From: Mayamaea pseudoterrestris
Taxonomy: Eukaryota
Assembly: GCA_027923505.1 (NCBI GenBank)
Contig: BROI01000012.1
Coordinates: forward strand, 62,001-126,000
Direction of reading: 5' to 3'
Length of the DNA: 64,000 bases
The notes beneath the pieces are model-generated. The model saw nothing but the letters and a program-made list of their open reading frames with translations, was not told the origin of the DNA and made no database searches. This document shows positions 1 through 64,000 of the stretch, in pieces; the first letter of the stretch is position 1; the number at the start of each line of letters is the position of its first letter. A program made the translations under genes and the position numbers.

Positions 1-1257
1 TGAATAATGATGTTGGCACCATTCTGGTGTATTTTGAACACCTACAGGGCTTGCTGTTTAGGGGCGTTTGAATGTCATGGCATCTGCCGAGTGAGACTGG
101 TGACAAGTTATCACCAAATACATTGCCATCACCTGAGACACCTGCCAAGCCTACCATCTTGTAGCGCAGCCTCAAAAAAGGATGTTGGTACCATTCTGGT
201 GTATTTTGGGCACCTACAGGGCTTGCTGTTTAGGGGCGTTTGAATGTCACGGCATCTGCGGGCTGAGACTGGTGACAAGTTGTCACCAAATACATTGTCA
301 TCCCCTAAAACACCAACCAAGCCTACTATCTTGTAGCGCAGCCTGAAAAAGGATGTTGGCACCATTCTGGTGTAATTTGAGCACCTACAGGGCTGGCTGT
401 AGGGGCGTTTGAATGTCATGGCATCTGCAGGCTGAGACTGGTGACAAGTTGTCACCAAATACATTGCCATCCCCTGAGACACCAACCAAGCCTACCATCT
501 TGTAGCGCATCCTAACAAATGATGTTGGCACCAGTCTGGTGTAATTTGGGCACCTACTGGGCTTGCTGTAGGGGCGTTTGAATGTCATGGCATCTGCGGG
601 CTGCGACTGGTGACAAGTTGTCACCAAATACATTGCCATCCCCTGAGACACCAACCAAGCCTACCATCTTGTAGCGCATCCTAACAAATGATGTTGGCAC
701 CAGTCTGGTGTAATTTGGGCACCTACCGGGCTTGCTGTAGGGGCGTTTGAATGTCAAGGCACCTGAAGGCTGAGACTGGTGACAAGTTGTCATCATATAC
801 ATTGCCATCCCCTGAGACACCAACCAAGCCTACCATCGTGTAGCGCAGCCTGAAAAAGGATGTTGGCACCATTCTGGTGTAATTTGGGCACCTACAGGGC
901 TTGCTGTAGGGGCATTTGAATGTCATGGCATCTGCGAGCTGAGACTGGTGACAAGTTGTCACCAAATACATTGCCATCCCCTGAGACACCAACCAAGCCT
1001 ATCATCTTGTAGCGCAGCCTGAAAAAGGATGTTGGCACCATTCTGGTGTAATTTGGGCACCTACCGGGCTTGCTGTAGGGGCGTTTGAATGTCAAGGCAC
1101 CTGCAGGCTGAGATTGGTGACAAGTTGTCACCAAATACATTGCCATCCCCTGAGACACCAACCAAGCCTACCTTCGTGTAGCGCAGCCTGAAAAAGGATG
1201 CTGGCACCATTCTGGTGTAATTTGGGCGCCTACAGGGCTTGCTGTAGGGGCGTTTGA
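1..1257. repeat. 169-bp tandem satellite (family A), ~7 units, continues past left window edge
   Basis: Unit ...GAGACTGGTGACAAGTTGTCACCAAATACATTGCCATCCCCTGAGACACC... recurs every 169 nt; near-identical ORF-track peptides start at 485/654/823/992/1161 (169-nt spacing). Confidence 0.97.
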
Positions 1258-1627
1258 GGCGCGAAATTAGCGGGCGTCGTTTCGTCGTTTTGGGTTTCAT
1301 CGTTTCATCGTTTGAAACGACGCGCGCGCGTGAGTTTAGCGGTCGTTTCGTCGTTTCATTGGTTCAAGCCAAAACGTCAATACACGTCAGCATTACTTAA
1401 CCCTCTGACTTTTGGGACTGAAAACCCACGATCAAAGAATCGCCAATGTTGTGGTCCCGCACAAAGCAGTGCATATCTTCCTTCTTAATAGAGCTATTAT
1501 CATTCTTTTTTGCCAGGTGGCTTCTCTTTAGTGCCCGGGATTGCATATTGATAGACCGACGGCTTGATTCTTTCTTGTTCCCGTGGCGTACGCCATACAA
1601 GTTGACGCATTTTGATGCGCTCTTCTC

Positions 1628-2017
1628 TGACAAGTCGCAGAGCGGCGAAGTCAAGAGCCCGAACCCTAATTAGCTTGTGTCGAGTCCGCAGCTGTCGTAT
1701 GTGACATGTGAATGAAGAAAGTGCGCAACCGTCGTGTGGATGCGTTGTATGAATGGAACGACCAGTTACGACTGATGTAATGTGATTGAAAGAAACGGAT
1801 TGATCGGATGATCTTCCGAGTGGTCGATGTAGCGATGTAGCGATAAGCTCACAATATAGAACTACTAGTTTGCGCGAGGAGTGCAGTTCGTGTAGTGGCG
1901 AGCGCAAGACTATTCGACGAGCCATCTCCATCAAGAGCTGTACAGACCGTGGCCAAGGACCCTGTATCGGAGCTTTTTGGAGGTAAGACGTTGACTGCGA
2001 AATCGTCAACGGTGTTA
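1628..2017 (+). repeat. 5' LTR of Copia element 1 (390 bp, TG...TA)
   Basis: Matches 7909-8303 apart from a few substitutions and small indels near 1870-1915; begins TGACAAG, ends GGTGTTA. Confidence 0.93.
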
Positions 2018-2114
2018 GATTAACATTTCAGTGCTTCGAGAGCAAGAACGAGCGAGGGAGCTATCGTGACACATTCGTCTGCAGCGAGTCCGATTCCTCT
2101 GATCAACCTCCACC

Positions 2115-3604
2115 ATGGCGACAATTGATGTAACGACCTACAAGCGTGCCGTCGGTAAAGTCTTCGACATTCCGTGGCTTGCAGCATCCGCAACTTGGGA
2201 GCCAAACGACCCTACCGCAGTGTGTTTCGAGCAAGAGGAACTCACGACTGCGGAGGCGATGGCCGAGCTGTCGGAACAAGACGTGACGAACATTAAGACC
2301 CTGCACCAGTGGTCGACAATACGAACAAGCCGATTGCGCAAGCTCATGAGTTGGATTCACGAGCAACGTCGGACGACTGCGCAATGGCAAGACCTGGAGA
2401 AAGACCACATTACGAGCCGAGAACTCCCAGTAGCACCGGGGTCACCAACCGCAGGCAACCGCAGTTTTGGAGACTTCAGCGTTATCGGAGGCAACAACAC
2501 CACGACGAAACGACACGACATCAAGCTGGATCTGAAGACCATGCTGGAGCTCAAGAACGATCGCAAGTTCTGCTCCTACTGGCGGGCCTTCAAGAACCGC
2601 ATGCGAAGCGAGCGACTTGGCTACTTTTGGGACGACGAGTTCAAGGCACCAGCTGCACTCGAGCCCGAATTCGCCGAGTATCAGTATCAGTGTTCGAAGC
2701 TTTTAGCGGCGCTCGAGTATACCTGCAAGACACCGCAGAGCAAGCTCATTGTCCGCAAGCACATCGACAGCGCGAATGCCTCAGCGTGCATTGCAGATGG
2801 GGCGACATTCCTCGACGGGATGGCGCGCAGTTGATCACGGCCGAAGACGAATGGCGAATTTCACTCGACGCGAGTTACGCCAAGTCTCTCGTCAATTGGC
2901 TTATCCAGTGGTCCAGCAAGGAAGAGAACTACAATGAACCTACAGCCGAGAAACCGATTACAGCAAGCACAAGCTTCAGGCGGCATTTGGAACGCGCGTT
3001 TTTCCGCCATGCGGATATGGCATCGGCGGTGAACATGGCGCTGATCGAAGAGTCCAAGACCGGAAACCGGGATGACACCCAGTTTTGGAACCTCCTGAAC
3101 GACGGCCGCACAATCTGAACGCAGTCGGGCATCAAGGAGACCAAGAAGCGCCAGGCGAACCAATCTGAACAAACCAAGAAAGAGAAGGAGAAGACGAAGA
3201 AGGCAAGCGCGAACAATTCCCAGTCTACGCCAAGTAGCAGCAACAATCAGCAATCCAATCAGGGGGGCGGTGGTCGCGGCGACTTGAGCACGGGACGAGG
3301 CGGCGGCGGCGCGAGGTTGGGGGGTACTGGCTCGTATGTTCGCAGCTACGCGCGACACGAAGACGATCGAAATTCCCAGCGACGTGAATGCGACGATTCC
3401 ACCAAACACGTGGCGACTCCTTACCCGCGATCAGCAACACGAAGTGTTTGAACGCCGTGGTACGAGTCGAGCGGCCAGTGCTGCAGGTGGTTCGACATCA
3501 GCAACACAGGCAGGCACCACGCAAACGACGAGTACAACACGCATCGCGCGAACGTCGCAGCCACTTCATCAGCGGCAACGACCGATGCGGCGAGGCGCGA
3601 GCGT
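2115..3604 (+). pseudogene. gag region of Copia element 1, broken into several frames
   Basis: ATG at 2115 shortly after the 5' LTR. Protein-like sequence continues across frame changes near 2830, 3115 and 3300-3600 and leads into pol. The frameshifts may be decay or assembly errors. Confidence 0.7.
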
Positions 3605-6600
3605 GTGAACAACACTAGCCGTGGCTCAGCGATGCGAAGTTTCTTAGGTCCAGACCAGCCCACGACTACGACTCGGGGAGCAAATATTGCTCAGAGTCGC
3701 AAGTACAAAGTCGCGAGCATTGACTTGGATAAGCATTCAGCGTCGACTGTCGATCGCGGCGCGAGTGGCGGAGTATGGGGAGCGGACGGCCGCATCCTTA
3801 CCGAGGACAAGTTCCACAAGATTGAAGTCACTGGAGTCGGTGGTCTCAAACTTCCGGACCTGTCTACCGTCACAGCAGTCGCCAAGCTTAAGAGCACCAA
3901 GGGTTGGGTCGTCGGCGAGTTCCATAATTACGCATATTCTGGAACCGGCAAGACGATTCATTCGAGTATGCAGATGGAAGCCTTCGGACTTCATGTCAAC
4001 GACAAGCATTACAACTTTGGTGGCAAGTTACGAATCGAAACGCCAGATGGATACAAGTTTATGCTCGGGATGGAAAGTGGCATGGCGACCTTGCCAATGT
4101 TTCCAGTGTCGGCGCATGAGCTTCACACCTTACCTCGGGTCATGATGACCTTCGATGGACCTTGGGATCCGAATGAGTTTGACGTCGAGCCGACCGAGGA
4201 CGACGACTATGACTCTTCGGATGACGATGACGACGAGGACGACGTACCGGACTTGTTGTCGCGCGACGAAGACGACGAAGACAGTGACGACGAAGAGGGC
4301 TTCACGCGCGTGACACGTTCGCGTACGCGGAATCGCACTCATCGTCAAAGCAACGTGACATATACGAATCTCGGACACGACAATCAACCTGTTTACACCG
4401 AGAAGGAGCTGAATGTTTGTGCCGTCGTACAGAAGTACAATGCGGATCTCGTCTATCAGCCCTACAAGTCTATCCTGCCAAAGAAACCTGATATCGACGC
4501 ATTGCTGCCGAACTTTGCATGGTACCCGGCGCAGACGATCAAGGATACTTTGCGCCACAGCACGCAGTTCAACATGCACGAGCGCCGATACCCCCCACGA
4601 ATGCATCGAAAGAGCCGATTCCTGAACGTCTACCGTCTAGATGATCGAGTGGCCCATGACACCATGTTCTTCGACGAACCAGCCATGGATGATCATATCG
4701 ACGGACATGCAGGGTGCACATGCGTGCAGCTATTCTATGGCTGTCGCAGTCAGATCATTGTAGTGTATCCCATGCGGACGAAAGGCGACGTACCGAAACG
4801 ATTCCGTGATTTCATCCGCGAGTTTGGAGCTCCGTTGGAAGTCTTCTCGGATAATGCGAAAGAAGCAATGAGTGCCAAGTTTGACAAAGTAATGCGCGAG
4901 TTCATGATTCGCCGTCGTCATACATCGGAGCCGTACTATCAGAATCAAAATCCAGCCGAGCGCATCATCGGGCACGTCAAGGAAAGTCATGAACGGCTTA
5001 TGGACCGAACAGGCACTCCGGCATGCTTCTGGCTACGCGCTTTACTCTTTCAGACCGAGATGTACCGTCATTTGTCGCATCCTGCCTTGGACGGCAAGTC
5101 TCCCATCGAGTTTATCACTGGGCAAGTCCCCGACGTGTCGAAGTATTTGCATTTTCGTTGGTTTGAAATTGTCAACTACTTTGTCAAGGATGTCGAGGCC
5201 CCGAAGACCCGCCAGCGCGCGGCGTACTGGCTTGGTCCCAACACGACGTGCGGAGACGACCTGACGTACTTCATCTGCGATTGCGAGACACACGAGATCA
5301 TGACGCGATCGGTTTGCTTACCCCAAAATGACCGCGTACCGGCACCTGCTTCCCCAGTCATGAAAGAAGGGGAGCCGCGTCTCTATACCGTACCTGGTCT
5401 AGGTGGCGAGATCCTTATGCCGGAAATGATCAAGAAGATTACCGACGCCGACAGCAGAGACGAAGATTCTTTCATTCCTGACGAAGACGATACCCCTTTG
5501 GTCGAGACGGTGGAATACCCGGAAGATGACGATATGACCGACGGGGAGCTAGATCCTAATCCTGCCGATGACGACCCTGCCGATGACGACGACAAGCCGA
5601 AGAAGAAGAACATCAATCCGTGGCGCAAACTCCCGAAGTATGCACCCGATGAACTTATCGGCAAGTCGTTTCTCATGAAGACGGACGACGGGCAAGAAGT
5701 TCGAGCGACCGTCATGAGCAAGCTGAACAATCGCGACGCCCAGAACCATCAGAACATTAAAATGATGCTGAAACTTGGTAACGGCGAAGCGGACGAAGTC
5801 ATGTCCTATGTCGAGGTTTCCGATCTCTACGAGGCCGAAGTGAACCAAGACATGGCGAATCCTGAGCGTAAATGGTTCTTCAAGGAGATTCTAGACCATC
5901 AGGGTCCGCTGACGAGCAAGTCGAAGAACTGGAAGCATTCCAAGTGGAACGTCCTTGTACAATGGGACGATGGATCCAAGACTTGGGAGCCTCTCAACGC
6001 GATGATCGAAAGCGACAAAGTATCAGTGGCAGCCTACGCGCAAAAGCATAATCTTCTTGACAAGGACGGATGGTCATCGTTGAACCGATGGGCCCGGAAC
6101 GCCAAGAAGGTTGCGCGCAAGGTGGCGACCGCCCGAATGGAGCAGCAGAAGAACGGACCGCGCTACAAGTTTGGAGTCCAAGTACCCCGAGACTGGAAGG
6201 AAGCGCGTCGTCTCCAAGAAGCTGCAGGGCACACGAAGTGGACGGATGCGGAAGGCGTGGAGCTTGCGAACCTGGACGAGTACGAGACGTTTCAAGATCT
6301 TGGTCCGAGTTCCACCACAACACCACCAACTGGTTACCAGAAGATCCGAGTCCATTTTGTGTATGATGTCAAGCACGATTTGCGGTACAAGGCACGTCTC
6401 GTTGCAGGCGGCCACATGACGAAAGACAACGACGATGCCTACTCCAGTGTTATCTCATTGAAGGCAATGCGTCTAGCTCTCGTCATTGGAGAAGCGAACG
6501 GCAAGAAGTGCATGGTCGGTGACATTGGGAATGCTTATCTCGAAGCGTTCACCAAGGAGAAGGTATACTTCGTTGGAGGCCCCGAGTTTGGGGAGCGCGA

Positions 6601-7954
6601 AGGACACATCCTGGTCATCGTCAAGGCTTTGTACGGATTGCGAACGAGCGGAGCACGATTTCACGAACGCTTAGCCGACGCCCTACTTGCGGAAGGGTGG
6701 AAGCCGTCCTATTGCGATTCCGATCTGTGGATCAAGGATGCCGGTGACAGCTACGACTACCTCTGTGTATGGGTCGACGATCTGTTGAATATTTCAGACG
6801 ATCCAGCAGCGTTCTTCAGGATGCTAGAGGAAAAGTACAAGTTTAAACTGAAAGGTGTTGGACATCCCGAGTATCATCTCGGCGGTGACTTTGGACGAGA
6901 CCCTGACGGAACCCTTTACTGGTCGGCCAAGACCTACGTTGCGAAACTCTTGGCGCAGTACGAGCGTTTGTTTGAAGGTCCTCCGAAGAAGTATTCATCA
7001 CCAATCGACAAAGACGATCATCCAGAACTTGACCAAAGCGAGCTACTGAACGACCAAGAGAAGAAGATTTACCAGTCTCTAGTCGGAGCACTTCAGTGGG
7101 CGATTACTTTGGGACGATTTGACATTGCCGTTGCAGTTGTGAGTCTGTCGCGATTCCGTGTGGAGCCGCGCAAGGGACACCTGCAGCGGGTGAAGCGAGT
7201 CTGTGGATATTTACGAGAGTTACCAGACGCAGCAATCCGCTTCCGCACGAAGTGGCCAGCCAACGAGGAGCACTTCGGCACCATGGAGGAACAAGATTGG
7301 GAGCGCAGCGTTTACGGGAAGGACGGAGTTGATGAGATGTTGGACGTCTACCCACCGCCAAAGGGTGTGACCGTACGAACATCAACTTTCGAGGATGCGT
7401 GTCTCATGCATTGCATGGTGACAGGCAAGTCATTGGAAGGAGTTTTGTCATTTGTCAACCAGACGCCTGTCGACTGGCATTGCAAACTCCAGGCTACAGT
7501 CGAGACTGCGACCTTCGGATCGGAATTCAGAGTAGCAAAGAGTGGAACGGATATCAGCATTTCTCTACGCGCGTCGCTCATGGCTATGGGCGTACCATTG
7601 GAGAAGTCTGCCTGGATGTACGGAGACAACCAAGCAGTGATTACGCAATCTACAATCCCGAGTTTGACATTGTCCAAGCGACACAATGCGTTGGCCTACC
7701 ATCGTGTTCGTTGGGCAGTTGCTGCGGGGATTATCAAGTTTGTGAAGATTGACGGAAAGGAGAACATTGCGGACGTACTGACAAAGTACCTGCCGTACTG
7801 TGATGCGATGCCATTGCTCAAGCCAGTATTGTTTTGGCGCGGCGATACATCGTATGCGATTGTGAAGGACAAGAATGCGGCTACGACCAGCAGCGTACCC
7901 GAGGGGAGTGACAAGTCGCAGAGCGGCGAAGTCAAGAGCCCGAACCCTAATTAG
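3605..7954 (+). CDS. pol: Copia Pol polyprotein: protease, integrase, chromo-like domain, reverse transcriptase, RNase H
   Basis: Protease STVDRGASGG; integrase HDTMF/FSDNAKE/QNPAER; RT2 motifs YKARLVAGG, ALYGLRTSG, CVWVDDL; RNase H FGSEF, YGDNQAV, NIADVLTK. The stop codon lies inside the 3' LTR. Confidence 0.95.
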   Translation: MNNTSRGSAMRSFLGPDQPTTTTRGANIAQSRKYKVASIDLDKHSASTVDRGASGGVWGADGRILTEDKFHKIEVTGVGGLKLPDLSTVTAVAKLKSTKGWVVGEFHNYAYSGTGKTIHSSMQMEAFGLHVNDKHYNFGGKLRIETPDGYKFMLGMESGMATLPMFPVSAHELHTLPRVMMTFDGPWDPNEFDVEPTEDDDYDSSDDDDDEDDVPDLLSRDEDDEDSDDEEGFTRVTRSRTRNRTHRQSNVTYTNLGHDNQPVYTEKELNVCAVVQKYNADLVYQPYKSILPKKPDIDALLPNFAWYPAQTIKDTLRHSTQFNMHERRYPPRMHRKSRFLNVYRLDDRVAHDTMFFDEPAMDDHIDGHAGCTCVQLFYGCRSQIIVVYPMRTKGDVPKRFRDFIREFGAPLEVFSDNAKEAMSAKFDKVMREFMIRRRHTSEPYYQNQNPAERIIGHVKESHERLMDRTGTPACFWLRALLFQTEMYRHLSHPALDGKSPIEFITGQVPDVSKYLHFRWFEIVNYFVKDVEAPKTRQRAAYWLGPNTTCGDDLTYFICDCETHEIMTRSVCLPQNDRVPAPASPVMKEGEPRLYTVPGLGGEILMPEMIKKITDADSRDEDSFIPDEDDTPLVETVEYPEDDDMTDGELDPNPADDDPADDDDKPKKKNINPWRKLPKYAPDELIGKSFLMKTDDGQEVRATVMSKLNNRDAQNHQNIKMMLKLGNGEADEVMSYVEVSDLYEAEVNQDMANPERKWFFKEILDHQGPLTSKSKNWKHSKWNVLVQWDDGSKTWEPLNAMIESDKVSVAAYAQKHNLLDKDGWSSLNRWARNAKKVARKVATARMEQQKNGPRYKFGVQVPRDWKEARRLQEAAGHTKWTDAEGVELANLDEYETFQDLGPSSTTTPPTGYQKIRVHFVYDVKHDLRYKARLVAGGHMTKDNDDAYSSVISLKAMRLALVIGEANGKKCMVGDIGNAYLEAFTKEKVYFVGGPEFGEREGHILVIVKALYGLRTSGARFHERLADALLAEGWKPSYCDSDLWIKDAGDSYDYLCVWVDDLLNISDDPAAFFRMLEEKYKFKLKGVGHPEYHLGGDFGRDPDGTLYWSAKTYVAKLLAQYERLFEGPPKKYSSPIDKDDHPELDQSELLNDQEKKIYQSLVGALQWAITLGRFDIAVAVVSLSRFRVEPRKGHLQRVKRVCGYLRELPDAAIRFRTKWPANEEHFGTMEEQDWERSVYGKDGVDEMLDVYPPPKGVTVRTSTFEDACLMHCMVTGKSLEGVLSFVNQTPVDWHCKLQATVETATFGSEFRVAKSGTDISISLRASLMAMGVPLEKSAWMYGDNQAVITQSTIPSLTLSKRHNALAYHRVRWAVAAGIIKFVKIDGKENIADVLTKYLPYCDAMPLLKPVLFWRGDTSYAIVKDKNAATTSSVPEGSDKSQSGEVKSPNPN

Positions 7955-8303
7955 CTTGTGTCGAGTCCGCAGCTGTCGTATGTGACATGTGAATGAAGAA
8001 AGTGCGCAACCGTTGTGTGGATGCGTTGTATGAATGGAACGACCAGTTACGACTGATGTAATGTGATTGAAAGAAACGGATTGATCGGATGATCTTCCGA
8101 GTGGTCGATGTAGCGATGTAGCGATAAGCTCACAATATAGAACTACTAGTTTGCGACGAGAGTGCAGTCGTATTCGTGTAGTGGCGAGCGCAAGACTATT
8201 TGACGAGCCATCTCCATCAAGAGCTGTACAGACCGTGGCCAAGGACCCTGTATCAGAGCTTTTTGGAGGTAAGACGTTGACTGCGAAATCGTCAACGGTG
8301 TTA
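7909..8303 (+). repeat. 3' LTR of Copia element 1 (395 bp)
   Basis: Follows the PPT; direct repeat of 1628-2017; followed by the TSD TTCTC. Confidence 0.93.
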
Positions 8304-9448
8304 TTCTCGTCGGTTGTCGACACTTGCCATCATGACATTGGTTTATATCAACAGGTGTAATTACAATACATACATTAACTAATATCTACAGAAGTAGCTT
8401 GTTGCATTACTACACCTATTCAAAGGGACTATAAAAAGCTCAACGTCGGCACGAGTAGCACTTGCCGCTAAAACTTGAGATTCTTTTCATGGACCACGTC
8501 CCCCAATCGCTATGATCCAGCAGCGCAAGAAACTTATAGCTGGGAATGCCACACATTTCACAAAGTCATGTTTTTTATGCAGAGATTTGGTGTCGAAGCA
8601 AAGGAACGCATGACGGAAGCAACAGTAGATGGAATATGGAATTCTTGGTAGCGGCGACTGCGTCGGACTGCTCGGCCGTGAAACATACTTCTCCGTCAAA
8701 GTCAGTGCATTGCAGCGAGAAGTCACCATCTGAAAGCGTGACGTGCTTCGTAACTGCTTGATAGCAAAATACAATGGATGGCTGAGTGCGTTGGATGTAC
8801 GCCACGCGACTGACCATGCTGATTGCTGATGCAGACCTCATTAGAGGAACGCAGGCATCCAGTTGCGCTTGTCTTTGCACTTACTTTATGGAGGCCTATG
8901 AAGCAGTTGAAGGTTCACCGGAAGGTACCACGCTGCAGAAACATGGCTTGCCTTGGAGGCCTTGTCAGTACGCGATGCATCGCGGCAAAAGTGTTAAGAT
9001 GGATCACTCGCTTGTCAGGGCTTTATAGAGTACCCAAACGCGCAATAAACTCCAAATATATCTTCTATATTGTTATTGATAGTTTCTGGTATAGTTAAGC
9101 TGCGGGATCAGCCTCCATGGTGGTGTATTTGATGAAACAACGTTGAAACAATGAAACGACGGCGCCCCCGTCGTTTCGTCGTTTCAAACAACAATTTTCC
9201 GGGTGACTTGTTGTTTCGAGCGTTCATTCCGGTGCAGGGGGAAGAAAGCCGCACCGGACAATTGAACACCAAGAAGCACATGCACCTACTCGAGACTTTA
9301 CCTGATACCGCCTTACTACGCTCCCCGCGGCGAAAGCCTCGCGACGTCGATTCTCGTCTCCTCATTCTGTTGCACGAAGTCAACTGCAGACATCCGAGTC
9401 AAGCAGTTCCAGTACTTCATTAGATAGTCTCATAAGCTTCAGGCTACC

Positions 9449-11470
9449 ATGGCTGACGCTCCTCCTGTCCCTCACGCCATTGGGGGCCCCGCCGGCATCT
9501 CGACCAACGCCTCGCTCCTCGACTTCTTCACCTCGCCGACCAACGACGCCCTTCGCGGCAACAGCCGCGCGTGGATCGAGCAGCTCGACCCACTTGTCCA
9601 TGACTACGACGGCGCTGACATTCTCGAACGAATCGTCAGCGTGCCTCCGACGCGCGCCGGCGCTTACATCCGTTACCATCGCACGGAACCAGGCGACACG
9701 ATCGGGACGATCAAGGTTTACACTGGCTTTCAGCAGTACGTCGCAGGCCTCGTCATGACGCCCCTCGACGGGCGAGTCTACGCCACGCTGGGCGACCTCC
9801 GCGCACCGGCCATGCCAGTGTACGCCCATCGTGAACGCCCCGATTGCCGGCACCCGGCTCGGAGCCAGGGTACGACCCAAGCCGGGCCTGGCGGACCGGG
9901 GTTCGCGGCATGGCGGTCAGCGAGTGCCCGCACCACGCGCGGTGGCGAGCCCGGCGCGGAGCGGCACCGACGCGCAGGATCTGCGATATACGACACGAAC
10001 CCGCCCCGCACCGCGTGTTGCATCGCGCCGCCAGCTATTACAATCCGAACTACTCGACTTTGCCTCGCCTGCGCCAGCCGCGCAACACGGCGTCGCCGCC
10101 ACAGGCGACGCAATCCCCGAAGGCGTGTCGCCGTGCATCGCATGTACCTTCCGCTGCCGGCGCCGCCTCAAGCACCAATCGACAGCATCCGACTGATGAC
10201 GCTCCTCGCTCAAGAACGCAGCGCATCACGCAAAGACGACACGGACCCCGCGACGCAACTCACCAAGACGTTCGGCGTAGGCGGCATGAACTTGCTGGGG
10301 CGCCTACTGGGAACGGACGACAGCGACGCGTGGCCGCCTATCTGGGCGGTCCTCGCGGGTAGCACCAGCGCCAACGCATTGAACAACTTGGCCGACGCCT
10401 ACCGCCAGTCGGGCGGACCAGGCTGCCGCCCCATCGCCACGCCAGCGCACTTGAGCCTCCTCAAGCACGTCGCGCTCGCGCCCGACAACATCAACGACCT
10501 GACGCAAGGCCTCCAGCCGTTTATCGTCGCCACGCTCGACACCAGCACCAACTCAGCATCGACTCGAACGGCCGAGATCCAAGCCAACGTGGAAGACCAC
10601 CAACTGGTCTTTGAAGGGGGCTCCGTGGACTTGCGCGACGCCCGCTCGTTCCGCGAGGCGAATCGCAAGATCTTCGCCCCGAACACCCCGACTCAGTTCC
10701 GCTCGCAGATGGAAGCCTACCTCAAGGTACTCAAGCAGGTACTAGGGGCGACGCACACGCTCACGGTAACAGTCGACACGTTCATGGTAATGTACCGAGA
10801 GAAGGAGCACGACTACGAAGGCTACCTCGGCCGCATTGAAAAAGGTCCAAGCAAGGCGATGCGTTGGATCCAGATCCGTGTCGGCCACTTCCTTCGCGAC
10901 TTGGCGGATGGAGCGCGGGACACGACAGCGCCAGCGCTTCTCAGTCTCCTCCGCATGTGGAACTACCAAGACCGCAGCTGGTACGACCTCGAGCTGCCGG
11001 GCCTCGGTCCGCGCACACCTGGGGCGCGGGGAGGCATCGTCGACGGCGGACCCTCGGACGACTCGACACTTTCGACAAGAGGAACGGGCACCCGCACGGG
11101 AGCGTCGCAAGGTGGCGGCGCGCCACGCAACGGCGGTGCCGCTCCAGGCTCAAGCGGCACGCAAGGCGGCGGCGGCGCAGGCGGCGGCGGCGGCGGCGGA
11201 GGCGGCACGCGCGAGGCCCTCCCGGCGGCCGACACACCTCCGGAACTCCTTGCCTTTCGCAACGCCCAGGAGCCGAATTTCCGCATTGGGAACATCACGG
11301 CCGGACGCGGCGCTTTCCCGGTACGCGACGACGGCACGCCGATGTGTCTAACCTACCATGTACGAGGCAGTTGCACGACAGCGTGCGCACGCCGCGCCGA
11401 CCATGGCCCCCATACGCCGACTGAGACGGCGCGCTTGGTGGCCTGGTGCCAGTCCGTGCCGTCCCCGTAG
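9449..11470 (+). CDS. Gag-like ORF1 of the YR retrotransposon with C-terminal CCCH-type zinc finger (probably internally frameshifted ~9830-10150)
   Basis: ATG just after repeat A1; Gly-rich linker; terminal MCLTYHVRGSCTTACARRADH motif. An Arg-rich stretch in the middle suggests compensating frameshifts. Confidence 0.75.
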   Translation: MADAPPVPHAIGGPAGISTNASLLDFFTSPTNDALRGNSRAWIEQLDPLVHDYDGADILERIVSVPPTRAGAYIRYHRTEPGDTIGTIKVYTGFQQYVAGLVMTPLDGRVYATLGDLRAPAMPVYAHRERPDCRHPARSQGTTQAGPGGPGFAAWRSASARTTRGGEPGAERHRRAGSAIYDTNPPRTACCIAPPAITIRTTRLCLACASRATRRRRHRRRNPRRRVAVHRMYLPLPAPPQAPIDSIRLMTLLAQERSASRKDDTDPATQLTKTFGVGGMNLLGRLLGTDDSDAWPPIWAVLAGSTSANALNNLADAYRQSGGPGCRPIATPAHLSLLKHVALAPDNINDLTQGLQPFIVATLDTSTNSASTRTAEIQANVEDHQLVFEGGSVDLRDARSFREANRKIFAPNTPTQFRSQMEAYLKVLKQVLGATHTLTVTVDTFMVMYREKEHDYEGYLGRIEKGPSKAMRWIQIRVGHFLRDLADGARDTTAPALLSLLRMWNYQDRSWYDLELPGLGPRTPGARGGIVDGGPSDDSTLSTRGTGTRTGASQGGGAPRNGGAAPGSSGTQGGGGAGGGGGGGGGTREALPAADTPPELLAFRNAQEPNFRIGNITAGRGAFPVRDDGTPMCLTYHVRGSCTTACARRADHGPHTPTETARLVAWCQSVPSP

Positions 11471-11949
11471 GGGGCCGGCAGGCCGTCGCCTGGCGCGCGA
11501 CGGTCACAGCCTGCAAGTCTTCGGGAGGGTCGTCAAGTGAGGCGGCGGATCGAAGAAGGCAGGAGTAGTCTAACTGAAAACCTAACTAGTCACATGTTTG
11601 TTCCAAACGCTAATCTAGGTAAGCCACCATTCGACGGAGCCGTTGGCAAACTGACCCAGCGCTCCACCACCACGTTACGCAGACGCCGTGCTGCACCGAC
11701 CCCGACATTCCGACCGACATTAGCGTCCATCTCCGAGTCCAGCGAGGAGACGCTCGACCCCTCGACACCGACAAGCGAAGTAGCGACTCGCGCCCCACCG
11801 ACATCCTTCGACGCATCACGCACGCCACCGCACACGCGCGGGGGTCCACGCGACGCACCTCCACGGCCATTGACACCCACGGCGCCTCGGCCGGCGCAAT
11901 TTCGCGACCCACCTCGGCGACCCTGAGTACGCGAAGCACACCACACGCT

Positions 11950-12460
11950 GCAGGCCTCCACGTCGTGGGAGGACTTTATCAATCGAGTACGCGACCCACC
12001 GGACCCTCGCCGACACGGTTGGCGACATTGACCATCCAGCGCGCCACCCTTTCACGCCACGCATCCAGTCCAACGCTGGTGTCCAGCGACAATAACCCCC
12101 CCACGGTACCATCACCAACAGCGACTTGGGAACTTGCCGGAAGCGTGGCGCACCACGACGTCATCGCCCAGCTGCGGACGTGGCCGAACATCCACAGCCT
12201 CCACGACAACGTCGCGCCGTCAGCTGGCACAACGTGGCTCCACGACCACCGTCGGCCCAGCCGCGTATCTTGCGCCTCCAAAGTTGGCACCAGCGTCATC
12301 TACCGCTATGTCCCGCGAACGACCACATTCCGGGCCCTTGTAACGTCATGGCCGACAGCGTCGCGCTACTGGGAAATTGTCTGACGATGAGTTTCTCACG
12401 CACTTTAACACCACTTACCCCAGAATTCTCATGGACACTCTGCCATCTGCGACACGCCAC
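11950..12460 (+). pseudogene. RT N-terminal stub fused to RNase H remnant (DIRS/Ngaro type)
   Basis: Across frames: SWEDFINRVRDP..DIDHPARH, then GTITNSDL-ELAGSVAHHDVIAQ, HDNV, GPAAYL-LRLQSWHQ, DHIPGPCNVMADS, LSDDEFLTHFNTTYP. No YxDD RT core is visible. Confidence 0.75.
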
Positions 12461-12542
12461 GAGCTCCGCGATCAGCTCCGCCTTTTGGCAGGCTGGCACG
12501 GCGTGTTTCTTCCACCGCCCGGTCCGCTGACACCGCCTGGCA

Positions 12543-13520
12543 GTGCTGACCGCCTTCTGCAACTCGCTACGGATTGGCGCCCACACTGCCCCATTGTTCC
12601 GACCCAATCCAACCCCTACTGGTATTCGCGCAGCTCTATCGATTCGGCGACATCGCACCTCGAGTCGACCCGTCCGGCTAGTACCGTGGATGACGCCCCC
12701 TTACGTGCCGCCAGGCGTTCGCCCTCATGGGGACCCGCGACATCCGGTACGACGCCAGGAAAAATCGACATTCGCCTCAACGCCTGCTCAAGTACTTTGG
12801 CCGCGCCGATCCGCCGCCGAATCGCGTCAAGCCCCCCCCCGATCGTATGTGCCCGTGTCCTCCGCTGCGCGCACCGCCGGCACGCTTACCCAAGCCGCCG
12901 ATATATCGCTAGCTTCTTTCTCCTCCGCCCGGCGAATACACTGGCGTCACAGTCGACCAACCGTTTTGGTTCTGCAATGTCCAGCTGTTCCACGCTGGCG
13001 GTCGATGGGATCTCGCCACTGCAACCTCGGCCGACATGGCCCGCTCCACTGGTTGCAGCCTGACTTTCACCACCCAAAAGAATGGTACGCGCGCGGGAGG
13101 TCGCCACGGCGTCACGGGGCGACCCCTCCTCTGCTCCTACTGGGCGCCATCATTCGCGCCTCCTTCACCTCCGCACACGCGGCCGACACTTACTACCCCG
13201 CTCGCCACCGTCCCATCTTCCCAAGCACTCACGCTACGCTCCGGCGACATCACCACAGCCCTTCGCGACACCGTGGTGTTGCCCGTCGGCTGTACTTCTT
13301 CCACGACCGACATTAACGCCCGCTCGCTTCTGGCGGCGGCGGCGCCTGCTCTACTCTGCTCCAACGTGGACTCCGACCGCATCCGCCCATTGGTCGCTGG
13401 CCACTCACGCCATGCTCCGCTACCTCCACGTTCAAGCACTGCCCGCCATGCACCACTACGCCCAACTCATGGTCGCTGGCGGCTATTCTAATGTTATTCC
13501 CAACCATTTCGGTTCCACTC
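12543..13520 (+). pseudogene. Tyrosine recombinase (YR) remnant
   Basis: Across frames: ASFFLLRP (Arg box), SLTFTTQKNG, INARSL..A.ALLCSNVDSDRIR, GRW, HAMLRYLHVQA (catalytic Tyr region). Confidence 0.8.
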
Positions 13521-14234
13521 ATGTAATTTCCTCGCTGCGCCCTCGCTGCGCTCACCGAGCTTTTCTTTCCCCGCGCTTCCTCCCGCTTCCCCACCCAGAC
13601 TTGTCGGCGGCCTGATTTCTCAGACTTCCTCCGGAAATGGGAGGCTGTTGGAGCGACACTGGGCCTGGGGGGTGGCAAGTAAAACTGCCTGTTAACACCA
13701 ACTCGTCTCTCCAACTAGCTAGCTGCCTAGATGGGCTGGATGACAGCAAGCCGGTATGTGCTGAGGACAAAGGACTGGCCATCATTCCGGTGCAGGGGGA
13801 AGAAAGCCGCACCGGACAATTGAACACCAAGAAGCACATGCACCTACTTGAGACTTTACCTGATACTGCCTTACTACGCTCCGCGCGGCGAAAGCCTCGC
13901 GACGTCGATTCTCGTCTCCTCATTCTGTTGCACGAAGTCAACTGCAGACATCCGAGTCAAGCAGTTCCAGTACTTCATTAGATAGTCTCATAAGCTTCAC
14001 CCTCCTCACCCACCCTCGTGACACTGGGCCTGGGGGGGCTGGCAAGTAAACTGCCTGTTAACACCAACTCGTCTCTCCAACTAGCTAGCTGCCTAGATGG
14101 GCTGGATGACAGCAAGCCGGTATGTCGGCTAGGACAAAGGACTGGCGGCCGATTCATGCGGCAAGCACAGGGCAACACAACACACTCAATAGCCCAAGCC
14201 ATGTCGGAGATTCAAGTTGTCAATCAGTCTCTGC

Positions 14235-15653
14235 GTTGTAGCGCAGCAAAAGGATGGCACCATTCGTGTAATTTGAACCTATACTCTTCAGGAAGCATGG
14301 CACGCGGGCTGAGACTGGTGACAAGTTGTCAACAAATACATTGCCATCCCCTGAGACACCAGTCAAGCCTATCATCTTGTAGCGCAGCCTGAAAAAGGAT
14401 GTTGGCACCATTCTGGTGTAATTTGGGCACCTATCGGGCTTGCTGTAGGGGTGTTTGAATGTCAAGGCACCTGCAGGATGAGATTGGTGACAAGTTGTCA
14501 CCAAATACATTGCCATCCCCTGAGACACCAACCAAGCCTACTTTCGTGTAGCGCAGCGTGAAAAAGGATGTTGGCACCATTCGGGTGTAATTTGGGAACC
14601 TACAGGGCTTGCTGTAGGGGCGTTTGAATGTCATGGCATCTGCGGGCTGAGACTGGTGACAAGTTGTCAACAAATACATTGCCATCCCCTGAGACACCAG
14701 TCAAGCCTATCATCTTGTAGCGCAGCCTGAAAAAGGATGTTGGCACCATTCTGGTGTAATTTGGGCACCTACAGGGCTTGCTGTAGGGGCATTTGAATGT
14801 CATGGCATCTGCGGGCTGAGACTGGTGACAAGTTGTCACCAAATACATTGCCATTGCGTGAGACACCAACCAAGCCTACCACATTGTAGCGCAGCCTGAA
14901 AAAGGATGTTGGCACCATTCGGGTGTAATTTGGGCACCTACAGGGCTTGCTGTAGGGGCGTTTGAATGTCATGGCATCTGCGGGCTGAGACTGGTGACAA
15001 GTTGTCAACAAATACATTGCCATCCCCTGAGACACCAGTCAAGCCTATCATCTTGTAGCGCAGCCTGAAAAGGATGTTGGCACCATTCTGGTGTAATTTG
15101 GGCACCTACCGGGCTTGCTGTAGGGGTGTTTGAATGTCAAGGCACCTGCAGGATGAGATTGGTGACAAGTTGTCACCAAATACATTGCCATCCCCTGAGA
15201 CACCAGCCAAGCCTACTTTCGTGTAGCGCAGCCTGAAAAAGGATGTTGGCACCATTCTGGTTTAATTTGGGCACCTACAGGGCTTGCTGTAGGGGCGTTT
15301 GAATGTCATGGCATCTGCGGGCTGAGACTGGTGACAAGTTGTCACCAAATACATTGCCATCCCCTGAGACACCAACCAAGCCTACCATCTTGTAGCGCAT
15401 CCTAAACAATGATGTTGGCACCATTCTGGTGTATTTTAGGCACCTACAGGGCTTGCTGAAGGGGCGTTTGAATGTCACGGCATCTGCAGGCTGAGACTGG
15501 TGACAAGTTGTCACCAGATACATTGCCATCCCCTGAGACACCAGCCAAGCATACCATCTTGTAGCGCAGCCTGAATAAAGATGCTGGCACCATTCTGGTG
15601 TAATTCGGGCACCTACAGGACCTGTTGTTGGGGCGTTTGAATGTCACGGCATC
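14235..15653. repeat. 169-bp tandem satellite (family A), ~8 units, first one degenerate
   Basis: Same unit and orientation as 1-1257. Confidence 0.96.
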
Positions 15654-16125
15654 CACTGTAGCACCATGGAGCTGGTTCCTGTGTGGATGTCTGGATTGCC
15701 CTCCCATACCATAGCTGCTAGGAAGCAGCTATGGATAATTTTTTTGCACAAATCTCACCGCAAGCATGTCCCCAAGCATGGCCACACAGAATGGATGGAG
15801 ACTTCAATTGGGAGTAGATTTGGAAGGCCATGCACTGTAGCACCATGGAGCTGGTACCTGTGTGGATGTCTAGATTGCCCTCCCACACCGTAGCTGCTAA
15901 GAAGCAGCTATGGATGATTTTTTTGCACCAATCTCACCGCAAGCATGTCCCCAAGCATGGCCACACAGAATGGATGGAGACTTCAATTGGGAGTAGATTT
16001 GGAAGGCCATGCACTGTAGCACCATGGAGCTGGTACCTGTGTGGATGTCTAGATTGCCCTCCCACACCGTAGCTGCTAAGAAGCAGCTATGGATGATTTT
16101 TTTGCACCAATCTCACCGCAAGCAT
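15654..16125. repeat. 179-bp tandem repeat (family B), ~2.6 units
   Basis: CACTGTAGCACCATGGAGCTGGT starts at 15654, 15833 and 16012. Confidence 0.93.
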
Positions 16126-16149
16126 AGCCAAAAGGATAAATGTAGCAAG

Positions 16150-16610
16150 TCTTCCCTTTAAACCCTCCAGTAAAATAACCAGGGTTGGGTGGGGTTTGGT
16201 GGTGGCTGGCAGTCAGGATGGCGTTCAGCTACTCAAACACACTCAATAGCCATAGCCATGGGCCATCCAGCTGTAATATGAGTCTCTGCGGCTGCTAGGC
16301 ATGCATAAAGGATGTAGGATGTGCAATCCATTCAATGGTATACCCTTTAAACCCTCAAGTAAAATGACCAGGGTTGGATTTAGCATGGGTTTCAGCTACT
16401 CAAACACACTCAATAGCCATAGCCATGGTCCAGCCAGATCCAATATGAGTCTTTGCGGTTGCTAGGCATGGGTTAAGGAAGTAGGATGTGCTGTCCCTTC
16501 TACCAGTGTGGTATACCTTCAAATCCTCCAGTAAAATGACTGGTGTTAGGTGGGGTTTGGTGGTGGCTGGCAGGCAGCATGGGTTTCAGCTACTCAAACA
16601 AACTCAATGG
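16150..16610. repeat. Degenerate ~170-190-bp tandem repeat (family C), ~2.5 units
   Basis: CCTTTAAACCCTC(C/A)AGTAAAAT and TTCAGCTACTCAAACAC/AAACTCAAT each recur three times. Confidence 0.75.
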
Positions 16611-17244
16611 TACACCTACAAACACAGTGACTGTGCAAAAGTAGTGTTTGATCCTCAAACTCAGGCTGGCCTATGAGTAGACAATATCTTCAGGGGGAAG
16701 CCACTTGTTACCCCCGACCTGGTCGCCAATGGTTTATGTGGTCCAAACTTCCACAATACTGGATCGGCGGTGCCACAAGAACCAATGACTCCCAGTAAAG
16801 AATGGTTCCAAGGCTTGGAAGTCCAAAAAAAGCGCGCGGGGTTCTCCTTGTGCGGCAATTGCTCAAAGGGAATCAAACTCTTCCAGCGGTGGCCTGTCAT
16901 GTCATTGTTTCTGTCAAGGTTAGAGCCTGAGACTACTGTGTGCATTGGTTTAAGAAAATAGATGATGGGCAATGGTGTAAGAAAATATCAGATTTAATAA
17001 TTTTAGTAATTTTAGAGTAAGTGACAATGGACATACCTTTGTGCAGTGCAGCTTGTGAAGATGAATCCTTGGAGTTTTTATGATTCCATGAACCTCTTAC
17101 TCGTACAATTCTTGTATGACATACCGGTATTTCGACACCTTGTTTCGTCCGTGATAGCTAGATTGTTCGCGGTAGGAAAAAATGGAAAATACATCGCTCC
17201 GCGACTCACGTTGACATCCTAAAGCCACACGACGACGACGACGA

Positions 17245-17455
17245 TGTTGGATCTAGAATATATCTTGCGCGCCCTTGAAGCGACACTAATGATTAAGCAG
17301 AACAGAGTCAATAAAACCACTTTACTTATTTTCTCCAAGAAGTGATCGTCCTCGATCCACTCCTTCGGTTGCCGCTTACCGCGCTTACTTAAATGTGACC
17401 GTCTTCGTGACGTCACCGCTGCCGCTTCGGTTTGGGTTCTCATCCATGCTCAACA
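17245..17455 (-). repeat. 3' LTR of Copia element 2
   Basis: Identical by eye to 22259-22469; preceded on the minus strand by the purine-rich AAAGGAGTG. Confidence 0.95.
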
Positions 17456-20400
17456 CACTCCTTTGGGCCGAGTAGTACTTACTGCTCGAGGCCAGATTCA
17501 TAACCAGGTTGCGGAGCTTGCCAAACTGGGCTCCCTGCAATGGTTTCGTGAAGAAATCCGCGACCATGTCTCCGGTCGGACAATGCTCAATGTTGACTTC
17601 ACCAGCTGCCACGCGATCTTTCACAAAGAAGTACCGAACATTCATGTGTCGCGTGCGCTTTGTACTTGAGCTTCTGCCATTCTTTTCCAACAGCATTGAA
17701 CTCATATTGTCTTGATACAATTTCGTGTCTTTGACCCCGAAACCTTGCGCCTTCAGAAAATATCCTGTCCACAGCAACTGCGGTAGCACATCATGAACTC
17801 CCACAACTTCGCTCTCCGTCGAGCTTCTTGTTACCAACTTCTGTTTAGCCGACGTACTGTACACTGATCCTTGGCCAAGTGTCATTGTTCCACCAGTGTG
17901 ACCCTTCATGTCTGGGTGCACCGCGTACGACGCATCCACCCACCACTGGACTATCCCGGACTGGTCCGCCTTCAGCGTCAACACCATGTCCACGCTTCCG
18001 CGTAAATATTTAATCACTCTTGCAGCCTTCTTATAGTCGTCTTCGTCAGGCTGCTGCAGCCTCGTGCTCAAGAAAGAAATCGCTGTGCGAATATCCGGTC
18101 GCGCTCGCTGACTCAGATACAGACACTGCATCACAATCGTCACAAAAATCTGCTTCTTCGCTTCGCTCAACATGACAGGATTTTCCGATATCTGAAACAA
18201 GTGACTGGCTGCCGGAGTAGCTGCCGTTCCATCCATGTCGTCTGGCGCATGATGCAGGATGTTCTTCACATAGTCAACCATGTTGATTGCTACTTCTCCA
18301 GGCTTAGTATAGTCCAATACCATGCCGAGGTAGTCGTGCACTTTTCCGCGTGACTTATTCATTGGAGTCTCCTTGCCAAACTCCTCATCCATCTGCGCGA
18401 TGAACTCATCCACTACGCTCACGTCGACGTGCGAAATCTTCAAATCGTCCACGTGCCATCCCACGGTGATTTGCTTCCCATTGACAATCTTGTTGCACAC
18501 ACACGGATCGTACGGGTTCTTCTCGAAGCCCCACTCAAGCAATTTTGCGGACAACTTCTCCCAGAATAGTCGCGCTGCTCGAAGCGTACCATAAAGCGCC
18601 ATGAGTAATTCAACATACATGACTTTCTCGCCATTCTCCATTGTGACGCAAGGCTCGTACATCTCGCGATCAATTTCCAACAGTAGCTCCACCATCTTCC
18701 CAGTGAAACGAACGTGCACCAACTCATCCATTTCCGCTTGCATGAAAGCACCCGGTACATCAACCACAGCAACCTCGCGCCCTTCCATAGCGTCAATGAT
18801 AGCTGTCAGAAAGATGGCCTCTGTCGCTATCGTTGGAGATGCTGCGTCTTCCTTTGCAGTGTATGCTCGTTGCTTGCGTCCATCCGCGCATCCGCGTCCC
18901 TTCACAGTCCCGCATCTCTTGCGCTTGAGAAACATCAAATACGCCAGAGCGTCCTTGCGCTGCTGCGGAGTCAGAGTGCATTGGGGGACTGCCTTCATGA
19001 CGTGCCTGTCGTGTAGCTGCTGCATTTCCTTGCGCACTGCCTCCACTCCAGCATCGCCAAAAGCCTTTAAACCTTGTCGCATATTCATCTGTGCCGTGAC
19101 GAGTGGCTCCGACACTTCCTCTGCAGCGTCGAGCGTGAACAAATGAGCGAACGAGCGAGGTTTGCGCGCACGCAGGCCATACCGACCAGTGCGTGGGCCA
19201 TAGCGCGCATCGAAATCCTCTTCGTCTGCAGCAGCTGGCACTCCTTCAATTTCGCCTTCATCGGGCACTCCTTCAATTTCGCCATCATCCACGGCTGGCG
19301 CGTCGTCAAGTTCGCCGTCAATGGCCTCACCATCCTCGTCGTTCGGCACTCCTTCGATTGCGCCGTCAGCACCATCGTCGTCGTCGTCGTCGTCATCGGT
19401 CGCATTCACTCCTTCGCTTCCGCCGGCAGAGTCGTCGTCACCGCGAGAAGCGTCGTCATCATAATCAGAGTCATCATCATCCTCGGCGTCATCTTCGTGC
19501 CACATGACTGGCTCAGCAGCCTCCGCAACACGGTGGCGGTCCATGAACACGATGCCCGGATTGGCCTTCTGTTGACGAGCGAGACGATGCACGCGCTCAA
19601 TGACATCATCAGGCATGGGCAAAGGCGTAGCGTGCCCACGATTCAGAACTTTGCCCGAAGACAAACTGAGGAAATAAAACCCACCCTGCACATTACCAGT
19701 CGGGCGCAGAGCCAGCGCACCGATCGTGCGCGCCTGCATGTCATTGCTGTGCGACTCATGCGTTTGCACATACTGACCAAATTCATACTTGCAATGCCGA
19801 TTAAAGTCAACTGTCTGACCAGTCACAATAGTGCGTGGACTGAGATCCTTCGAAATGCCACGCTCGTTCGGAAACGCATTCAACCAAAACACGGCAGACT
19901 TCGTCATTTCGATAACCAAGCGTGCCGGCACGTGCTTAAATGGCAACGTGTTGTACGTCGCGCGCACGCGTTCTTTAACGACACGGATAAAACGTTCAAT
20001 TTCGCCAACGTGTTCATCCTCAGATGTCGAATGAGGCGCGCCTCCGACATCAGCCAACGCGCCAAGCATTGGAGCGAACTCCCCATCCATCAGAGCCGCG
20101 ACGACACGGAACCCACCGCGTGCGTAAATCTTCAACACAGACTCGATTGCCTTCAACATAACCGGAAGCGTACGGTTTTGAATCACCTCAACCGTAGCAA
20201 AACGAATGCTGCGGGAGAACGTCACCAACATAGGGACTTTGTTGATATACATGATGTCAGCACAAAGAGTAACGTCTCGATAGCGACTCATGATAGCCGG
20301 TGGAAGCTGCTCAACAATCGCAGGCTTCACCAGATGCGACGCGCGACGCGTCGTCTTTCCTTTTAACGAGCCAACATCTGGTCCAAAGATGTGCTCAGCA

Positions 20401-20867
20401 GCCAGGATGTCGGCCTTCGTCACAGGACAGTTCGGCAACTGATTGCTAGTAACGATGCGCAGGTAATCCTTGAGGCTTGGCCGTCCAATTTTGATTTGCA
20501 GTTCCCTAGCTCTAACAGCGCGTAAATAGTCATCATTGGTGTAGTTAGTACGGTTATCGTCTACCGTAGTCAACATCGCCACTCCATCCTTGACATCGCT
20601 GCGCTTGCCCTTCGAAAAGCTCTCGCAAACATACAGCCCAGAGTCAGTCTCGACAAACTCTCGCTGCTTACCATCCGGCTTCTCCACAACGAACATTGAC
20701 GATCCACGCCGTGCCTGAGATACTCCACGGTAAACTTCTTGCGGACTTGCGCCAAACTCAAACTGTTCGCCAGTCCACGCGGATACCACCACACCGGACC
20801 ATAGCCCTCCAGGTCGCCCATCATGTTCGTCCTTACTGTACCAGCGTTGCACTTGATCACCATCCAC
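17385..20867 (-). CDS. pol: Copia Pol (integrase, RT, RNase H); true coding frame starts ~20720 after a frameshift
   Basis: Integrase LCADIMY/LMDGEF/EHVGEIER; RT ALYGTLRAA, WHVDDLKISH; RNase H WWVDASYA, SSTESE, YQDNMS, VADFFTKPLQG. Confidence 0.94.
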   Translation of the reverse strand: MDGDQVQRWYSKDEHDGRPGGLWSGVVVSAWTGEQFEFGASPQEVYRGVSQARRGSSMFVVEKPDGKQREFVETDSGLYVCESFSKGKRSDVKDGVAMLTTVDDNRTNYTNDDYLRAVRARELQIKIGRPSLKDYLRIVTSNQLPNCPVTKADILAAEHIFGPDVGSLKGKTTRRASHLVKPAIVEQLPPAIMSRYRDVTLCADIMYINKVPMLVTFSRSIRFATVEVIQNRTLPVMLKAIESVLKIYARGGFRVVAALMDGEFAPMLGALADVGGAPHSTSEDEHVGEIERFIRVVKERVRATYNTLPFKHVPARLVIEMTKSAVFWLNAFPNERGISKDLSPRTIVTGQTVDFNRHCKYEFGQYVQTHESHSNDMQARTIGALALRPTGNVQGGFYFLSLSSGKVLNRGHATPLPMPDDVIERVHRLARQQKANPGIVFMDRHRVAEAAEPVMWHEDDAEDDDDSDYDDDASRGDDDSAGGSEGVNATDDDDDDDDGADGAIEGVPNDEDGEAIDGELDDAPAVDDGEIEGVPDEGEIEGVPAAADEEDFDARYGPRTGRYGLRARKPRSFAHLFTLDAAEEVSEPLVTAQMNMRQGLKAFGDAGVEAVRKEMQQLHDRHVMKAVPQCTLTPQQRKDALAYLMFLKRKRCGTVKGRGCADGRKQRAYTAKEDAASPTIATEAIFLTAIIDAMEGREVAVVDVPGAFMQAEMDELVHVRFTGKMVELLLEIDREMYEPCVTMENGEKVMYVELLMALYGTLRAARLFWEKLSAKLLEWGFEKNPYDPCVCNKIVNGKQITVGWHVDDLKISHVDVSVVDEFIAQMDEEFGKETPMNKSRGKVHDYLGMVLDYTKPGEVAINMVDYVKNILHHAPDDMDGTAATPAASHLFQISENPVMLSEAKKQIFVTIVMQCLYLSQRARPDIRTAISFLSTRLQQPDEDDYKKAARVIKYLRGSVDMVLTLKADQSGIVQWWVDASYAVHPDMKGHTGGTMTLGQGSVYSTSAKQKLVTRSSTESEVVGVHDVLPQLLWTGYFLKAQGFGVKDTKLYQDNMSSMLLEKNGRSSSTKRTRHMNVRYFFVKDRVAAGEVNIEHCPTGDMVADFFTKPLQGAQFGKLRNLVMNLASSSKYYSAQRSVLSMDENPNRSGSGDVTKTVTFK

Positions 20868-22231
20868 GTTGGCACCGGGCGAATGTTCGTCAGCATCTTG
20901 GCGTTGCAGAACAGATCCACTGTCGACTGATTGTCCAAGAGCACAGCCTTCTTCGAGATGTTCACCTTCGGCGGCTGCGCGAACATGTATCCGACCTCAT
21001 CGTCGTCATCGCTTTCTTCCTCGCTACCCAGCGTGAAGTGCTGCGCCCCACTAGCCTCTGCAGCCGGCGCACTCTCCGTAGACTCCGTTCTCGTAGGACA
21101 GTCTCGCTGCACATGACCAACCTGTTGACAGGTCCAGCATCTGGGAGGGTCACGCGCTGTACCAGTCGTGTGAAACGCCACGCCCTCGTTCGTTGGCAAC
21201 GTGGCTTCTCCATCCGCATGCTCACGACGCTGCATGATGTTGTATGCATCGTGGATCGTCAACGGGAAGTTGTCGTGCCCGTCGAGGTAGCAGTTGCGCA
21301 AGTGCTTGCAATACCCAGCGTATTCGCCCGTTGCGCCACGCACGAAAAGCATCGCAAGCTCGAGCTCTTCGGCGGCCTTGATATCCTCCTTGTTCGCCTT
21401 GTTACGATTGTCATCCTTGGCAATGTTCAACGCCACAATCTCGTTGTGCATCGTGACGCCAACCGCCTTCGCCACGTCTGCCAGCGTGACCATGCTTTCG
21501 TAATATTTCTGCAGGCTTTCGCGCGCTCCTTGAGTACGTCCGAACAACTCAGCTTGAATGTCCACGACTTGATCCACAAGTTTGCAGCGCCCTTCGTACG
21601 TATGCGAGATCTCCTTGATAATCGCCAGCAACTTAATTCCGTCCGTGTCCTCCTCGGCGTCTCGGAACTTGGCGTGCGACTTGACACGATCCTTCATACG
21701 CTCCGTGCATTGTCCATGCAACACGGCGTAGAGACCAGCGAGGAAGTCGGAGTATACACGCACGCGCTCGACATGCTCTTTCTTGTCGGCCTTGTATTCC
21801 TCGAGCATTATGGACCAGTCCGAGTCCGTCGTGTCGGCATCCTTCGTTGGACGTGCAGGCTCGTCAGGAATCTCCAGTTCCACGTTGCGCATGCCCTTGA
21901 GCAGCTCCTTGGTATATTTCTTGTAGGAGCGCCCGACGAAAGTGATGATCTCGTTCGTCGTACGGATGAATCCATCGGGATCGCGCGAACCGTTATAGTC
22001 GTAGATGAATCCAGCGAGCGTCGGCTCGCTTCCTTGGAAATTTCCACTCGGCGCACGACTCGGTCCGTTGAGTCTGTTACCATTGCCTTGATTCCCGGAA
22101 CGATTCCCAGCACGATTCCCACGACGATAATGACGGTTGCGTCGGTTTCCTTCGCTTGCTGGCGGAGCGGGAGGTGCACCTCCACCGCTCGACGCCGCTC
22201 CTGTCGTCGGAGTATTGCTCGTCGAAGACAT
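20570..22231 (-). CDS. gag: Copia Gag with CCHC zinc knuckle plus protease
   Basis: CWTCQQVGHVQRDC knuckle; protease-like LLDNQSTVDLFCN...ANSLSLAQV. The frame is lost near 20720. Confidence 0.9.
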   Translation of the reverse strand: MSSTSNTPTTGAASSGGGAPPAPPASEGNRRNRHYRRGNRAGNRSGNQGNGNRLNGPSRAPSGNFQGSEPTLAGFIYDYNGSRDPDGFIRTTNEIITFVGRSYKKYTKELLKGMRNVELEIPDEPARPTKDADTTDSDWSIMLEEYKADKKEHVERVRVYSDFLAGLYAVLHGQCTERMKDRVKSHAKFRDAEEDTDGIKLLAIIKEISHTYEGRCKLVDQVVDIQAELFGRTQGARESLQKYYESMVTLADVAKAVGVTMHNEIVALNIAKDDNRNKANKEDIKAAEELELAMLFVRGATGEYAGYCKHLRNCYLDGHDNFPLTIHDAYNIMQRREHADGEATLPTNEGVAFHTTGTARDPPRCWTCQQVGHVQRDCPTRTESTESAPAAEASGAQHFTLGSEEESDDDDEVGYMFAQPPKVNISKKAVLLDNQSTVDLFCNAKMLTNIRPVPTWMVIKCNAGTVRTNMMGDLEGYGPVWWYPRGLANSLSLAQVRKKFTVEYLRHGVDRQCSLWRSRMVSSESLSRLTLGCMFARAFRRASAAMSRMEWRC

Positions 22232-22258
22232 GTCTTTTCACTCGCTTCTTGGAGAAAA

Positions 22259-22469
22259 TGTTGGATCTAGAATATATCTTGCGCGCCCTTGAAGCGACAC
22301 TAATGATTAAGCAGAACAGAGTCAATAAAACCACTTTACTTATTTTCTCCAAGAAGTGATCGTCCTCGATCCACTCCTTCGGTTGCCGCTTACCGCGCTT
22401 ACTTAAATGTGACCGTCTTCGTGACGTCACCGCTGCCGCTTCGGTTTGGGTTCTCATCCATGCTCAACA
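22259..22469 (-). repeat. 5' LTR of Copia element 2
   Basis: Identical to 17245-17455; gag ATG 28 nt downstream on the minus strand. Confidence 0.95.
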
Positions 22470-22741
22470 GACGACCCCGACCCCTTCATCACACAACTCA
22501 CAGTCAGTCTCTGATAGAGAGCAGAAAGACGCTACAACATTTTGGTCCAGTAGATACACCATTGGCTGGTTGCTGCAGCGATACAAGGTAAGAATTGAGC
22601 AAGCAAAGATCCTCCATTGGCCAAGCGCATCGCATTTCTCAGTCCACTTCCAAGGCTGCAAGAACATCTTAGAACAATTACAAATCACAACTCGAGGGTC
22701 CGTTTCGCCTTTTTTCTTTGCTTCAACGAAAAGGTATAACG

Positions 22742-23410
22742 ATGACGGTATCAAACGTATATTACAAGCTCTTGGGTCCAGCGTATACACGGACGTTTCG
22801 TTGCCTCTGGATGCTGGAGGAAGTTGGTTGCAAATACGAGATTGATCAAGCCTTTCGACCGTCATCACGCAAGGTCGCGGCTTACAATCCTGCAGGAAAG
22901 GTTCCAGTATTGTTGGAAAACAGCAGCCAAACGGACAAGGAGCCGTTGTTTTGTTTAACCGAGTCGACTGCGATTAACACGTACCTCGGTCAAGGAACAA
23001 ATCTTGTACCAACTGAAAAGTATGAGCGAGCGGCATACGACGCTACCATTGCATATTTGCTGTCCGAAGTCGATGCTCCGATCTGGTTCATGGCAAAGCA
23101 TACGTTAGAGCCGCTGAAACAGTTCTTTGGAGCGCTTCCGGACTGTGTCGAGCCATGCACTAAGGAATTATCGCGAGCGCACGCGCGACTCGTACCAACC
23201 CTCTCTCCATACTTGCTTGGTTCAGGTTTTACAGCGGCGGATATTTTGTACTGTCACTGTCTAGAGTGGCAACGGACTTTGAACAAGGAGCTGGTTCTGG
23301 ATGATGCTTTGGAGAACTACATGCGCCAGTGTCGCGAGCGACCAGCCTATCAACGAGCTCATGCGATTCGCAAGTCTTCACAACAAATAACTCCCGCAGC
23401 GAATTTATAA
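22742..23410 (+). CDS. Glutathione S-transferase
   Basis: RTFRCLWMLEE, NPAGKVPVL, LTESTAINTYL (GST-N) and YLLGSGFTAADIL (GST-C); first ATG at 22742. Confidence 0.93.
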   Translation: MTVSNVYYKLLGPAYTRTFRCLWMLEEVGCKYEIDQAFRPSSRKVAAYNPAGKVPVLLENSSQTDKEPLFCLTESTAINTYLGQGTNLVPTEKYERAAYDATIAYLLSEVDAPIWFMAKHTLEPLKQFFGALPDCVEPCTKELSRAHARLVPTLSPYLLGSGFTAADILYCHCLEWQRTLNKELVLDDALENYMRQCRERPAYQRAHAIRKSSQQITPAANL

Positions 23411-23449
23411 ATGGTGCGATCATTATGTGTATTTCGTTTTGTTTGACGT

Positions 23450-24232
23450 TTATTCACTATTCTTTTGCTGTGACTCGAGTAGCCTGACGCTAATAACAGC
23501 CAAAGCAATGATTAGAGCAACAAGGCAAACCGAGCCAGCGAGGACAACGATAAGCATGGCGAGCGGTGCAGCCCTGCGCTTGTCAGTATCGTTTAAAATA
23601 GCGTCGTCGTCAGTAGTCACATCGCTTACACTGTTTCCTCTCTGGTCTTCCGTCTGCGGCAATTCGGTGGAAGGATCTGCTGCAGTAGATTCGAGAGGCG
23701 ATCCAGTAGTGTCACCGTTATTACTGCCTTTTTCACTCACTTCCTCGTTGCTCCGTATAGGCATGTGATAGTCCATTGTCACTGCTTTGTTGGATTGTCG
23801 TGGAAACGGCTTGTCATCCTCATCGCTGTCGTCATGGCCTTCGCCTGCAGCATCATACTCGAAAGTACCTGCGGCCAAAGTGAGCGATGGTCGGCGCCCA
23901 TTGTCGACTTTCGACTCGAAACTAGCCCTAGACCTCGTTTGTTGTGGTCGCATCGATATATTTTCGTTCTTTGCTCTTGACTGAATTGAGGCGCGGTTGT
24001 CAATTCGTTTTGACGGCGGTTGGAGAGCTTCCGCTGTGACAATTGCGGGTGTGTCTTCGGTGACAGATTTATTGTCAGTCGATATTCGAGCATAGCCACG
24101 TGCGAGATTCATCATTGTCGAAGTGATACAAGCAAAGCCATGTGGACAGTCTTCAAGCTCGTGAGGTGATCGCGCGCTTAATTTTGCGAATCGTCGCGTC
24201 ATCGCCTTCGTAGAGTTTCCATTGCCATCCAT
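23450..24232 (-). CDS. Hypothetical protein, low complexity with a single C-terminal transmembrane helix
   Basis: 260-aa ATG ORF ending in the hydrophobic LAMLIVVLAGSVCLVALIIALAVISV followed by a short tail; the start is uncertain. Confidence 0.6.
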   Translation of the reverse strand: MDGNGNSTKAMTRRFAKLSARSPHELEDCPHGFACITSTMMNLARGYARISTDNKSVTEDTPAIVTAEALQPPSKRIDNRASIQSRAKNENISMRPQQTRSRASFESKVDNGRRPSLTLAAGTFEYDAAGEGHDDSDEDDKPFPRQSNKAVTMDYHMPIRSNEEVSEKGSNNGDTTGSPLESTAADPSTELPQTEDQRGNSVSDVTTDDDAILNDTDKRRAAPLAMLIVVLAGSVCLVALIIALAVISVRLLESQQKNSE

Positions 24233-24976
24233 GCATCGGATTTTCCTGTTGTAGGCAAGGTATCTTCTGATCCCTCATTTGTAATATCAGAACGCATGAA
24301 TTTTGCAAGCCAGCTCGATGGTCTGTAAATCTCTTTACCATTAGTCAAGCAGCAAGCTCATCGCTGACTCCGACAAGTAAACGTGTCTCCGTTCGTGGCG
24401 AGCCAACTGAAGTCGAGTTTCGCACGACCGATTACCTCCAGATACAATACTGAAAAGACAAATATCAAACTTTTTGATGACTCAATTTTGACGCTCGAAG
24501 CAAACGATTGGCTATTTTGTTTGGGCATGCTTGCTTTTATGAATCATGGACCTCATCGAAGGCAATATCAACCATGAAAACTGATGACGCCATTTCTTCC
24601 TGTCAGGTCCGCCGCGTCAATTTACTATAAGATGACACGGGGCTGAGGGTCTTGACAGTTGATGGGTTATATCTGACAATGTCGTGGAACGCGATTATTA
24701 TGACCAGAGAATGACCCGGGCAATGTTCGACCACGCCATTGGTCGCGTTGCGGGACGTTACGCACGACTCGAAAACCCAATCGATCATTGAAGACGCCGT
24801 CCAAAATGACCATAGACTGCCGCCAGCAGTCTGCTGCCTCATTTTTGTTGCTGAAGCCACGAAAGGACCTCCGCAAGGCTCTTTACCATTCTAGCTCAGT
24901 TGATTCAAACCAATCAGTACTGTTACAGAGCGATTGATCAAATCAAGCAGTTTTAAACCGATAATTGACCGGTAAC

Positions 24977-27280
24977 ATGAAGTGCTTTGCCACCTCCGCT
25001 TTGCCATCCATCCTCTCGAGCTTGCTTCTCGTTGGTTCGACGCTTGCGGATTCGAGCACTTTTGGACCTTTCCCCAACGGCGTCCCAGGCTCCGGATATG
25101 GCTGCGAGAATAAATGCAATTCTGGTGACAAGAACTACGTCATTTATGCTAAAATTCGTACCTACAATATGGTGAACAGCGGTCAAGTCGACACGCCCCA
25201 ATCGCTTTCGCCGGACGGTAACGATATTGCCTACATGACACGCACCTTTATTGGCAAACCATCGGCGAGTAGTCCATTCTGTCAGAACGGATATGACGGA
25301 ACCACTGGTCCGCTCGGTCCCTGTCTCTCGGTGAATCCTGGCGAAACAATGAATGTGAAAATCATCAACAAAATGGACGATGGCGTTGACACATTCAGTC
25401 AAGTCCCTGCCGATGCCAGTCAATTCTTTTCCTTTATTGATTCTATTCCGGAAGGCGCGCTTCCTGGTCTGCGGGCCAGTTCGCCGGCCGATCTAAACGT
25501 TCTGAACGAGGAGGACATGCCAGGCGTGCATGTAAGCTTTGACGACACGAACCTTCACGTCCATGGGCTGCACGTTGTTCCGCACATGTTTTATCCCATG
25601 GGCACAAACAATCCCGATGCAGATTGGATTACCATTACGGTGAGTGGCGCTAGTGTAACCTGGTATGCATGGTTTAAAGAGTTTTCGCGCGTTTGCATTT
25701 CTCATACTTCTCTCTAATAATCATATTTACAGCCCAAGTCGGAGAATAAAAATACGCAGTGCTTTTGCTACGTCTTTAAAGTGCCCGAGGATCATCCGCA
25801 GGGAACGTTCTTTTGGCACATTCATCGTCACGGATCAGCGGCCATGCAAGGATGGCAAGGAATGTTTGGGTATTTGTTTGTCGGCGACGAAAACAACGCT
25901 GGATCACCGTTTAAACAACTCGCCAATCAAGGAGTCACGCACTGGGAGCCTTTGGTGTTTTGGGAATTCCAAGCCAATGTTACAAACATCTTTCCGAGCA
26001 ACAAGAACGTCCATACGTTGGCAGAAGGCCAGTACATGGAAATTTTTACGCACGAGAATGAACCCGACAAGCAGCAATTCTTTTACCCTGTTAACAATCA
26101 GTTCTTTCCCACATTCAACCAGGAAGTGAATGAAATTGTCTACTATCCCATGCTTAACGGCCAAACATCGGCCGGCATTGGCTTGTATATTTTGGATGAA
26201 AATGACAATTTGGTGCCCTTTTACAAATTCTCAAGCGATGGTTATATGTACGGCCCGGATGGTCAAGGCAACTCCGTCTACCAGCAGGACATGCTCATTG
26301 TCGGACCATCGCAGCGCGAAGGCTTGCTGCTACAATTCACCACACCAGGCAACTATCGCATCATGAACCACCGCATCATTCCGACGCAGCGAAACGGCGC
26401 TTTTCCAAACGGCTACTCGGATCAAGTGACGCATCTCGGAGCCACCATTATCGTCGCGGCTGGCGCAACGACCTATGTCAACCCACTGACACTAGATTTT
26501 ACCAAGGGCGTTTCGACAGTGATTGACACGGAAAATATTGTGCGACATACGACGGTTACCTTTGACATTGACATTCAGCAAGACAATGCACCGTTTGCGC
26601 AGTTTGAAGTAAACAACAAACTGTATGATACAAGCGACGTGGACGACATTTTCGAAGTGACCGTGGCCAAGGCGGAGCGATGGACGGTCAATTCGGCCAA
26701 TTTGGACGTTTCGCATCCGTTCCACATTCACGTGAATCCATTCCAGGTGGATGGAATTGAAACCGACTCTGTCGTTGGGGAGCTGCAAGGTGTTTCGATT
26801 GCCGACACATGGGAAAGCAGCAACTACAGTCCGATTGGAATGTGGCGCGACACGGTGTTTGTTCCGCCAAAGGGGTCGGTGGACTTGGTGCAGCAATATG
26901 GGGACGGCGTCGTTGCCTTTGCCGGCAAGACAGTTTTTCACTGCCATTACTTGGAGCACGAGGATCAAGGAATGATCAAGAATCTACTGATTGACTCGTC
27001 ACCTGCAGTTTGCGTCGCGAGTCAACAAAAGTGTTTTACAAGTTCGGATTGCTGCGGTTACGCCGACGTGAATCCACTAGCTCGATGCAGCGAAAAGGGG
27101 AAATGCTGCAAAAACATGGGAGCTCCGTGTTTCAAAGACGCCGACTGCTGCAATGGCGGAAAAAGTGCAGTTTGTTCCAGTAGGAAATGCGTGAAATGCA
27201 AGAAACGGGGTAAATCGTGCGAAGCCAATGCGGATTGCTGCTCGAAGAGTTGCAATACCAGCACAAAGCGGTGCAAATGA
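24977..27280 (+). CDS. Secreted multicopper oxidase with C-terminal Cys-rich repeats (exons 24977-25639, 25733-27280)
   Basis: Signal peptide; all four Cu motifs (TNLHVHG, FWHIHRHG, HPFHIH, HCHYLEHEDQGM); a phase-0 GTGAGT...TTACAG intron at 25640-25732 joins the two ORFs in frame. Confidence 0.94.
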
Positions 27281-27504
27281 TAGCGCATCTCGCTCCGCTG
27301 TACTTTTAATATTGTGGGGTCTTACTTAGTAGCTTTGCTGCATAAACTTGGATGTATATAGCGTGCATGACGCATATAGGCTGGAGCTACGCGTATAGTA
27401 GTACGATTATCAATCGCGAGAAGTCTCGCGCGGTTGCCTGTGCCGTAGCAGTGACTATGCGACATTTCCTGCGCGTCCGCACCTCATGGTGACACAGATG
27501 ATAC

Positions 27505-29349
27505 ATGATACTCGCATGCCGATCAATTCGTCTATACGTAAATGCAAAGATGAAGGCACTAGCAATAGCAGGCTTATCGGCTCTTCTAGCTGCTAAACAA
27601 TGCAATGGATGGGTAAATACGATCCGTAGGAAGTCAGGGACTGCAGCATCATTCCGCAGCGTAACAACGAATCGACGTGACGACGAACGAATGTCACGCG
27701 TTGCAACATCGTTTACCAGCGACAATGCATACTGTCAATGGCAGCATAATAAAGACAACAAGAATGACAAGATTGATGCTGATTGCTATCGCATGTCCCA
27801 ATATTCCGCGGTAGCAAGCCTTGCAGTTCCTTTTGCTTTGTTCATGACCCTGCCATTACCAGCGTCGGCTTTGTCGCTGCAGCATATACCGCCATTACAG
27901 CCGCAAACCGAACCATTATCCAGTTCTCACCTCCAGCGTGAAGAGTTAAGAGCAAGCAGTTTGCTTGAGCAAGGCGTACGAGACTGGCTTTCGTCTGATC
28001 AATCAATTCGTAGCCAGTCTCGCCCGACTTTCTCGCAGCCATTATCATCCTCAACTACTAAAAGTACGACGACGCTGATTGCCTTGGAAGAGGAACAGCA
28101 AACGAAGCAAGAGCAGTATTCCATGCTCGATGAAGTATGGACGCTCATTGACAAGTATTACATCGACCGAAGCTACAATCAACAAGACTGGAAGGCCGTC
28201 AAGGAGCGATTCCAAACCAAGCTATCTCAGTCAAACAACCCATCCGACAAGGCGGAAGCTGCCATTGTTTCCGAAATGGTGAAAACACTAGGAGACAAGT
28301 ACAGTCGCATTCTTGATGCCGCCGCGTACTCGGCCATTCAAAAGTACGACCTCATTGGGGTTGGCGTCACGCTCATGCCAGACCCATCCACGCAACTCAT
28401 TGTCGTTGGCGCTCCTCCCATTCCAAACAGCGCCTCCTACATTGCCGGTTTGAAGCAAGGCGACTGGGTCACGGCCATTAATGGCGTATCGACATTGAAC
28501 CGCAACGCCTTTGACATTATCAACCAGATTGCCGAGCAACCAAATGCGCCAACCATTGACATGACGATTGTTCCACGCAACCACATGTTTGACAAGAACG
28601 GAATGAATAATAATGACGAGGCATTTACAAACAATGTGTTTCAACGAACCGTTACCATGCCGCGAGCCTTTGCCCAAGTAAAGAACCCAATCGTTTACAA
28701 GCTATCCGAGAAGCGAGCCGATGGAACGCGTGTTGGTTATGTTCGTATTTCCGAGTTCAATGCACTCATCAAAACGAAACTCGAGGATGCCTTGCACGAT
28801 CTAATTGACAAGCAAGGCGCCAATGCGCTGGTGCTAGACGTGCGCCACAATGGTGGCGGAGCGTTCCAGTCGGCGGTGGAGATTTCAAGCTTGTTCTTTG
28901 CCGACAAGGTTGCAACCTACGTTGTTGATCAGTCGGAGGCACTCATTCCGTTCAAAACGGCAGTCTCCGACGTGCAAGTTCCAGCCAATATTCCAATGGC
29001 TATCTGGCTAGACGCGCAGAGTGCGTCGGCGAGTGAAGTCTTTGCTGGGTCGCTGCATGACAATTGTCGCGCCGTGGTCATGGGTGAACGATCCTTTGGA
29101 AAAGGCTTGATTCAAGCCGTCTATGGTTTAAAAAATGGAGCGGGCCTCGTGTTGACAGTCGCACGCTACGTGACACCCGATGGCATTGACATTCAAGGAA
29201 CTGGCTTGCAGCCGGATATCATGGGACACGTTTCAGCTCCGATTCCGGGCATGTTGAGCGACACTTCGGCGGTTGACTTTGCAGAGATACGGCAGCGACT
29301 GGACCCATCCATGTGTAAAGTTATGGCTTCGCCGCTTGTGAAACTGTAG
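27505..29349 (+). CDS. ctpA: Carboxyl-terminal processing peptidase (S41A, CtpA-like), probably plastid/thylakoid targeted
   Basis: PDZ region GVGVTL; LDVRHNGGG; catalytic SASASEVFAG and SFGKGLIQ; LTVARYVTP; long N-terminal presequence (alternative start 27550). Confidence 0.92.
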   Translation: MILACRSIRLYVNAKMKALAIAGLSALLAAKQCNGWVNTIRRKSGTAASFRSVTTNRRDDERMSRVATSFTSDNAYCQWQHNKDNKNDKIDADCYRMSQYSAVASLAVPFALFMTLPLPASALSLQHIPPLQPQTEPLSSSHLQREELRASSLLEQGVRDWLSSDQSIRSQSRPTFSQPLSSSTTKSTTTLIALEEEQQTKQEQYSMLDEVWTLIDKYYIDRSYNQQDWKAVKERFQTKLSQSNNPSDKAEAAIVSEMVKTLGDKYSRILDAAAYSAIQKYDLIGVGVTLMPDPSTQLIVVGAPPIPNSASYIAGLKQGDWVTAINGVSTLNRNAFDIINQIAEQPNAPTIDMTIVPRNHMFDKNGMNNNDEAFTNNVFQRTVTMPRAFAQVKNPIVYKLSEKRADGTRVGYVRISEFNALIKTKLEDALHDLIDKQGANALVLDVRHNGGGAFQSAVEISSLFFADKVATYVVDQSEALIPFKTAVSDVQVPANIPMAIWLDAQSASASEVFAGSLHDNCRAVVMGERSFGKGLIQAVYGLKNGAGLVLTVARYVTPDGIDIQGTGLQPDIMGHVSAPIPGMLSDTSAVDFAEIRQRLDPSMCKVMASPLVKL

Positions 29350-29766
29350 CATAATAGACAATAGAGACACACGTGTCACGATGACAAATCATACGTGTAG
29401 CAACTTGTTGCAATTACAACATTGCCATACGTCCACTACCGGTAGATGATCACACCCTCACGCTGGAAGGGACCAGCTGACAATCAATGATATTGTACAA
29501 AACAACACTGCACAACCGCAGACATGTTGTGGTAAAGAGCATGCCGATCGAACGACCAACATCAACTTGATGCAGATGTCTCACCTGTACGATGTACAAG
29601 AGGCCAGCATGAGGCGGCACGCAGCAAGTCGTCGTCCTTTTATCCTACAACTAGAAATCCCTATACGAAATAGCCCGAATCATTTAGTTTCGAATAAATA
29701 AATGTGGTTAAAATCAGTTGGTAGAGGTCATTGACAATCATACGGCGTAACTGTGACACTGCGTTG

Positions 29767-30585
29767 TCACCCTTCTTGTTCCGAAACACTCACATTATCA
29801 TTGCCTTCATACTGTTTCGTCCACTTGCCGTTCACTTGCACCCACTCAAACTTGCCCTTGGGCGGCGCGCGACCCCATTCATGACGCGGTGGTGTCTTGA
29901 CACTGCCCTTGAGCTGCGGCGCCGTAATCTTGTCCACCACGGCCGCGTGACGAACGCCGGCGTAATCCTTGTTGGGGTTCTTCACCTTTTCCTTCAGTAG
30001 TGGCGCGGTAAACTTGTCCAGTGCACCCGACTTGCTAAAGGCAGACGTTTGTTGCGCGTCAATTTTGACTGGATTCTTGATCGAGTCTTTGGAAAGCGGG
30101 TCGTGAAACTTATCCACCGTTGCTGAATGTCTCTTGCCTTGATGGTCTTTGCTTGGATTGTGAAGCTTGTCCTTTAGTAGCGGCTCTGTAAATATGTCGG
30201 CAATGCCAGTGCTGACAAAGGCAGACTGAATGGAGGATCGAGTCGCTGAAGTAGTAGTCGAGATTGTTGCAGAAGGAGCGTTTGTCGTTTGCTCATCCTC
30301 GCGGCTATCGCTGTTGTCAGCAGCTTGATTTTCGTGTTCCAGCTTTTGTCCTCCCTCAGTCGCATTTTGATTTCCCATTTGATCGACACTAAGCGTGTTG
30401 GACGTGTTTCGATCGTCGTCGGCGTCTTCGTCGTTGGAGGAAAATGACTCATCCTGTGTGACATCCACATGCTTGGTATTGCCGCTGCCATCCTTCATGT
30501 CATGCTTTTGAAAGGTCTGCTCAATGTCATCTACATGAGTGACAGAGTCGTCTGAATCAGAATCTTCATCGTCGTTTGTAGTCAT
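29767..30585 (-). CDS. Hypothetical protein, acidic N-terminus with four internal DKFxxPLLKxxxxNP-like repeats
   Basis: 272-aa ATG ORF; repeats DIFTEPLLKDKLHNP, DKFHDPLSKDSIKNP, DKFTAPLLKEKVKNP, DKITAPQLKGSVKTP. Confidence 0.72.
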   Translation of the reverse strand: MTTNDDEDSDSDDSVTHVDDIEQTFQKHDMKDGSGNTKHVDVTQDESFSSNDEDADDDRNTSNTLSVDQMGNQNATEGGQKLEHENQAADNSDSREDEQTTNAPSATISTTTSATRSSIQSAFVSTGIADIFTEPLLKDKLHNPSKDHQGKRHSATVDKFHDPLSKDSIKNPVKIDAQQTSAFSKSGALDKFTAPLLKEKVKNPNKDYAGVRHAAVVDKITAPQLKGSVKTPPRHEWGRAPPKGKFEWVQVNGKWTKQYEGNDNVSVSEQEG

Positions 30586-30869
30586 GGTCCGAGTGTATCA
30601 GGAAGCTTGGGAGTTTTTGGGTGGATTTGTCGAGATTTGTCGAGCTGCTGGGCTCGAGTCTCGATCTGCTTGTTTAGGCATTCAATGAATGTACGACCAA
30701 GCCAGCTTTTACAACAAAGTAACGCAGAGAGGGATTATTGACCCTTTGAACGAGCGTAATGTGAATGGATATTGCTATTGTCGTCGCAGGTTGGTCATCT
30801 TGATCGTGATTGGCATCAAGATTTTCGCCCGTCGCTCGTTCGTCCTAAAATGTCGCACCGATAAACGAA

Positions 30870-31046
30870 CTATTGCGTAAAGTGTACTGCCAAAAACTTT
30901 GAAATAAATCAAAGTTATTGGCACTGTAGCGTAAAGTGTACTGCCAAAAACTTTGATTTTCAACGGACAATGACTATGGCGTAAAGTGTAGTGCCAAAAA
31001 CTGTGAAATAAATCAAAGTTATTGGCACTATAGCGTAAAGTGTACT
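30870..31046. repeat. ~50-54-bp tandem repeat with internal hairpins in a divergent intergenic region
   Basis: GCGTAAAGTGTA at 30875, 30929, 30979 and 31033. Confidence 0.85.
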
Positions 31047-31381
31047 CGAGTACCGCTGCGTTATCATGAGCGACATGAAACGCACAGCTTCGGTTTGACA
31101 AACGCCAAACGAGTGCTCGGCCATGACCCGCCATACCGTACATATACTTGGAATGCTAAACAGTATTAACGGCTCATCACTACATTGACATCTGCAAGGA
31201 CCTAACGAATAGCAAAGGAAAGAGAGTTGCGGCAGACGAGAGAGTATTGGAAACGAATCGATAAAAGGTTCAGTCAGCCGACTTGAATTAGGACAAGGGC
31301 TTTAAAATCCTCAAAATCTGGATCAATAGCCGACGTTCTTCCGCGAGCTCAAGCTATTAAATCGCCAATAACTTTTTCAAA

Positions 31382-32782
31382 ATGTTCAGTCTCGTGAATG
31401 GAGTCTACCAAGCCTACTTTGCGACGCCGCAGCTCAACATTTTGGTCGTCGGAGCCCAAGGATCCGGCAAGACAACCTTGATGGAGCGACTCAAAGTGAC
31501 GGAATTTGCCAGCAAGGCGCCCAAAGGATCCGGCGTACTGACGCAATATAGTAGTCCGTTGTCAGCAAAGGAAGCGAAGCAAGTCTTTTTCAGTGATGGA
31601 ACGATTGCAAAGGAACATGTCGTCATGCTGGAGCAGCAGCAGCAAGAAGCTCCTCAGTCACCGTTGCCGAATGCAATCATAAGTCAAGGCGTTCCTGACG
31701 CCGTCGTTTTGGAAACGCCGGATACCAAGCGACGACTCGCTGCCATGGCGACGAACCAGCGACGGCGGTTTCGATGGATTTGTCCGGCGCCGGAAAAGTA
31801 TCAGCATGCGCATGAGGACGATGACGACGATGCTAGCGACGACGAGAAGGACGATTCCATCCACGCACCAGGCAATGGCGACAAGCAAATTTTGGACATT
31901 CCATTGCCGCTGGATATGAATCAAGAATCATGTTCGTTGCTTTCGGCGCCCGAGCCGCTCGAGCAATTATACTTTGCCAGCAGTCCGCAGCAATCAACGA
32001 CGAGCAATCGAAAATTATTGTCGCCTGTACCGCCTCTTGATACGACGCAAGGATTTGTTCCACCGCCTGCAATCATTGCAACGCGATCCCCGTCCATGGA
32101 AGATGTTCAAGACGAAAGTCGTCGCTTGGAGTCCATGCGGAGTATCAACTTGTCGGATCGGTCCAGTGGCGAGTTTGCGTCAAACGGCGTCTCGCAACAG
32201 CAGCAGCAACAACAATTGGACTACAATTTGAAGAAAAATTGCAAAATGTTGCCCTTGAAAAAGATTCGGCCAACGATTGGAATGAATCTTTGTCGCGTCA
32301 ATAACATTTGCGGAGCCAGTTGTCACGTCATGGACGTGGGTGGTCGCATGCAGCAGCTTTGGGAGCGATACTACCATGACTGCGATGCTGTCATTTTTGT
32401 ATGGAAGCTGGACAACCAACATAGTGAAAAGCAATTTAAAAATGAAGAGGACGACAGTGATAGTGACGACGAGAGACCAGTGGTGACGGCCCAGCAGCAG
32501 TTGCAAATGCTGGAGCGAGTGCGAAGCTCGATTCCCGAGGATGTTCTGTTTATGGTGCTTGGTCAGATGCGAGCGCCGTCACGTGCAGCCTCTATCAAGA
32601 CGGATCGCATGTATTCCTCGTCTTGTCTATTACCCAATTACCATAATTTGTATCAGGCACTCTACTTTTGCAACGCGGCAACTGGTCAAGGCGTCAAGAC
32701 TGCACTGGAATGGCTTGTTCCACTGGCCAAGCGACAGCAGCTGACGCGGGTACGATCATCAGTCGATGGTGACAAATTTTAA
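31382..32782 (+). CDS. ARF-like small GTPase (ARFRP1-like) with a large low-complexity insertion
   Basis: MFSLVNGVY N-terminal helix; P-loop GAQGSGKTT; RPTIGMN; DVGGR; LWERYYHDCDAVIFV; CNAATGQGV. Confidence 0.85.
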   Translation: MFSLVNGVYQAYFATPQLNILVVGAQGSGKTTLMERLKVTEFASKAPKGSGVLTQYSSPLSAKEAKQVFFSDGTIAKEHVVMLEQQQQEAPQSPLPNAIISQGVPDAVVLETPDTKRRLAAMATNQRRRFRWICPAPEKYQHAHEDDDDDASDDEKDDSIHAPGNGDKQILDIPLPLDMNQESCSLLSAPEPLEQLYFASSPQQSTTSNRKLLSPVPPLDTTQGFVPPPAIIATRSPSMEDVQDESRRLESMRSINLSDRSSGEFASNGVSQQQQQQQLDYNLKKNCKMLPLKKIRPTIGMNLCRVNNICGASCHVMDVGGRMQQLWERYYHDCDAVIFVWKLDNQHSEKQFKNEEDDSDSDDERPVVTAQQQLQMLERVRSSIPEDVLFMVLGQMRAPSRAASIKTDRMYSSSCLLPNYHNLYQALYFCNAATGQGVKTALEWLVPLAKRQQLTRVRSSVDGDKF

Positions 32783-32841
32783 CTATATTGTTACCGTAAT
32801 CTTGAATATAAACGAATAGATGACGTCTGCAATCATTTATC

Positions 32842-33948
32842 TTATGCACGACGGAGCCTCTTCTTGAAGTTCTCCTCCGTTGCGTACATATGCGCGCGCA
32901 AGTACCCTGATCTCTTTTTCTCATCAGAGAGAGTAATCTCTAAGTCAATGACTTGATGGTGCTTTAAAGAAAGCAATGCCTGCGTCCTTGTCAAAAACTC
33001 AACTAGAAAGAGTGGACCTTGCCGACTCAATGATTTGAAATGTGTTGCTTCAATTTCCACAAATGCGGTTGTCAGGGCCGCCAGACATCGTTCCTGTAGA
33101 CTTGTAAGGCAGTCCATTCCATTATGATCATATATCATTGCTTCACATTCCAGCAACGCAAACGCAGACTTTGGGTCGATTTCGCAAAGAGTCTCTTCAC
33201 ACGTCAGCCTATTAAATTTTTCGCTATCCAAGGCGCCATTGTCAAGCAATCGAGGAATGATCTTTGCCGCTAATTGCGATCGTGCCAACAAATCTGAGCC
33301 TCCTCTGAGCACTTTTGCCCAAAAGTCGTCACTTTTACATTCTAGAATAGCGTACTCATTCTGTACAAGCAAGCTCATCTGCGATGTGCAGCAGTGCTGT
33401 ACGACGCGCATCACTGCCGATGTACTGAAAGCGCATGAATGAACATAGTACAGGTGGCAATTCGAAAGGCAAACGTCCTTCTTTATGAATTGCTTGGCCA
33501 GCCAGCGAAGCCGCGGAATGTCAAAGTATCGTCCGAGGAAATGCATGGGTGTGGCGTTTTCTGTTGTGAGCTCGACGCCGACATTTATATTGTAAATGTA
33601 GTCGAGCATGGCGGGGAAGGCGTTCGCAGCTAGCTCATGAAGTTCCACCCGACTGGTCTTGTTTTTGTTCTCCGCAAAATCGGCATTTGCACGGCAGAGT
33701 GCCTCAAAGTACCCGCTCTTACGCGTACCTACCGTCAAAAAGTATTGATGAACATGATATTCAGTCGTTCCTGGATGATCTTTGCCGATTGCGACGACTT
33801 GAATAGTCCAGTCCGAATAACTTTCGCCAGGAGACATACGCCAGTCAATGTTCTTCCAGCTAGCTTCAAAAGGCTCTGCATCAGAATCGTCATCTTCATC
33901 GTCTTTGCTTGTTGATTCGTCGTCGAAAGTCAATGCATTGGATGACAT
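32842..33948 (-). CDS. BTB/POZ domain protein
   Basis: SYSDWTIQV, YHVHQYFL, KSGYFEAL, AFPAMLDYIY, YFDIPRLR. Confidence 0.88.
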   Translation of the reverse strand: MSSNALTFDDESTSKDDEDDDSDAEPFEASWKNIDWRMSPGESYSDWTIQVVAIGKDHPGTTEYHVHQYFLTVGTRKSGYFEALCRANADFAENKNKTSRVELHELAANAFPAMLDYIYNINVGVELTTENATPMHFLGRYFDIPRLRWLAKQFIKKDVCLSNCHLYYVHSCAFSTSAVMRVVQHCCTSQMSLLVQNEYAILECKSDDFWAKVLRGGSDLLARSQLAAKIIPRLLDNGALDSEKFNRLTCEETLCEIDPKSAFALLECEAMIYDHNGMDCLTSLQERCLAALTTAFVEIEATHFKSLSRQGPLFLVEFLTRTQALLSLKHHQVIDLEITLSDEKKRSGYLRAHMYATEENFKKRLRRA

Positions 33949-34249
33949 TGTATCGCTAATGGTGGCAACCTATGATCGTCTCGCACAGACATTGATCGTA
34001 CCGCACCAAAAATTGTTCCACGTAAACGCTATCAACGCAAGCCTGAGCGATCGATCGTGGAACTCTCAATGATTCCACGCTCACCCAAAGCTGAGCGATG
34101 CAACCAGTCAAGTATCGTAAGTAGTCGGACAAGTCCGACTTTCAATGAAAAGGCCCAAATCATGAAGTATTAAGTTTGCGAGCTCTCCAATGCTTCCAGT
34201 AACAATAAAGCTCACTTTCGCTCCACACAGCGGAATGGCAACGCCGTCA

Positions 34250-34780
34250 ACTATTCAGAAGACTCAGACATACCTCTCAAACCAATACACACTTGCGTGC
34301 TCTGTAGAAGACTATATTTGGCAGCTGCAGTTAATCAAGCGTCCGTATGTACCTTTCCATTTCCATTCGAGATCAACATTGTGCTGCGTCCGTCGGACAT
34401 GGAATGACTTGACAAGAGCTGTTGATGAGCGCACACCAAGTCGGATCCTGTATCCCTTGTACACAAGGTTCAGTATGGCTGGAAAAGCATTGGTAGCTAT
34501 CTCGTGGAGATTCACTAACTGTAGACGACTCTTGCCCTTTTGCGAGTGGAAATCTGAAACTCAACGACACACAATCTTTGATATCCATCAGTCAAGGGAC
34601 AGCAATGACAATTTGAAACTGTAATGGTCCAATCCACGAAGCTTTCACTTTCACAAACATATATCCGCCAAAAACAATCGCATCGCATTGATCAACATTA
34701 ATTAGAGAAGCGGCTCTACATCCAAATCGCGATCACTGTCAAAATCTGGAATAGACGTGGATTGTGGATGACATCGTGTC
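34250..34780 (-). pseudogene. Decayed paralogue of the adjacent BTB gene
   Basis: Minus-strand fragments ESFVDWTITV and VNLHEIATNAFPAILNLVY align to ESYSDWTIQV and VELHELAANAFPAMLDYIY; interrupted by stops and frameshifts. Confidence 0.7.
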
Positions 34781-36419
34781 TCCCGCTTTGGTCATTGGCA
34801 AACTCAATTAGAATGTAAAAGAGGCGATATTAGGTCCAAATTGAAATCAATGTCAGGCTGGAAGGCTGGAGACAAGCTCGCATGACCGAACGATGAATGA
34901 AGATGAAGTGGTCGTCGTTGCAAAGTTCATTGTGGCGGGTACCGGTTGAAGTCGTACTGTGACGCGGGCGCGAAAGATCGCCGCTCAGCTTCAACCACCA
35001 CCAGATTTTTGTCGGCGCTGGCTCGATCGTGTCTTTCAGACTGCAACGACACATCATCCATCATACCAAGCTACTGCTTCCAGTCCCTTTACTATATGTT
35101 TCAATAAGCAAAGTAAACTCTGTCTCCAGTTACATTCAAGCGTGGCTCTTCGCCGCATTTGAAGTGCATCGCCGATTGCCAAGCACTCATTGTCGACGAG
35201 ACAGAGCGCCTACTACGATTCTAAGAGCACCGACCAACGTTTAGCTCGCTGAACATCAATATACATCAAGATACATCATGAAGATGCATCCACAACCCTT
35301 TACTTTCGCTTCGGAGCATGACGATGTCATCTCGTTGGAGAGTTTAGGAAAGGGCTGCTTTGATCCGACGGTCCGCTCACCCGTCCATTCACGAACCATG
35401 CGCCGAGAAAGCCAAGAAGCAGCAAGTTTGGCGAAGCTGGATCTTCCATGCATTTATGTGTTCAAGGCTGAAGTGCTGGATTGTTCGAGTGGCCGTAGTC
35501 ACGACTTTTCCCTGACGAAGGACGATTTCGAGACTTCGAAATGTCGTCGCGTAAACCATAAAAGTATGGTGGAGCACTGACCATATTGCTCATTTGACAA
35601 GTGCTTTATAAATTTTGCAGACTTTAAGTATGAATCTGCCGCAAGACGTACGCGGAAAGCAGTGTCATGCGTCGAATGATGAGACCTTGTTCTATTTTCG
35701 CTTCAAACTGGTACGCACGCGCACGCAATAGTTTTTTCAAGTTTCAGATCAATTGGTTTTAGCTGTGCAACAAAATGATTAAGCGAGCTGTTATAATAAT
35801 ATTTGGCACGGCAACGTCTTTAATCGTTCATAGAAGAAATCTACTTGCATCGCACATCGCACGCACCGACCCACCAACTTTCCACAACTCTGGAATACTC
35901 AACACCGAGTGCGCAGGAGTCTGATAACGACATAAGCGATATCGATCACATTTAAGGCTCCCAACAACGATAGTTTTGCTGCGTAAAAGGCGCTATAGTT
36001 GAGTGCAGCGTGAATTGCTTGTCTTGCACCATTGATCTTGACCATTTTTTGTCGTCGGTTCGCACGACTGATTGGGCGCGATCGGTCACAAGTACATAAG
36101 CCTCATTCGAGTCATTTACACACAAGTGATTGAAACGATAAACGTCAGCGATGGGCTTAAAAAGAAGTTTTCTTCGTCCATTCTTAAAGAACGCGTGATA
36201 CGATTGATGGCCACAAATGACCTGAAGCTGTGTGTGCAGTCATTGAAATAAAGCAATCAGATATCGACCGCGTACGCATGGAGTGACACGAGGACATTGG
36301 ACGCTCCGTCATCTCGAAGCCATCAAAGAAGTCATCAGCAACACGACAGTGCTTTTTGACCATCCTCCGATCGGTCGTCTCACAAGCTTTGTAAAAGCAC
36401 TTTGCTAGCTAGCTACGCC

Positions 36420-37399
36420 ATGCCGTCCAATCTTTCTCGTGCAATTGATCACGAACATGAAGGCGAAGAAGGCGCCATTGTGATTCGCACCACCGAAGCA
36501 AAACTCCGAGAAGCCGAGAGCAAGCTACTCGAGATTCAGAATTTCAACGAAGTCCCCAAATCATTGGGAATGATGTCGCTCGGAGCTTGCGTTTTTCAGT
36601 TCATTTCTGGATTCATCCTACTCATCATGACTGTGAGGAGCGAGGGCAACTGGAACTACTTCACCATGTATCCTTCGGCTGAACCTGGCGTGCCTGTGCC
36701 GTCACCTCGTGCCATTGGAAGCTTCAATATTCTTTGGCTGTCTCCCATTTCCATTTTGTTATCGGCACTGGATCATACCTGCAGTCTCGTCTTCCGTTCC
36801 ACATATGAATGGTACATTGCGCGGAACCAAAACCCCTTTCGATGGACCGAGTATGCGCTTTCAGCGTCCGTCATGCATTTGATGATTGCCCAGCTTGCTG
36901 GTATTACCGACGTTCACTTGCTTGTGACCATTTTTGTGTTGAAGGCCCTCGCCATGAACCTGGCCTCCTTGCACGAGGTGATTAACGCCAAGGCTCGGGC
37001 AGATGGATTGAAACAAAACTGGAGGTCCTTTTACCTTGCATGGGTGGCCCAATTGACTTGTTGGATCATTGTATTCAACTACTTTGGGGTTTCGGCCTCC
37101 CAAACTGAACAGCAAACCTTTCTCTGGGTCATTATGATCTTATGCTTCATCTTGGATAATTCGTTTGCCGTGTGCTTCTTTCTGCAGTGGACCAGGACAC
37201 CACCTTGCGATGGTAAGTTACACCTTTTGTTTATTTGTTTTCGGACTGCTGGTGATAGCTCGTAAAACTTGCTGATTCTATCTTTTTCCTCCTTGTAGAC
37301 TATGCGACGGGTGAAAAGATGTTCATCGTTTTGAGCTTTACCGCCAAGACGCTTTTGGCATGGGTTGCCTTTGGTGGGGTGGTTGCCACGACCAATTAG
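36420..37399 (+). CDS. Heliorhodopsin, copy 1 (exons 36420-37212, 37299-37399; 297 aa)
   Basis: LSALDH (TM2), NPFRWTEYALSASVM (TM3, counterion Glu), AQLAGITD. Splicing the phase-1 GTAAGT...TGTAG intron adds YATGEKMFIVLSFTAKTLLAW, containing the SxxAK retinal Lys. Confidence 0.92.
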
Positions 37400-38460
37400 A
37401 TAATACAAGCTCCAATTGTGCGCAAATTTTGGGTGCCCGTTAAAAATTTAGTGAACTTATCAAACTGAAAGTACCAGTAGTGAAATTGGCGAATGATTTT
37501 GGTTCGTGTGCGCCTCATCAACGATGAGGCAATGGACCATCTTGTCTCCACCCAATACCGGTACCAAATCCTGACTTGCCTTTCGACATGTCTATGAAGT
37601 AGTAAACAGATAGGAGTCCATGCCCTTTGGAGTGTGCCCATTTTTTAAACCTTCGTTTCTCGCTGCGCATCGGGACTCGGCGCTTAAAGGAGCAAGCCTT
37701 CGACTCGTCACCTTTGCATTACCGTTGCCTTGAGCTTGTCTATAACCTCTGAAAGAAGATGACGAGACAAAACAGTCGGCGCAGCGATATCAGACCGCTG
37801 GCATTCCGCTTCCATCGTACTTAGCACCTGCGTGCTGCGTGCGTACCCCGCGTGCTGCGTTGGACGTGGACGTCGACATTGACTACCGGTGAAGAGCTCC
37901 GCCACAACCCACATGTACATTTCTCATAGTGTCACTTCCGTGCACGCCATTATAAGATTGTGCTGGTGCGTAGCAACCTTTGTGCTCGCCCTCATCTTTC
38001 GATGCTCAAGAGTTAATGAGGAGTGACGAGCTGTCGGTGTCGAGGATCGATCGGCACGTGTGACGATTGCTTAAATCAAGTCTCTTGCCAACAAGAAAGG
38101 CAATACAAAGATGTCTCACAGAATCGGTTCGTCGCGAGGCATTTAGTTATTGCCATAATCGTCAAGACGTTTACGACTTATGCTGCGGCGCCACGAATCA
38201 ATTCTACGACTGAATGACGCAGGATACAATAGCCCATCTGGTCATTCGAAACAACATATGAGTCATTTTCGGACCTTTTTTCATCAACAGTCATCACGGC
38301 TGACACCAGCCATCAAAACCACGAGCAACGCTGGTTTTGATTTATGATACTCCTTCCATCAACCACATTCGTTGCCGTGCAATTCCCAGCGTCTTCTTCG
38401 CCCGCAACTCGTCAAAGTGCTATTGGTCTGCGCACTTCTCCGTCAATTCGATCACCTACG

Positions 38461-39422
38461 ATGCCACACAACGTCACGGAAGATTCCACCCGTGAGGGCG
38501 AAGAAGGCGCGATTGTCATCCGCACCACGGAAGCCAAGCTGCGGGAAGCCGAGTCGAGGTTGCTTGAGATCCAAAACTTCAACCATGTACCAAAGTCGTT
38601 AAGCATGATCACATTGGGTGCTTGCGTTTTTCAATACATTTCGGGCTTCATTCTTTTGATTGTCACGGTGCAAAGTGATGGGAGATGGTGGTACTACACA
38701 GAATATCCGAGCGCCGAAGGCGGCATTCCTGTCCCAAACTCGCGGCCGATCGGCAGCTTCAACATTTTGTGGTATGCGCCAATCTTCATCCTACTTTCAG
38801 CGTTAGATCATACTTGTTGTCTCATCTTTCGCCAAACCTACGATTGGTACATTGCTCGCAATCAGAATCCCTTCCGTTGGGCTGAGTACTCACTTTCTGC
38901 CTCGCTAATGCATGTCATGATTACGCAGCTCGCTGGAGTCACCGATGTGCATTTATTGGTCACTATCTTTGTGCTAAAGGCGCTTGTCATGCAGTTGGGA
39001 TCTTTGCACGAAGTGGTGAATGCCAAGGCTCGGGCGGATGGGTTGAAGCAGAATTGGAAGGCATACTACCTCTCATGGATTGCGCAAATTGTTTGTTGGG
39101 TAATCACTTTCAACTACTTTGGCGTTTCAGCTTCGCAAACTGACCAGGCATCCTTCCTTTGGGTCATTATGATCATTTGTTTCATCTTGGACAACTCATT
39201 TGCCGTGGTGTTTCATTTGCAGTGGACCAGGACGCCTCCATTTGACGGTAAGTGACAAGTGACGACTGTTTCGTCGCAATGCGGCATCTATCACTGCTCA
39301 CCTACAGTTCTTCTCGATCAGACTACGCAACCGGAGAAAAGACGTTTATCATCTTGAGCTTTACTGCCAAGACGCTGCTGGCGTGGGTTGCGTACGGAGG
39401 CATCGTTGCAACAACCAAATGA
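38461..39422 (+). CDS. Heliorhodopsin, copy 2 (exons 38461-39247, 39322-39422; 295 aa)
   Basis: NPFRWAEYSLSASLM; same intron position as copy 1; exon 2 YATGEKTFIILSFTAKTLLAW. Confidence 0.92.
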
Positions 39423-39538
39423 GCAAAACAATTTAACGCATGCTACAGTGATCAGTCATGAAGCTACTTTCAGCGCATAATCCGGTTCAATATACAAGCT
39501 AAAATTTTGAAGTAAGTTAATCTCATAATGTATAATGC

Positions 39539-40580
39539 CTACGCGCACTCGTACGCGGCGCGCGACCAATTCCAAGCGCAGCTTCCAGACCTGCATTCCG
39601 TGCCCACCGAGCACTGCGCGTTCTTTGCAAACCCCTTTGTCGGAACAGAAGATCCATTGGCTCCAAGAGCCTTCAAGACCGCAACGTACAAGTCGCTAAA
39701 GTGCGCGGCAATGTTCCAAGGATACTTGTTCACATGCGTATTGAGTCCAACATAGTCCACTCCGGTCATGTCTCCACTCGAAACCACAATCTCGTGTCCG
39801 TAAAACGTTCCAGATCCACCAATCATCGGAACTGGATCGTACTGCAGCCGAAACGGTCCAGGCATTGCGAGAATGAAGCGAAACCACTTCCTGGCACGTA
39901 CCCGACAGTTGCTGCCAAGCACGCTTGGTTGCCCAAACGTAATGACGTATGGCGAGTAGCCTTGTGATTCAAACATGACTCCAGCGGCGTTTGCAATCGC
40001 ACCTCCTTGACTGTGGCCAGTGATGAGGAGCTTGCAGTTGGGGCAACTCGACATGCAGCGCTTGACGTCATTTTCCAAATCGGTCCGAAACATGGCATTG
40101 TAGGCATTGTATATTCCCTCCGTGACGGTGCACTTTCCAAGCAGCGACACCTGATCCTGTTGCAAGTTTGTATCATAGTCTTGCTGCCAAGTGGGCAGCG
40201 AAACGTCCGTCGATGTTCCTCGGAAGGCCATGATGCAAGTGTCGCCGACGCGAGCTGCCACGGCAACGTCTGGCTCTGTAACGAAGAACGACAAGGCCGA
40301 TGAGAAGCACAACAAAAAGTAATCGTTCTTTAACTGCAATATCGTTTCACGTACCATTCACGTAGAGACCCGATCGGCTAGAACCGGCAACCGGATTCCG
40401 AGCGGCAAAGTCCTTGGCGGCAGTCGTACTGTATGTCACGGCGGACACTTGTGAAGCAAGAACCGTCATGTCCATCACCTTTCTCGTCAATTTCTTCAAT
40501 TGCGCATGAGAGCATTGCACTCCAAAGATGGCAATCAAGGCCAAAAGAAGCGAAGTTGATGCATGGAGGTGTCGTTGCAT
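39539..40580 (-). CDS. Secreted class 3 lipase (exons 40580-40355, 40275-39539)
   Basis: Signal peptide; AFRGT, ITGHSQGGAIA, TFGQP, YDPVP, H near the C-terminus. A phase-1 GTACGT...TTACAG intron at 40354-40276 joins the ORFs. Confidence 0.9.
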
Positions 40581-40920
40581 TTTGATCGAGCTTTCGTGTC
40601 TCGTGTCACCTTTGAAAAAATTGTTGGCTGTCGAGCCAGGACCAACAAATACTTAATAATGAATCATACACTTTTCCATGGACTGGTTCCGAACAAGAAG
40701 CACATGGGATGGTGCGGGGCCATGGCAGAGGCGGAAGAGTTCCGTCGAAATGCATGAATCGTATCGGGTTTGGAGTAAAAGCAGTGACCGACACCAGCGG
40801 AAGCCAGCCAGTCGTGCGAAATTGGACGTTCAAAGGCATGGCGCTGCCGAACGATCAGCTAACTTGCGAGACAAGACAAACAACCAATACATTCTACTAA
40901 AGCTACCGGTAGCTCTTATA

Positions 40921-41969
40921 CTATCGCGTTGGCTTGATAGGAAACAATGGTTTCATGGGCGGATCGTGCTCCTGCAAAAAGGACGAAAGAACACTTCCAT
41001 AGAGTGACTCCTGCTCAACCATTCCGTAATGCGAGCACCCAGCCAACGTCATGCATTGGCTCTTGCCGAAAGCATTTGCTAGCTGCTCGCATGTGTCGAC
41101 CGTAATGTAATGAAATCGTATTTTCCGCGAAGAACTAGTGCTGGAGGAAGCTTGTCGCTGAAAGTGTCATTGTCCAACAGTTCAATTGAGTAATCAGAGA
41201 CAGCCTTGAGCCCCGCCGTCGAACTACTTCTCGACGTATAGCCCGCCAGTTGAAAGGCTTGCTGCAGCGGCAGTGGGATGGGCTGCTTGCGACATTCGTG
41301 GCGCTGGTGAAAGACTTGAGAAACATCTTCCTGCTCAGCGTCAGGACCCAATTCCTCGCGAATACTGTTCATGAGTTCTTGACAATGCGCCTGTGAATCT
41401 TCAATCGACAATGGTACACTGGATAGAATGGTTCCGAGACAAGTTTTGCTGTTGCCTGATGAATCCTTTGCCATGAGTTGCTGCTTGAGATACTCGTAAA
41501 CGATCGCTCCTCCAAACGAGTGCCCAAACAAGTAGTAATCATCGCATTGAATCTCGGAAATCAGCGTCTGCAGCTCCAATACCATATTGTCAACAATTTG
41601 TTTCGTTTGTTTGGGATTTGCGTGTCGATTATTGGCCGATGATTGTCCACAGCCAATCGCATCATACAAAACAATTGCTCGGTCCGTCACCAAGTGCGCC
41701 AGTGGACTCAGATAGGTGCATGGTAGCAGCGGCCCACCCGCTACACATATCAATGGAGGCTTGTACTTTAAATGTCGAGGCCGAAATATGGTGCATTGCA
41801 GTGTCCCGTGTGGCAATGTAATGCTGCGAGACTCGCACAAGACGCCAGTCAAGCCGAGTGGTGGAAGCTGTCGAGAACTGGGAGGAGTTGCTGACGATGA
41901 GTCATTTAATCGACGATTCGGTGGACAGTCAGCGCTATCTCTCGCTGGATGGTAGTGGGAGGGAAGCAT
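40921..41969 (-). pseudogene. Alpha/beta hydrolase (proline iminopeptidase-like), frameshifted by a 5-bp duplication near the 3' end
   Basis: VAGGP, YDAIGCGQS, GHSFGG, LRGKYDF. The catalytic-His segment GCSHYGMVEQ is in another frame after GTAATGTAAT (41102-41111), with its stop at 40921-40923. Confidence 0.8.
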
Positions 41970-42074
41970 GCTATACGCACATTGAAACAAGAAACCTGTT
42001 GGATATTGGATCCGCCATGAGACGAGAGTTGATGAGCGATTTGCATGGGTTAACCTCGCGTGGTAGGGAAGCAG

Positions 42075-42441
42075 GGCAATAGTATGAAACGAGTGCCAGT
42101 GAAAACTGAGTCATGAGGCACTAACACGAAACGGCTGCCAGTGTCAATTACGTCATAAGGCAATAGTATGAAACAAGTGCCAGTGTCAATTACGTCATGA
42201 GGCTATAGTAAGAAAGGATTGCCAGTGTCAATTACGTCATGAGGCAATAGTGTGAAAGGAATGCCAGTTCACTTCGACAAAAGGCAATAGTACGAAACGA
42301 GTGCCAGTGAAAACTACGTCACAAGGCAATAGTATGAAACGAGTGCCAGTGAAACCTACGTCATGAGGCAATAACACGAAACGAGTGCCAGTGAAAACTG
42401 CGTCATTAGGCTATAGTATGAAACGAGTGCCAGTGAAAACT
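42075..42441. repeat. 42-bp minisatellite, ~9 units
   Basis: Unit GGCAATAGTA(T/C)GAAACGAGTGCCAGTG(AAAAC/TCAAT)T(A/G)CGTCATGA. Confidence 0.93.
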
Positions 42442-42733
42442 CATTAAAACCGCACCGACACTCATTCAGCGACCCGCCGAACGTTTCAACGGCAAGTCTG
42501 ATCACGACGACCATCCGCCGGCAGAAATCGACCATGGCGGCCAAGCCGCTTGTCGACTTGCGGGAAGTTTGCATCAAGCGCGAGCTAATATAACTGTTAA
42601 CAAGACTGCCTTGGCGAATATCCGTTGGAGTTTAGCGAGAGAATCACGCTGCTGAAGCCTCTCATTAGCCAGCAATCAACTACAGCATTTACGCAACTCA
42701 CGCCAGTAACAATTAACTGTAACAGCTGTAAGC

Positions 42734-45470
42734 ATGGCACTCTCACACGACGGCTTCCGGGCGGTCTACGAGAAAGCTCTACGCAAGGATGAGTACGTCG
42801 ACTGGAGTCCGCATACCGTTAATTATGCCGCCTTCAAGCAGACGCTGCGTCTCTTTGCCGGCCGACGATCCAAGCTACGCAATCTGCTGCGCGAGTCGAC
42901 GGATGATCGGATATCGGAGCAACAAATGAATGCAGTATTGCTTTTGCCTGAGACGGATCTGAATTCATCGCTACTATATGATACAGACTCTACTCGCATT
43001 CCTCTTGATATAACGACAAGATATGTTCCCATGTCGGATCAACAACATGACGACCATGATGAAATTGCCTCGCACGCTACCGACTCCTACTCATCATCCG
43101 GAGCGTCGCTGACCTCTGGCAAGCGCAAGAGTAAAGCCAGTGTCATGCGTCGCGTCAGCAGCTGCGAGCGAAAGGAAATGCTGCTCTTTTTGACGCGCGA
43201 GCTAGACAAGGCGCACGCCTTTTACGTGGTGCGCTGGCAAGGCTTGTCGCAGCGAATTGACGCCAAGGTAGCCTTGAAGGCTGGAACCTCAGAGCAGCTG
43301 GAGGAGCATCAAATGCTTGCATTTCCAAAGACGGATCTTGGTGACGATGTACTTGAGCTCTTTGCCTTTTGCGTCATTAATGTTTTAACCATTCGACAAG
43401 TGTTGATCCGATACGATGCCTTTGCACGAACCTTTGACGGTACACCCATGCTCAATTACTATATGAAAATGGCAATGAGACAGCCAACATCCTTTCGCAA
43501 ACTGCTCGAGCACGATGAACTTCAAGCGATTGCAGATCAATATAGCAATGACATGCACGGGTCGCCGTTGATGGGGCCGTTTGACAAGCAACGACTAGTC
43601 TTTACGGACATTTTAGTCTCATCGGAAATGGCGGAAAGCGTTGCGTCGACTGGACATGGTCGACTGACGGATACATTTATTCATACGATACGGAGCTGGT
43701 TCTTGTTGGGCGGCATTGAGGATCAGCTTGGATTTGAACCATCCTACTTGACCATGCGAGGACAGTCACTGACCAAGGAGATGGAGCAATTGGCCGAATG
43801 GAGAAAGAAGAGGCACGAGACTGTCCGGTTAACGGCTCCACCAAAAAAACTGAGCGGCATTCAAGTCTTTCACTTGACGCTCAACATGATTAGTGGCTTT
43901 CTCTATTGCATGAATTATTACATTGTGGAGCCTTCCAGTACTATGTATGTGAATCGACTGGGATCACACGATGCCATGTCTGGTACTTTGATTGGAATGA
44001 TGCCTTTGGTACGTGAAAAAAATTCAGCGAGTAAAGTTTATATTGCGACCCTGGCTGACGACGATTTTGTGACGTGTATATACAGGCCGCATTCTTTTCG
44101 AGCATTCCATATAGCATGTGGACGAACAAGTCGTTTCGACATCCGTTCCTAGTCTCGTGCATTCTCATGATTGTTGGAAATCTCATGTATAGTTTGGCTG
44201 ACAAGTACTCGAGGATTTGGGTTGCCCTGCTGGGGCGGTTCATCTGCGGGTTGGGAGCGCCAAAGTGCATTATACGTCGCTTCATGGCCGACACGACGCC
44301 AGTCGCCATGCGCACCAGCGTGAATGCAGCATTCGGCATGGTGGTTGCTGCTGGGTCAGCCATGGGGCCAGCCATGGCAGTCATGCTGAGTGGCATTGAG
44401 TATACCTACTATATGCCGCACTATGGATTCATATTTTTCAACGGTTTGACCATGCCGGGCTATCTCATGGCTGGGCTCTGGATTACATTTTCCATCATTG
44501 TGCTGTCAACGTTTGAGGAACCTGATCGAGAGGGACTGGCCGAGCAAAAGGAGATGGAGCAGCTTGGTGCTATTCCTGGCAGTCCGAGTTCTGCGACGCA
44601 TGGCATGCTCGGTTCTCGCGTCGGCGACGAGGAGACGGTTGTCAGCAATGATATGCTGGACTATGCGTCGGCATATCAGCCATCCATGAAGACTTTTGAA
44701 ACGCCGCCACAATCTCGCCTGCCGCAATGGATGCAGGATGTCAGTCATTTTGCCAGCCTCGTCACCTTTCCAGTGCGAATATGTCTATTCTTACTGCTCT
44801 GCAAGGTATTTACGATTGAGTCGCTTGTGAGTGCAACGTCGGTGCTTTCGAAGAATCGATACAAGTGGAAGGTGAAGCAAGTTGGAACGCTTGGCTTTGC
44901 TAATGGCATGATGGTTATTCCGTTTTCCATCATGGTCGGTCGACTTTCCATGTCCTATCAGGACCAAACGCTGATGAAGATGTTAGTCGGCATGGGATGT
45001 ATTGGTCTCTTCCTCCTCATTGACATCTCGGATCTAATGGGCACGCCAACAAATGATTACAATCAGGGAGACCCGCTCGCTGTTTCGCCAACGCGATTCA
45101 TCTCAGGCTACTTGATTTCGTACTTGTCAATTCAGTCGTTCGAGGGAGTGATCGGGTCGACGCTCAGCAAAGTTATCCCTACAGCGCTAGCGTCTGGAAC
45201 GCTGAACTCTGGTCTATTGTACGTGCTGATGTTGCGCTGGTCGCTTAAGTCCTGTCCACCACACTTATACTCACGTCTTGCGTTTATGTCGTGTCTCGCA
45301 GGGCTACATTGGTGGATACTGGTGGCCGAGCCTGCGGAGACTTGTTTATTTCGGCCATGGGCTTTATCAGCTTGCGTCAACTGATAAACTTGCTGTTCAT
45401 ACCGGCATTTTTCATTATGCTGACTTGTCTGATTGTCATTGAGCGCTATCGCGACTTGCTATCTGTGTAA
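42734..45470 (+). CDS. SPX-MFS protein, putative vacuolar phosphate transporter (exons 42734-44008, 44086-45218, 45302-45470)
   Basis: SPX-like VNYAAFKQ and FCVINVLTIRQVLIRYD; MFS helices FLYCMNYYIVEP, LLGRFICGLG, VNAAFG..VAAGSAMGP. Two GTACGT...CAG introns restore the frame and give a C-terminus LATLVDTGGRACGD...RDLLSV. Confidence 0.88.
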
Positions 45471-45550
45471 CGAACGTATCCAAGTGACCGCATCTGCTAT
45501 TAGTTTTTGTCTATAAAGTTTTATGTTATATGGTGCAGTAAAAGTAAACG

Positions 45551-46300
45551 TTAGCATACTCGTCTATTCCTAGCACGAGCTTCCTCCTTGCGCCTTTGCG
45601 ACTGTTCGGCAAAGGCATGCCACTGCTGCACCATGAAATCGAGCGGTCGCATAATGACCTTGTAAATATCGTCGTCGTCTTCCACCTTTCTTAAGACGAG
45701 TCCAATGCACTCGGCGGTGGAAAGATGCTGGTCGGAGGGCGGCGTGCGAATGTCAAAGCGTCGCGGCCGCACATGCTTCAAATCCAATTCATCCAGTTGG
45801 ACGCGCTGTACATGCGGAGGAAAGATGCTAGCTTTTAGCATTTCGCGAGCAAACTTCCATGTCGCGTCAATAAATAGTAGAGACACTGGTGTTGATGGTG
45901 ATTGCAAGGTTTCGTTGGAGTCTGATGGAAAAGTTTCGCTCGGTGTTTTGTTTTGGTTGCCTCGAAGGTTCATGATTGCTTGCGAAAGCGAAATGGCATC
46001 TGCACCCGGATAAACGAGCCATAGCGGCGTTTCCAGCTTGTCCAATACTCTATAAAAGTCGTCCTTTTCAGTCAATTTCCGTGCAATGAGCACCTGAACA
46101 TGCTTGGTATCCAAGCACAATTCAACAAAGGGAAGCGATCTATTCTGCATTCGTGTTTCATGGGGATGCTGCAATACGAAGACGTTGCAGTTCTTCAATT
46201 CAATTTGGATAATAGGAAGACATGAACATATGCAAGCTGTCGGAGTTGGTCGGTCGCAGCGCGGACAGATGAGACGCTTCGCCTTGATAGGCTTCTCCAT
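45551..46300 (-). CDS. DTW domain protein (tRNA-uridine aminocarboxypropyltransferase, DTWD2-like)
   Basis: CPRCDRP...CIC zinc site, LQHPHE, LVYPG, FIDATWKFA, LSTAEC. Confidence 0.92.
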   Translation of the reverse strand: MEKPIKAKRLICPRCDRPTPTACICSCLPIIQIELKNCNVFVLQHPHETRMQNRSLPFVELCLDTKHVQVLIARKLTEKDDFYRVLDKLETPLWLVYPGADAISLSQAIMNLRGNQNKTPSETFPSDSNETLQSPSTPVSLLFIDATWKFAREMLKASIFPPHVQRVQLDELDLKHVRPRRFDIRTPPSDQHLSTAECIGLVLRKVEDDDDIYKVIMRPLDFMVQQWHAFAEQSQRRKEEARARNRRVC

Positions 46301-46898
46301 GGTCGCTGCTGTGTTGATGGCGTTTTGATGATCGCATGAAACTGTCGCACCGAGACGATTTTATTGCGCTGCGACATACAGCTCTAGAACGAAAGATCCA
46401 TCACCAAACTGTTACTCCTTGCCTTGCTACCAAACGACGAGTCTTCAGTACACATCAACACTTGAAGAGATAAAGTGAATCAATATCTAGGCTGTGATAT
46501 GTCTTGTTTACCATCACTGAATAAACAACAACAGCACAAGAGCATGCCGAGCAGTCAAATACTATCCCAGCCAAAATAACACCATCTAGGGAGATCCAAT
46601 TCCCTTAATCTTGGAAAAAAGCATGCAGGATTTTGGTGTAATGTTTCATCAAAGTCCTTTTGCAACATTCTACCACTACGAATAAGTAAATCAACTGGCA
46701 ACCGGTACTCATGGAATGAGTGAATGAGGCTCAAAATTAAACCCTGACACTATATACACATAGGTCTCCAAAGCGGCACTCCAAGCATGGTTGGCTGCCT
46801 GCCTGCCCTCTGTGTGCCAGTGCCAGAGCATGGCAAGAAAAGGGCTGTATTGTTTCTCCTCATGAAATCTCCTGCTGCACAATGAGGCTAAAAAAAAT

Positions 46899-49800
46899 CC
46901 ATCTGCCTAGAAGGCGCCACTGGCGCAGCAACGGAGCATCCTACAAGTACCTGCATGGCCAAACCCTTGTCCCATATGTTCATTATTTGGTCTGGTAAAA
47001 TCCCACCATGGCATCCAAGTAGCTCTGTGACGGCGAGAAGGAAAATCCTTCTGAGCGCCAGTTGAAGGGCCATCTGCCTTGAAGGGGCCACTGGTGCACC
47101 AATGGAGCATCCTATGAGCACCTGCATGGCCAAAGCCTTGTCCTGTATGTTCATTTGGTGTGGGGAAACCCCTCCATGGCATCCAATAGCTTAGTGACAG
47201 TGAGAAGGAAAATCCTTCTGAGCGCCAGTTGAAGGACCATCTGCCTAAAAGGCGCCACTGGTGCACCAAGGGAGCATCCTATGAGCACCTGCATGGCCAA
47301 ACCCTTGTCCCATAAGTTCATTGGGTCTGGTGAAACCCCGCCATGGCATCCAAGTAGCGCAGTGATGGCGAGAAGGAAAATCCTTCTGAGCGCCAGTTGA
47401 AGGGCCATCTGCCTTTAAGGCGCCACTGGTGCACCAATGGAGCATCCTATGAGCACCTGCATGGCCAAACCCATGTCTGGTATGTTCATTTGGTCTGGTG
47501 AAACCCCGCCATGGCATCCAAGTAACTCAGTGACGGCGAGAAGGAAAATCCTTCTGAGCACCACTTCAAGGGTCATCTGTCTAGAAGGTGCCACTGGTAC
47601 ACCAACAGAGCATCCAATGAGCACCTGCATGGCCAAACCCTTGTCCGTTATGTTCATTTGGTGGGGTGAAGCCCCTCCATGGCATCCAAGTAGCTCAGGG
47701 ATGGCGAGAAGGAAAATCCTTCTGAGCGCCAGTTGAAGGCCATCTGCCTTGAAGGCGCCACTGGTGCACCAGTGGAGCATCCTATGAGCACCTGCATGGC
47801 CAAACCCTTGTCCCATATGTTCATTGGGTCTGGTGAAACCCCGCCATGGCATCCAAGTAGCGCAGTAATGGCGAGAAGGAAAATCATTCAGAGCGCCAGT
47901 TGAAGGACCATCTGCCTAAGGACCAACGCAACTCACCACTGCCTAAAGGCGCCACTGGTGCACAAATGGAGCATCCAATAAGCACCTGCATGGCCAAACC
48001 CTTGTCCCAAATGACCATTCGGTCTGGTGAAACCCGGCCATGTCATCCAAGTTACTCAGTGACGGTGAAAAGGAAAATCCTTCTGAGCGCCAGTTGAAGG
48101 GCCATCTGCCTAGAAGGCACCACTGGTGCACCAATGGAGCATCCAATGGGCACCTGCATGGCCAAACCCTTGCCCCGTATCTTCATCTGACTGGTGAAAC
48201 CCCGCCATGGCATCCAAGTAGCTCAGTGACGGCGAGAAGGAAAATCCTACTAAGCGCCACTTGAAGTGTCATCTGCTTAGAAGGCGCCACTGGTGCATTA
48301 ATGGAGCATCCAATGAGCACCTGCATGGCCAAATTCTTGTCCGATATGTTCATTTGGTGTGTTGAAACCCCTCCATGGCATCCAAGTAGCTCAGTGACGG
48401 CGAGAAGGAAAATCCCTCTGAGCGCCAGTTGAAGGGCCATCTGCCTAGAAGGCGCCACTGGTGCAGCAACGGAGCATCCAATGAGCACCTGCATGGCCAA
48501 ACCCTTGTCCCATATGTTCATTTGGTGTGGTGAAACCCCGCCATGGCATCCAAGTAGCTCAGTGATGGCGAGAAGGAAAATCCTTCTGAGCGCCAGTTGA
48601 AGGCCATCTGCCTAGAAGGCGCCACTGGTGCACCAATGGAGCATCCTATGAGCACCTGCATGGCCAAACCCTTGTCCGGTATGTTCATTTAGCGTGGTGA
48701 ATGCCCTCCATGGCATCCAAGTAGCTCAGTGATGGCGAGAAGGAATATCCTTCTGAGCACCAGTTGAAGGGCCATCTGCCTAGAAGGCGCCACTGGTGCA
48801 CCAATGGAGCATCCAATGAGCACCTGCATGGCCAAACCCTTGTCCCATATATTCATTTGGTGTGGTAAAACCCCATCATGGCATCCAAATAGCTCAGTGA
48901 TGTCGAGAAGGAAAATCCTTCTGAGCACCAGTTGAAGGCCGTCTACCTAGAGGGTGCCACTGGCGCAGCAATGGAGCATCCAATGAGCACCTGCATGGCC
49001 AAACCCTTGCCCCATATGTTCATTTGGTGTGGTGAAACCCCGCCATGGCATCCAAGTAGCTCAGTGACGGTGAGAAGGAAAATTCTTCTGCGCCTCAGTT
49101 GAAGGCCATCTGCCTAGAGGGTGCCACTGGCGCAGCAATGGAGCATCCAATGAGCACCTGCATGGCCAAACTCTTGTCCCATATGTTCATTTGGTGTGGT
49201 AATACCCCGCCATGGCATCCAAATAGCTCAGTGACGGCGAGAAGGAAAATCCGTCGGAGTGCCAGTTGAAGGGCCATCTGCCTAGAAGGCGCCTCTGGTG
49301 CACCAACGGAGCATCCAGTGAGCACCTGCATGGCCAAACCCTTTTCCCATATGCTCATTTGGTGTGGTGAAACCCCTCCATGGCATCCAAGTAGCTCAGT
49401 GATGGCGAGAAGGAAAATCCTTCTGAGCCCCAGTTGAAGGGCCATCTGCCTAGAGGGTGCCACTGGCGCAGCAATGGAGCATCCAATGAGCCCCTGCATG
49501 GCCAAACTCTTGTCCCATATGTTCATTTGGTGTGGCGAAACCGCGCCATGGCATCAAAGTAGCTCAGCCCGCCATGGCATCCAAGGAGCTCAGTGACGGC
49601 GAGAAGGAAAATCCTTCTGAGCGCCCCTTCAAGGGTCATCTGCCTAAAAGGCGCCACTGGTGCACCAATGGAGCATCCTATGAGCACCTGCATGGCCAAA
49701 CCCTTGTCCGGCATGTTCATTTAGCGTAATGAATGCCCTCCATGGCATCCAAGTAGCTCAGTAATGGCGTGAAGGAAAATCCTTCTGAGCGCCAGTTGAA

Positions 49801-52800
49801 GGGCCATCTGCCTAGAAGGCGCCACTGGCGCAGCAATGGAGCATCCAATGAGCACCTGCATGGCCAAACCCTTGTCCGATATGTTCATTTGGTCTGGTGA
49901 AACCCCGCCATGGCATCCAAGTAGCTCAGTGATGGCGAGAAGGAAAATCCTTCTGAGTGCCAGTTGAAGGCCATCTGCCTAGAGGGTGCCACTGGCGCAG
50001 CAATGGAGCATCCAATGAGCACCTGCATGGCCAAACTCTTGTACCATATGTTCATTTGGTGTGGTGAAACCCCGCCATGGCATCCAAGTCGCTCAGTGAT
50101 GGCGAGAAGGAAAATCCTTCCGAATGCCAGTTGAAGGGCCGTCTGCCTAGAGGGTGCCACTGGCGCAGCAATGGAGCATCCAATGAGCACCTGCACAGCC
50201 AAACCCTTGTCCCGTATGTTCATTTGGCGTGATAAATGCCGTCCATGGCATCCAAGTAGCTCAGTGACGGTGAGAAGGAAAATCCTTCTGAGCGCCAGTT
50301 GAAGGCCATCTGCCTAGAAGGCGCCACTGGTGCACCAGTGGAGCATCCTATGAGCACCTGCATTGCCAAACCCTTGTCCCGTATGCTCATTTGGTCTGGT
50401 GAAACCCTACCATGGCATCCAAGTAGCTCAGTGATGGCGAGAAGGAAAATCCTTCTGAGCGCCACTTCAAGGGCCATCTGCCTTGAAGGTGCCACTGGTG
50501 CACCATTGGAGCATCCAATGAGCACCTGCATGACCAAACCCTTGTCCCATATGTTCATTTTGGTGTGTTAAACCCCGCCATGGCATCCAAGTAGCTCAGT
50601 GACGGCGAGAAGGAAAATCCTTCTGAGCGCCACTTCACGGGTCATCTGCCTAGAAGGTGCCACTGGTGCACCATTGGAGCATCCAATGAGCACCTGCATG
50701 GCCAAACCCTTGTCCCATATGCTCATTTGGTGTGGTTAAACCCTGCCATGGCATTCAAGTAGCTCAGTGACAGCGAGAAGGAACATCCTTCTGAGCGCCA
50801 GTTGAAGGCCATCTGCCTAGAAGGCACCACTGGTGCACCAATGGAGCATCCAATGAGCACCTGCATGGCCAAACCCTTGTCCCATATGTTCATTTGGTGT
50901 GGTGAAACCCCGCCATGGCATCCAAGTAGCTCAGATACGGCGAGAAGGAAAATCCTTCTGAGCGCCAGTTGAAGGGCCGTCTGCCTAGAGGGTGCCACTG
51001 GCGCAGCAATGGAGCATCCAATGAGCACCTGCATGGCCAAACCCTTGTCCCATATGTTCATTTGGTGGTGTAATACCCCGCCATGGCATCCAAGTAGCTC
51101 AGAGATGGCGAGAAGGAAAATCCTTCTGAGCGCCAGTTGAAGAGCCATCTGCCTGGAAGGGGCCACTGGTGCACCAACGGAGCATCCAATGAGCACCTGC
51201 ATGGCCAAACCCTTGTCCCATATGTTCATTTGGTGTGGTATTACCCCGCCATGGCATCCAAATAGCTCAGTGACGGCGAGAAGGAAAATCCTTCGGAGTG
51301 CCAGTTGAAGGGCCACCTGCCTAGAAGGCGCCTCTGGTGCACCAACGGAGCATCCAGTGAGCACCTGCATGGCCAAACCCTTTTCCCATATGCTCATTTG
51401 GTGTGGTGAAACCCAGCCATGGCATCCAAGTAGCTCAGTGACGGCGAGAAGGAAAATTCTTCTGAGCCCCAGTTGAAGGCCATCTGCCTAGAGGGTGCCA
51501 CTGGCGCAGCAATGGAGCATCCAATGAGCACCTGCATGGCCAAACCCTTGTCCCGTATGTTCATTCGGTCTTTTGAAACCCCTCCATGGCATCCAAATAG
51601 CTATGTGATGGCGAGAAGGAACATCCTTCTGAGCGCCCCTTCAAGGGTCATCTGCATAGAGGGTGCCACCGGCACAGCAATGGAGCATCCAATAAGCACC
51701 TGCACAGCCAAACCATTGTCCATATGTTCATTTGGTGTGGTGAAAACCCCGCCATGACATCCAAGTAGCTTAGTGATGGTGAGAAGGAAAATCCTTCTGA
51801 ACGCCAGTTGAAGAGCCATCTGCCTGGAAGGGGCCACTAGTGCACCAACGGAGCATCCAATGAGTACCTGCATGGCCAAACCCTTGTCCCATATGTTCAT
51901 TTGGTGTGGTAAGACCCCGCCATTGCATCCAAATAGCTCAGTGACGGCGAGAAGGAAAATCCTTCTGAGCGCCAGTTGATGGGTCATCTGTCTAGAAGGC
52001 GCCACTGGTGCATTAATGGAGCATCCAATGAGCACCTGCATGGCCAAACCCTTGTCCCATATGTTCATTTGGTGTGGTGAAACCCCACCATGGCATCCAA
52101 GTAGCTCAAGGATGGCGAGAAGGAAAATCCTTCTGAGCACCAGTTGAAGGGCCATCTGCCTAGAGGGTGCCAATGGCACAGCAATGGAGCATCCAATAAG
52201 CACCTGCACAGCCAAACCCTTGTCCCATATGTTCATTTGGTGTGGTGAAACCCCGCCATGACATCCAAGTAGCTCAGTGATGGCGAGAAGGAAAATCCTT
52301 CTGAGCGCCAGTTGAAGGGCCATCTGCCTGGAAGGGGCCACTGGTGCACCAACAGAGCATCCAATGAGCACCTGCATGGCCAAACCCTTGTCCCATATGT
52401 TCATTTGGTGGTGTAATACCCTGCCATGGCATCCAAGTCGCTCAGTGACGGCGAGAAGGAAAATCCTTCTGAGCGCCAGGTGAAGGGCCATCTGCCTAGA
52501 AGGCGCCTCTGGTGCAGCAACGGAGCATCCAATGAGCACCTGCATGGCCAAACCCTTGTCCCATATGTTCATTTGGTCTGGTGAACCCCCGCCATGGCAT
52601 CCAAGTAGCTCAGTGATGGCGAGTAGGAAGCGCCAGGTGAAGGGTCATCTGCCTAGTAGTTGCCACTGGTGCACCAATGGAGCATTCTATAAGTACCTGC
52701 ATGGCCAAACCCTTGTCCCATATGTTCATTTGGTCTGGTGAAACCCCGCCATGACATCCAAGTAGCTCAGTGACAGTGAGAAGGAAAACCCTTTTGAGTG

Positions 52801-53164
52801 CCAGTTGAAGGGCCATCTGCCTTGAAGGCGCCACTGGTGCACCAATGGAGCATCCAATGAGCACATGCATGGCCAAACCCTTGTCCCATATATTCATTTG
52901 GTGTGGTAAAACCCCGCCATGGCATCCAAGTAGCTCAGTGATGACGAGAAGGAAAATCCTTCTGAACACCAGTTGAAAGCCATCTGCCTACTGGTAGAAG
53001 GCGCCACTGGTGCACCAATGGAGCATCCTATGAGCACATGCATGGCCAAACCCTTGTCCCATATGTCCATTTGGTCTGGTGAAACCCCGCCATGGCATCC
53101 AAGTAGCTCAGTGATGGCAAGAAGGAAAATTTCTTTGAGCGCCAGTTGAAGGGCCATCTGCCTT
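46899..53164. repeat. 168-bp tandem satellite (family D), ~37 units
   Basis: Unit CCATCTGCCTAGAAGGCGCCACTGGTGCACCAATGGAGCATCCAATGAGCACCTGCATGGCCAAACCCTTGTCCC...; 56-codon periodicity in the ORF track. Confidence 0.98.
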
Positions 53165-53610
53165 CTGCAGGATGGGTGTGGCCAACACCCAAAGTTATGG
53201 AATTACACCACTAGGATGCCCCATGCCCTGGCCACCCAACAACCCAATGAGTCAGGCAAAACATGTCCAGGTTGTGCCATTGACTAGACGATGGTCTCTA
53301 ATGGTGCAAAACGGACTGCCGGGAAGCCTACACCATGGAATGGTCTGCAGGATGCGTGTGGCCAACACCCCAAGTTGTGGAACCATACCACCACGATGCC
53401 ACATGCTGTGGCCACTCATCGGCTTAATGAGTCAGGCAAAACCAGTCCAGGGGGTGCCATTGACACGAGCATGGTCTCATATGGTGCAAAAAGGATTGCC
53501 TCGAAGCCTACTCCATGGAATGGTGTGCAGGATGGGTGTGGCCAACATTCCAAGTTATGGAATCATACCATTAGGATGCCCCATGCCCTGGCCACTCAAT
53601 GGCCCAATGA
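53165..53610. repeat. 180-bp tandem repeat (family E), ~2.5 diverged units
   Basis: (C/G)TGCAGGATG(G/C)GTGTGGCCAACA at 53165, 53345 and 53525. Confidence 0.9.
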
Positions 53611-55098
53611 AAAAACAAGTACTTTGCAAAAGTACCCGCTTTCGTGAATAAGACGGCTGCCTCTGCTATGCCTTTGCTATCTGCAAAGGCAAGTGATGAC
53701 GACGTATGGAATGGAATGGCCAGTCATAGGAAAGTATATTTTATAAGTTAGACAAGTTTTACATCAAAGATTTGTTGCTAGAAAAGTTTTAACAACCTCT
53801 CGGACAATCTGCGTGGGGAAATAAAAGGTGCGGTGCGTAGGTCGCCCGACCGTGTATGCGAGACATACACTGGTTGTCGCAAGAGAGTTTGTACATCATC
53901 TGCGTGAGTTCAGATAAGACACCAACTAACCTGGTACCAGTTGATGCCACGGATAGGACTACATTCAACTTGTGAGCTCACGCTGACATTGTTCTTCGAC
54001 CAAGTTCTGTATGTGTATTCGTACGCACCAGTTTTATTCAGTAAAAAGAAAGCCAAGTCTATCAGTCATGAATGCTAGCAGTGGCTCCGCAACAGCCAAT
54101 GCGCCATGCACACTGGTCATCTCAACGTCGGCCAGGTTGTTTGTTTCTTTTTCTCTATTCCGGCTGAGAATGACTAAGCTTGATCGCAATCCGTAGAGTT
54201 TGTTTTTGTCAAGCCGCTACTGATGAGCCTACGCCATAAGCAGCATGGCTTTTTATCCATTCTGCAGACTGGGAGGTATGCGACTCAACAAAGACGATCC
54301 ATGTCCGTCAATATTTTGCAGATTGGTGAGTGAAGCAGCGACACTTCTTCGTCGCATTCGAACTTGCCGTATTGCTAAAAACATAGGGCGGAAGCAAGGC
54401 AGCGACTTTAGAAGCAACGTCAACAGTCCGTTACGCTCCACTTTCGACGTTTAAAATTTACGACGCAACGTTATTTCGTCTTGAACGTTGTTCCGCATTC
54501 ATTCTACTCCTGATAGGGTCGGCAGTCGGCAGTCAATGATCGATGTGAAATCATAGCGTTGAGTGGTGCATGGTAATCTAATCACATTCCTTGTCCCTGG
54601 CTGATCAAGCTTTTGCAACTCCGCTGCAATAATGGCACGAGCACGCTGCCTTGTCCATTTTAAACGCTATAAATGGCGGCCAAACCAGAGGTCGCAGTTG
54701 TGTCTTGGTCATGGTGCGTCACCAATTGGGATATACGCGCAGAGTGCAGGGTTCAAACATCATGGTACATGCAGCCTTTATCATTTTATTTCGGTGACCC
54801 AATTGTTCATTGCGCACAAGGCATCGAGAACTGCGACTTCTGTTTTGACAAGCGCCAACATCGCTCACAGCTTCCGTCTCGTCACTCGTCGACCATGTCG
54901 TCTTCCACTGTTGATAGATGGCATGTATTCATGCTCGCCGGGACCAGCCGCAGGCCGAATACTTTATTCCATGATATGGTACGACACCTTCTAAAGGCCT
55001 ATCGAAATAAGGTAGCAAGAAATGGAAGCGTCTTATCGACGGTGAGTTCATGGTCGTGACGGAAGTTGCGAGAAATGATCAGAAATCCAATGATGGCC

Positions 55099-55274
55099 AC
55101 GTCATAAGGCAATAGTACGAAACGAGTGCCAGTGTCAATTACGTCACGTGGCAGTAGTACGAAACGAGTGCCAGTGAGAACGAAGCCAAAGGCAATAGTA
55201 TGAAACGAGTGCCAGTGAAAACTGCGTCAGTAAGGCCATAGTATGAAACGAGTGCCAGTGTAAACTGCGTCATC
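55099..55274. repeat. 42-bp minisatellite, ~4 units (same family as 42075-42441)
   Basis: GAAACGAGTGCCAGTG core every 41-42 nt. Confidence 0.92.
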
Positions 55275-55969
55275 TCGATTATGACCTTCTTGGAAGGAAG
55301 TTCTCTACCGGTATTCTTGCCCTTTGGATCCTGGCTCGTCATTCTCCATCGTTCGACTTGCTCACGCCTCGTCTCGCACCTGACCAAGACAGTTGCAGAT
55401 CATACACATTCTAAGCTCCTAGGCATACTAATCATGATTTTATTGATCCCGTTTTTGCCGCTCATGAAACTTGCCTTTTTAATGTCTGGTTGATCAGTGC
55501 CAAGGGTCGCCCATCTTGTCCGACAGCCGGACTCCGACTGCCAAAACCTTGTTTGCATCACTCTGCAACTTGTAAACTTGTCCTTGAATAAATCGATAAC
55601 AAGACGAAGCAGGAAAAAGAGTTGGAGCTGCCGATGGAGCTGTTCATTTGATGATACTAATAGTTACAAGACAATACTGTCAGAAGTTGACCAACCTGGC
55701 AAAATGTTTTTACGAGTGCGTTATGATCGACGAGTCCAAGTTCAAAAACAATATAAAGGCAAGGTTGTTTATATGTCTGAGAAATGCAGGATGACCTTGC
55801 CTCTTTTGAAAATGGGTTTCCTCCGCCGTCGTCATGGCGCATCGGACTACGTGGAGCAAGCACAGAGGCAGCCATACCGGTAAAACTAGCTTCTGATATA
55901 ATAGTCAGTTATAATCTTGAACTTTGAACAATCATTGATTGATTCAATAACAAGCACGGCCAATACGTA

Positions 55970-57601
55970 TCAGTTCGCCAACAGCTGCATGAGCTCGCCT
56001 GCCAGCGTTCGACATTTCGTATCATCCATGCTGTCGCCATTATCCTCCAATGCTACCTGCGACAAGCTCTCAAGAGCTCCCATTTTTGCTAGCAAAGACT
56101 TAACATCGGTATCGATATCGACCGACGGCTTTAGCATTCGTCCAATCGTCATGAGCTTGCAAAGCCGACAAGTAGCATCTTTCTCATCGGCAAAGGACAT
56201 TGACGAGCAAACAAGTGGCACCTGCAACTCGCCAATGCCTCCTCCTACCGCAACCACCAAGGCTGCATTATATACAAAGGCGCATACCGCCTGCCGAGCT
56301 GGTAGCGCTGTTTGTGTACAAGCATGGTACGCAGCAGCATCAAAGAGAAGTTGCAGGTTTGAATCTTTACAGCATGACAATCCATGCACACCAATGGCGT
56401 TGGCACAAGTCAGCCAAGCGGCTGCCAAGGCCGAAGGCGGCTTTAAAATGCCACCCGACAAAGAAGCGCCCATCCTTACTTCCGTTATCACTCTCGCCAA
56501 ACACGGCTTGACCGCCGAATGCCAACTTGCGTCTTGATTCCGTCGCAAAACGAGAATGCGCAGAAGAAGTAGCGCAAACGAAACACTTTTTTGTTCCGCC
56601 AAACTGTGCGAAATAACCCCGCCAATCGATTCCACCAGCGCACTTGGAAGGGCTCCAATTCGCAGATTGCTTTCGGACAAGAGTTTGACAGACTCCTGCA
56701 AGTCTGACTTGGTTTCTTCGTTACTCGCAAGCGCAGACAGCTTGTTGGCGCAAAGAGGAAGCATGCTGGTCTCCTTGGAGAGGAGCGGTGCCGTGAACGA
56801 GTCCAAGCATGTCGTCAGAGTCTCGGCGTCGACACTTGAAGTAATTCGATTGTCTCTCACAGCCGCGGGGCTAGATGAGGTTGCTGATTGCTGACGGTTT
56901 AAGGGAGCAGTCGTCGCCCATGGATTGCTATTGGTATTGCTTATACTTGCTGCAGCTCTTTCTTTACGCTGTAAGTCCACTGATCGCGCAGCGCTATTCG
57001 AAAACGGCGCATGCACTTGCTCCGACCCTTCCGCTCGAGTCACCTGCATGTTCTGCAGCATGGGTCGAATCATCTGGCCCATTGGCGAAGCCAAGACCCT
57101 TTGCGGAACGTCAAGAATGTCATGCGGTACACCCCGCGTCAATCGCAAACCAATCAAGGCAGCGTCATGACTAAAATGGTTGCAGTTGCACTGGAACAAG
57201 TCGTACGCTGCTGCACTGAAGCGTCCAGAATGCATTTGCGCCACGCACCAAGCTTCAAAGTCTGCTTGCGATACGCATGTTCTTCCCAAATCAAGTTCCT
57301 GCAAGGGAAACATTTGCACGGATCGTCGAAAGGCAGCTGGAGCTTCCGATTGAATGCCGGCTCCGAAAAAGTATTCCATTCCGTAAACAATAATGGCTGA
57401 ATTGTAAAAAGAGATAGAGCAATGATGAGAGGTTAAGCTAACACGACGCGTAGCGAAACGCTGTTTGTTCTTTCCAGCAGCTGGCTCACCAGTGTGAGGA
57501 ATCATGTCGAGCGGAACACCGAGAAACTGCGCCGACAAGCTGCGCGCCATGCCGCGAGACAAGTCATAGACGGCGAGTTTAACTGGAAAGGTTTCTGACA
57601 T
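55970..57601 (-). CDS. PPPDE/DeSI-like desumoylating isopeptidase with a C-terminal helical (PUL-like) region (exons 57601-57490, 57396-55970)
   Basis: VKLAVYDLSRGMA; spliced HTAIIVYGMEYFFGAGI (catalytic His); YDLFQCNCNHFS (catalytic Cys); 93-bp GTGAG...TTCAG intron. Confidence 0.92.
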   Translation of the reverse strand: MSETFPVKLAVYDLSRGMARSLSAQFLGVPLDMIPHTGEPAAGKNKQRFATRRVSLTSHHCSISFYNSAIIVYGMEYFFGAGIQSEAPAAFRRSVQMFPLQELDLGRTCVSQADFEAWCVAQMHSGRFSAAAYDLFQCNCNHFSHDAALIGLRLTRGVPHDILDVPQRVLASPMGQMIRPMLQNMQVTRAEGSEQVHAPFSNSAARSVDLQRKERAAASISNTNSNPWATTAPLNRQQSATSSSPAAVRDNRITSSVDAETLTTCLDSFTAPLLSKETSMLPLCANKLSALASNEETKSDLQESVKLLSESNLRIGALPSALVESIGGVISHSLAEQKSVSFALLLLRILVLRRNQDASWHSAVKPCLARVITEVRMGASLSGGILKPPSALAAAWLTCANAIGVHGLSCCKDSNLQLLFDAAAYHACTQTALPARQAVCAFVYNAALVVAVGGGIGELQVPLVCSSMSFADEKDATCRLCKLMTIGRMLKPSVDIDTDVKSLLAKMGALESLSQVALEDNGDSMDDTKCRTLAGELMQLLAN

Positions 57602-57697
57602 GACTAAGGTAGCGACTGCAATGTATGCTGCCAATCATGTTAATGTGGGCGATGCATGTCGAACAAGACGGAGCAGGTCGATCTTGCGTCTTCTCAG

Positions 57698-57863
57698 GGC
57701 AATAGTACGAAACGAGTGCCAGTGTCAATTACGTCTCAAGGCTATAGTACGAAACGAGTGCCAGTGAGAACGAAGCCTAAGGCATTAGTATGAAACGGGT
57801 GCCAGTGAAAACTGCAACATGGAGGCAATACTACGAAACGAGTGCCAGTGAAAACTGCGTCAG
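57698..57863. repeat. 42-bp minisatellite, ~4 units (same family)
   Basis: GAAACG(A/G)GTGCCAGTG core every 41-42 nt. Confidence 0.92.
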
Positions 57864-59225
57864 CAAGGTTCACGCCGAGGATCCATTTTGTGGACGCAAC
57901 ATTTATTTCATCACCATGGCGCCGTCACTTTGGCGCTCATTGCTGCGAGACGGCCACGACAAGGCTCTCAATTCTTGTCATGCTGTTACTAAGAACATGA
58001 TGCTCTTGTCTGGCTTGGAACTGTTTCTGGTCCAGCAAAAAGCAGCGTGTTGAGCATCGACCGACGCGAAAAATATTCACTGCGTTACCGCCAAGGATTG
58101 CATAAAGTCCTTTCATCACTCAAAGGTTTCCAATCTTTTTCAAGCCAACGGCGACATCATACAATACTGTCTCGCGCAGATTCTTCTTTTGCATTCTGCA
58201 TCATGCTTCTACCAAACGACTCTATCACTTATCAAACGGTCCATGGGATAAGAAGCACCCAATGTACCGGACGCTACCAGTTGCTTTCTAAATACGTTCC
58301 AGAGATTTAATGAACGTTAAGAAAGATGTTTAGTCGAGAGTCATGAGATTCCAAGATTGGTTTGACAATGTGTGCCCTCTGCCTCATCGCGCACTCGAGC
58401 GACATGTGTTATCCTTCTCTACAAGCTTACTTGCGAGTGAATGGACGTGAGCAATGATTGTGCGAGAACCACTGGAACGACTTGTGAATGCAAACTTCTA
58501 CTACAAGGGTACGCAGAACCACCAGATGCAGCCTTGCTGCTGTCGGGAATTGAAGGCGAGGACGATGACGATTCTTGCTACGACGAGAATGCGCCAACAA
58601 ACAGAATAGCAACGCCCAAGCAATTCTACAATTTACTAGAGTGTTCTTGTCAAAAAAAGACCTATGGTCAGTGAGGTTGAAAGCAAGATGGAAGAACGAT
58701 TGGGCATTGACAACGTTTTATACTTGATTCGGCATCATAAACGTTTAGACTTTCGCTTGCAATGATCCGAACTGAAAACACCAGTCGCTTCGACGCGATG
58801 TAAATTGGTACAAGATTCTGAGTTTAGTTATAAGATACAATATTAGCACATTGGGCAATGCCCGTCAACATTCGAAAGGGGGCGCACGGGACGAGCATGG
58901 CGCCGACGGATGGCCGCGCGCAATGGAGGCGCCATGTTTGAAGGATTCGTCACGGCACATGATGCAATTGGCTTGAGCAGTAACTGATGGACTACTGTAG
59001 CAGGGAGCGTCAGCGGGCGGCACTGTCTCATCAAGGCGTTGGTAGCAAATGATGTTTTTTACCATTTTGCGCGTGCCTGAAGGAGCGGCTTCCGTCGACA
59101 AGTAAGCGAGACACGAACAATTTGCAGACAAATGCGTATCATTGGCGTGTTCTTGCCTTCAAGTTGCGTAAACTCGCCGACTTAACTTTGAAGCTGATTC
59201 TGCTACTTCGTCGTCTTTTGAAAGG

Positions 59226-60230
59226 TTATTTTGTCATTATTCCGCTCTCATCGTCGCGGCAGCCGTCACAGCGAAATACTCCATCGAACTTTCCATCGCA
59301 AATGAAGCGCAGGCTCCTGGGAGCGTAAATAGGGCCGACATTGTGATCCACAAACTTGGCACCGGAACACAACATGTCCGCTCCAGCCCAGAGACGCCGT
59401 GGGATTGGCGGTAGCACCGTCTGGTCAAGATTATCGAGCAGCTTTTGTAATGGGCAGCTTTTGAAACGCTACGGCAGGTATTCGTCGTTGCTGTCATAGC
59501 AAACCAGATCCATATCAGCGTGACCAAATCTATATGAGCGTCGGGGCGCTCCAGGCACCCAAGCCTTAAAATAAGGCAGTTCAACTATGGGTCGAAATGT
59601 AAAGAAATCGACAAGACCGAGCATGGCACCACTACAAGCCCTTGCTCGACCAAGGCAAAGACTTGGTCGGTGGAAATGGAACGAACAGCGGGGCGATTGT
59701 GGAAACGTACTCTTGTACGTCGGCTCGACGTTGTGTTATAAGGAAACGTCGTACTGGTGAAACACTGCTGGCTTCAAAAAGTGATTCCTTCCCAATACCC
59801 GCAATTTTTTGTGATTCAAGGCAGCCCTTTTCATTTCTTCTTCGCTCATTGCCGCGGAGATGCGCTTGAAGCCCATATTGGTCAGTGCTTTTTCGACCAA
59901 TGGGCACGGGAAAGTTGTGACACAAGTTAGATTCACTTTCATTCCAAGGTCAAGTCAACACACCGACGGTCAGTATGACTTCAGCTTTCCCAAAGAAGCC
60001 GCCAGGTTGGCCAATAGATTCCGCGCTATTTCGTATTGCTTCTTGATCAAAAAGGCATTATTCTCGCTACGGATTGCTCGGCTGATTACAAAGGCCGCTA
60101 TTAACACTTGATATTCGTTGGTTGCCGCACGATCATAAGCAGGAACGATGTCAACAATCGTGTGTAGCTTTTGATGGAAATCAGCTCTGCCGACGCAATC
60201 GGTCCGATGACTTCGCCATCGGCGCAAACT
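59226..60230 (-). pseudogene. Decayed paralogue of the 60343/62640 gene family
   Basis: Fragments ARNLLANLAASLGKLKS, TFPCPLVEKALTNMGF and IYAPRSLRFICDGKFD match ARNRLANLDTTLKKLKS, TFACPLVGELLRNKSF and LYKPTCLRYICSGRFD, in different frames. Confidence 0.8.
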
Positions 60231-60342
60231 CTCTAGAGCGAATAATACTTAAGGAATAGCATGGAATTGATATTTCATAAAAGTGCTACTGGTTTATAAA
60301 TCCGAAGGCAATATATCTTATGCATCAAGCGTCATTATCGAC

Positions 60343-62160
60343 TTATAGCCACACATTTCGCTCTCGCACTGTCGACACCGCAACTTCGCGCATCCCAAGG
60401 CTAGCGCTTGCCACATCGAATCTACCACTACAAATGTAGCGAAGGCATGTTGGCTTGTAAAGAGCTTCCAAATCCTCATCTCCTGCAAGTTCAGAGCCGC
60501 GTTTCTTAGCGTTGAGCCAAAAGAGAAATGATGCGACCAAGGATATCGTTACGTTGATATTTTTACGCGCAGCTTTGTAAGCAGATCGAGGCGAATGCTT
60601 GTACTTGATGTACCACATCACCCAGTGTACTCCAAGTAGCCGGTCCATGTCTATTCGGTCATCACGAACACGCTTGCTCGTCAAACCAGCCATCAAGCGT
60701 GTCCCAAACTCTGCTTGTCCGAACGGAAAATGTGCCAAAGCAAACATAGCTTTTGCCAAATCTCCATTTTCAATATCATCGGCAATTCCACCAGTAAGCT
60801 TGAGGGCTACAGAAGGAAGGTCGGGAAACTGTTCGAGAAAAATTGGCTTGAGCGTCGCATGCAGCCGGTGGCTTGGTTTCAAAAATTCTGCACTAAGAAA
60901 GTCGCAGTCAATCACAGCTTGGAACTTGGCGTTTAGCGTGTTCGCAGTCATCTCCAGATCATCGTCGCTGACTCTTGTCGGAGCCCGCAAAAAGCTCTTG
61001 TTTCGCAACAACTCACCGACCAACGGACATGCAAACGTGACATTCAACTCCGAGTCCGTCGTTCGATCCAAAACAAAATCACTGATCTCAGGCAGTAGCT
61101 TGCTCTTGAGCTTTTTGAGAGTCGTATCAAGATTAGCAAGCCGGTTCCGTGCAGCCTTGAGCGTCACCTGTCGTCGAAGTTCCCATCGAATAGTATCGGC
61201 CGCGCGTCCACGCTCCTCGCCAACTTTTAGAGCCGCCTTGAACTGTTCCAACGTATAAGGGGCATTATCGTCAATAAGTACTTCCCCAATTACGTCCTTG
61301 ATTGGTTTGTCCGGATCAGAAATTACAATCTCCTTGATCGCTTCCAAACGTTCCATCGCCATGATAGGACCGACGCGGACACCTTCAATCGAGTTCGACT
61401 GGACAAACATGGTCAACAGCTTAATACTGTTTTCTGAAGGAGTGTCAAGAGCACGCTCGGTAATCTTGTGACTGACTGAATGATGGTTTTGTAGTATTAA
61501 TCGAAAGCGAGCGAGACTCGCAGCGTCAAATCCCTCCAATGTATGTTCCTCCTCCTGCGCCTCGCGGCCATTGCGACATCCGTCACAGTAAAACCGACCA
61601 TACTGACAAAGATTCCGCCAATTGCTATGCAAGCTGACGTTGCAAACTTCGCATCCTTTCGCATTTACAAGCTGCAGCAGCCGAAAAGGCGAGGGGGCGT
61701 AGCAATTTTGATCCGTTAGCGCGTTATTCACGGCTTCGATGTTGGATCTTGCCTTCTTATCACCCGAAACAAAGGCGCTCTTGACTACCATTTCCATGCT
61801 CAGCTTGCTTCGCAAAAATTTCGAGCTTAGTGCAAGCGTTAAAAGCTCTCGATGGCCAACGAAATCCATAACGAGTCCAATCGCATCCAAGTCCAACGCA
61901 GCTAATTTTTTCGCGTCACTCTTGCGACGACGCTTGGTAGCAGGCGGCTTTTTGTATGCAGGCTTCTTCCGAGCTCTCTTCTTTTTAGTCGCAGCATTGT
62001 CGTCTTCGCTCTCCGAAGTAACGCTACTCATTTCATGTTCCTCCACTGCCGCGTCCATCTCCAAGTCGCCGCCTTCGTCCTCCTCAAAAATTGACGGATT
62101 AACTTTATCGAGCGCTGCGGCTACATGGCGCTTTCGCAGAGTCATTCGAGTTGCACTCAT
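60343..62160 (-). CDS. Hypothetical protein with basic N-terminus, F-box-like motif and Cys cluster
   Basis: 605-aa ATG ORF; KKKRARKK/KRRRK NLS-like stretches; LDLDAIGLVMDFVGHRELLTLALSSKFLR resembles an F-box; CEVC...C...YCDGC. Paralogous to the neighbouring ORF. Confidence 0.8.
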   Translation of the reverse strand: MSATRMTLRKRHVAAALDKVNPSIFEEDEGGDLEMDAAVEEHEMSSVTSESEDDNAATKKKRARKKPAYKKPPATKRRRKSDAKKLAALDLDAIGLVMDFVGHRELLTLALSSKFLRSKLSMEMVVKSAFVSGDKKARSNIEAVNNALTDQNCYAPSPFRLLQLVNAKGCEVCNVSLHSNWRNLCQYGRFYCDGCRNGREAQEEEHTLEGFDAASLARFRLILQNHHSVSHKITERALDTPSENSIKLLTMFVQSNSIEGVRVGPIMAMERLEAIKEIVISDPDKPIKDVIGEVLIDDNAPYTLEQFKAALKVGEERGRAADTIRWELRRQVTLKAARNRLANLDTTLKKLKSKLLPEISDFVLDRTTDSELNVTFACPLVGELLRNKSFLRAPTRVSDDDLEMTANTLNAKFQAVIDCDFLSAEFLKPSHRLHATLKPIFLEQFPDLPSVALKLTGGIADDIENGDLAKAMFALAHFPFGQAEFGTRLMAGLTSKRVRDDRIDMDRLLGVHWVMWYIKYKHSPRSAYKAARKNINVTISLVASFLFWLNAKKRGSELAGDEDLEALYKPTCLRYICSGRFDVASASLGMREVAVSTVRERNVWL

Positions 62161-62639
62161 TGTAGAATTAGCAATATTCGTTATGACTGAAAGATGCTGC
62201 TTTCTCGTTTGCGCGAATATCGCAAATGGATCCGAAAATCCTCGTCCGTCCGTGCGCTCACGAGTCTTGCCGTTTCCAAAGCAGTCTGGACTACCGGTAC
62301 GTTACAAAGACTGCTAAAGATCTTTTGAAAATTGTAGCTGCCCCTGAAGCTAAATGATTAGTTGAATATGTGTACTCGCTTCAATAGCAAGGCGAGAGCG
62401 AGTTGGAGTCTATTCGCTTGAGCGGTCTGCACCCATGGTTGTCACGTTGTCGCGCCCGACGACGATCAAAAGTCCGCGAATACCGGTGCGTCGTGAGCTA
62501 GCATGCGTGGTGAAATTAATCGCGGCGAGACGGAATCTTGGGCAACCTACGTAGTACTACATTTTATTGCACGCGAGCGAGAACAATGTGCCAGCTTATG
62601 TAAGTAGAATAAGTCGCTATTACAGGTTGGATGTGACTA

Positions 62640-64000
62640 TCAATTCACGACATTGGCATCAGCGTTGTCACGAGGATTGTCATCCGCATTGGCATTCGCC
62701 CCATTGGCATTTGCAGCCACATTGTTGTTGATCTGCGCAAGCCCATAGCGATAGTCGAGATCACGCCAAAGATACATAAAGTTTCCATTTTCAATCTGAG
62801 CAAGCCGCGAAGGAGTGCAAATGCTGGTGCAGCAGAAGTCGTACTTATCATATGAGAAATGATCCGTTCCTTCGATCCAAAGCAAAAATGCCTTTGCCTT
62901 GACAACCATGTCAATCCACTTTGCGGAAGCCTCCGTGTACGCCTCTCGGGGCTGTTGCATGTGCTTCTTGTAGCATTTGACCCAGTACGCTCCAACTAGT
63001 TTTACCAAATCAGCGTCGATCGCGTCAGTATTGATTTCGTTGACAAGTCCACCGAGAATTTCCTTGCCAAACTCTGGCGTATGATACTTAAAGGCTGCAA
63101 GTGAGGTACTTGCGTCAAATAGTTTATTCTCTTCAATCATGCCCAACACTGCATTGGTCAACTTCGGCACAACACTTGCGAGATCGGGAAACTTCTTTGA
63201 TAACATTATCTTGAGTTGGACCTCATATGGACTGCCATTCGCCAGGAAGTCAAAGGATAGCAGGTTTGAGTCCAACAACATTTTAATCTTCTTGTTGATG
63301 GTGACAGCAGCTACATTTATATCCTTGCTTGTGACTTTGGTCGGCGCTCGGACAAAGCCCCTGAGAAGGTTGTCGACAAATGGACAATCAAAAATGACGG
63401 CTCCCTTCTCGTTCACCGAATGCTTCAAAATAAAGTCTCGCGTGCGCACCCGCAGTTTTGCTTGTAGATCAAATAGGAGCGGCTCTACTTTGTACTGTCG
63501 ATTTACTGCAGCTTTGAGAGCAGCCTCCTGTCGGCGCTCGCGACGAATTATCGCAGCTTTTTTGGCAAGCTCCTGCGCAGCGACTCGAGCCTCCATAAAC
63601 TCCTTGTAGCGCGCGCTGGACGTGGTATCGTACCCGAGAACAAAATCGACAATCTTGCTGACTGGTTGAGCTGGATACTGCTTGACCAACTTTAGAATTT
63701 GATGCATATGTCGACGAGTGCAAATTGGACCAATCGCCTCGCCTCCGCGCCGCTGCTGTTGCAAAAACGTTACAGACCATACAACCGCTAAACAGTTGAA
63801 AGGATATGTGGTCATCTCGACACTAGTGGTATCAACTGTGCACAAGAGTCGTTTGTCCCAGATGGCTGCATTACAGCGAGATCTGCCACGATTGCCTCGC
63901 CAAGTAACAGTCAAGGCTTTTGCCTGTCGCTTTTCGAAACAGTCTTCACAGCAAAACAAGCCATGAAGAAGGGAAATATAATAATTTCCAGGTTCGTTGC
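62640..64000 (-). CDS. Paralogue of 60343-62160, 5' part outside the window
   Basis: Frame open to the window edge; shared blocks FCCEDC, GEAIGPI, FDCPFVDNLLRGFVRAPTKV, KFPDLASV, AFLLWI. Confidence 0.8.
   Translation of the reverse strand, partial: NEPGNYYISLLHGLFCCEDCFEKRQAKALTVTWRGNRGRSRCNAAIWDKRLLCTVDTTSVEMTTYPFNCLAVVWSVTFLQQQRRGGEAIGPICTRRHMHQILKLVKQYPAQPVSKIVDFVLGYDTTSSARYKEFMEARVAAQELAKKAAIIRRERRQEAALKAAVNRQYKVEPLLFDLQAKLRVRTRDFILKHSVNEKGAVIFDCPFVDNLLRGFVRAPTKVTSKDINVAAVTINKKIKMLLDSNLLSFDFLANGSPYEVQLKIMLSKKFPDLASVVPKLTNAVLGMIEENKLFDASTSLAAFKYHTPEFGKEILGGLVNEINTDAIDADLVKLVGAYWVKCYKKHMQQPREAYTEASAKWIDMVVKAKAFLLWIEGTDHFSYDKYDFCCTSICTPSRLAQIENGNFMYLWRDLDYRYGLAQINNNVAANANGANANADDNPRDNADANVVN

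Follow-up and report, generated by a model that had tools for sequence, protein, structure and literature searches.

A diatom Ty1/copia element with a candidate self-primer: conserved, covarying pairing between the primer-binding site and the element's own LTR

Tf1 and Tf2 of Schizosaccharomyces pombe, which belong to the Tf1/sushi group of Ty3/gypsy chromoviruses, provide the model against which the present locus is best read. In Tf1, as a review (PMC7175516) reports from experiment, the first 11 bases pair with the primer-binding site (PBS) and RNase H severs base 11 from base 12; no tRNA serves as primer, and the primer has its 3′ end at the U5/PBS border. The element studied here, E1, lies in a 64-kb window (the whole stretch of 64,000 nucleotides of Mayamaea pseudoterrestris DNA that was analyzed) and resembles Tf1 and Tf2 in that the PBS beside its 5′ LTR complements the putative start of its own transcript; the geometry that we model for E1 is likewise that of Tf1. 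E1 nonetheless differs from Tf1 in carrying a Copia-type reverse transcriptase (RT; Pfam RVT_2) rather than a gypsy-type one, and its clade differs in having a duplex of 14-19 bp, as opposed to 11, that usually includes the last LTR base. Moreover, whereas Tf1 has been tested at the bench, the E1 clade is known from sequence alone. Membership of E1 in the Tf1/sushi clade by descent was considered and rejected, since its RT is of the RVT_2 and not the Ty3/gypsy type.

In the same superfamily as E1 stands the plant Ty1/copia lineage TAR, including Houba and Osr-1, for which self-priming is predicted by Neumann et al. (2019; PMC6317226). These authors cite an earlier self-priming proposal for Houba and Osr-1, and define a self-primer in silico as a stretch that begins 0-5 bp beyond the 5′ LTR and complements that LTR over at least 10 bp. 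E1 falls within this definition, and thus shares with TAR both its superfamily and its in-silico signature; the hosts differ, being land plants for TAR and diatoms for E1. The initial annotation of the locus had proposed a tRNA-independent, self-priming Copia lineage and knew of no other. The first part of that proposal is supported by the conserved, covarying pairing set out below, but the second does not stand, because the prediction for TAR (PMC6317226) means that a self-priming Copia lineage is not unprecedented.

Two further groups of Copia elements lack a conventional PBS. Elements primed by half-tRNAs resemble E1 in that the PBS does not start with TGG; in the primer assignments of PMC6317226 these are Osser, Bryco and part of Gymco-II, with a half tRNA-Met, and Bianca, with a half tRNA-Ile. 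In such elements, as that source presents them, the PBS is conserved and matches an internal tRNA region, whereas in the E1 clade it differs from family to family and matches the element's own LTR. The fungal GalEa Copia elements, which bear a 'Conserved Hairpin Site', are also without a classical PBS, but their authors found no LTR complement to the hairpin site, while the complement in E1 is perfect (PMC5445492).

According to Maumus et al. (2009; PMC2806351), diatom genomes have Copia elements as their main transposons, and these respond to stress there; the CoDi groups of that paper share with E1 a polyprotein gene and short LTRs as well as a diatom host. Neither tRNAs nor priming are discussed in its main text, where the single 'PBS' denotes a buffer. 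Two recent papers on diatom transposable elements make no mention of PBS, primer binding or self-priming in their text, and our literature search returned no report of self-priming for diatom Copia elements.

Structure and copy state of the window element

Inspection of the window revealed a complete LTR retrotransposon on the minus strand, with the following features.

17245..22469, minus strand: complete Ty1/copia LTR retrotransposon E1, 5,225 bp, with an LTR pair and Pfam matches to RVT_2 and zf-CCHC
22259..22469, minus strand: 5′ LTR of E1, 211 bp, TGTTG...CAACA
17245..17455, minus strand: 3′ LTR of E1, 211 bp, identical to the 5′ LTR
22470..22474, minus strand: upstream copy of the target-site duplication TCGTC, 5 bp, flanking E1
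17240..17244, minus strand: downstream copy of the target-site duplication TCGTC, 5 bp, flanking E1
20570..22231, minus strand: gag-side open reading frame (ORF), 553 aa, with a CCHC zinc knuckle (Pfam zf-CCHC)
17385..20867, minus strand: pol-side ORF, 1160 aa, with RVT_2, extending at its end into the 3′ LTR
17456..17464, minus strand: polypurine tract (PPT) AAAGGAGTG, abutting the 3′ LTR
22357..22359, minus strand: initiator-like TCA motif, its A at 22357 being the putative transcript start (U3/R border)
22342..22356, minus strand: candidate self-primer S1, CTTCTTGGAGAAAAT, the putative first bases of R, placed by complementarity and minimum-free-energy (MFE) fold
17328..17342, minus strand: copy of S1 in the 3′ LTR, by sequence
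22245..22259, minus strand: candidate PBS S2, ATTTTCTCCAAGAAG, starting with the last LTR base and without TGG
20697..20698, minus strand: frame break, TTGA in the window against one more G in contigs of four public runs

E1 is a Ty1/copia element. The RT in its pol is of Copia type (RVT_2, E = 2e-16, 60.8 bits against a cutoff of 31.6), a domain found also in its relatives, and TG..CA LTR ends, a 5-bp target duplication, a gag zinc knuckle and a PPT before the 3′ LTR are all present. The pol ORF is 98% identical to a protein of the diatom Mayamaea pseudoterrestris. No match to a Pfam integrase was obtained in the 656 aa before the E1 RT or in two full-length relatives; a DGEFE...PEIER motif before the RT, picked out by eye in the family consensus, has a likeness to the D,D35E core of integrases. 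A profile of the E1 family found no match among PDB sequences. The polyprotein frame crosses the PPT into the LTR (17451-17462 and related loci), where a conserved C-terminal R-S-V-L is encoded by AGGAGTGTGTTG; PPT, LTR start and coding sequence thus overlap across the clade.

All four public runs compared have contigs with an extra G after 20697 relative to the window, which indicates that the window copy carries either a 1-bp deletion or an assembly error. Without this G, gag and pol lie in different frames in the window copy; its presence would put them in one. An empty site was recovered in run X2 as a contig joining 17239 to 22470, with five letters that fit either side, at a depth of ~27 versus >1,000 for E1. 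The E1 family is therefore multi-copy and the insertion polymorphic, and these properties, taken with the identical LTRs, point to recent movement.

Several features of the read assemblies may be recorded alongside. Over 17100-22620 in runs X2-X4, E1 contigs are deeper than the flanks by a factor of 10 to several hundred. In run X4, the 211-nt LTR unitig has a depth of ~3,200, below the ~4,400-9,900 of internal contigs, contig depth being a poor measure; an LTR shallower than the interior is odd for plain genomic DNA, in which LTRs are expected to be at least twice as deep. A contig present in runs X3 and X4 matches the LTR end and the first eight PBS bases, then diverges at 22251 into 221 letters of unrelated sequence, and may represent a derivative or recombinant with a truncated PBS.

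The window holds other repeats as well. A second Copia element, unrelated to E1, occupies 1630-8303 on the plus strand, with LTRs at 1630-2017 and about 7909-8303 (97.5% alike, TG...TA), a TTCTC duplication and an RVT_2-bearing ORF of 1449 aa; pol identity between this element and E1 is only 22%, and the sequence after the LTR of the second element, GATTAACATTTCAG, is without TGG and has no complement of at least 6 nt in its own LTR. A 218-bp direct repeat (9224-9441 and 13782-13999, 98.6% alike and 4.6 kb apart), for which neither TG..CA ends nor a target duplication was seen, encloses an ORF at 9449-11470 (673 aa) that has no Pfam match; the unit may be a segmental duplicate or else a non-autonomous element. 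Satellite arrays that repeat every ~168-169 bp lie at 1-1257, 14224-15705 and 46899-53163 (the largest, ~6.3 kb), a 179-bp array lies at 15650-16186, and a repeat with a 42-bp period recurs at ~42072-42441, 55099-55273 and 57692-57868.

Pairing of the primer-binding site with the LTR in E1 and its relatives

The 5′ LTR of E1 is followed directly by TTTTCTCCAAGAAG (22258-22245), without TGG, and the exact complement of this sequence, CTTCTTGGAGAAAA, lies at 22356-22343 within the 5′ LTR. A second copy of the complement occupies 17342-17329 in the 3′ LTR, and the sequence recurs nowhere else in the 64 kb of the window. The pairing extends to 15 bp if the terminal LTR base, A at 22259, is matched with T at 22342. 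TCA stands directly before the LTR arm, with its A at 22357. Direct reading of the sequence thus bears out what the initial annotation had claimed of this junction, namely the absence of TGG, a perfect complement of 14 or 15 bp and an initiator-like TCA at the arm edge, and adds to it the copy in the 3′ LTR; relatives add a CTCA(Y)(W) consensus at the corresponding place in 26 families. When a 133-nt RNA beginning at 22357 is folded, its MFE structure includes all 15 pairs; by total energy, the leader as a whole is unexceptional (z = -1.64; 8 of 200 shuffles fold at least as well).

One explanation for such pairing is that it is a chance inverted repeat or an assembly artefact. As a control, 5000 random 60-nt pieces of the window were set after the LTR and the longest anchored complement was scored, up to a maximum value of 25. 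Among the 4986 draws below the maximum, the longest complement was 12 nt, reached in one draw; the remaining 14 of 5000 scored 25, and are presumably overlaps with the LTR copies themselves. The E1 pairing is real, and beyond chance within the window. Artefact fares no better, as the 5′ LTR and PBS are covered by contigs from two studies (record 4 of run X1, to 22346, and record 27 of run X4, which is the whole LTR) and none of the runs compared has a letter that differs from the window between 22245 and 22469. Only the A+T-rich composition of many of the pairs speaks for chance or artefact, and recurrence of the pairing, with different sequences, in 34 independent contigs refutes it; we regard this explanation as having practically no probability left.

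Those contigs came from a search with a profile of the pol protein and 23 homologues, which returned 79 metagenome loci with pol 36-68% identical. In many of the contigs the assembly is circularly permuted, with a single LTR between the end of pol and the start of gag. The LTR ends of most relatives were set by the TGTTG/CAACA motif on single-LTR contigs and not by two LTR copies. Terminal direct repeats of contigs were dropped as LTR boundaries because they are mostly assembly overlaps inside coding sequence, and the PPT/TGTTG and CAACA motifs were used in their place; the PPT/LTR-start motif GGAGTG|TGTTG occurs, with at most one mismatch, in most related loci. Eleven end-overlap contigs (L002, L006, L008, L016, L020, L030, L054-L056, L067 and L076) contain one LTR and the internal region each, which fits either assembly collapse of two LTRs or one-LTR circles.

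Of the 79 loci, the 36 with a match to the gag N-terminus were taken as assessable, and 41 others without one were treated collectively as lacking the junction. Perfect pairing of 14-19 nt between the LTR and the sequence after it, starting at or right after the LTR end, is found in 33 of the 36. The LTR in these 33 ends in CAACA in 31, in TAACA in L016 and in CAACT in L041. Pairing is imperfect in L013 (13/16, in an element whose LTRs are only 93% alike) and in L044 (a 1-nt bulge), both of which look decayed, and L040 is the one assessable locus in which none was found. L018, which has no gag match, also shows the pairing, bringing the total to 34 related loci with 14-19 bp, while L043 is ambiguous, its S2 and S1 lying on different element fragments. 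In 363,858 nt scanned blind for perfect inverted pairs (arms of 12 nt or more, loop of 30-250 nt), 45 pairs came up, and in 34 of these the second arm starts at or right after a CAACA LTR end, which marks the pairing as specific to that position. Admitting short loops, or a first arm located in the other LTR copy, added L009, L024, L026 and L027. Judged by these comparisons, the pairing is conserved in dozens of relatives, and the clade appears deep and of diatom type.

The arms themselves change from family to family. We compared end-anchored inner 14-mers of E1 and 32 loci, leaving out L043 along with L038 and L049, whose matches (12 nt at a distance of 1,188 nt, and 12 nt about 2.6 kb apart in reverse order, respectively) were judged to be chance. 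The end-anchored 14-mers were used for the pair statistics because a MAFFT alignment of the S1-to-S2 stretch of 30 elements aligned only the CAACA end and left the 5′ arms scattered. This set contains 26 distinct inner 14-mers, and every one of the 14 pair positions varies, with three or four pair types at each. When S1 of one family is set against S2 of another, by comparison, a mean of 6.0 of 14 positions match, and at most 11. Compensated differences can be seen between close relatives, both in L005 versus L018 (CTCTTTTTACGAAAT and CTCTTTGTTTGAAAT, the PBS matching in each) and in E1 versus L076 (CTTCTTGGAGAAAAT and CTTCTTAAAGTAAA, again with a matching PBS in each). Compensatory change between the PBS and the LTR segment had been named at the outset as the thing to look for in relatives, and the outcome is clearly positive: 26 distinct 14-mers, with pairing kept.

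No PBS stretch among those listed begins with TGG, and their A+T content is 85%. Given 26 different PBS stretches, no single conserved host tRNA fits them all, and a tRNA primer for the clade appears unlikely. ARAGORN detected no tRNA genes in the 64-kb window.

Leader geometry and a self-priming model

Of 33 elements, 28 have CA at the point where S1 begins on its 5′ side; the A is still unpaired, just ahead of the duplex, in 19 and opens the duplex in 9. Anchored on this A, 26 families read C18 T20 C25 A25 Y25 W26 (counts out of 26), the -1 and 0 positions of this logo being partly fixed by the choice of anchor; apart from this CTCA(Y)(W) motif, the LTRs of different families are unalignable. 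The eukaryotic initiator has the form YYA(+1)NW, which the motif at the S1 edge resembles, and the likeness would place the transcript start at the first base of the S1 arm or one base before it, where priming of the Tf1 type requires it. For E1, we infer a start at 22357. No A+T enrichment suggestive of a TATA box was detected between -70 and -5 of the putative start.

In the 30 elements with both arms in one stretch, the distance from S1 to the PBS is 82-122 nt in 21, 27-55 nt in six and 150-151 nt in three, whereas the U3-side length spans 90-369 nt among 23 loci. The duplex is present in the MFE fold of all 30 elements folded and of E1, and is usually followed by a small hairpin and a longer stem. 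Many relatives carry (C/T)T(A/G)GTTT right after S1, as the 5′ arm of the small hairpin, and in E1 an AATAAG overlaps the 3′ end of S1 (22339-22344); these elements near the S1 end may be determinants of poly(A) addition or of the RNase H cut.

A stem conserved in this manner, and present in every MFE fold, might instead be a leader structure that serves packaging, dimerisation, translation control or circularisation, with priming left to a tRNA half, a host small RNA or an unrecognized site. Structured leaders are common in retroelements, and the fungal GalEa Copia elements have a conserved hairpin without a classical PBS (PMC5445492). Against this, S2 in E1 and 34 loci begins at the LTR end or one base beyond it, the one position required of a PBS, and there is no other conserved PBS-like sequence after the LTR, since post-LTR sequences differ between families. 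A stem alone should, in addition, tolerate G:U pairs and mismatches, while 33 of 36 loci are perfect over 14-19 bp, as fits templated copying, although the pairs were found by a perfect Watson-Crick search and the absence of G:U is partly by construction. A purely structural role is, on these grounds, improbable.

We therefore return to self-priming of the Tf1 type, which is in our judgment probably correct for E1 and its clade and the best reading of the comparative data. Under this model, transcription would begin within the LTR, on the A of a CTCA-type initiator (22357 in E1), and the first 14-19 nt of the RNA (S1, 22356-22342) would fold back over ~80-120 nt of R-U5 to pair with S2, the PBS that begins at the last LTR base (22259-22245). 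RNase H of the element would then cut the RNA at the 3′ end of the duplex, and the freed 3′ OH, exactly at the U5/PBS border, would be extended into minus-strand strong-stop DNA. Because the duplex includes the last LTR base in most elements, either a cut one base short or copying of the last ribonucleotide of the primer would be needed. Plus-strand strong-stop DNA would in turn copy the primer, such that every cycle rewrites the progeny PBS from S1; the S1 copy in the 3′ LTR (17328..17342) would be the one inherited by both LTRs of the progeny. This proposed rewriting would account for arms that stay perfectly Watson-Crick while drifting between families.

The same complementarity could also act in trans, with S1 supplied by the 5′ end of a second packaged genomic RNA or by a short abortive transcript. 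Retroelement RNAs are generally packaged as dimers, and complementarity alone cannot separate cis from trans. The S1-to-PBS distance is narrow, however, even as the U3-side length ranges widely, and internal hairpins recur in the folds; together these suggest a constrained fold-back, and we consider priming in trans very improbable. Self-priming in cis, by fold-back of the transcript's own 5′ end, is the form of the model that we carry forward.

Implications for diatom Copia elements

The comparative evidence supports the E1 clade as a new and large diatom addition to the self-primed LTR retrotransposons. Self-priming is proven only for Tf1, which is of the gypsy type; the E1 clade would carry it into a second superfamily and a second eukaryotic supergroup. 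A broader reading, which we put forward tentatively and as plausible without calling it probable, is that an ancient diatom Copia clade (with pol identity down to 36%) gave up host tRNA primers, each family priming with the first 14-19 nt of its own initiator-defined transcript, and that primer and PBS have since drifted together, free of host constraint; self-priming would then have arisen here independently of Tf1/sushi, and possibly of TAR.

If this reading is true, self-priming would be a recurrent solution in both LTR superfamilies, and likely a major route of retrotransposition among marine phytoplankton. A self-primed clade would, in addition, account for the missing recognizable PBS, owing to which LTR-finding software misses or misclassifies such elements. 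With more than 26 covarying primer/PBS pairs, the clade is a natural collection in which the choice of RNase H cut can be studied, and its members, if self-primed, would be independent of host tRNA pools and of silencing based on tRNA fragments.

Follow-up and report, generated by a model that had tools for sequence, protein, structure and literature searches.

Two tandem heliorhodopsin (HeR) genes with one intron each were found in the window, a stretch of 64,000 nucleotides from contig BROI01000012.1 of the diatom Mayamaea pseudoterrestris. The genes encode proteins of 297 and 295 amino acids that are 78% identical.

36420..37212, + strand: gene 1 exon 1, N-terminal segment and transmembrane helices TM1-TM6 of the 297-residue HeR (database protein P0003)
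37213..37298, + strand: gene 1 intron, 86 nt, GT..AG, phase 1; contigs of two of four runs skip exactly these positions
37299..37399, + strand: gene 1 exon 2, TM7 with Glu270, Ser277 and the retinal Lys281 (codon 37346-37348)
38461..39247, + strand: gene 2 exon 1 of the 295-residue HeR (database protein P0004)
39248..39321, + strand: gene 2 intron, 74 nt, GT..AG; contigs of three of four runs skip exactly these positions
39322..39422, + strand: gene 2 exon 2, TM7 with the retinal Lys279 (codon 39369-39371)

The contigs came from four public runs of a single study whose run type is not on record. Because they lack exactly both introns, they bear out the original prediction of seven-helix paralogues with a common intron and the retinal lysine in a small second exon. 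The intron falls at the identical codon of both genes, upstream of the retinal lysine, and the spliced products are the two database proteins. In run X1, 11 of the 12 coding variants listed were synonymous. Comparison of the two copies upstream, within the intron and downstream gave nothing above chance-level matches.

Profile searches confirmed the family assignment. Exon 1 alone matched Pfam PF18761 with E values of 6e-40 (gene 1) and 3e-42 (gene 2), and the profile scores of 137 and 145 bits were far above the curated cut-off of 26.7. The AF2 model had the HeR fold, with seven transmembrane helices (pLDDT 93.4) and first-loop strands at residues 77-85 and 94-103, and the top 10 Foldseek matches were all HeRs. 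The same fold and beta-hairpin first loop are present in 48C12 (PDB 6SU3) and TaHeR (PDB 6IS6), with TM-scores of 0.70-0.74 by query. The TM7 SxxxK motif and the single TM3 glutamate counterion were present, as Ser277/Lys281 and Glu144 of gene 1 align to Ser237/Lys241 and Glu107 of 48C12. His80 (His119 of gene 1), Arg104, Glu149 and Glu230 and the Asp127/Tyr179 dimer contact are likewise shared with 48C12 and TaHeR, and Gln216 of 48C12 is kept, so the TM2 histidine and TM3 glutamate are conserved as predicted. By sequence, both genes encode HeRs with intact Schiff-base residues that are predicted to bind retinal. Homology and the hydrophilic N-terminus suggest that the N-terminus is cytoplasmic (inverted topology). 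A rough charge count for the side presumed to face inward (12 Lys/Arg and 15 Asp/Glu) is uninformative on topology.

The homologue set comprised 174 rows, and 26 rows without TM3-TM6 coverage were excluded from the 148-row counts. Two exon-1 duplicates (P0001 and P0002) were removed, as were P0062, P0087 and P0159, repeat proteins without HeR motifs whose long phmmer matches lay in repeats. For TM4, we set aside the gapped HMMER alignment to Cv06 and TaHeR, since Asp127 and Glu149 alike align to 48C12 at one and the same offset without a gap. No fused HeR forms of 595-2000 amino acids were detected at E 0.001, which is weak evidence, and 27 metagenome loci, mostly short, contained no second HeR copy and no neighbor gene in common.

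The motifs named in the original prediction were all present, and the residues of the pair that differ from 48C12 around the retinal are as follows.

36597..36599, + strand: Gln60 (gene 1) at 48C12 His23 (TM1), a clade-wide substitution
36876..36878, + strand: His153 (gene 1) at 48C12 Ile116 (TM3); gene 2, His151, 38911-38913
36942..36944, + strand: Lys175 (gene 1) at 48C12 Asn138 (BR Asp115; TM4); gene 2, Lys173, 38977-38979
36951..36965, + strand: Ala178 and Ala182 (gene 1) at 48C12 Met141 and Gly145 (BR Met118 and Gly122)
38986-39000, + strand: Val176 and Gly180 (gene 2) at the same two positions
37050..37052, + strand: Gln211 (gene 1) at 48C12 Gly169, the fenestration glycine, with Trp208 at Cys166 close by
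37155..37157, + strand: Asp246 (gene 1) at 48C12 Phe206 (BR Trp182; TM6); gene 2, Asp244, 39190-39192

Phe206, the Trp182 position, clamps the retinal (PMC6951262; PMC7049168). The aspartate that replaces it had been singled out as unusual; it is real but ordinary among the closest homologues, where it occurs in 29 of 35, and the TM1 glutamine is equally common (29 of 35). In the acidic-206 clade, residue 116 is Arg, His or Lys. A basic residue occupied position 116 in 85 of the 92 acidic-206 rows vs. 4 of the 56 rows without the acid, and six of the seven acidic rows without it have Asn116/Glu206. Covariation of 116 and 206, mostly from one clade, had MI-APC rank 2 of 15,441 pairs, and an independent-pairs test with only four pairs, and no power, gave a median p of 1. 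Diatoms, Phaeodactylum among them, have the acid-base pair, as does a glaucophyte; a Seminavis protein (P0012) has Asn at 206. Prokaryotic loci had Phe206 and Ile/Val116 in 80 of 80 cases, none of seven HeR loci on viral contigs had an acid at 206, and a scan of prokaryote genomes with one His116-type motif gave three pattern matches, none of them a HeR. Lys241 was kept in all 12 acidic-206 metagenome loci and in 68 of the 78 acidic rows that cover this position, and mis-called intron read-through accounts for several of the misses. These patterns suggest that the partner of Asp246 is His153. The texts of the literature searched made no mention of HeRs that are acidic at Phe206/Trp182, although figures, sequence logos and supplements may show one. 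An acid at the Trp182 position matched by a TM3 base would thus be a pocket design that we have not found described, apparently uncharacterized and common to a wide algal HeR group. The clade-wide substitutions support the predicted eukaryotic group of HeRs whose pocket is altered.

The TM4 lysine has a much narrower distribution. Lysine at Asn138 was found in 4 of 174 rows, all of one lineage, and the combination of Lys138 and His116 was confined to a six-row clade (100/98) nested among Arg116 rows. In the alignment, this lysine is the only lineage-specific odd residue, and it appears together with the change of Arg116 to His. The alternative that the observed residues are ordinary among algal HeRs consequently holds for the TM1 glutamine and TM6 aspartate but not for the TM4 lysine. 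The proposed Lys-Asp pair failed as a rule for the group, since covariation of Lys138 with Asp206 had rank 64 of the 15,441 pairs vs. rank 2 for the basic residue at 116.

Compared with 48C12 and TaHeR, the diatom pair has the replacements His23Gln, Asn16Ser, Gln26Ser, Ile116His, Asn138Lys, Met141Ala/Val, Cys166Trp, Gly169Gln, Pro172Cys and Phe206Asp, a longer cytoplasmic end of TM4, a conserved N segment and the intron. The pair falls outside subfamily 1 (48C12 type), another trait of which is a hydrophobic extracellular half, as His23, Asn138, Gly169, Pro172 and Phe206, which 79-80 of 80 prokaryotic loci have, are all replaced. The solved eukaryotic HeR Cv06 of Chromera velia (PDB 9VFC), a dimer for which ion transport is not reported, was the best PDB sequence match (E 2e-23) but differs in keeping His23, Asn138, Gly169, Phe206 and an open fenestration. 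Two-antenna HeRs have an aromatic pair at 162/206, a small residue at 166 and Gly169 (bioRxiv 2025.11.27.691015); Asp206, Trp166 and Gln169 set the diatom pair apart from this fenestrated type. Subfamily 2 lacks Pro172 and Asn138 and has Pro168, often Glu202 and a His in the pocket (PMC7049168). The pair lacks Pro172 and Asn138 as well, but also Pro168 and Glu202, and the trees contained no named subfamily-2 member. Lack of the fenestration glycine is a further similarity to subfamily 2 and the V2HeR3 group. Among the acidic-206 rows, Pro172 occurred in 0 of 92, Asn138 in 1 and Pro168 in 52. The Phaeodactylum tricornutum HeR (B5Y4Q4, P0231) resembles the pair in Gln23, a basic 116 (Arg), Asp206 and the lack of Gly169; it differs in Thr138 and in lacking the strand-helix part of the N segment.

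The two copies differ consistently next to the retinal ring. Twenty-six columns separate copy-1-type from copy-2-type proteins, and these include both ring positions, which were Ala/Ala in five of five copy-1-type and Val/Gly in three of three copy-2-type proteins. A residue other than Gly at BR 122 favors a twisted 6-s-cis ring (PMC13739731; PMC4479019), a rule derived from type-1 rhodopsins. Copy 1 resembles the blue, 6-s-cis C1C2 variants T198G/G202A (BR 118/122; PMC4479019) in having small/Ala residues there, although these engineered proteins belong to another family with a topology opposite to that of HeRs.

The conserved N segment lies ahead of TM1 in both copies.

36477..36566, + strand: gene 1 conserved N segment, residues 20-49, helix modeled at 26-37 only
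38512..38601, + strand: gene 2 conserved N segment, residues 18-47

The core conserved across relatives is residues 20-49, and the leading EGEEGA is variable. The original prediction of a highly conserved segment in otherwise diverged proteins was half right: the segment was identical at 29 of 30 residues (binomial P 0.006, for a window chosen after the fact), but the best windows around TM6-TM7 reached 27 of 30 and 232 of all 297 columns were identical. Recent gene conversion was rejected as the cause of this identity because synonymous differences in the segment (15/29) match those elsewhere in the gene (108/184). Over the 26 rows with coverage in a 34-row clade, the conservation score was 0.75 for the N segment, 0.85 for TM3 and 0.60 for TM1, and the segment marks a diatom clade. 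A helix was modeled as anticipated, but its 12 residues are too short for the coiled coil that had been suggested. A search of the ESM Atlas with residues 12-52 gave no usable match, and the whole protein matched HeR clusters only.

The suggestion that the copies heterodimerize was modeled well, with a score of 0.88 vs. 0.00 for the best of three controls; 51 of 78 solved pairs and 2 of 108 mismatched pairs attained the pass mark. The runs agreed in at least 86% of contacts, with a partner pLDDT of at least 83. Since the modeled interface is the known HeR interface, the pass possibly reflects likeness to solved HeR dimers. The model does not separate homodimers from heterodimers. Residues 173, 174, 176 and 177 face the dimer partner and Lys175 does not, consistent with an inward position.

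We give an even chance to a reading in which both proteins are blue-shifted, non-transporting light sensors of two colors that are able to dimerize. They would be slow retinal proteins within a wide algal HeR clade with a rebuilt pocket. Asp at Phe206 is probably held by the TM3 base at Ile116, whose flat side chain would replace the aromatic ring lost above the retinal. That Arg116 became His in this lineage, with Lys at Asn138 assuming some of the charge balance, is nearly as likely as its opposite. HeRs bind all-trans retinal, cycle slowly with a long-lived O state and usually absorb at 530-556 nm. Without the aromatic clamp and Met141, and with a cation near the ring, the pair would likely absorb to the blue of this range, and the Ala/Ala of copy 1 is somewhat favored to twist its ring and make it bluer than copy 2. 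The side window for retinal entry and a carotenoid antenna would be closed, in keeping with the absence of Gly169 from all 92 acidic-206 rows. The N segment would pack against the cytoplasmic side as a short cap, perhaps as a docking site for a partner. Dimers would use the usual TM4/TM5 and first-loop surface, and mixing of the copies in cells is conceivable, if somewhat doubtful. In the literature searched, spectra, photocycles and transport measurements were absent for all clade members. A photochemistry unlike that of any tested HeR (far blue/UV or light-gated proton flow), with two-color heterodimers signaling via a diatom-specific cap, seems unlikely.

We consider it rather improbable that the proteins are light-gated conductors of protons or small ions, in which His153, Lys175 and Asp246 would form a polar path through the extracellular half, with Asp246 acting as Glu191 does in V2HeR3, but from a position one turn lower. 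Most HeRs have a fully hydrophobic extracellular half (PMC7049168), and ionizable groups there favor transport over a sensor. The clade also has subfamily-2 traits, and transport is known in that subfamily alone. V2HeR3 transport is tied to Glu191 (Leu202 position) and Trp195 (Phe206 position) (PMC9448325); gene 1 has Cys242 and Asp246 instead, and this lack of Glu and Trp supports non-transport. Three V2HeR3-like sequences in that supplement have, by eye, Thr116, Glu202 and Trp206, where the pair has His, Cys and Asp. EhHeR and McHeR have Glu191 yet showed no transport, and an acid paired with a base would be a poor proton shuttle.

A pocket without ordinary protonated all-trans retinal, i.e., with a UV-absorbing deprotonated Schiff base, a polar retinal derivative or mostly empty, is about equally improbable. 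Five joint pocket changes (Phe206Asp, Asn138Lys, Met141Ala/Val, Cys166Trp and Gly169Gln) suggest it, the pKa of the Schiff base might drop with a Lys next to the polyene, and the proposed relay of His23, Asn16 and Gln26 (PMC9726877) is Gln, Ser and Ser in the pair. Trp at the fenestration glycine of TaHeR (G171W) stops retinal uptake, so pigment formation in the diatom pair is not assured. The retained counterion Glu, Ser237 and Lys241, the last also widely kept across the acidic loci and rows, argue against an altered chromophore.

A subfamily defined by the TM4 Lys-TM6 Asp pair, with the N-terminal helix as a coiled-coil signaling arm joining the copies, is very unlikely: the inward Lys175, a His153-Lys175 covariation of rank 9 and the conserved N segment agree with it, but Lys138 is rare, the short helix is absent from the listed dimer contacts (unlisted residues being merely uncertain) and the Phaeodactylum protein has Asp206 without the helix part. 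That these are ordinary HeRs with structurally neutral substitutions and redundant copies is just as improbable, since buried charges are kept across diatoms and a glaucophyte and 26 columns split the copy types, even though the divergent V2HeR2 and Cv06 show standard K-M-O photocycles, shifts of only 10-30 nm and no transport.

The tested eukaryotic HeRs with visible sequence (Cv06 and the V2HeR3 group) are still aromatic at the Trp182 position. The intron before TM7 truncates many database entries of the acidic-206 clade, so a survey restricted to proteins with all seven helices and the TM7 Lys, like that of PMC9601134, may undercount it. The acid-type pocket is carried by the model diatom Phaeodactylum and can therefore be tested by expression and knockout; characterization of its HeR protein was absent from the literature found. 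A transcript named "PtHeR", which may be that of B5Y4Q4, is blue-light responsive through aureochrome 1a (PMC7670200). A color difference between the copies of M. pseudoterrestris, of the kind expected from their ring positions, would make them a natural color-split HeR pair.

Two heliorhodopsin (HeR) genes lie in tandem, as originally predicted, and the single intron of each interrupts the same codon.

36420-37399, + strand: gene 1, one GT..AG intron of 86 nt, spliced product of 297 residues.
38461-39422, + strand: gene 2, one GT..AG intron of 74 nt, spliced product of 295 residues.

The exon encoding TM7 had indeed been missed by the ORF track, whose list ends upstream of it. Splicing was confirmed in contigs (which carry no expression level) from four public runs of one study, where the gene-1 intron was skipped in two runs and the gene-2 intron in three. 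The three runs with intron joints covered the gene bodies and left most intergenic bins empty; the fourth covered all 30 bins and had zero intron joints. Eleven of the 12 coding variants listed for run X1 were synonymous. The spliced proteins, identical at 232 of 297 columns, are in the database as MPSEU_000617600 (P0003) and MPSEU_000617700 (P0004) of Mayamaea pseudoterrestris. The intron site, after residue 264, is shared by 5 of 12 metagenome loci with an acid at position 206 (L008, L011, L012, L013, and L016), and many database homologues (e.g., P0005, P0006, P0009, and P0011) terminate at the intron site without TM7, the pattern expected from intron read-through. Three other features were observed.

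39539-40357, - strand, directly after gene 2: class 3 lipase-like gene.
42734-45384, + strand: an overlapping pair of ORFs, of which the second matches MFS_1 and the first has no Pfam match at E 0.01.
5707-5853: weak tblastn match to a Phaeodactylum HeR (E 0.043), probably chance.

The upstream intron of the lipase-like gene (CT..AC on the + strand, about 40275-40355) was skipped in three of four runs, with an alternative junction in two, and one contig had 23 differences over 736 bases. The overlapping ORFs are presumably a single, intron-split SPX-MFS phosphate transporter.

Both copies match Pfam Heliorhodopsin. The AlphaFold2 model of copy 1 (mean pLDDT 93.4) has seven helices and two strands in the first loop, and HeRs account for all ten of its top PDB matches. 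Numbering of the reference HeR, 48C12, was read off ungapped alignment blocks of TM3, TM4, TM6, and TM7. Copy 1 Glu144 and His153 correspond to Glu107 and Ile116 (TM3); Lys175, Ala178, and Ala182 to Asn138, Met141, and Gly145 (TM4); Cys242 and Asp246 to Leu202 and Phe206 (TM6); and Ser277 and Lys281 to Ser237 and Lys241 (TM7). Trp208 and Gln211 correspond to Cys166 and Gly169, with TM5 numbering ahead of 172 less certain because Pro172 causes a bulge in 48C12 (PMC7049168).

The non-canonical residues originally singled out are real and unusual against prokaryotic HeRs. Among the best 80 of 397 prokaryotic genome loci, a set obtained with one canonical query and biased toward actinobacterial relatives, His23, Met141, Gly145, Gly169, Pro172, and Phe206 were each present in all 80, Ile/Val116 in 80 and Asn138 in 79. 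They are mostly ordinary among the pair's own relatives: in the first 35 homologues Gln23 and Asp206 each occurred in 29 and Lys138 in four. Asp206 carriers include Phaeodactylum (P0231), Amphora (P0222), Chaetoceros (P0241), Epithemia (P0042), and the glaucophyte Cyanophora (P0076); Seminavis P0012 has Asn. None of seven viral HeR loci has an acid at 206, and a single motif scan of prokaryote genomes found no clade-type HeRs; the label "algal" rests on these negatives and the few named carriers, most rows having no taxon.

Asp246 sits at Phe206, the counterpart of bacteriorhodopsin (BR) Trp182, a correspondence missed originally. Phe206 is one of two aromatics clamping the retinal chain (PMC6951262) and is described as strongly conserved across HeRs (PMC7049168). 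Among the 148 rows covering TM3-TM6, out of 174 aligned proteins, 92 had Asp or Glu at 206. Position 116 was Arg, Lys, or His in 85 of these 92 and Asn, paired with Glu206, in six, vs. a basic residue in 4 of the 56 rows lacking the acid, all four with Asn206. By corrected mutual information the 116-206 pair ranked 2 of 15,441, which suggests residue contact; other top-ranked pairs included neighbours within the hairpin and His166-Asn220, equivalent to a contact known to form between subunits. Against such a contact at 116-206, the acidic rows come mainly from a single clade (40 rows, support 100/99, with trait columns removed and only six canonical rows opposed), and an independent-pairs test of 116 vs. 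206 had no power. A single turn separates Ile116 from Ser112, the residue bonded to Asn138 in 48C12 (PMC7049168), so sites 116, 138, and 206 plausibly lie close together. In a small Asn116/Glu206 group (P0088, P0092, P0107, P0112, P0129, and P0173), Phe replaces His23 in four of six. The text searched in the HeR literature contained no mention of an acid at Phe206. The acidic clade may belong to HeR subfamily 2, whose pocket is called "extremely different," with His residues (PMC7049168), or to the uncharacterised HeR-like clusters listed in PMC13739731.

The proposed TM4 Lys-TM6 Asp pair does not hold as a group rule and gives way to this clade-wide TM3-TM6 pair: Lys138 was seen in four of the 174 rows and in four additional cluster members, and Lys175-Asp246 ranked 64 in covariation (His153-Lys175 ranked 9). 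Lys138 carriers form a six-row clade (100/98) inside the Arg116 rows, every member with His116; the simplest reading is that Arg116 changed to His alongside Thr138 to Lys, so that a cation by the Asp would be retained. The side window, linked to retinal entry and carotenoid binding, is probably closed in the acidic clade because Gly169 and Pro172 each occur in 0 of 92 rows.

Copy-1-type proteins (five rows, 89-100% mutual identity) form a clade (100/96), and copy-2 types (three rows, 79-86%) do not resolve as one; these database relatives indicate a duplication predating the M. pseudoterrestris genome. The two types are consistently separated at 26 columns, two of which are 178 and 182 (BR Met118 and Gly122); here copy 1 has Ala/Ala and copy 2 Val/Gly. 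A non-glycine at BR 122 reportedly favours a 6-s-cis twisted ring (PMC13739731), and paired 118/122 changes gave a blue shift in C1C2, with 476 nm becoming 455 nm (PMC4479019). Non-glycine at the 122 site occurred in 20 of 92 acidic rows vs. 1 of 56 others. A second diatom HeR group, the Lys116 subclade (P0041, P0042, P0046, and P0060, including Epithemia), has Ser/Ala at 118/122, so pockets of the ring-twist type may have more than one origin. The suggested heterodimer models well (score 0.88, best control 0.00; mark reached by 51 of 78 solved vs. 2 of 108 mismatched pairs, and in eukaryotes 39 of 65 vs. 2 of 126, in predictions without alignments), with at least 86% of contacts shared between runs and partner pLDDT of at least 83. 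Hetero- is not favoured over homodimer, and the result possibly reflects likeness because the interface (first loop, TM4, and TM5; 38 of 52 residues identical between copies) is the known HeR one.

The N-terminal core (residues 20-49) was present in 25 of 26 rows covering it in a 34-row clade, and at least 12 of 24 residues were shared in 32 of 181 rows. Its mean column conservation was 0.75, vs. 0.85 for TM3 and 0.60 for TM1. Copy-to-copy comparison attributes its identity to protein-level constraint and not to gene conversion. The expected coiled-coil did not emerge: a high-confidence helix was modelled only at 26-37, outside the listed dimer contacts. Fused-form and ESM Atlas searches found no match to other proteins. 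The segment most likely forms a folded cap at the cytoplasmic face; that it docks a partner is a guess by analogy with prokaryotic HeRs bearing N-terminal extensions (PMC8612252). Two viral-contig HeRs of canonical pocket type (L001 and L002) have basic N-terminal extensions of ~100 residues.

Light would isomerise retinal on Lys281. In the scheme put forward for 48C12 (PMC9726877), the proton would then pass to a Glu144-His119-water cavity; the His23-Gln26 branch of that relay is missing from the pair. Proton transport is unlikely; Glu191 and Trp195 of V2HeR3, a transporting algal-virus HeR, have no equivalents in the pair, which makes sensing likelier. Rows combining Glu202 (the Glu191 site) with His116/Asp206 (P0058, P0073, P0076, P0078, P0079, P0090, P0094, and P0096, including Cyanophora) appear better transport candidates. 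A UV-absorbing or altered chromophore is equally improbable. Less probable still are the original Lys-Asp pair with a coiled-coil helix, and neutral redundancy of the copies. The 13 prokaryotic HeRs surveyed, a set excluding eukaryotic ones, absorb at 530-556 nm (PMC7807009). Remodelling of the pocket on its extracellular side would cause a blue shift and alter isomerisation-driven motion of TM3 and TM6, and we give an even chance to this whole mechanism, in which the pair would act as retinal-binding sensors.
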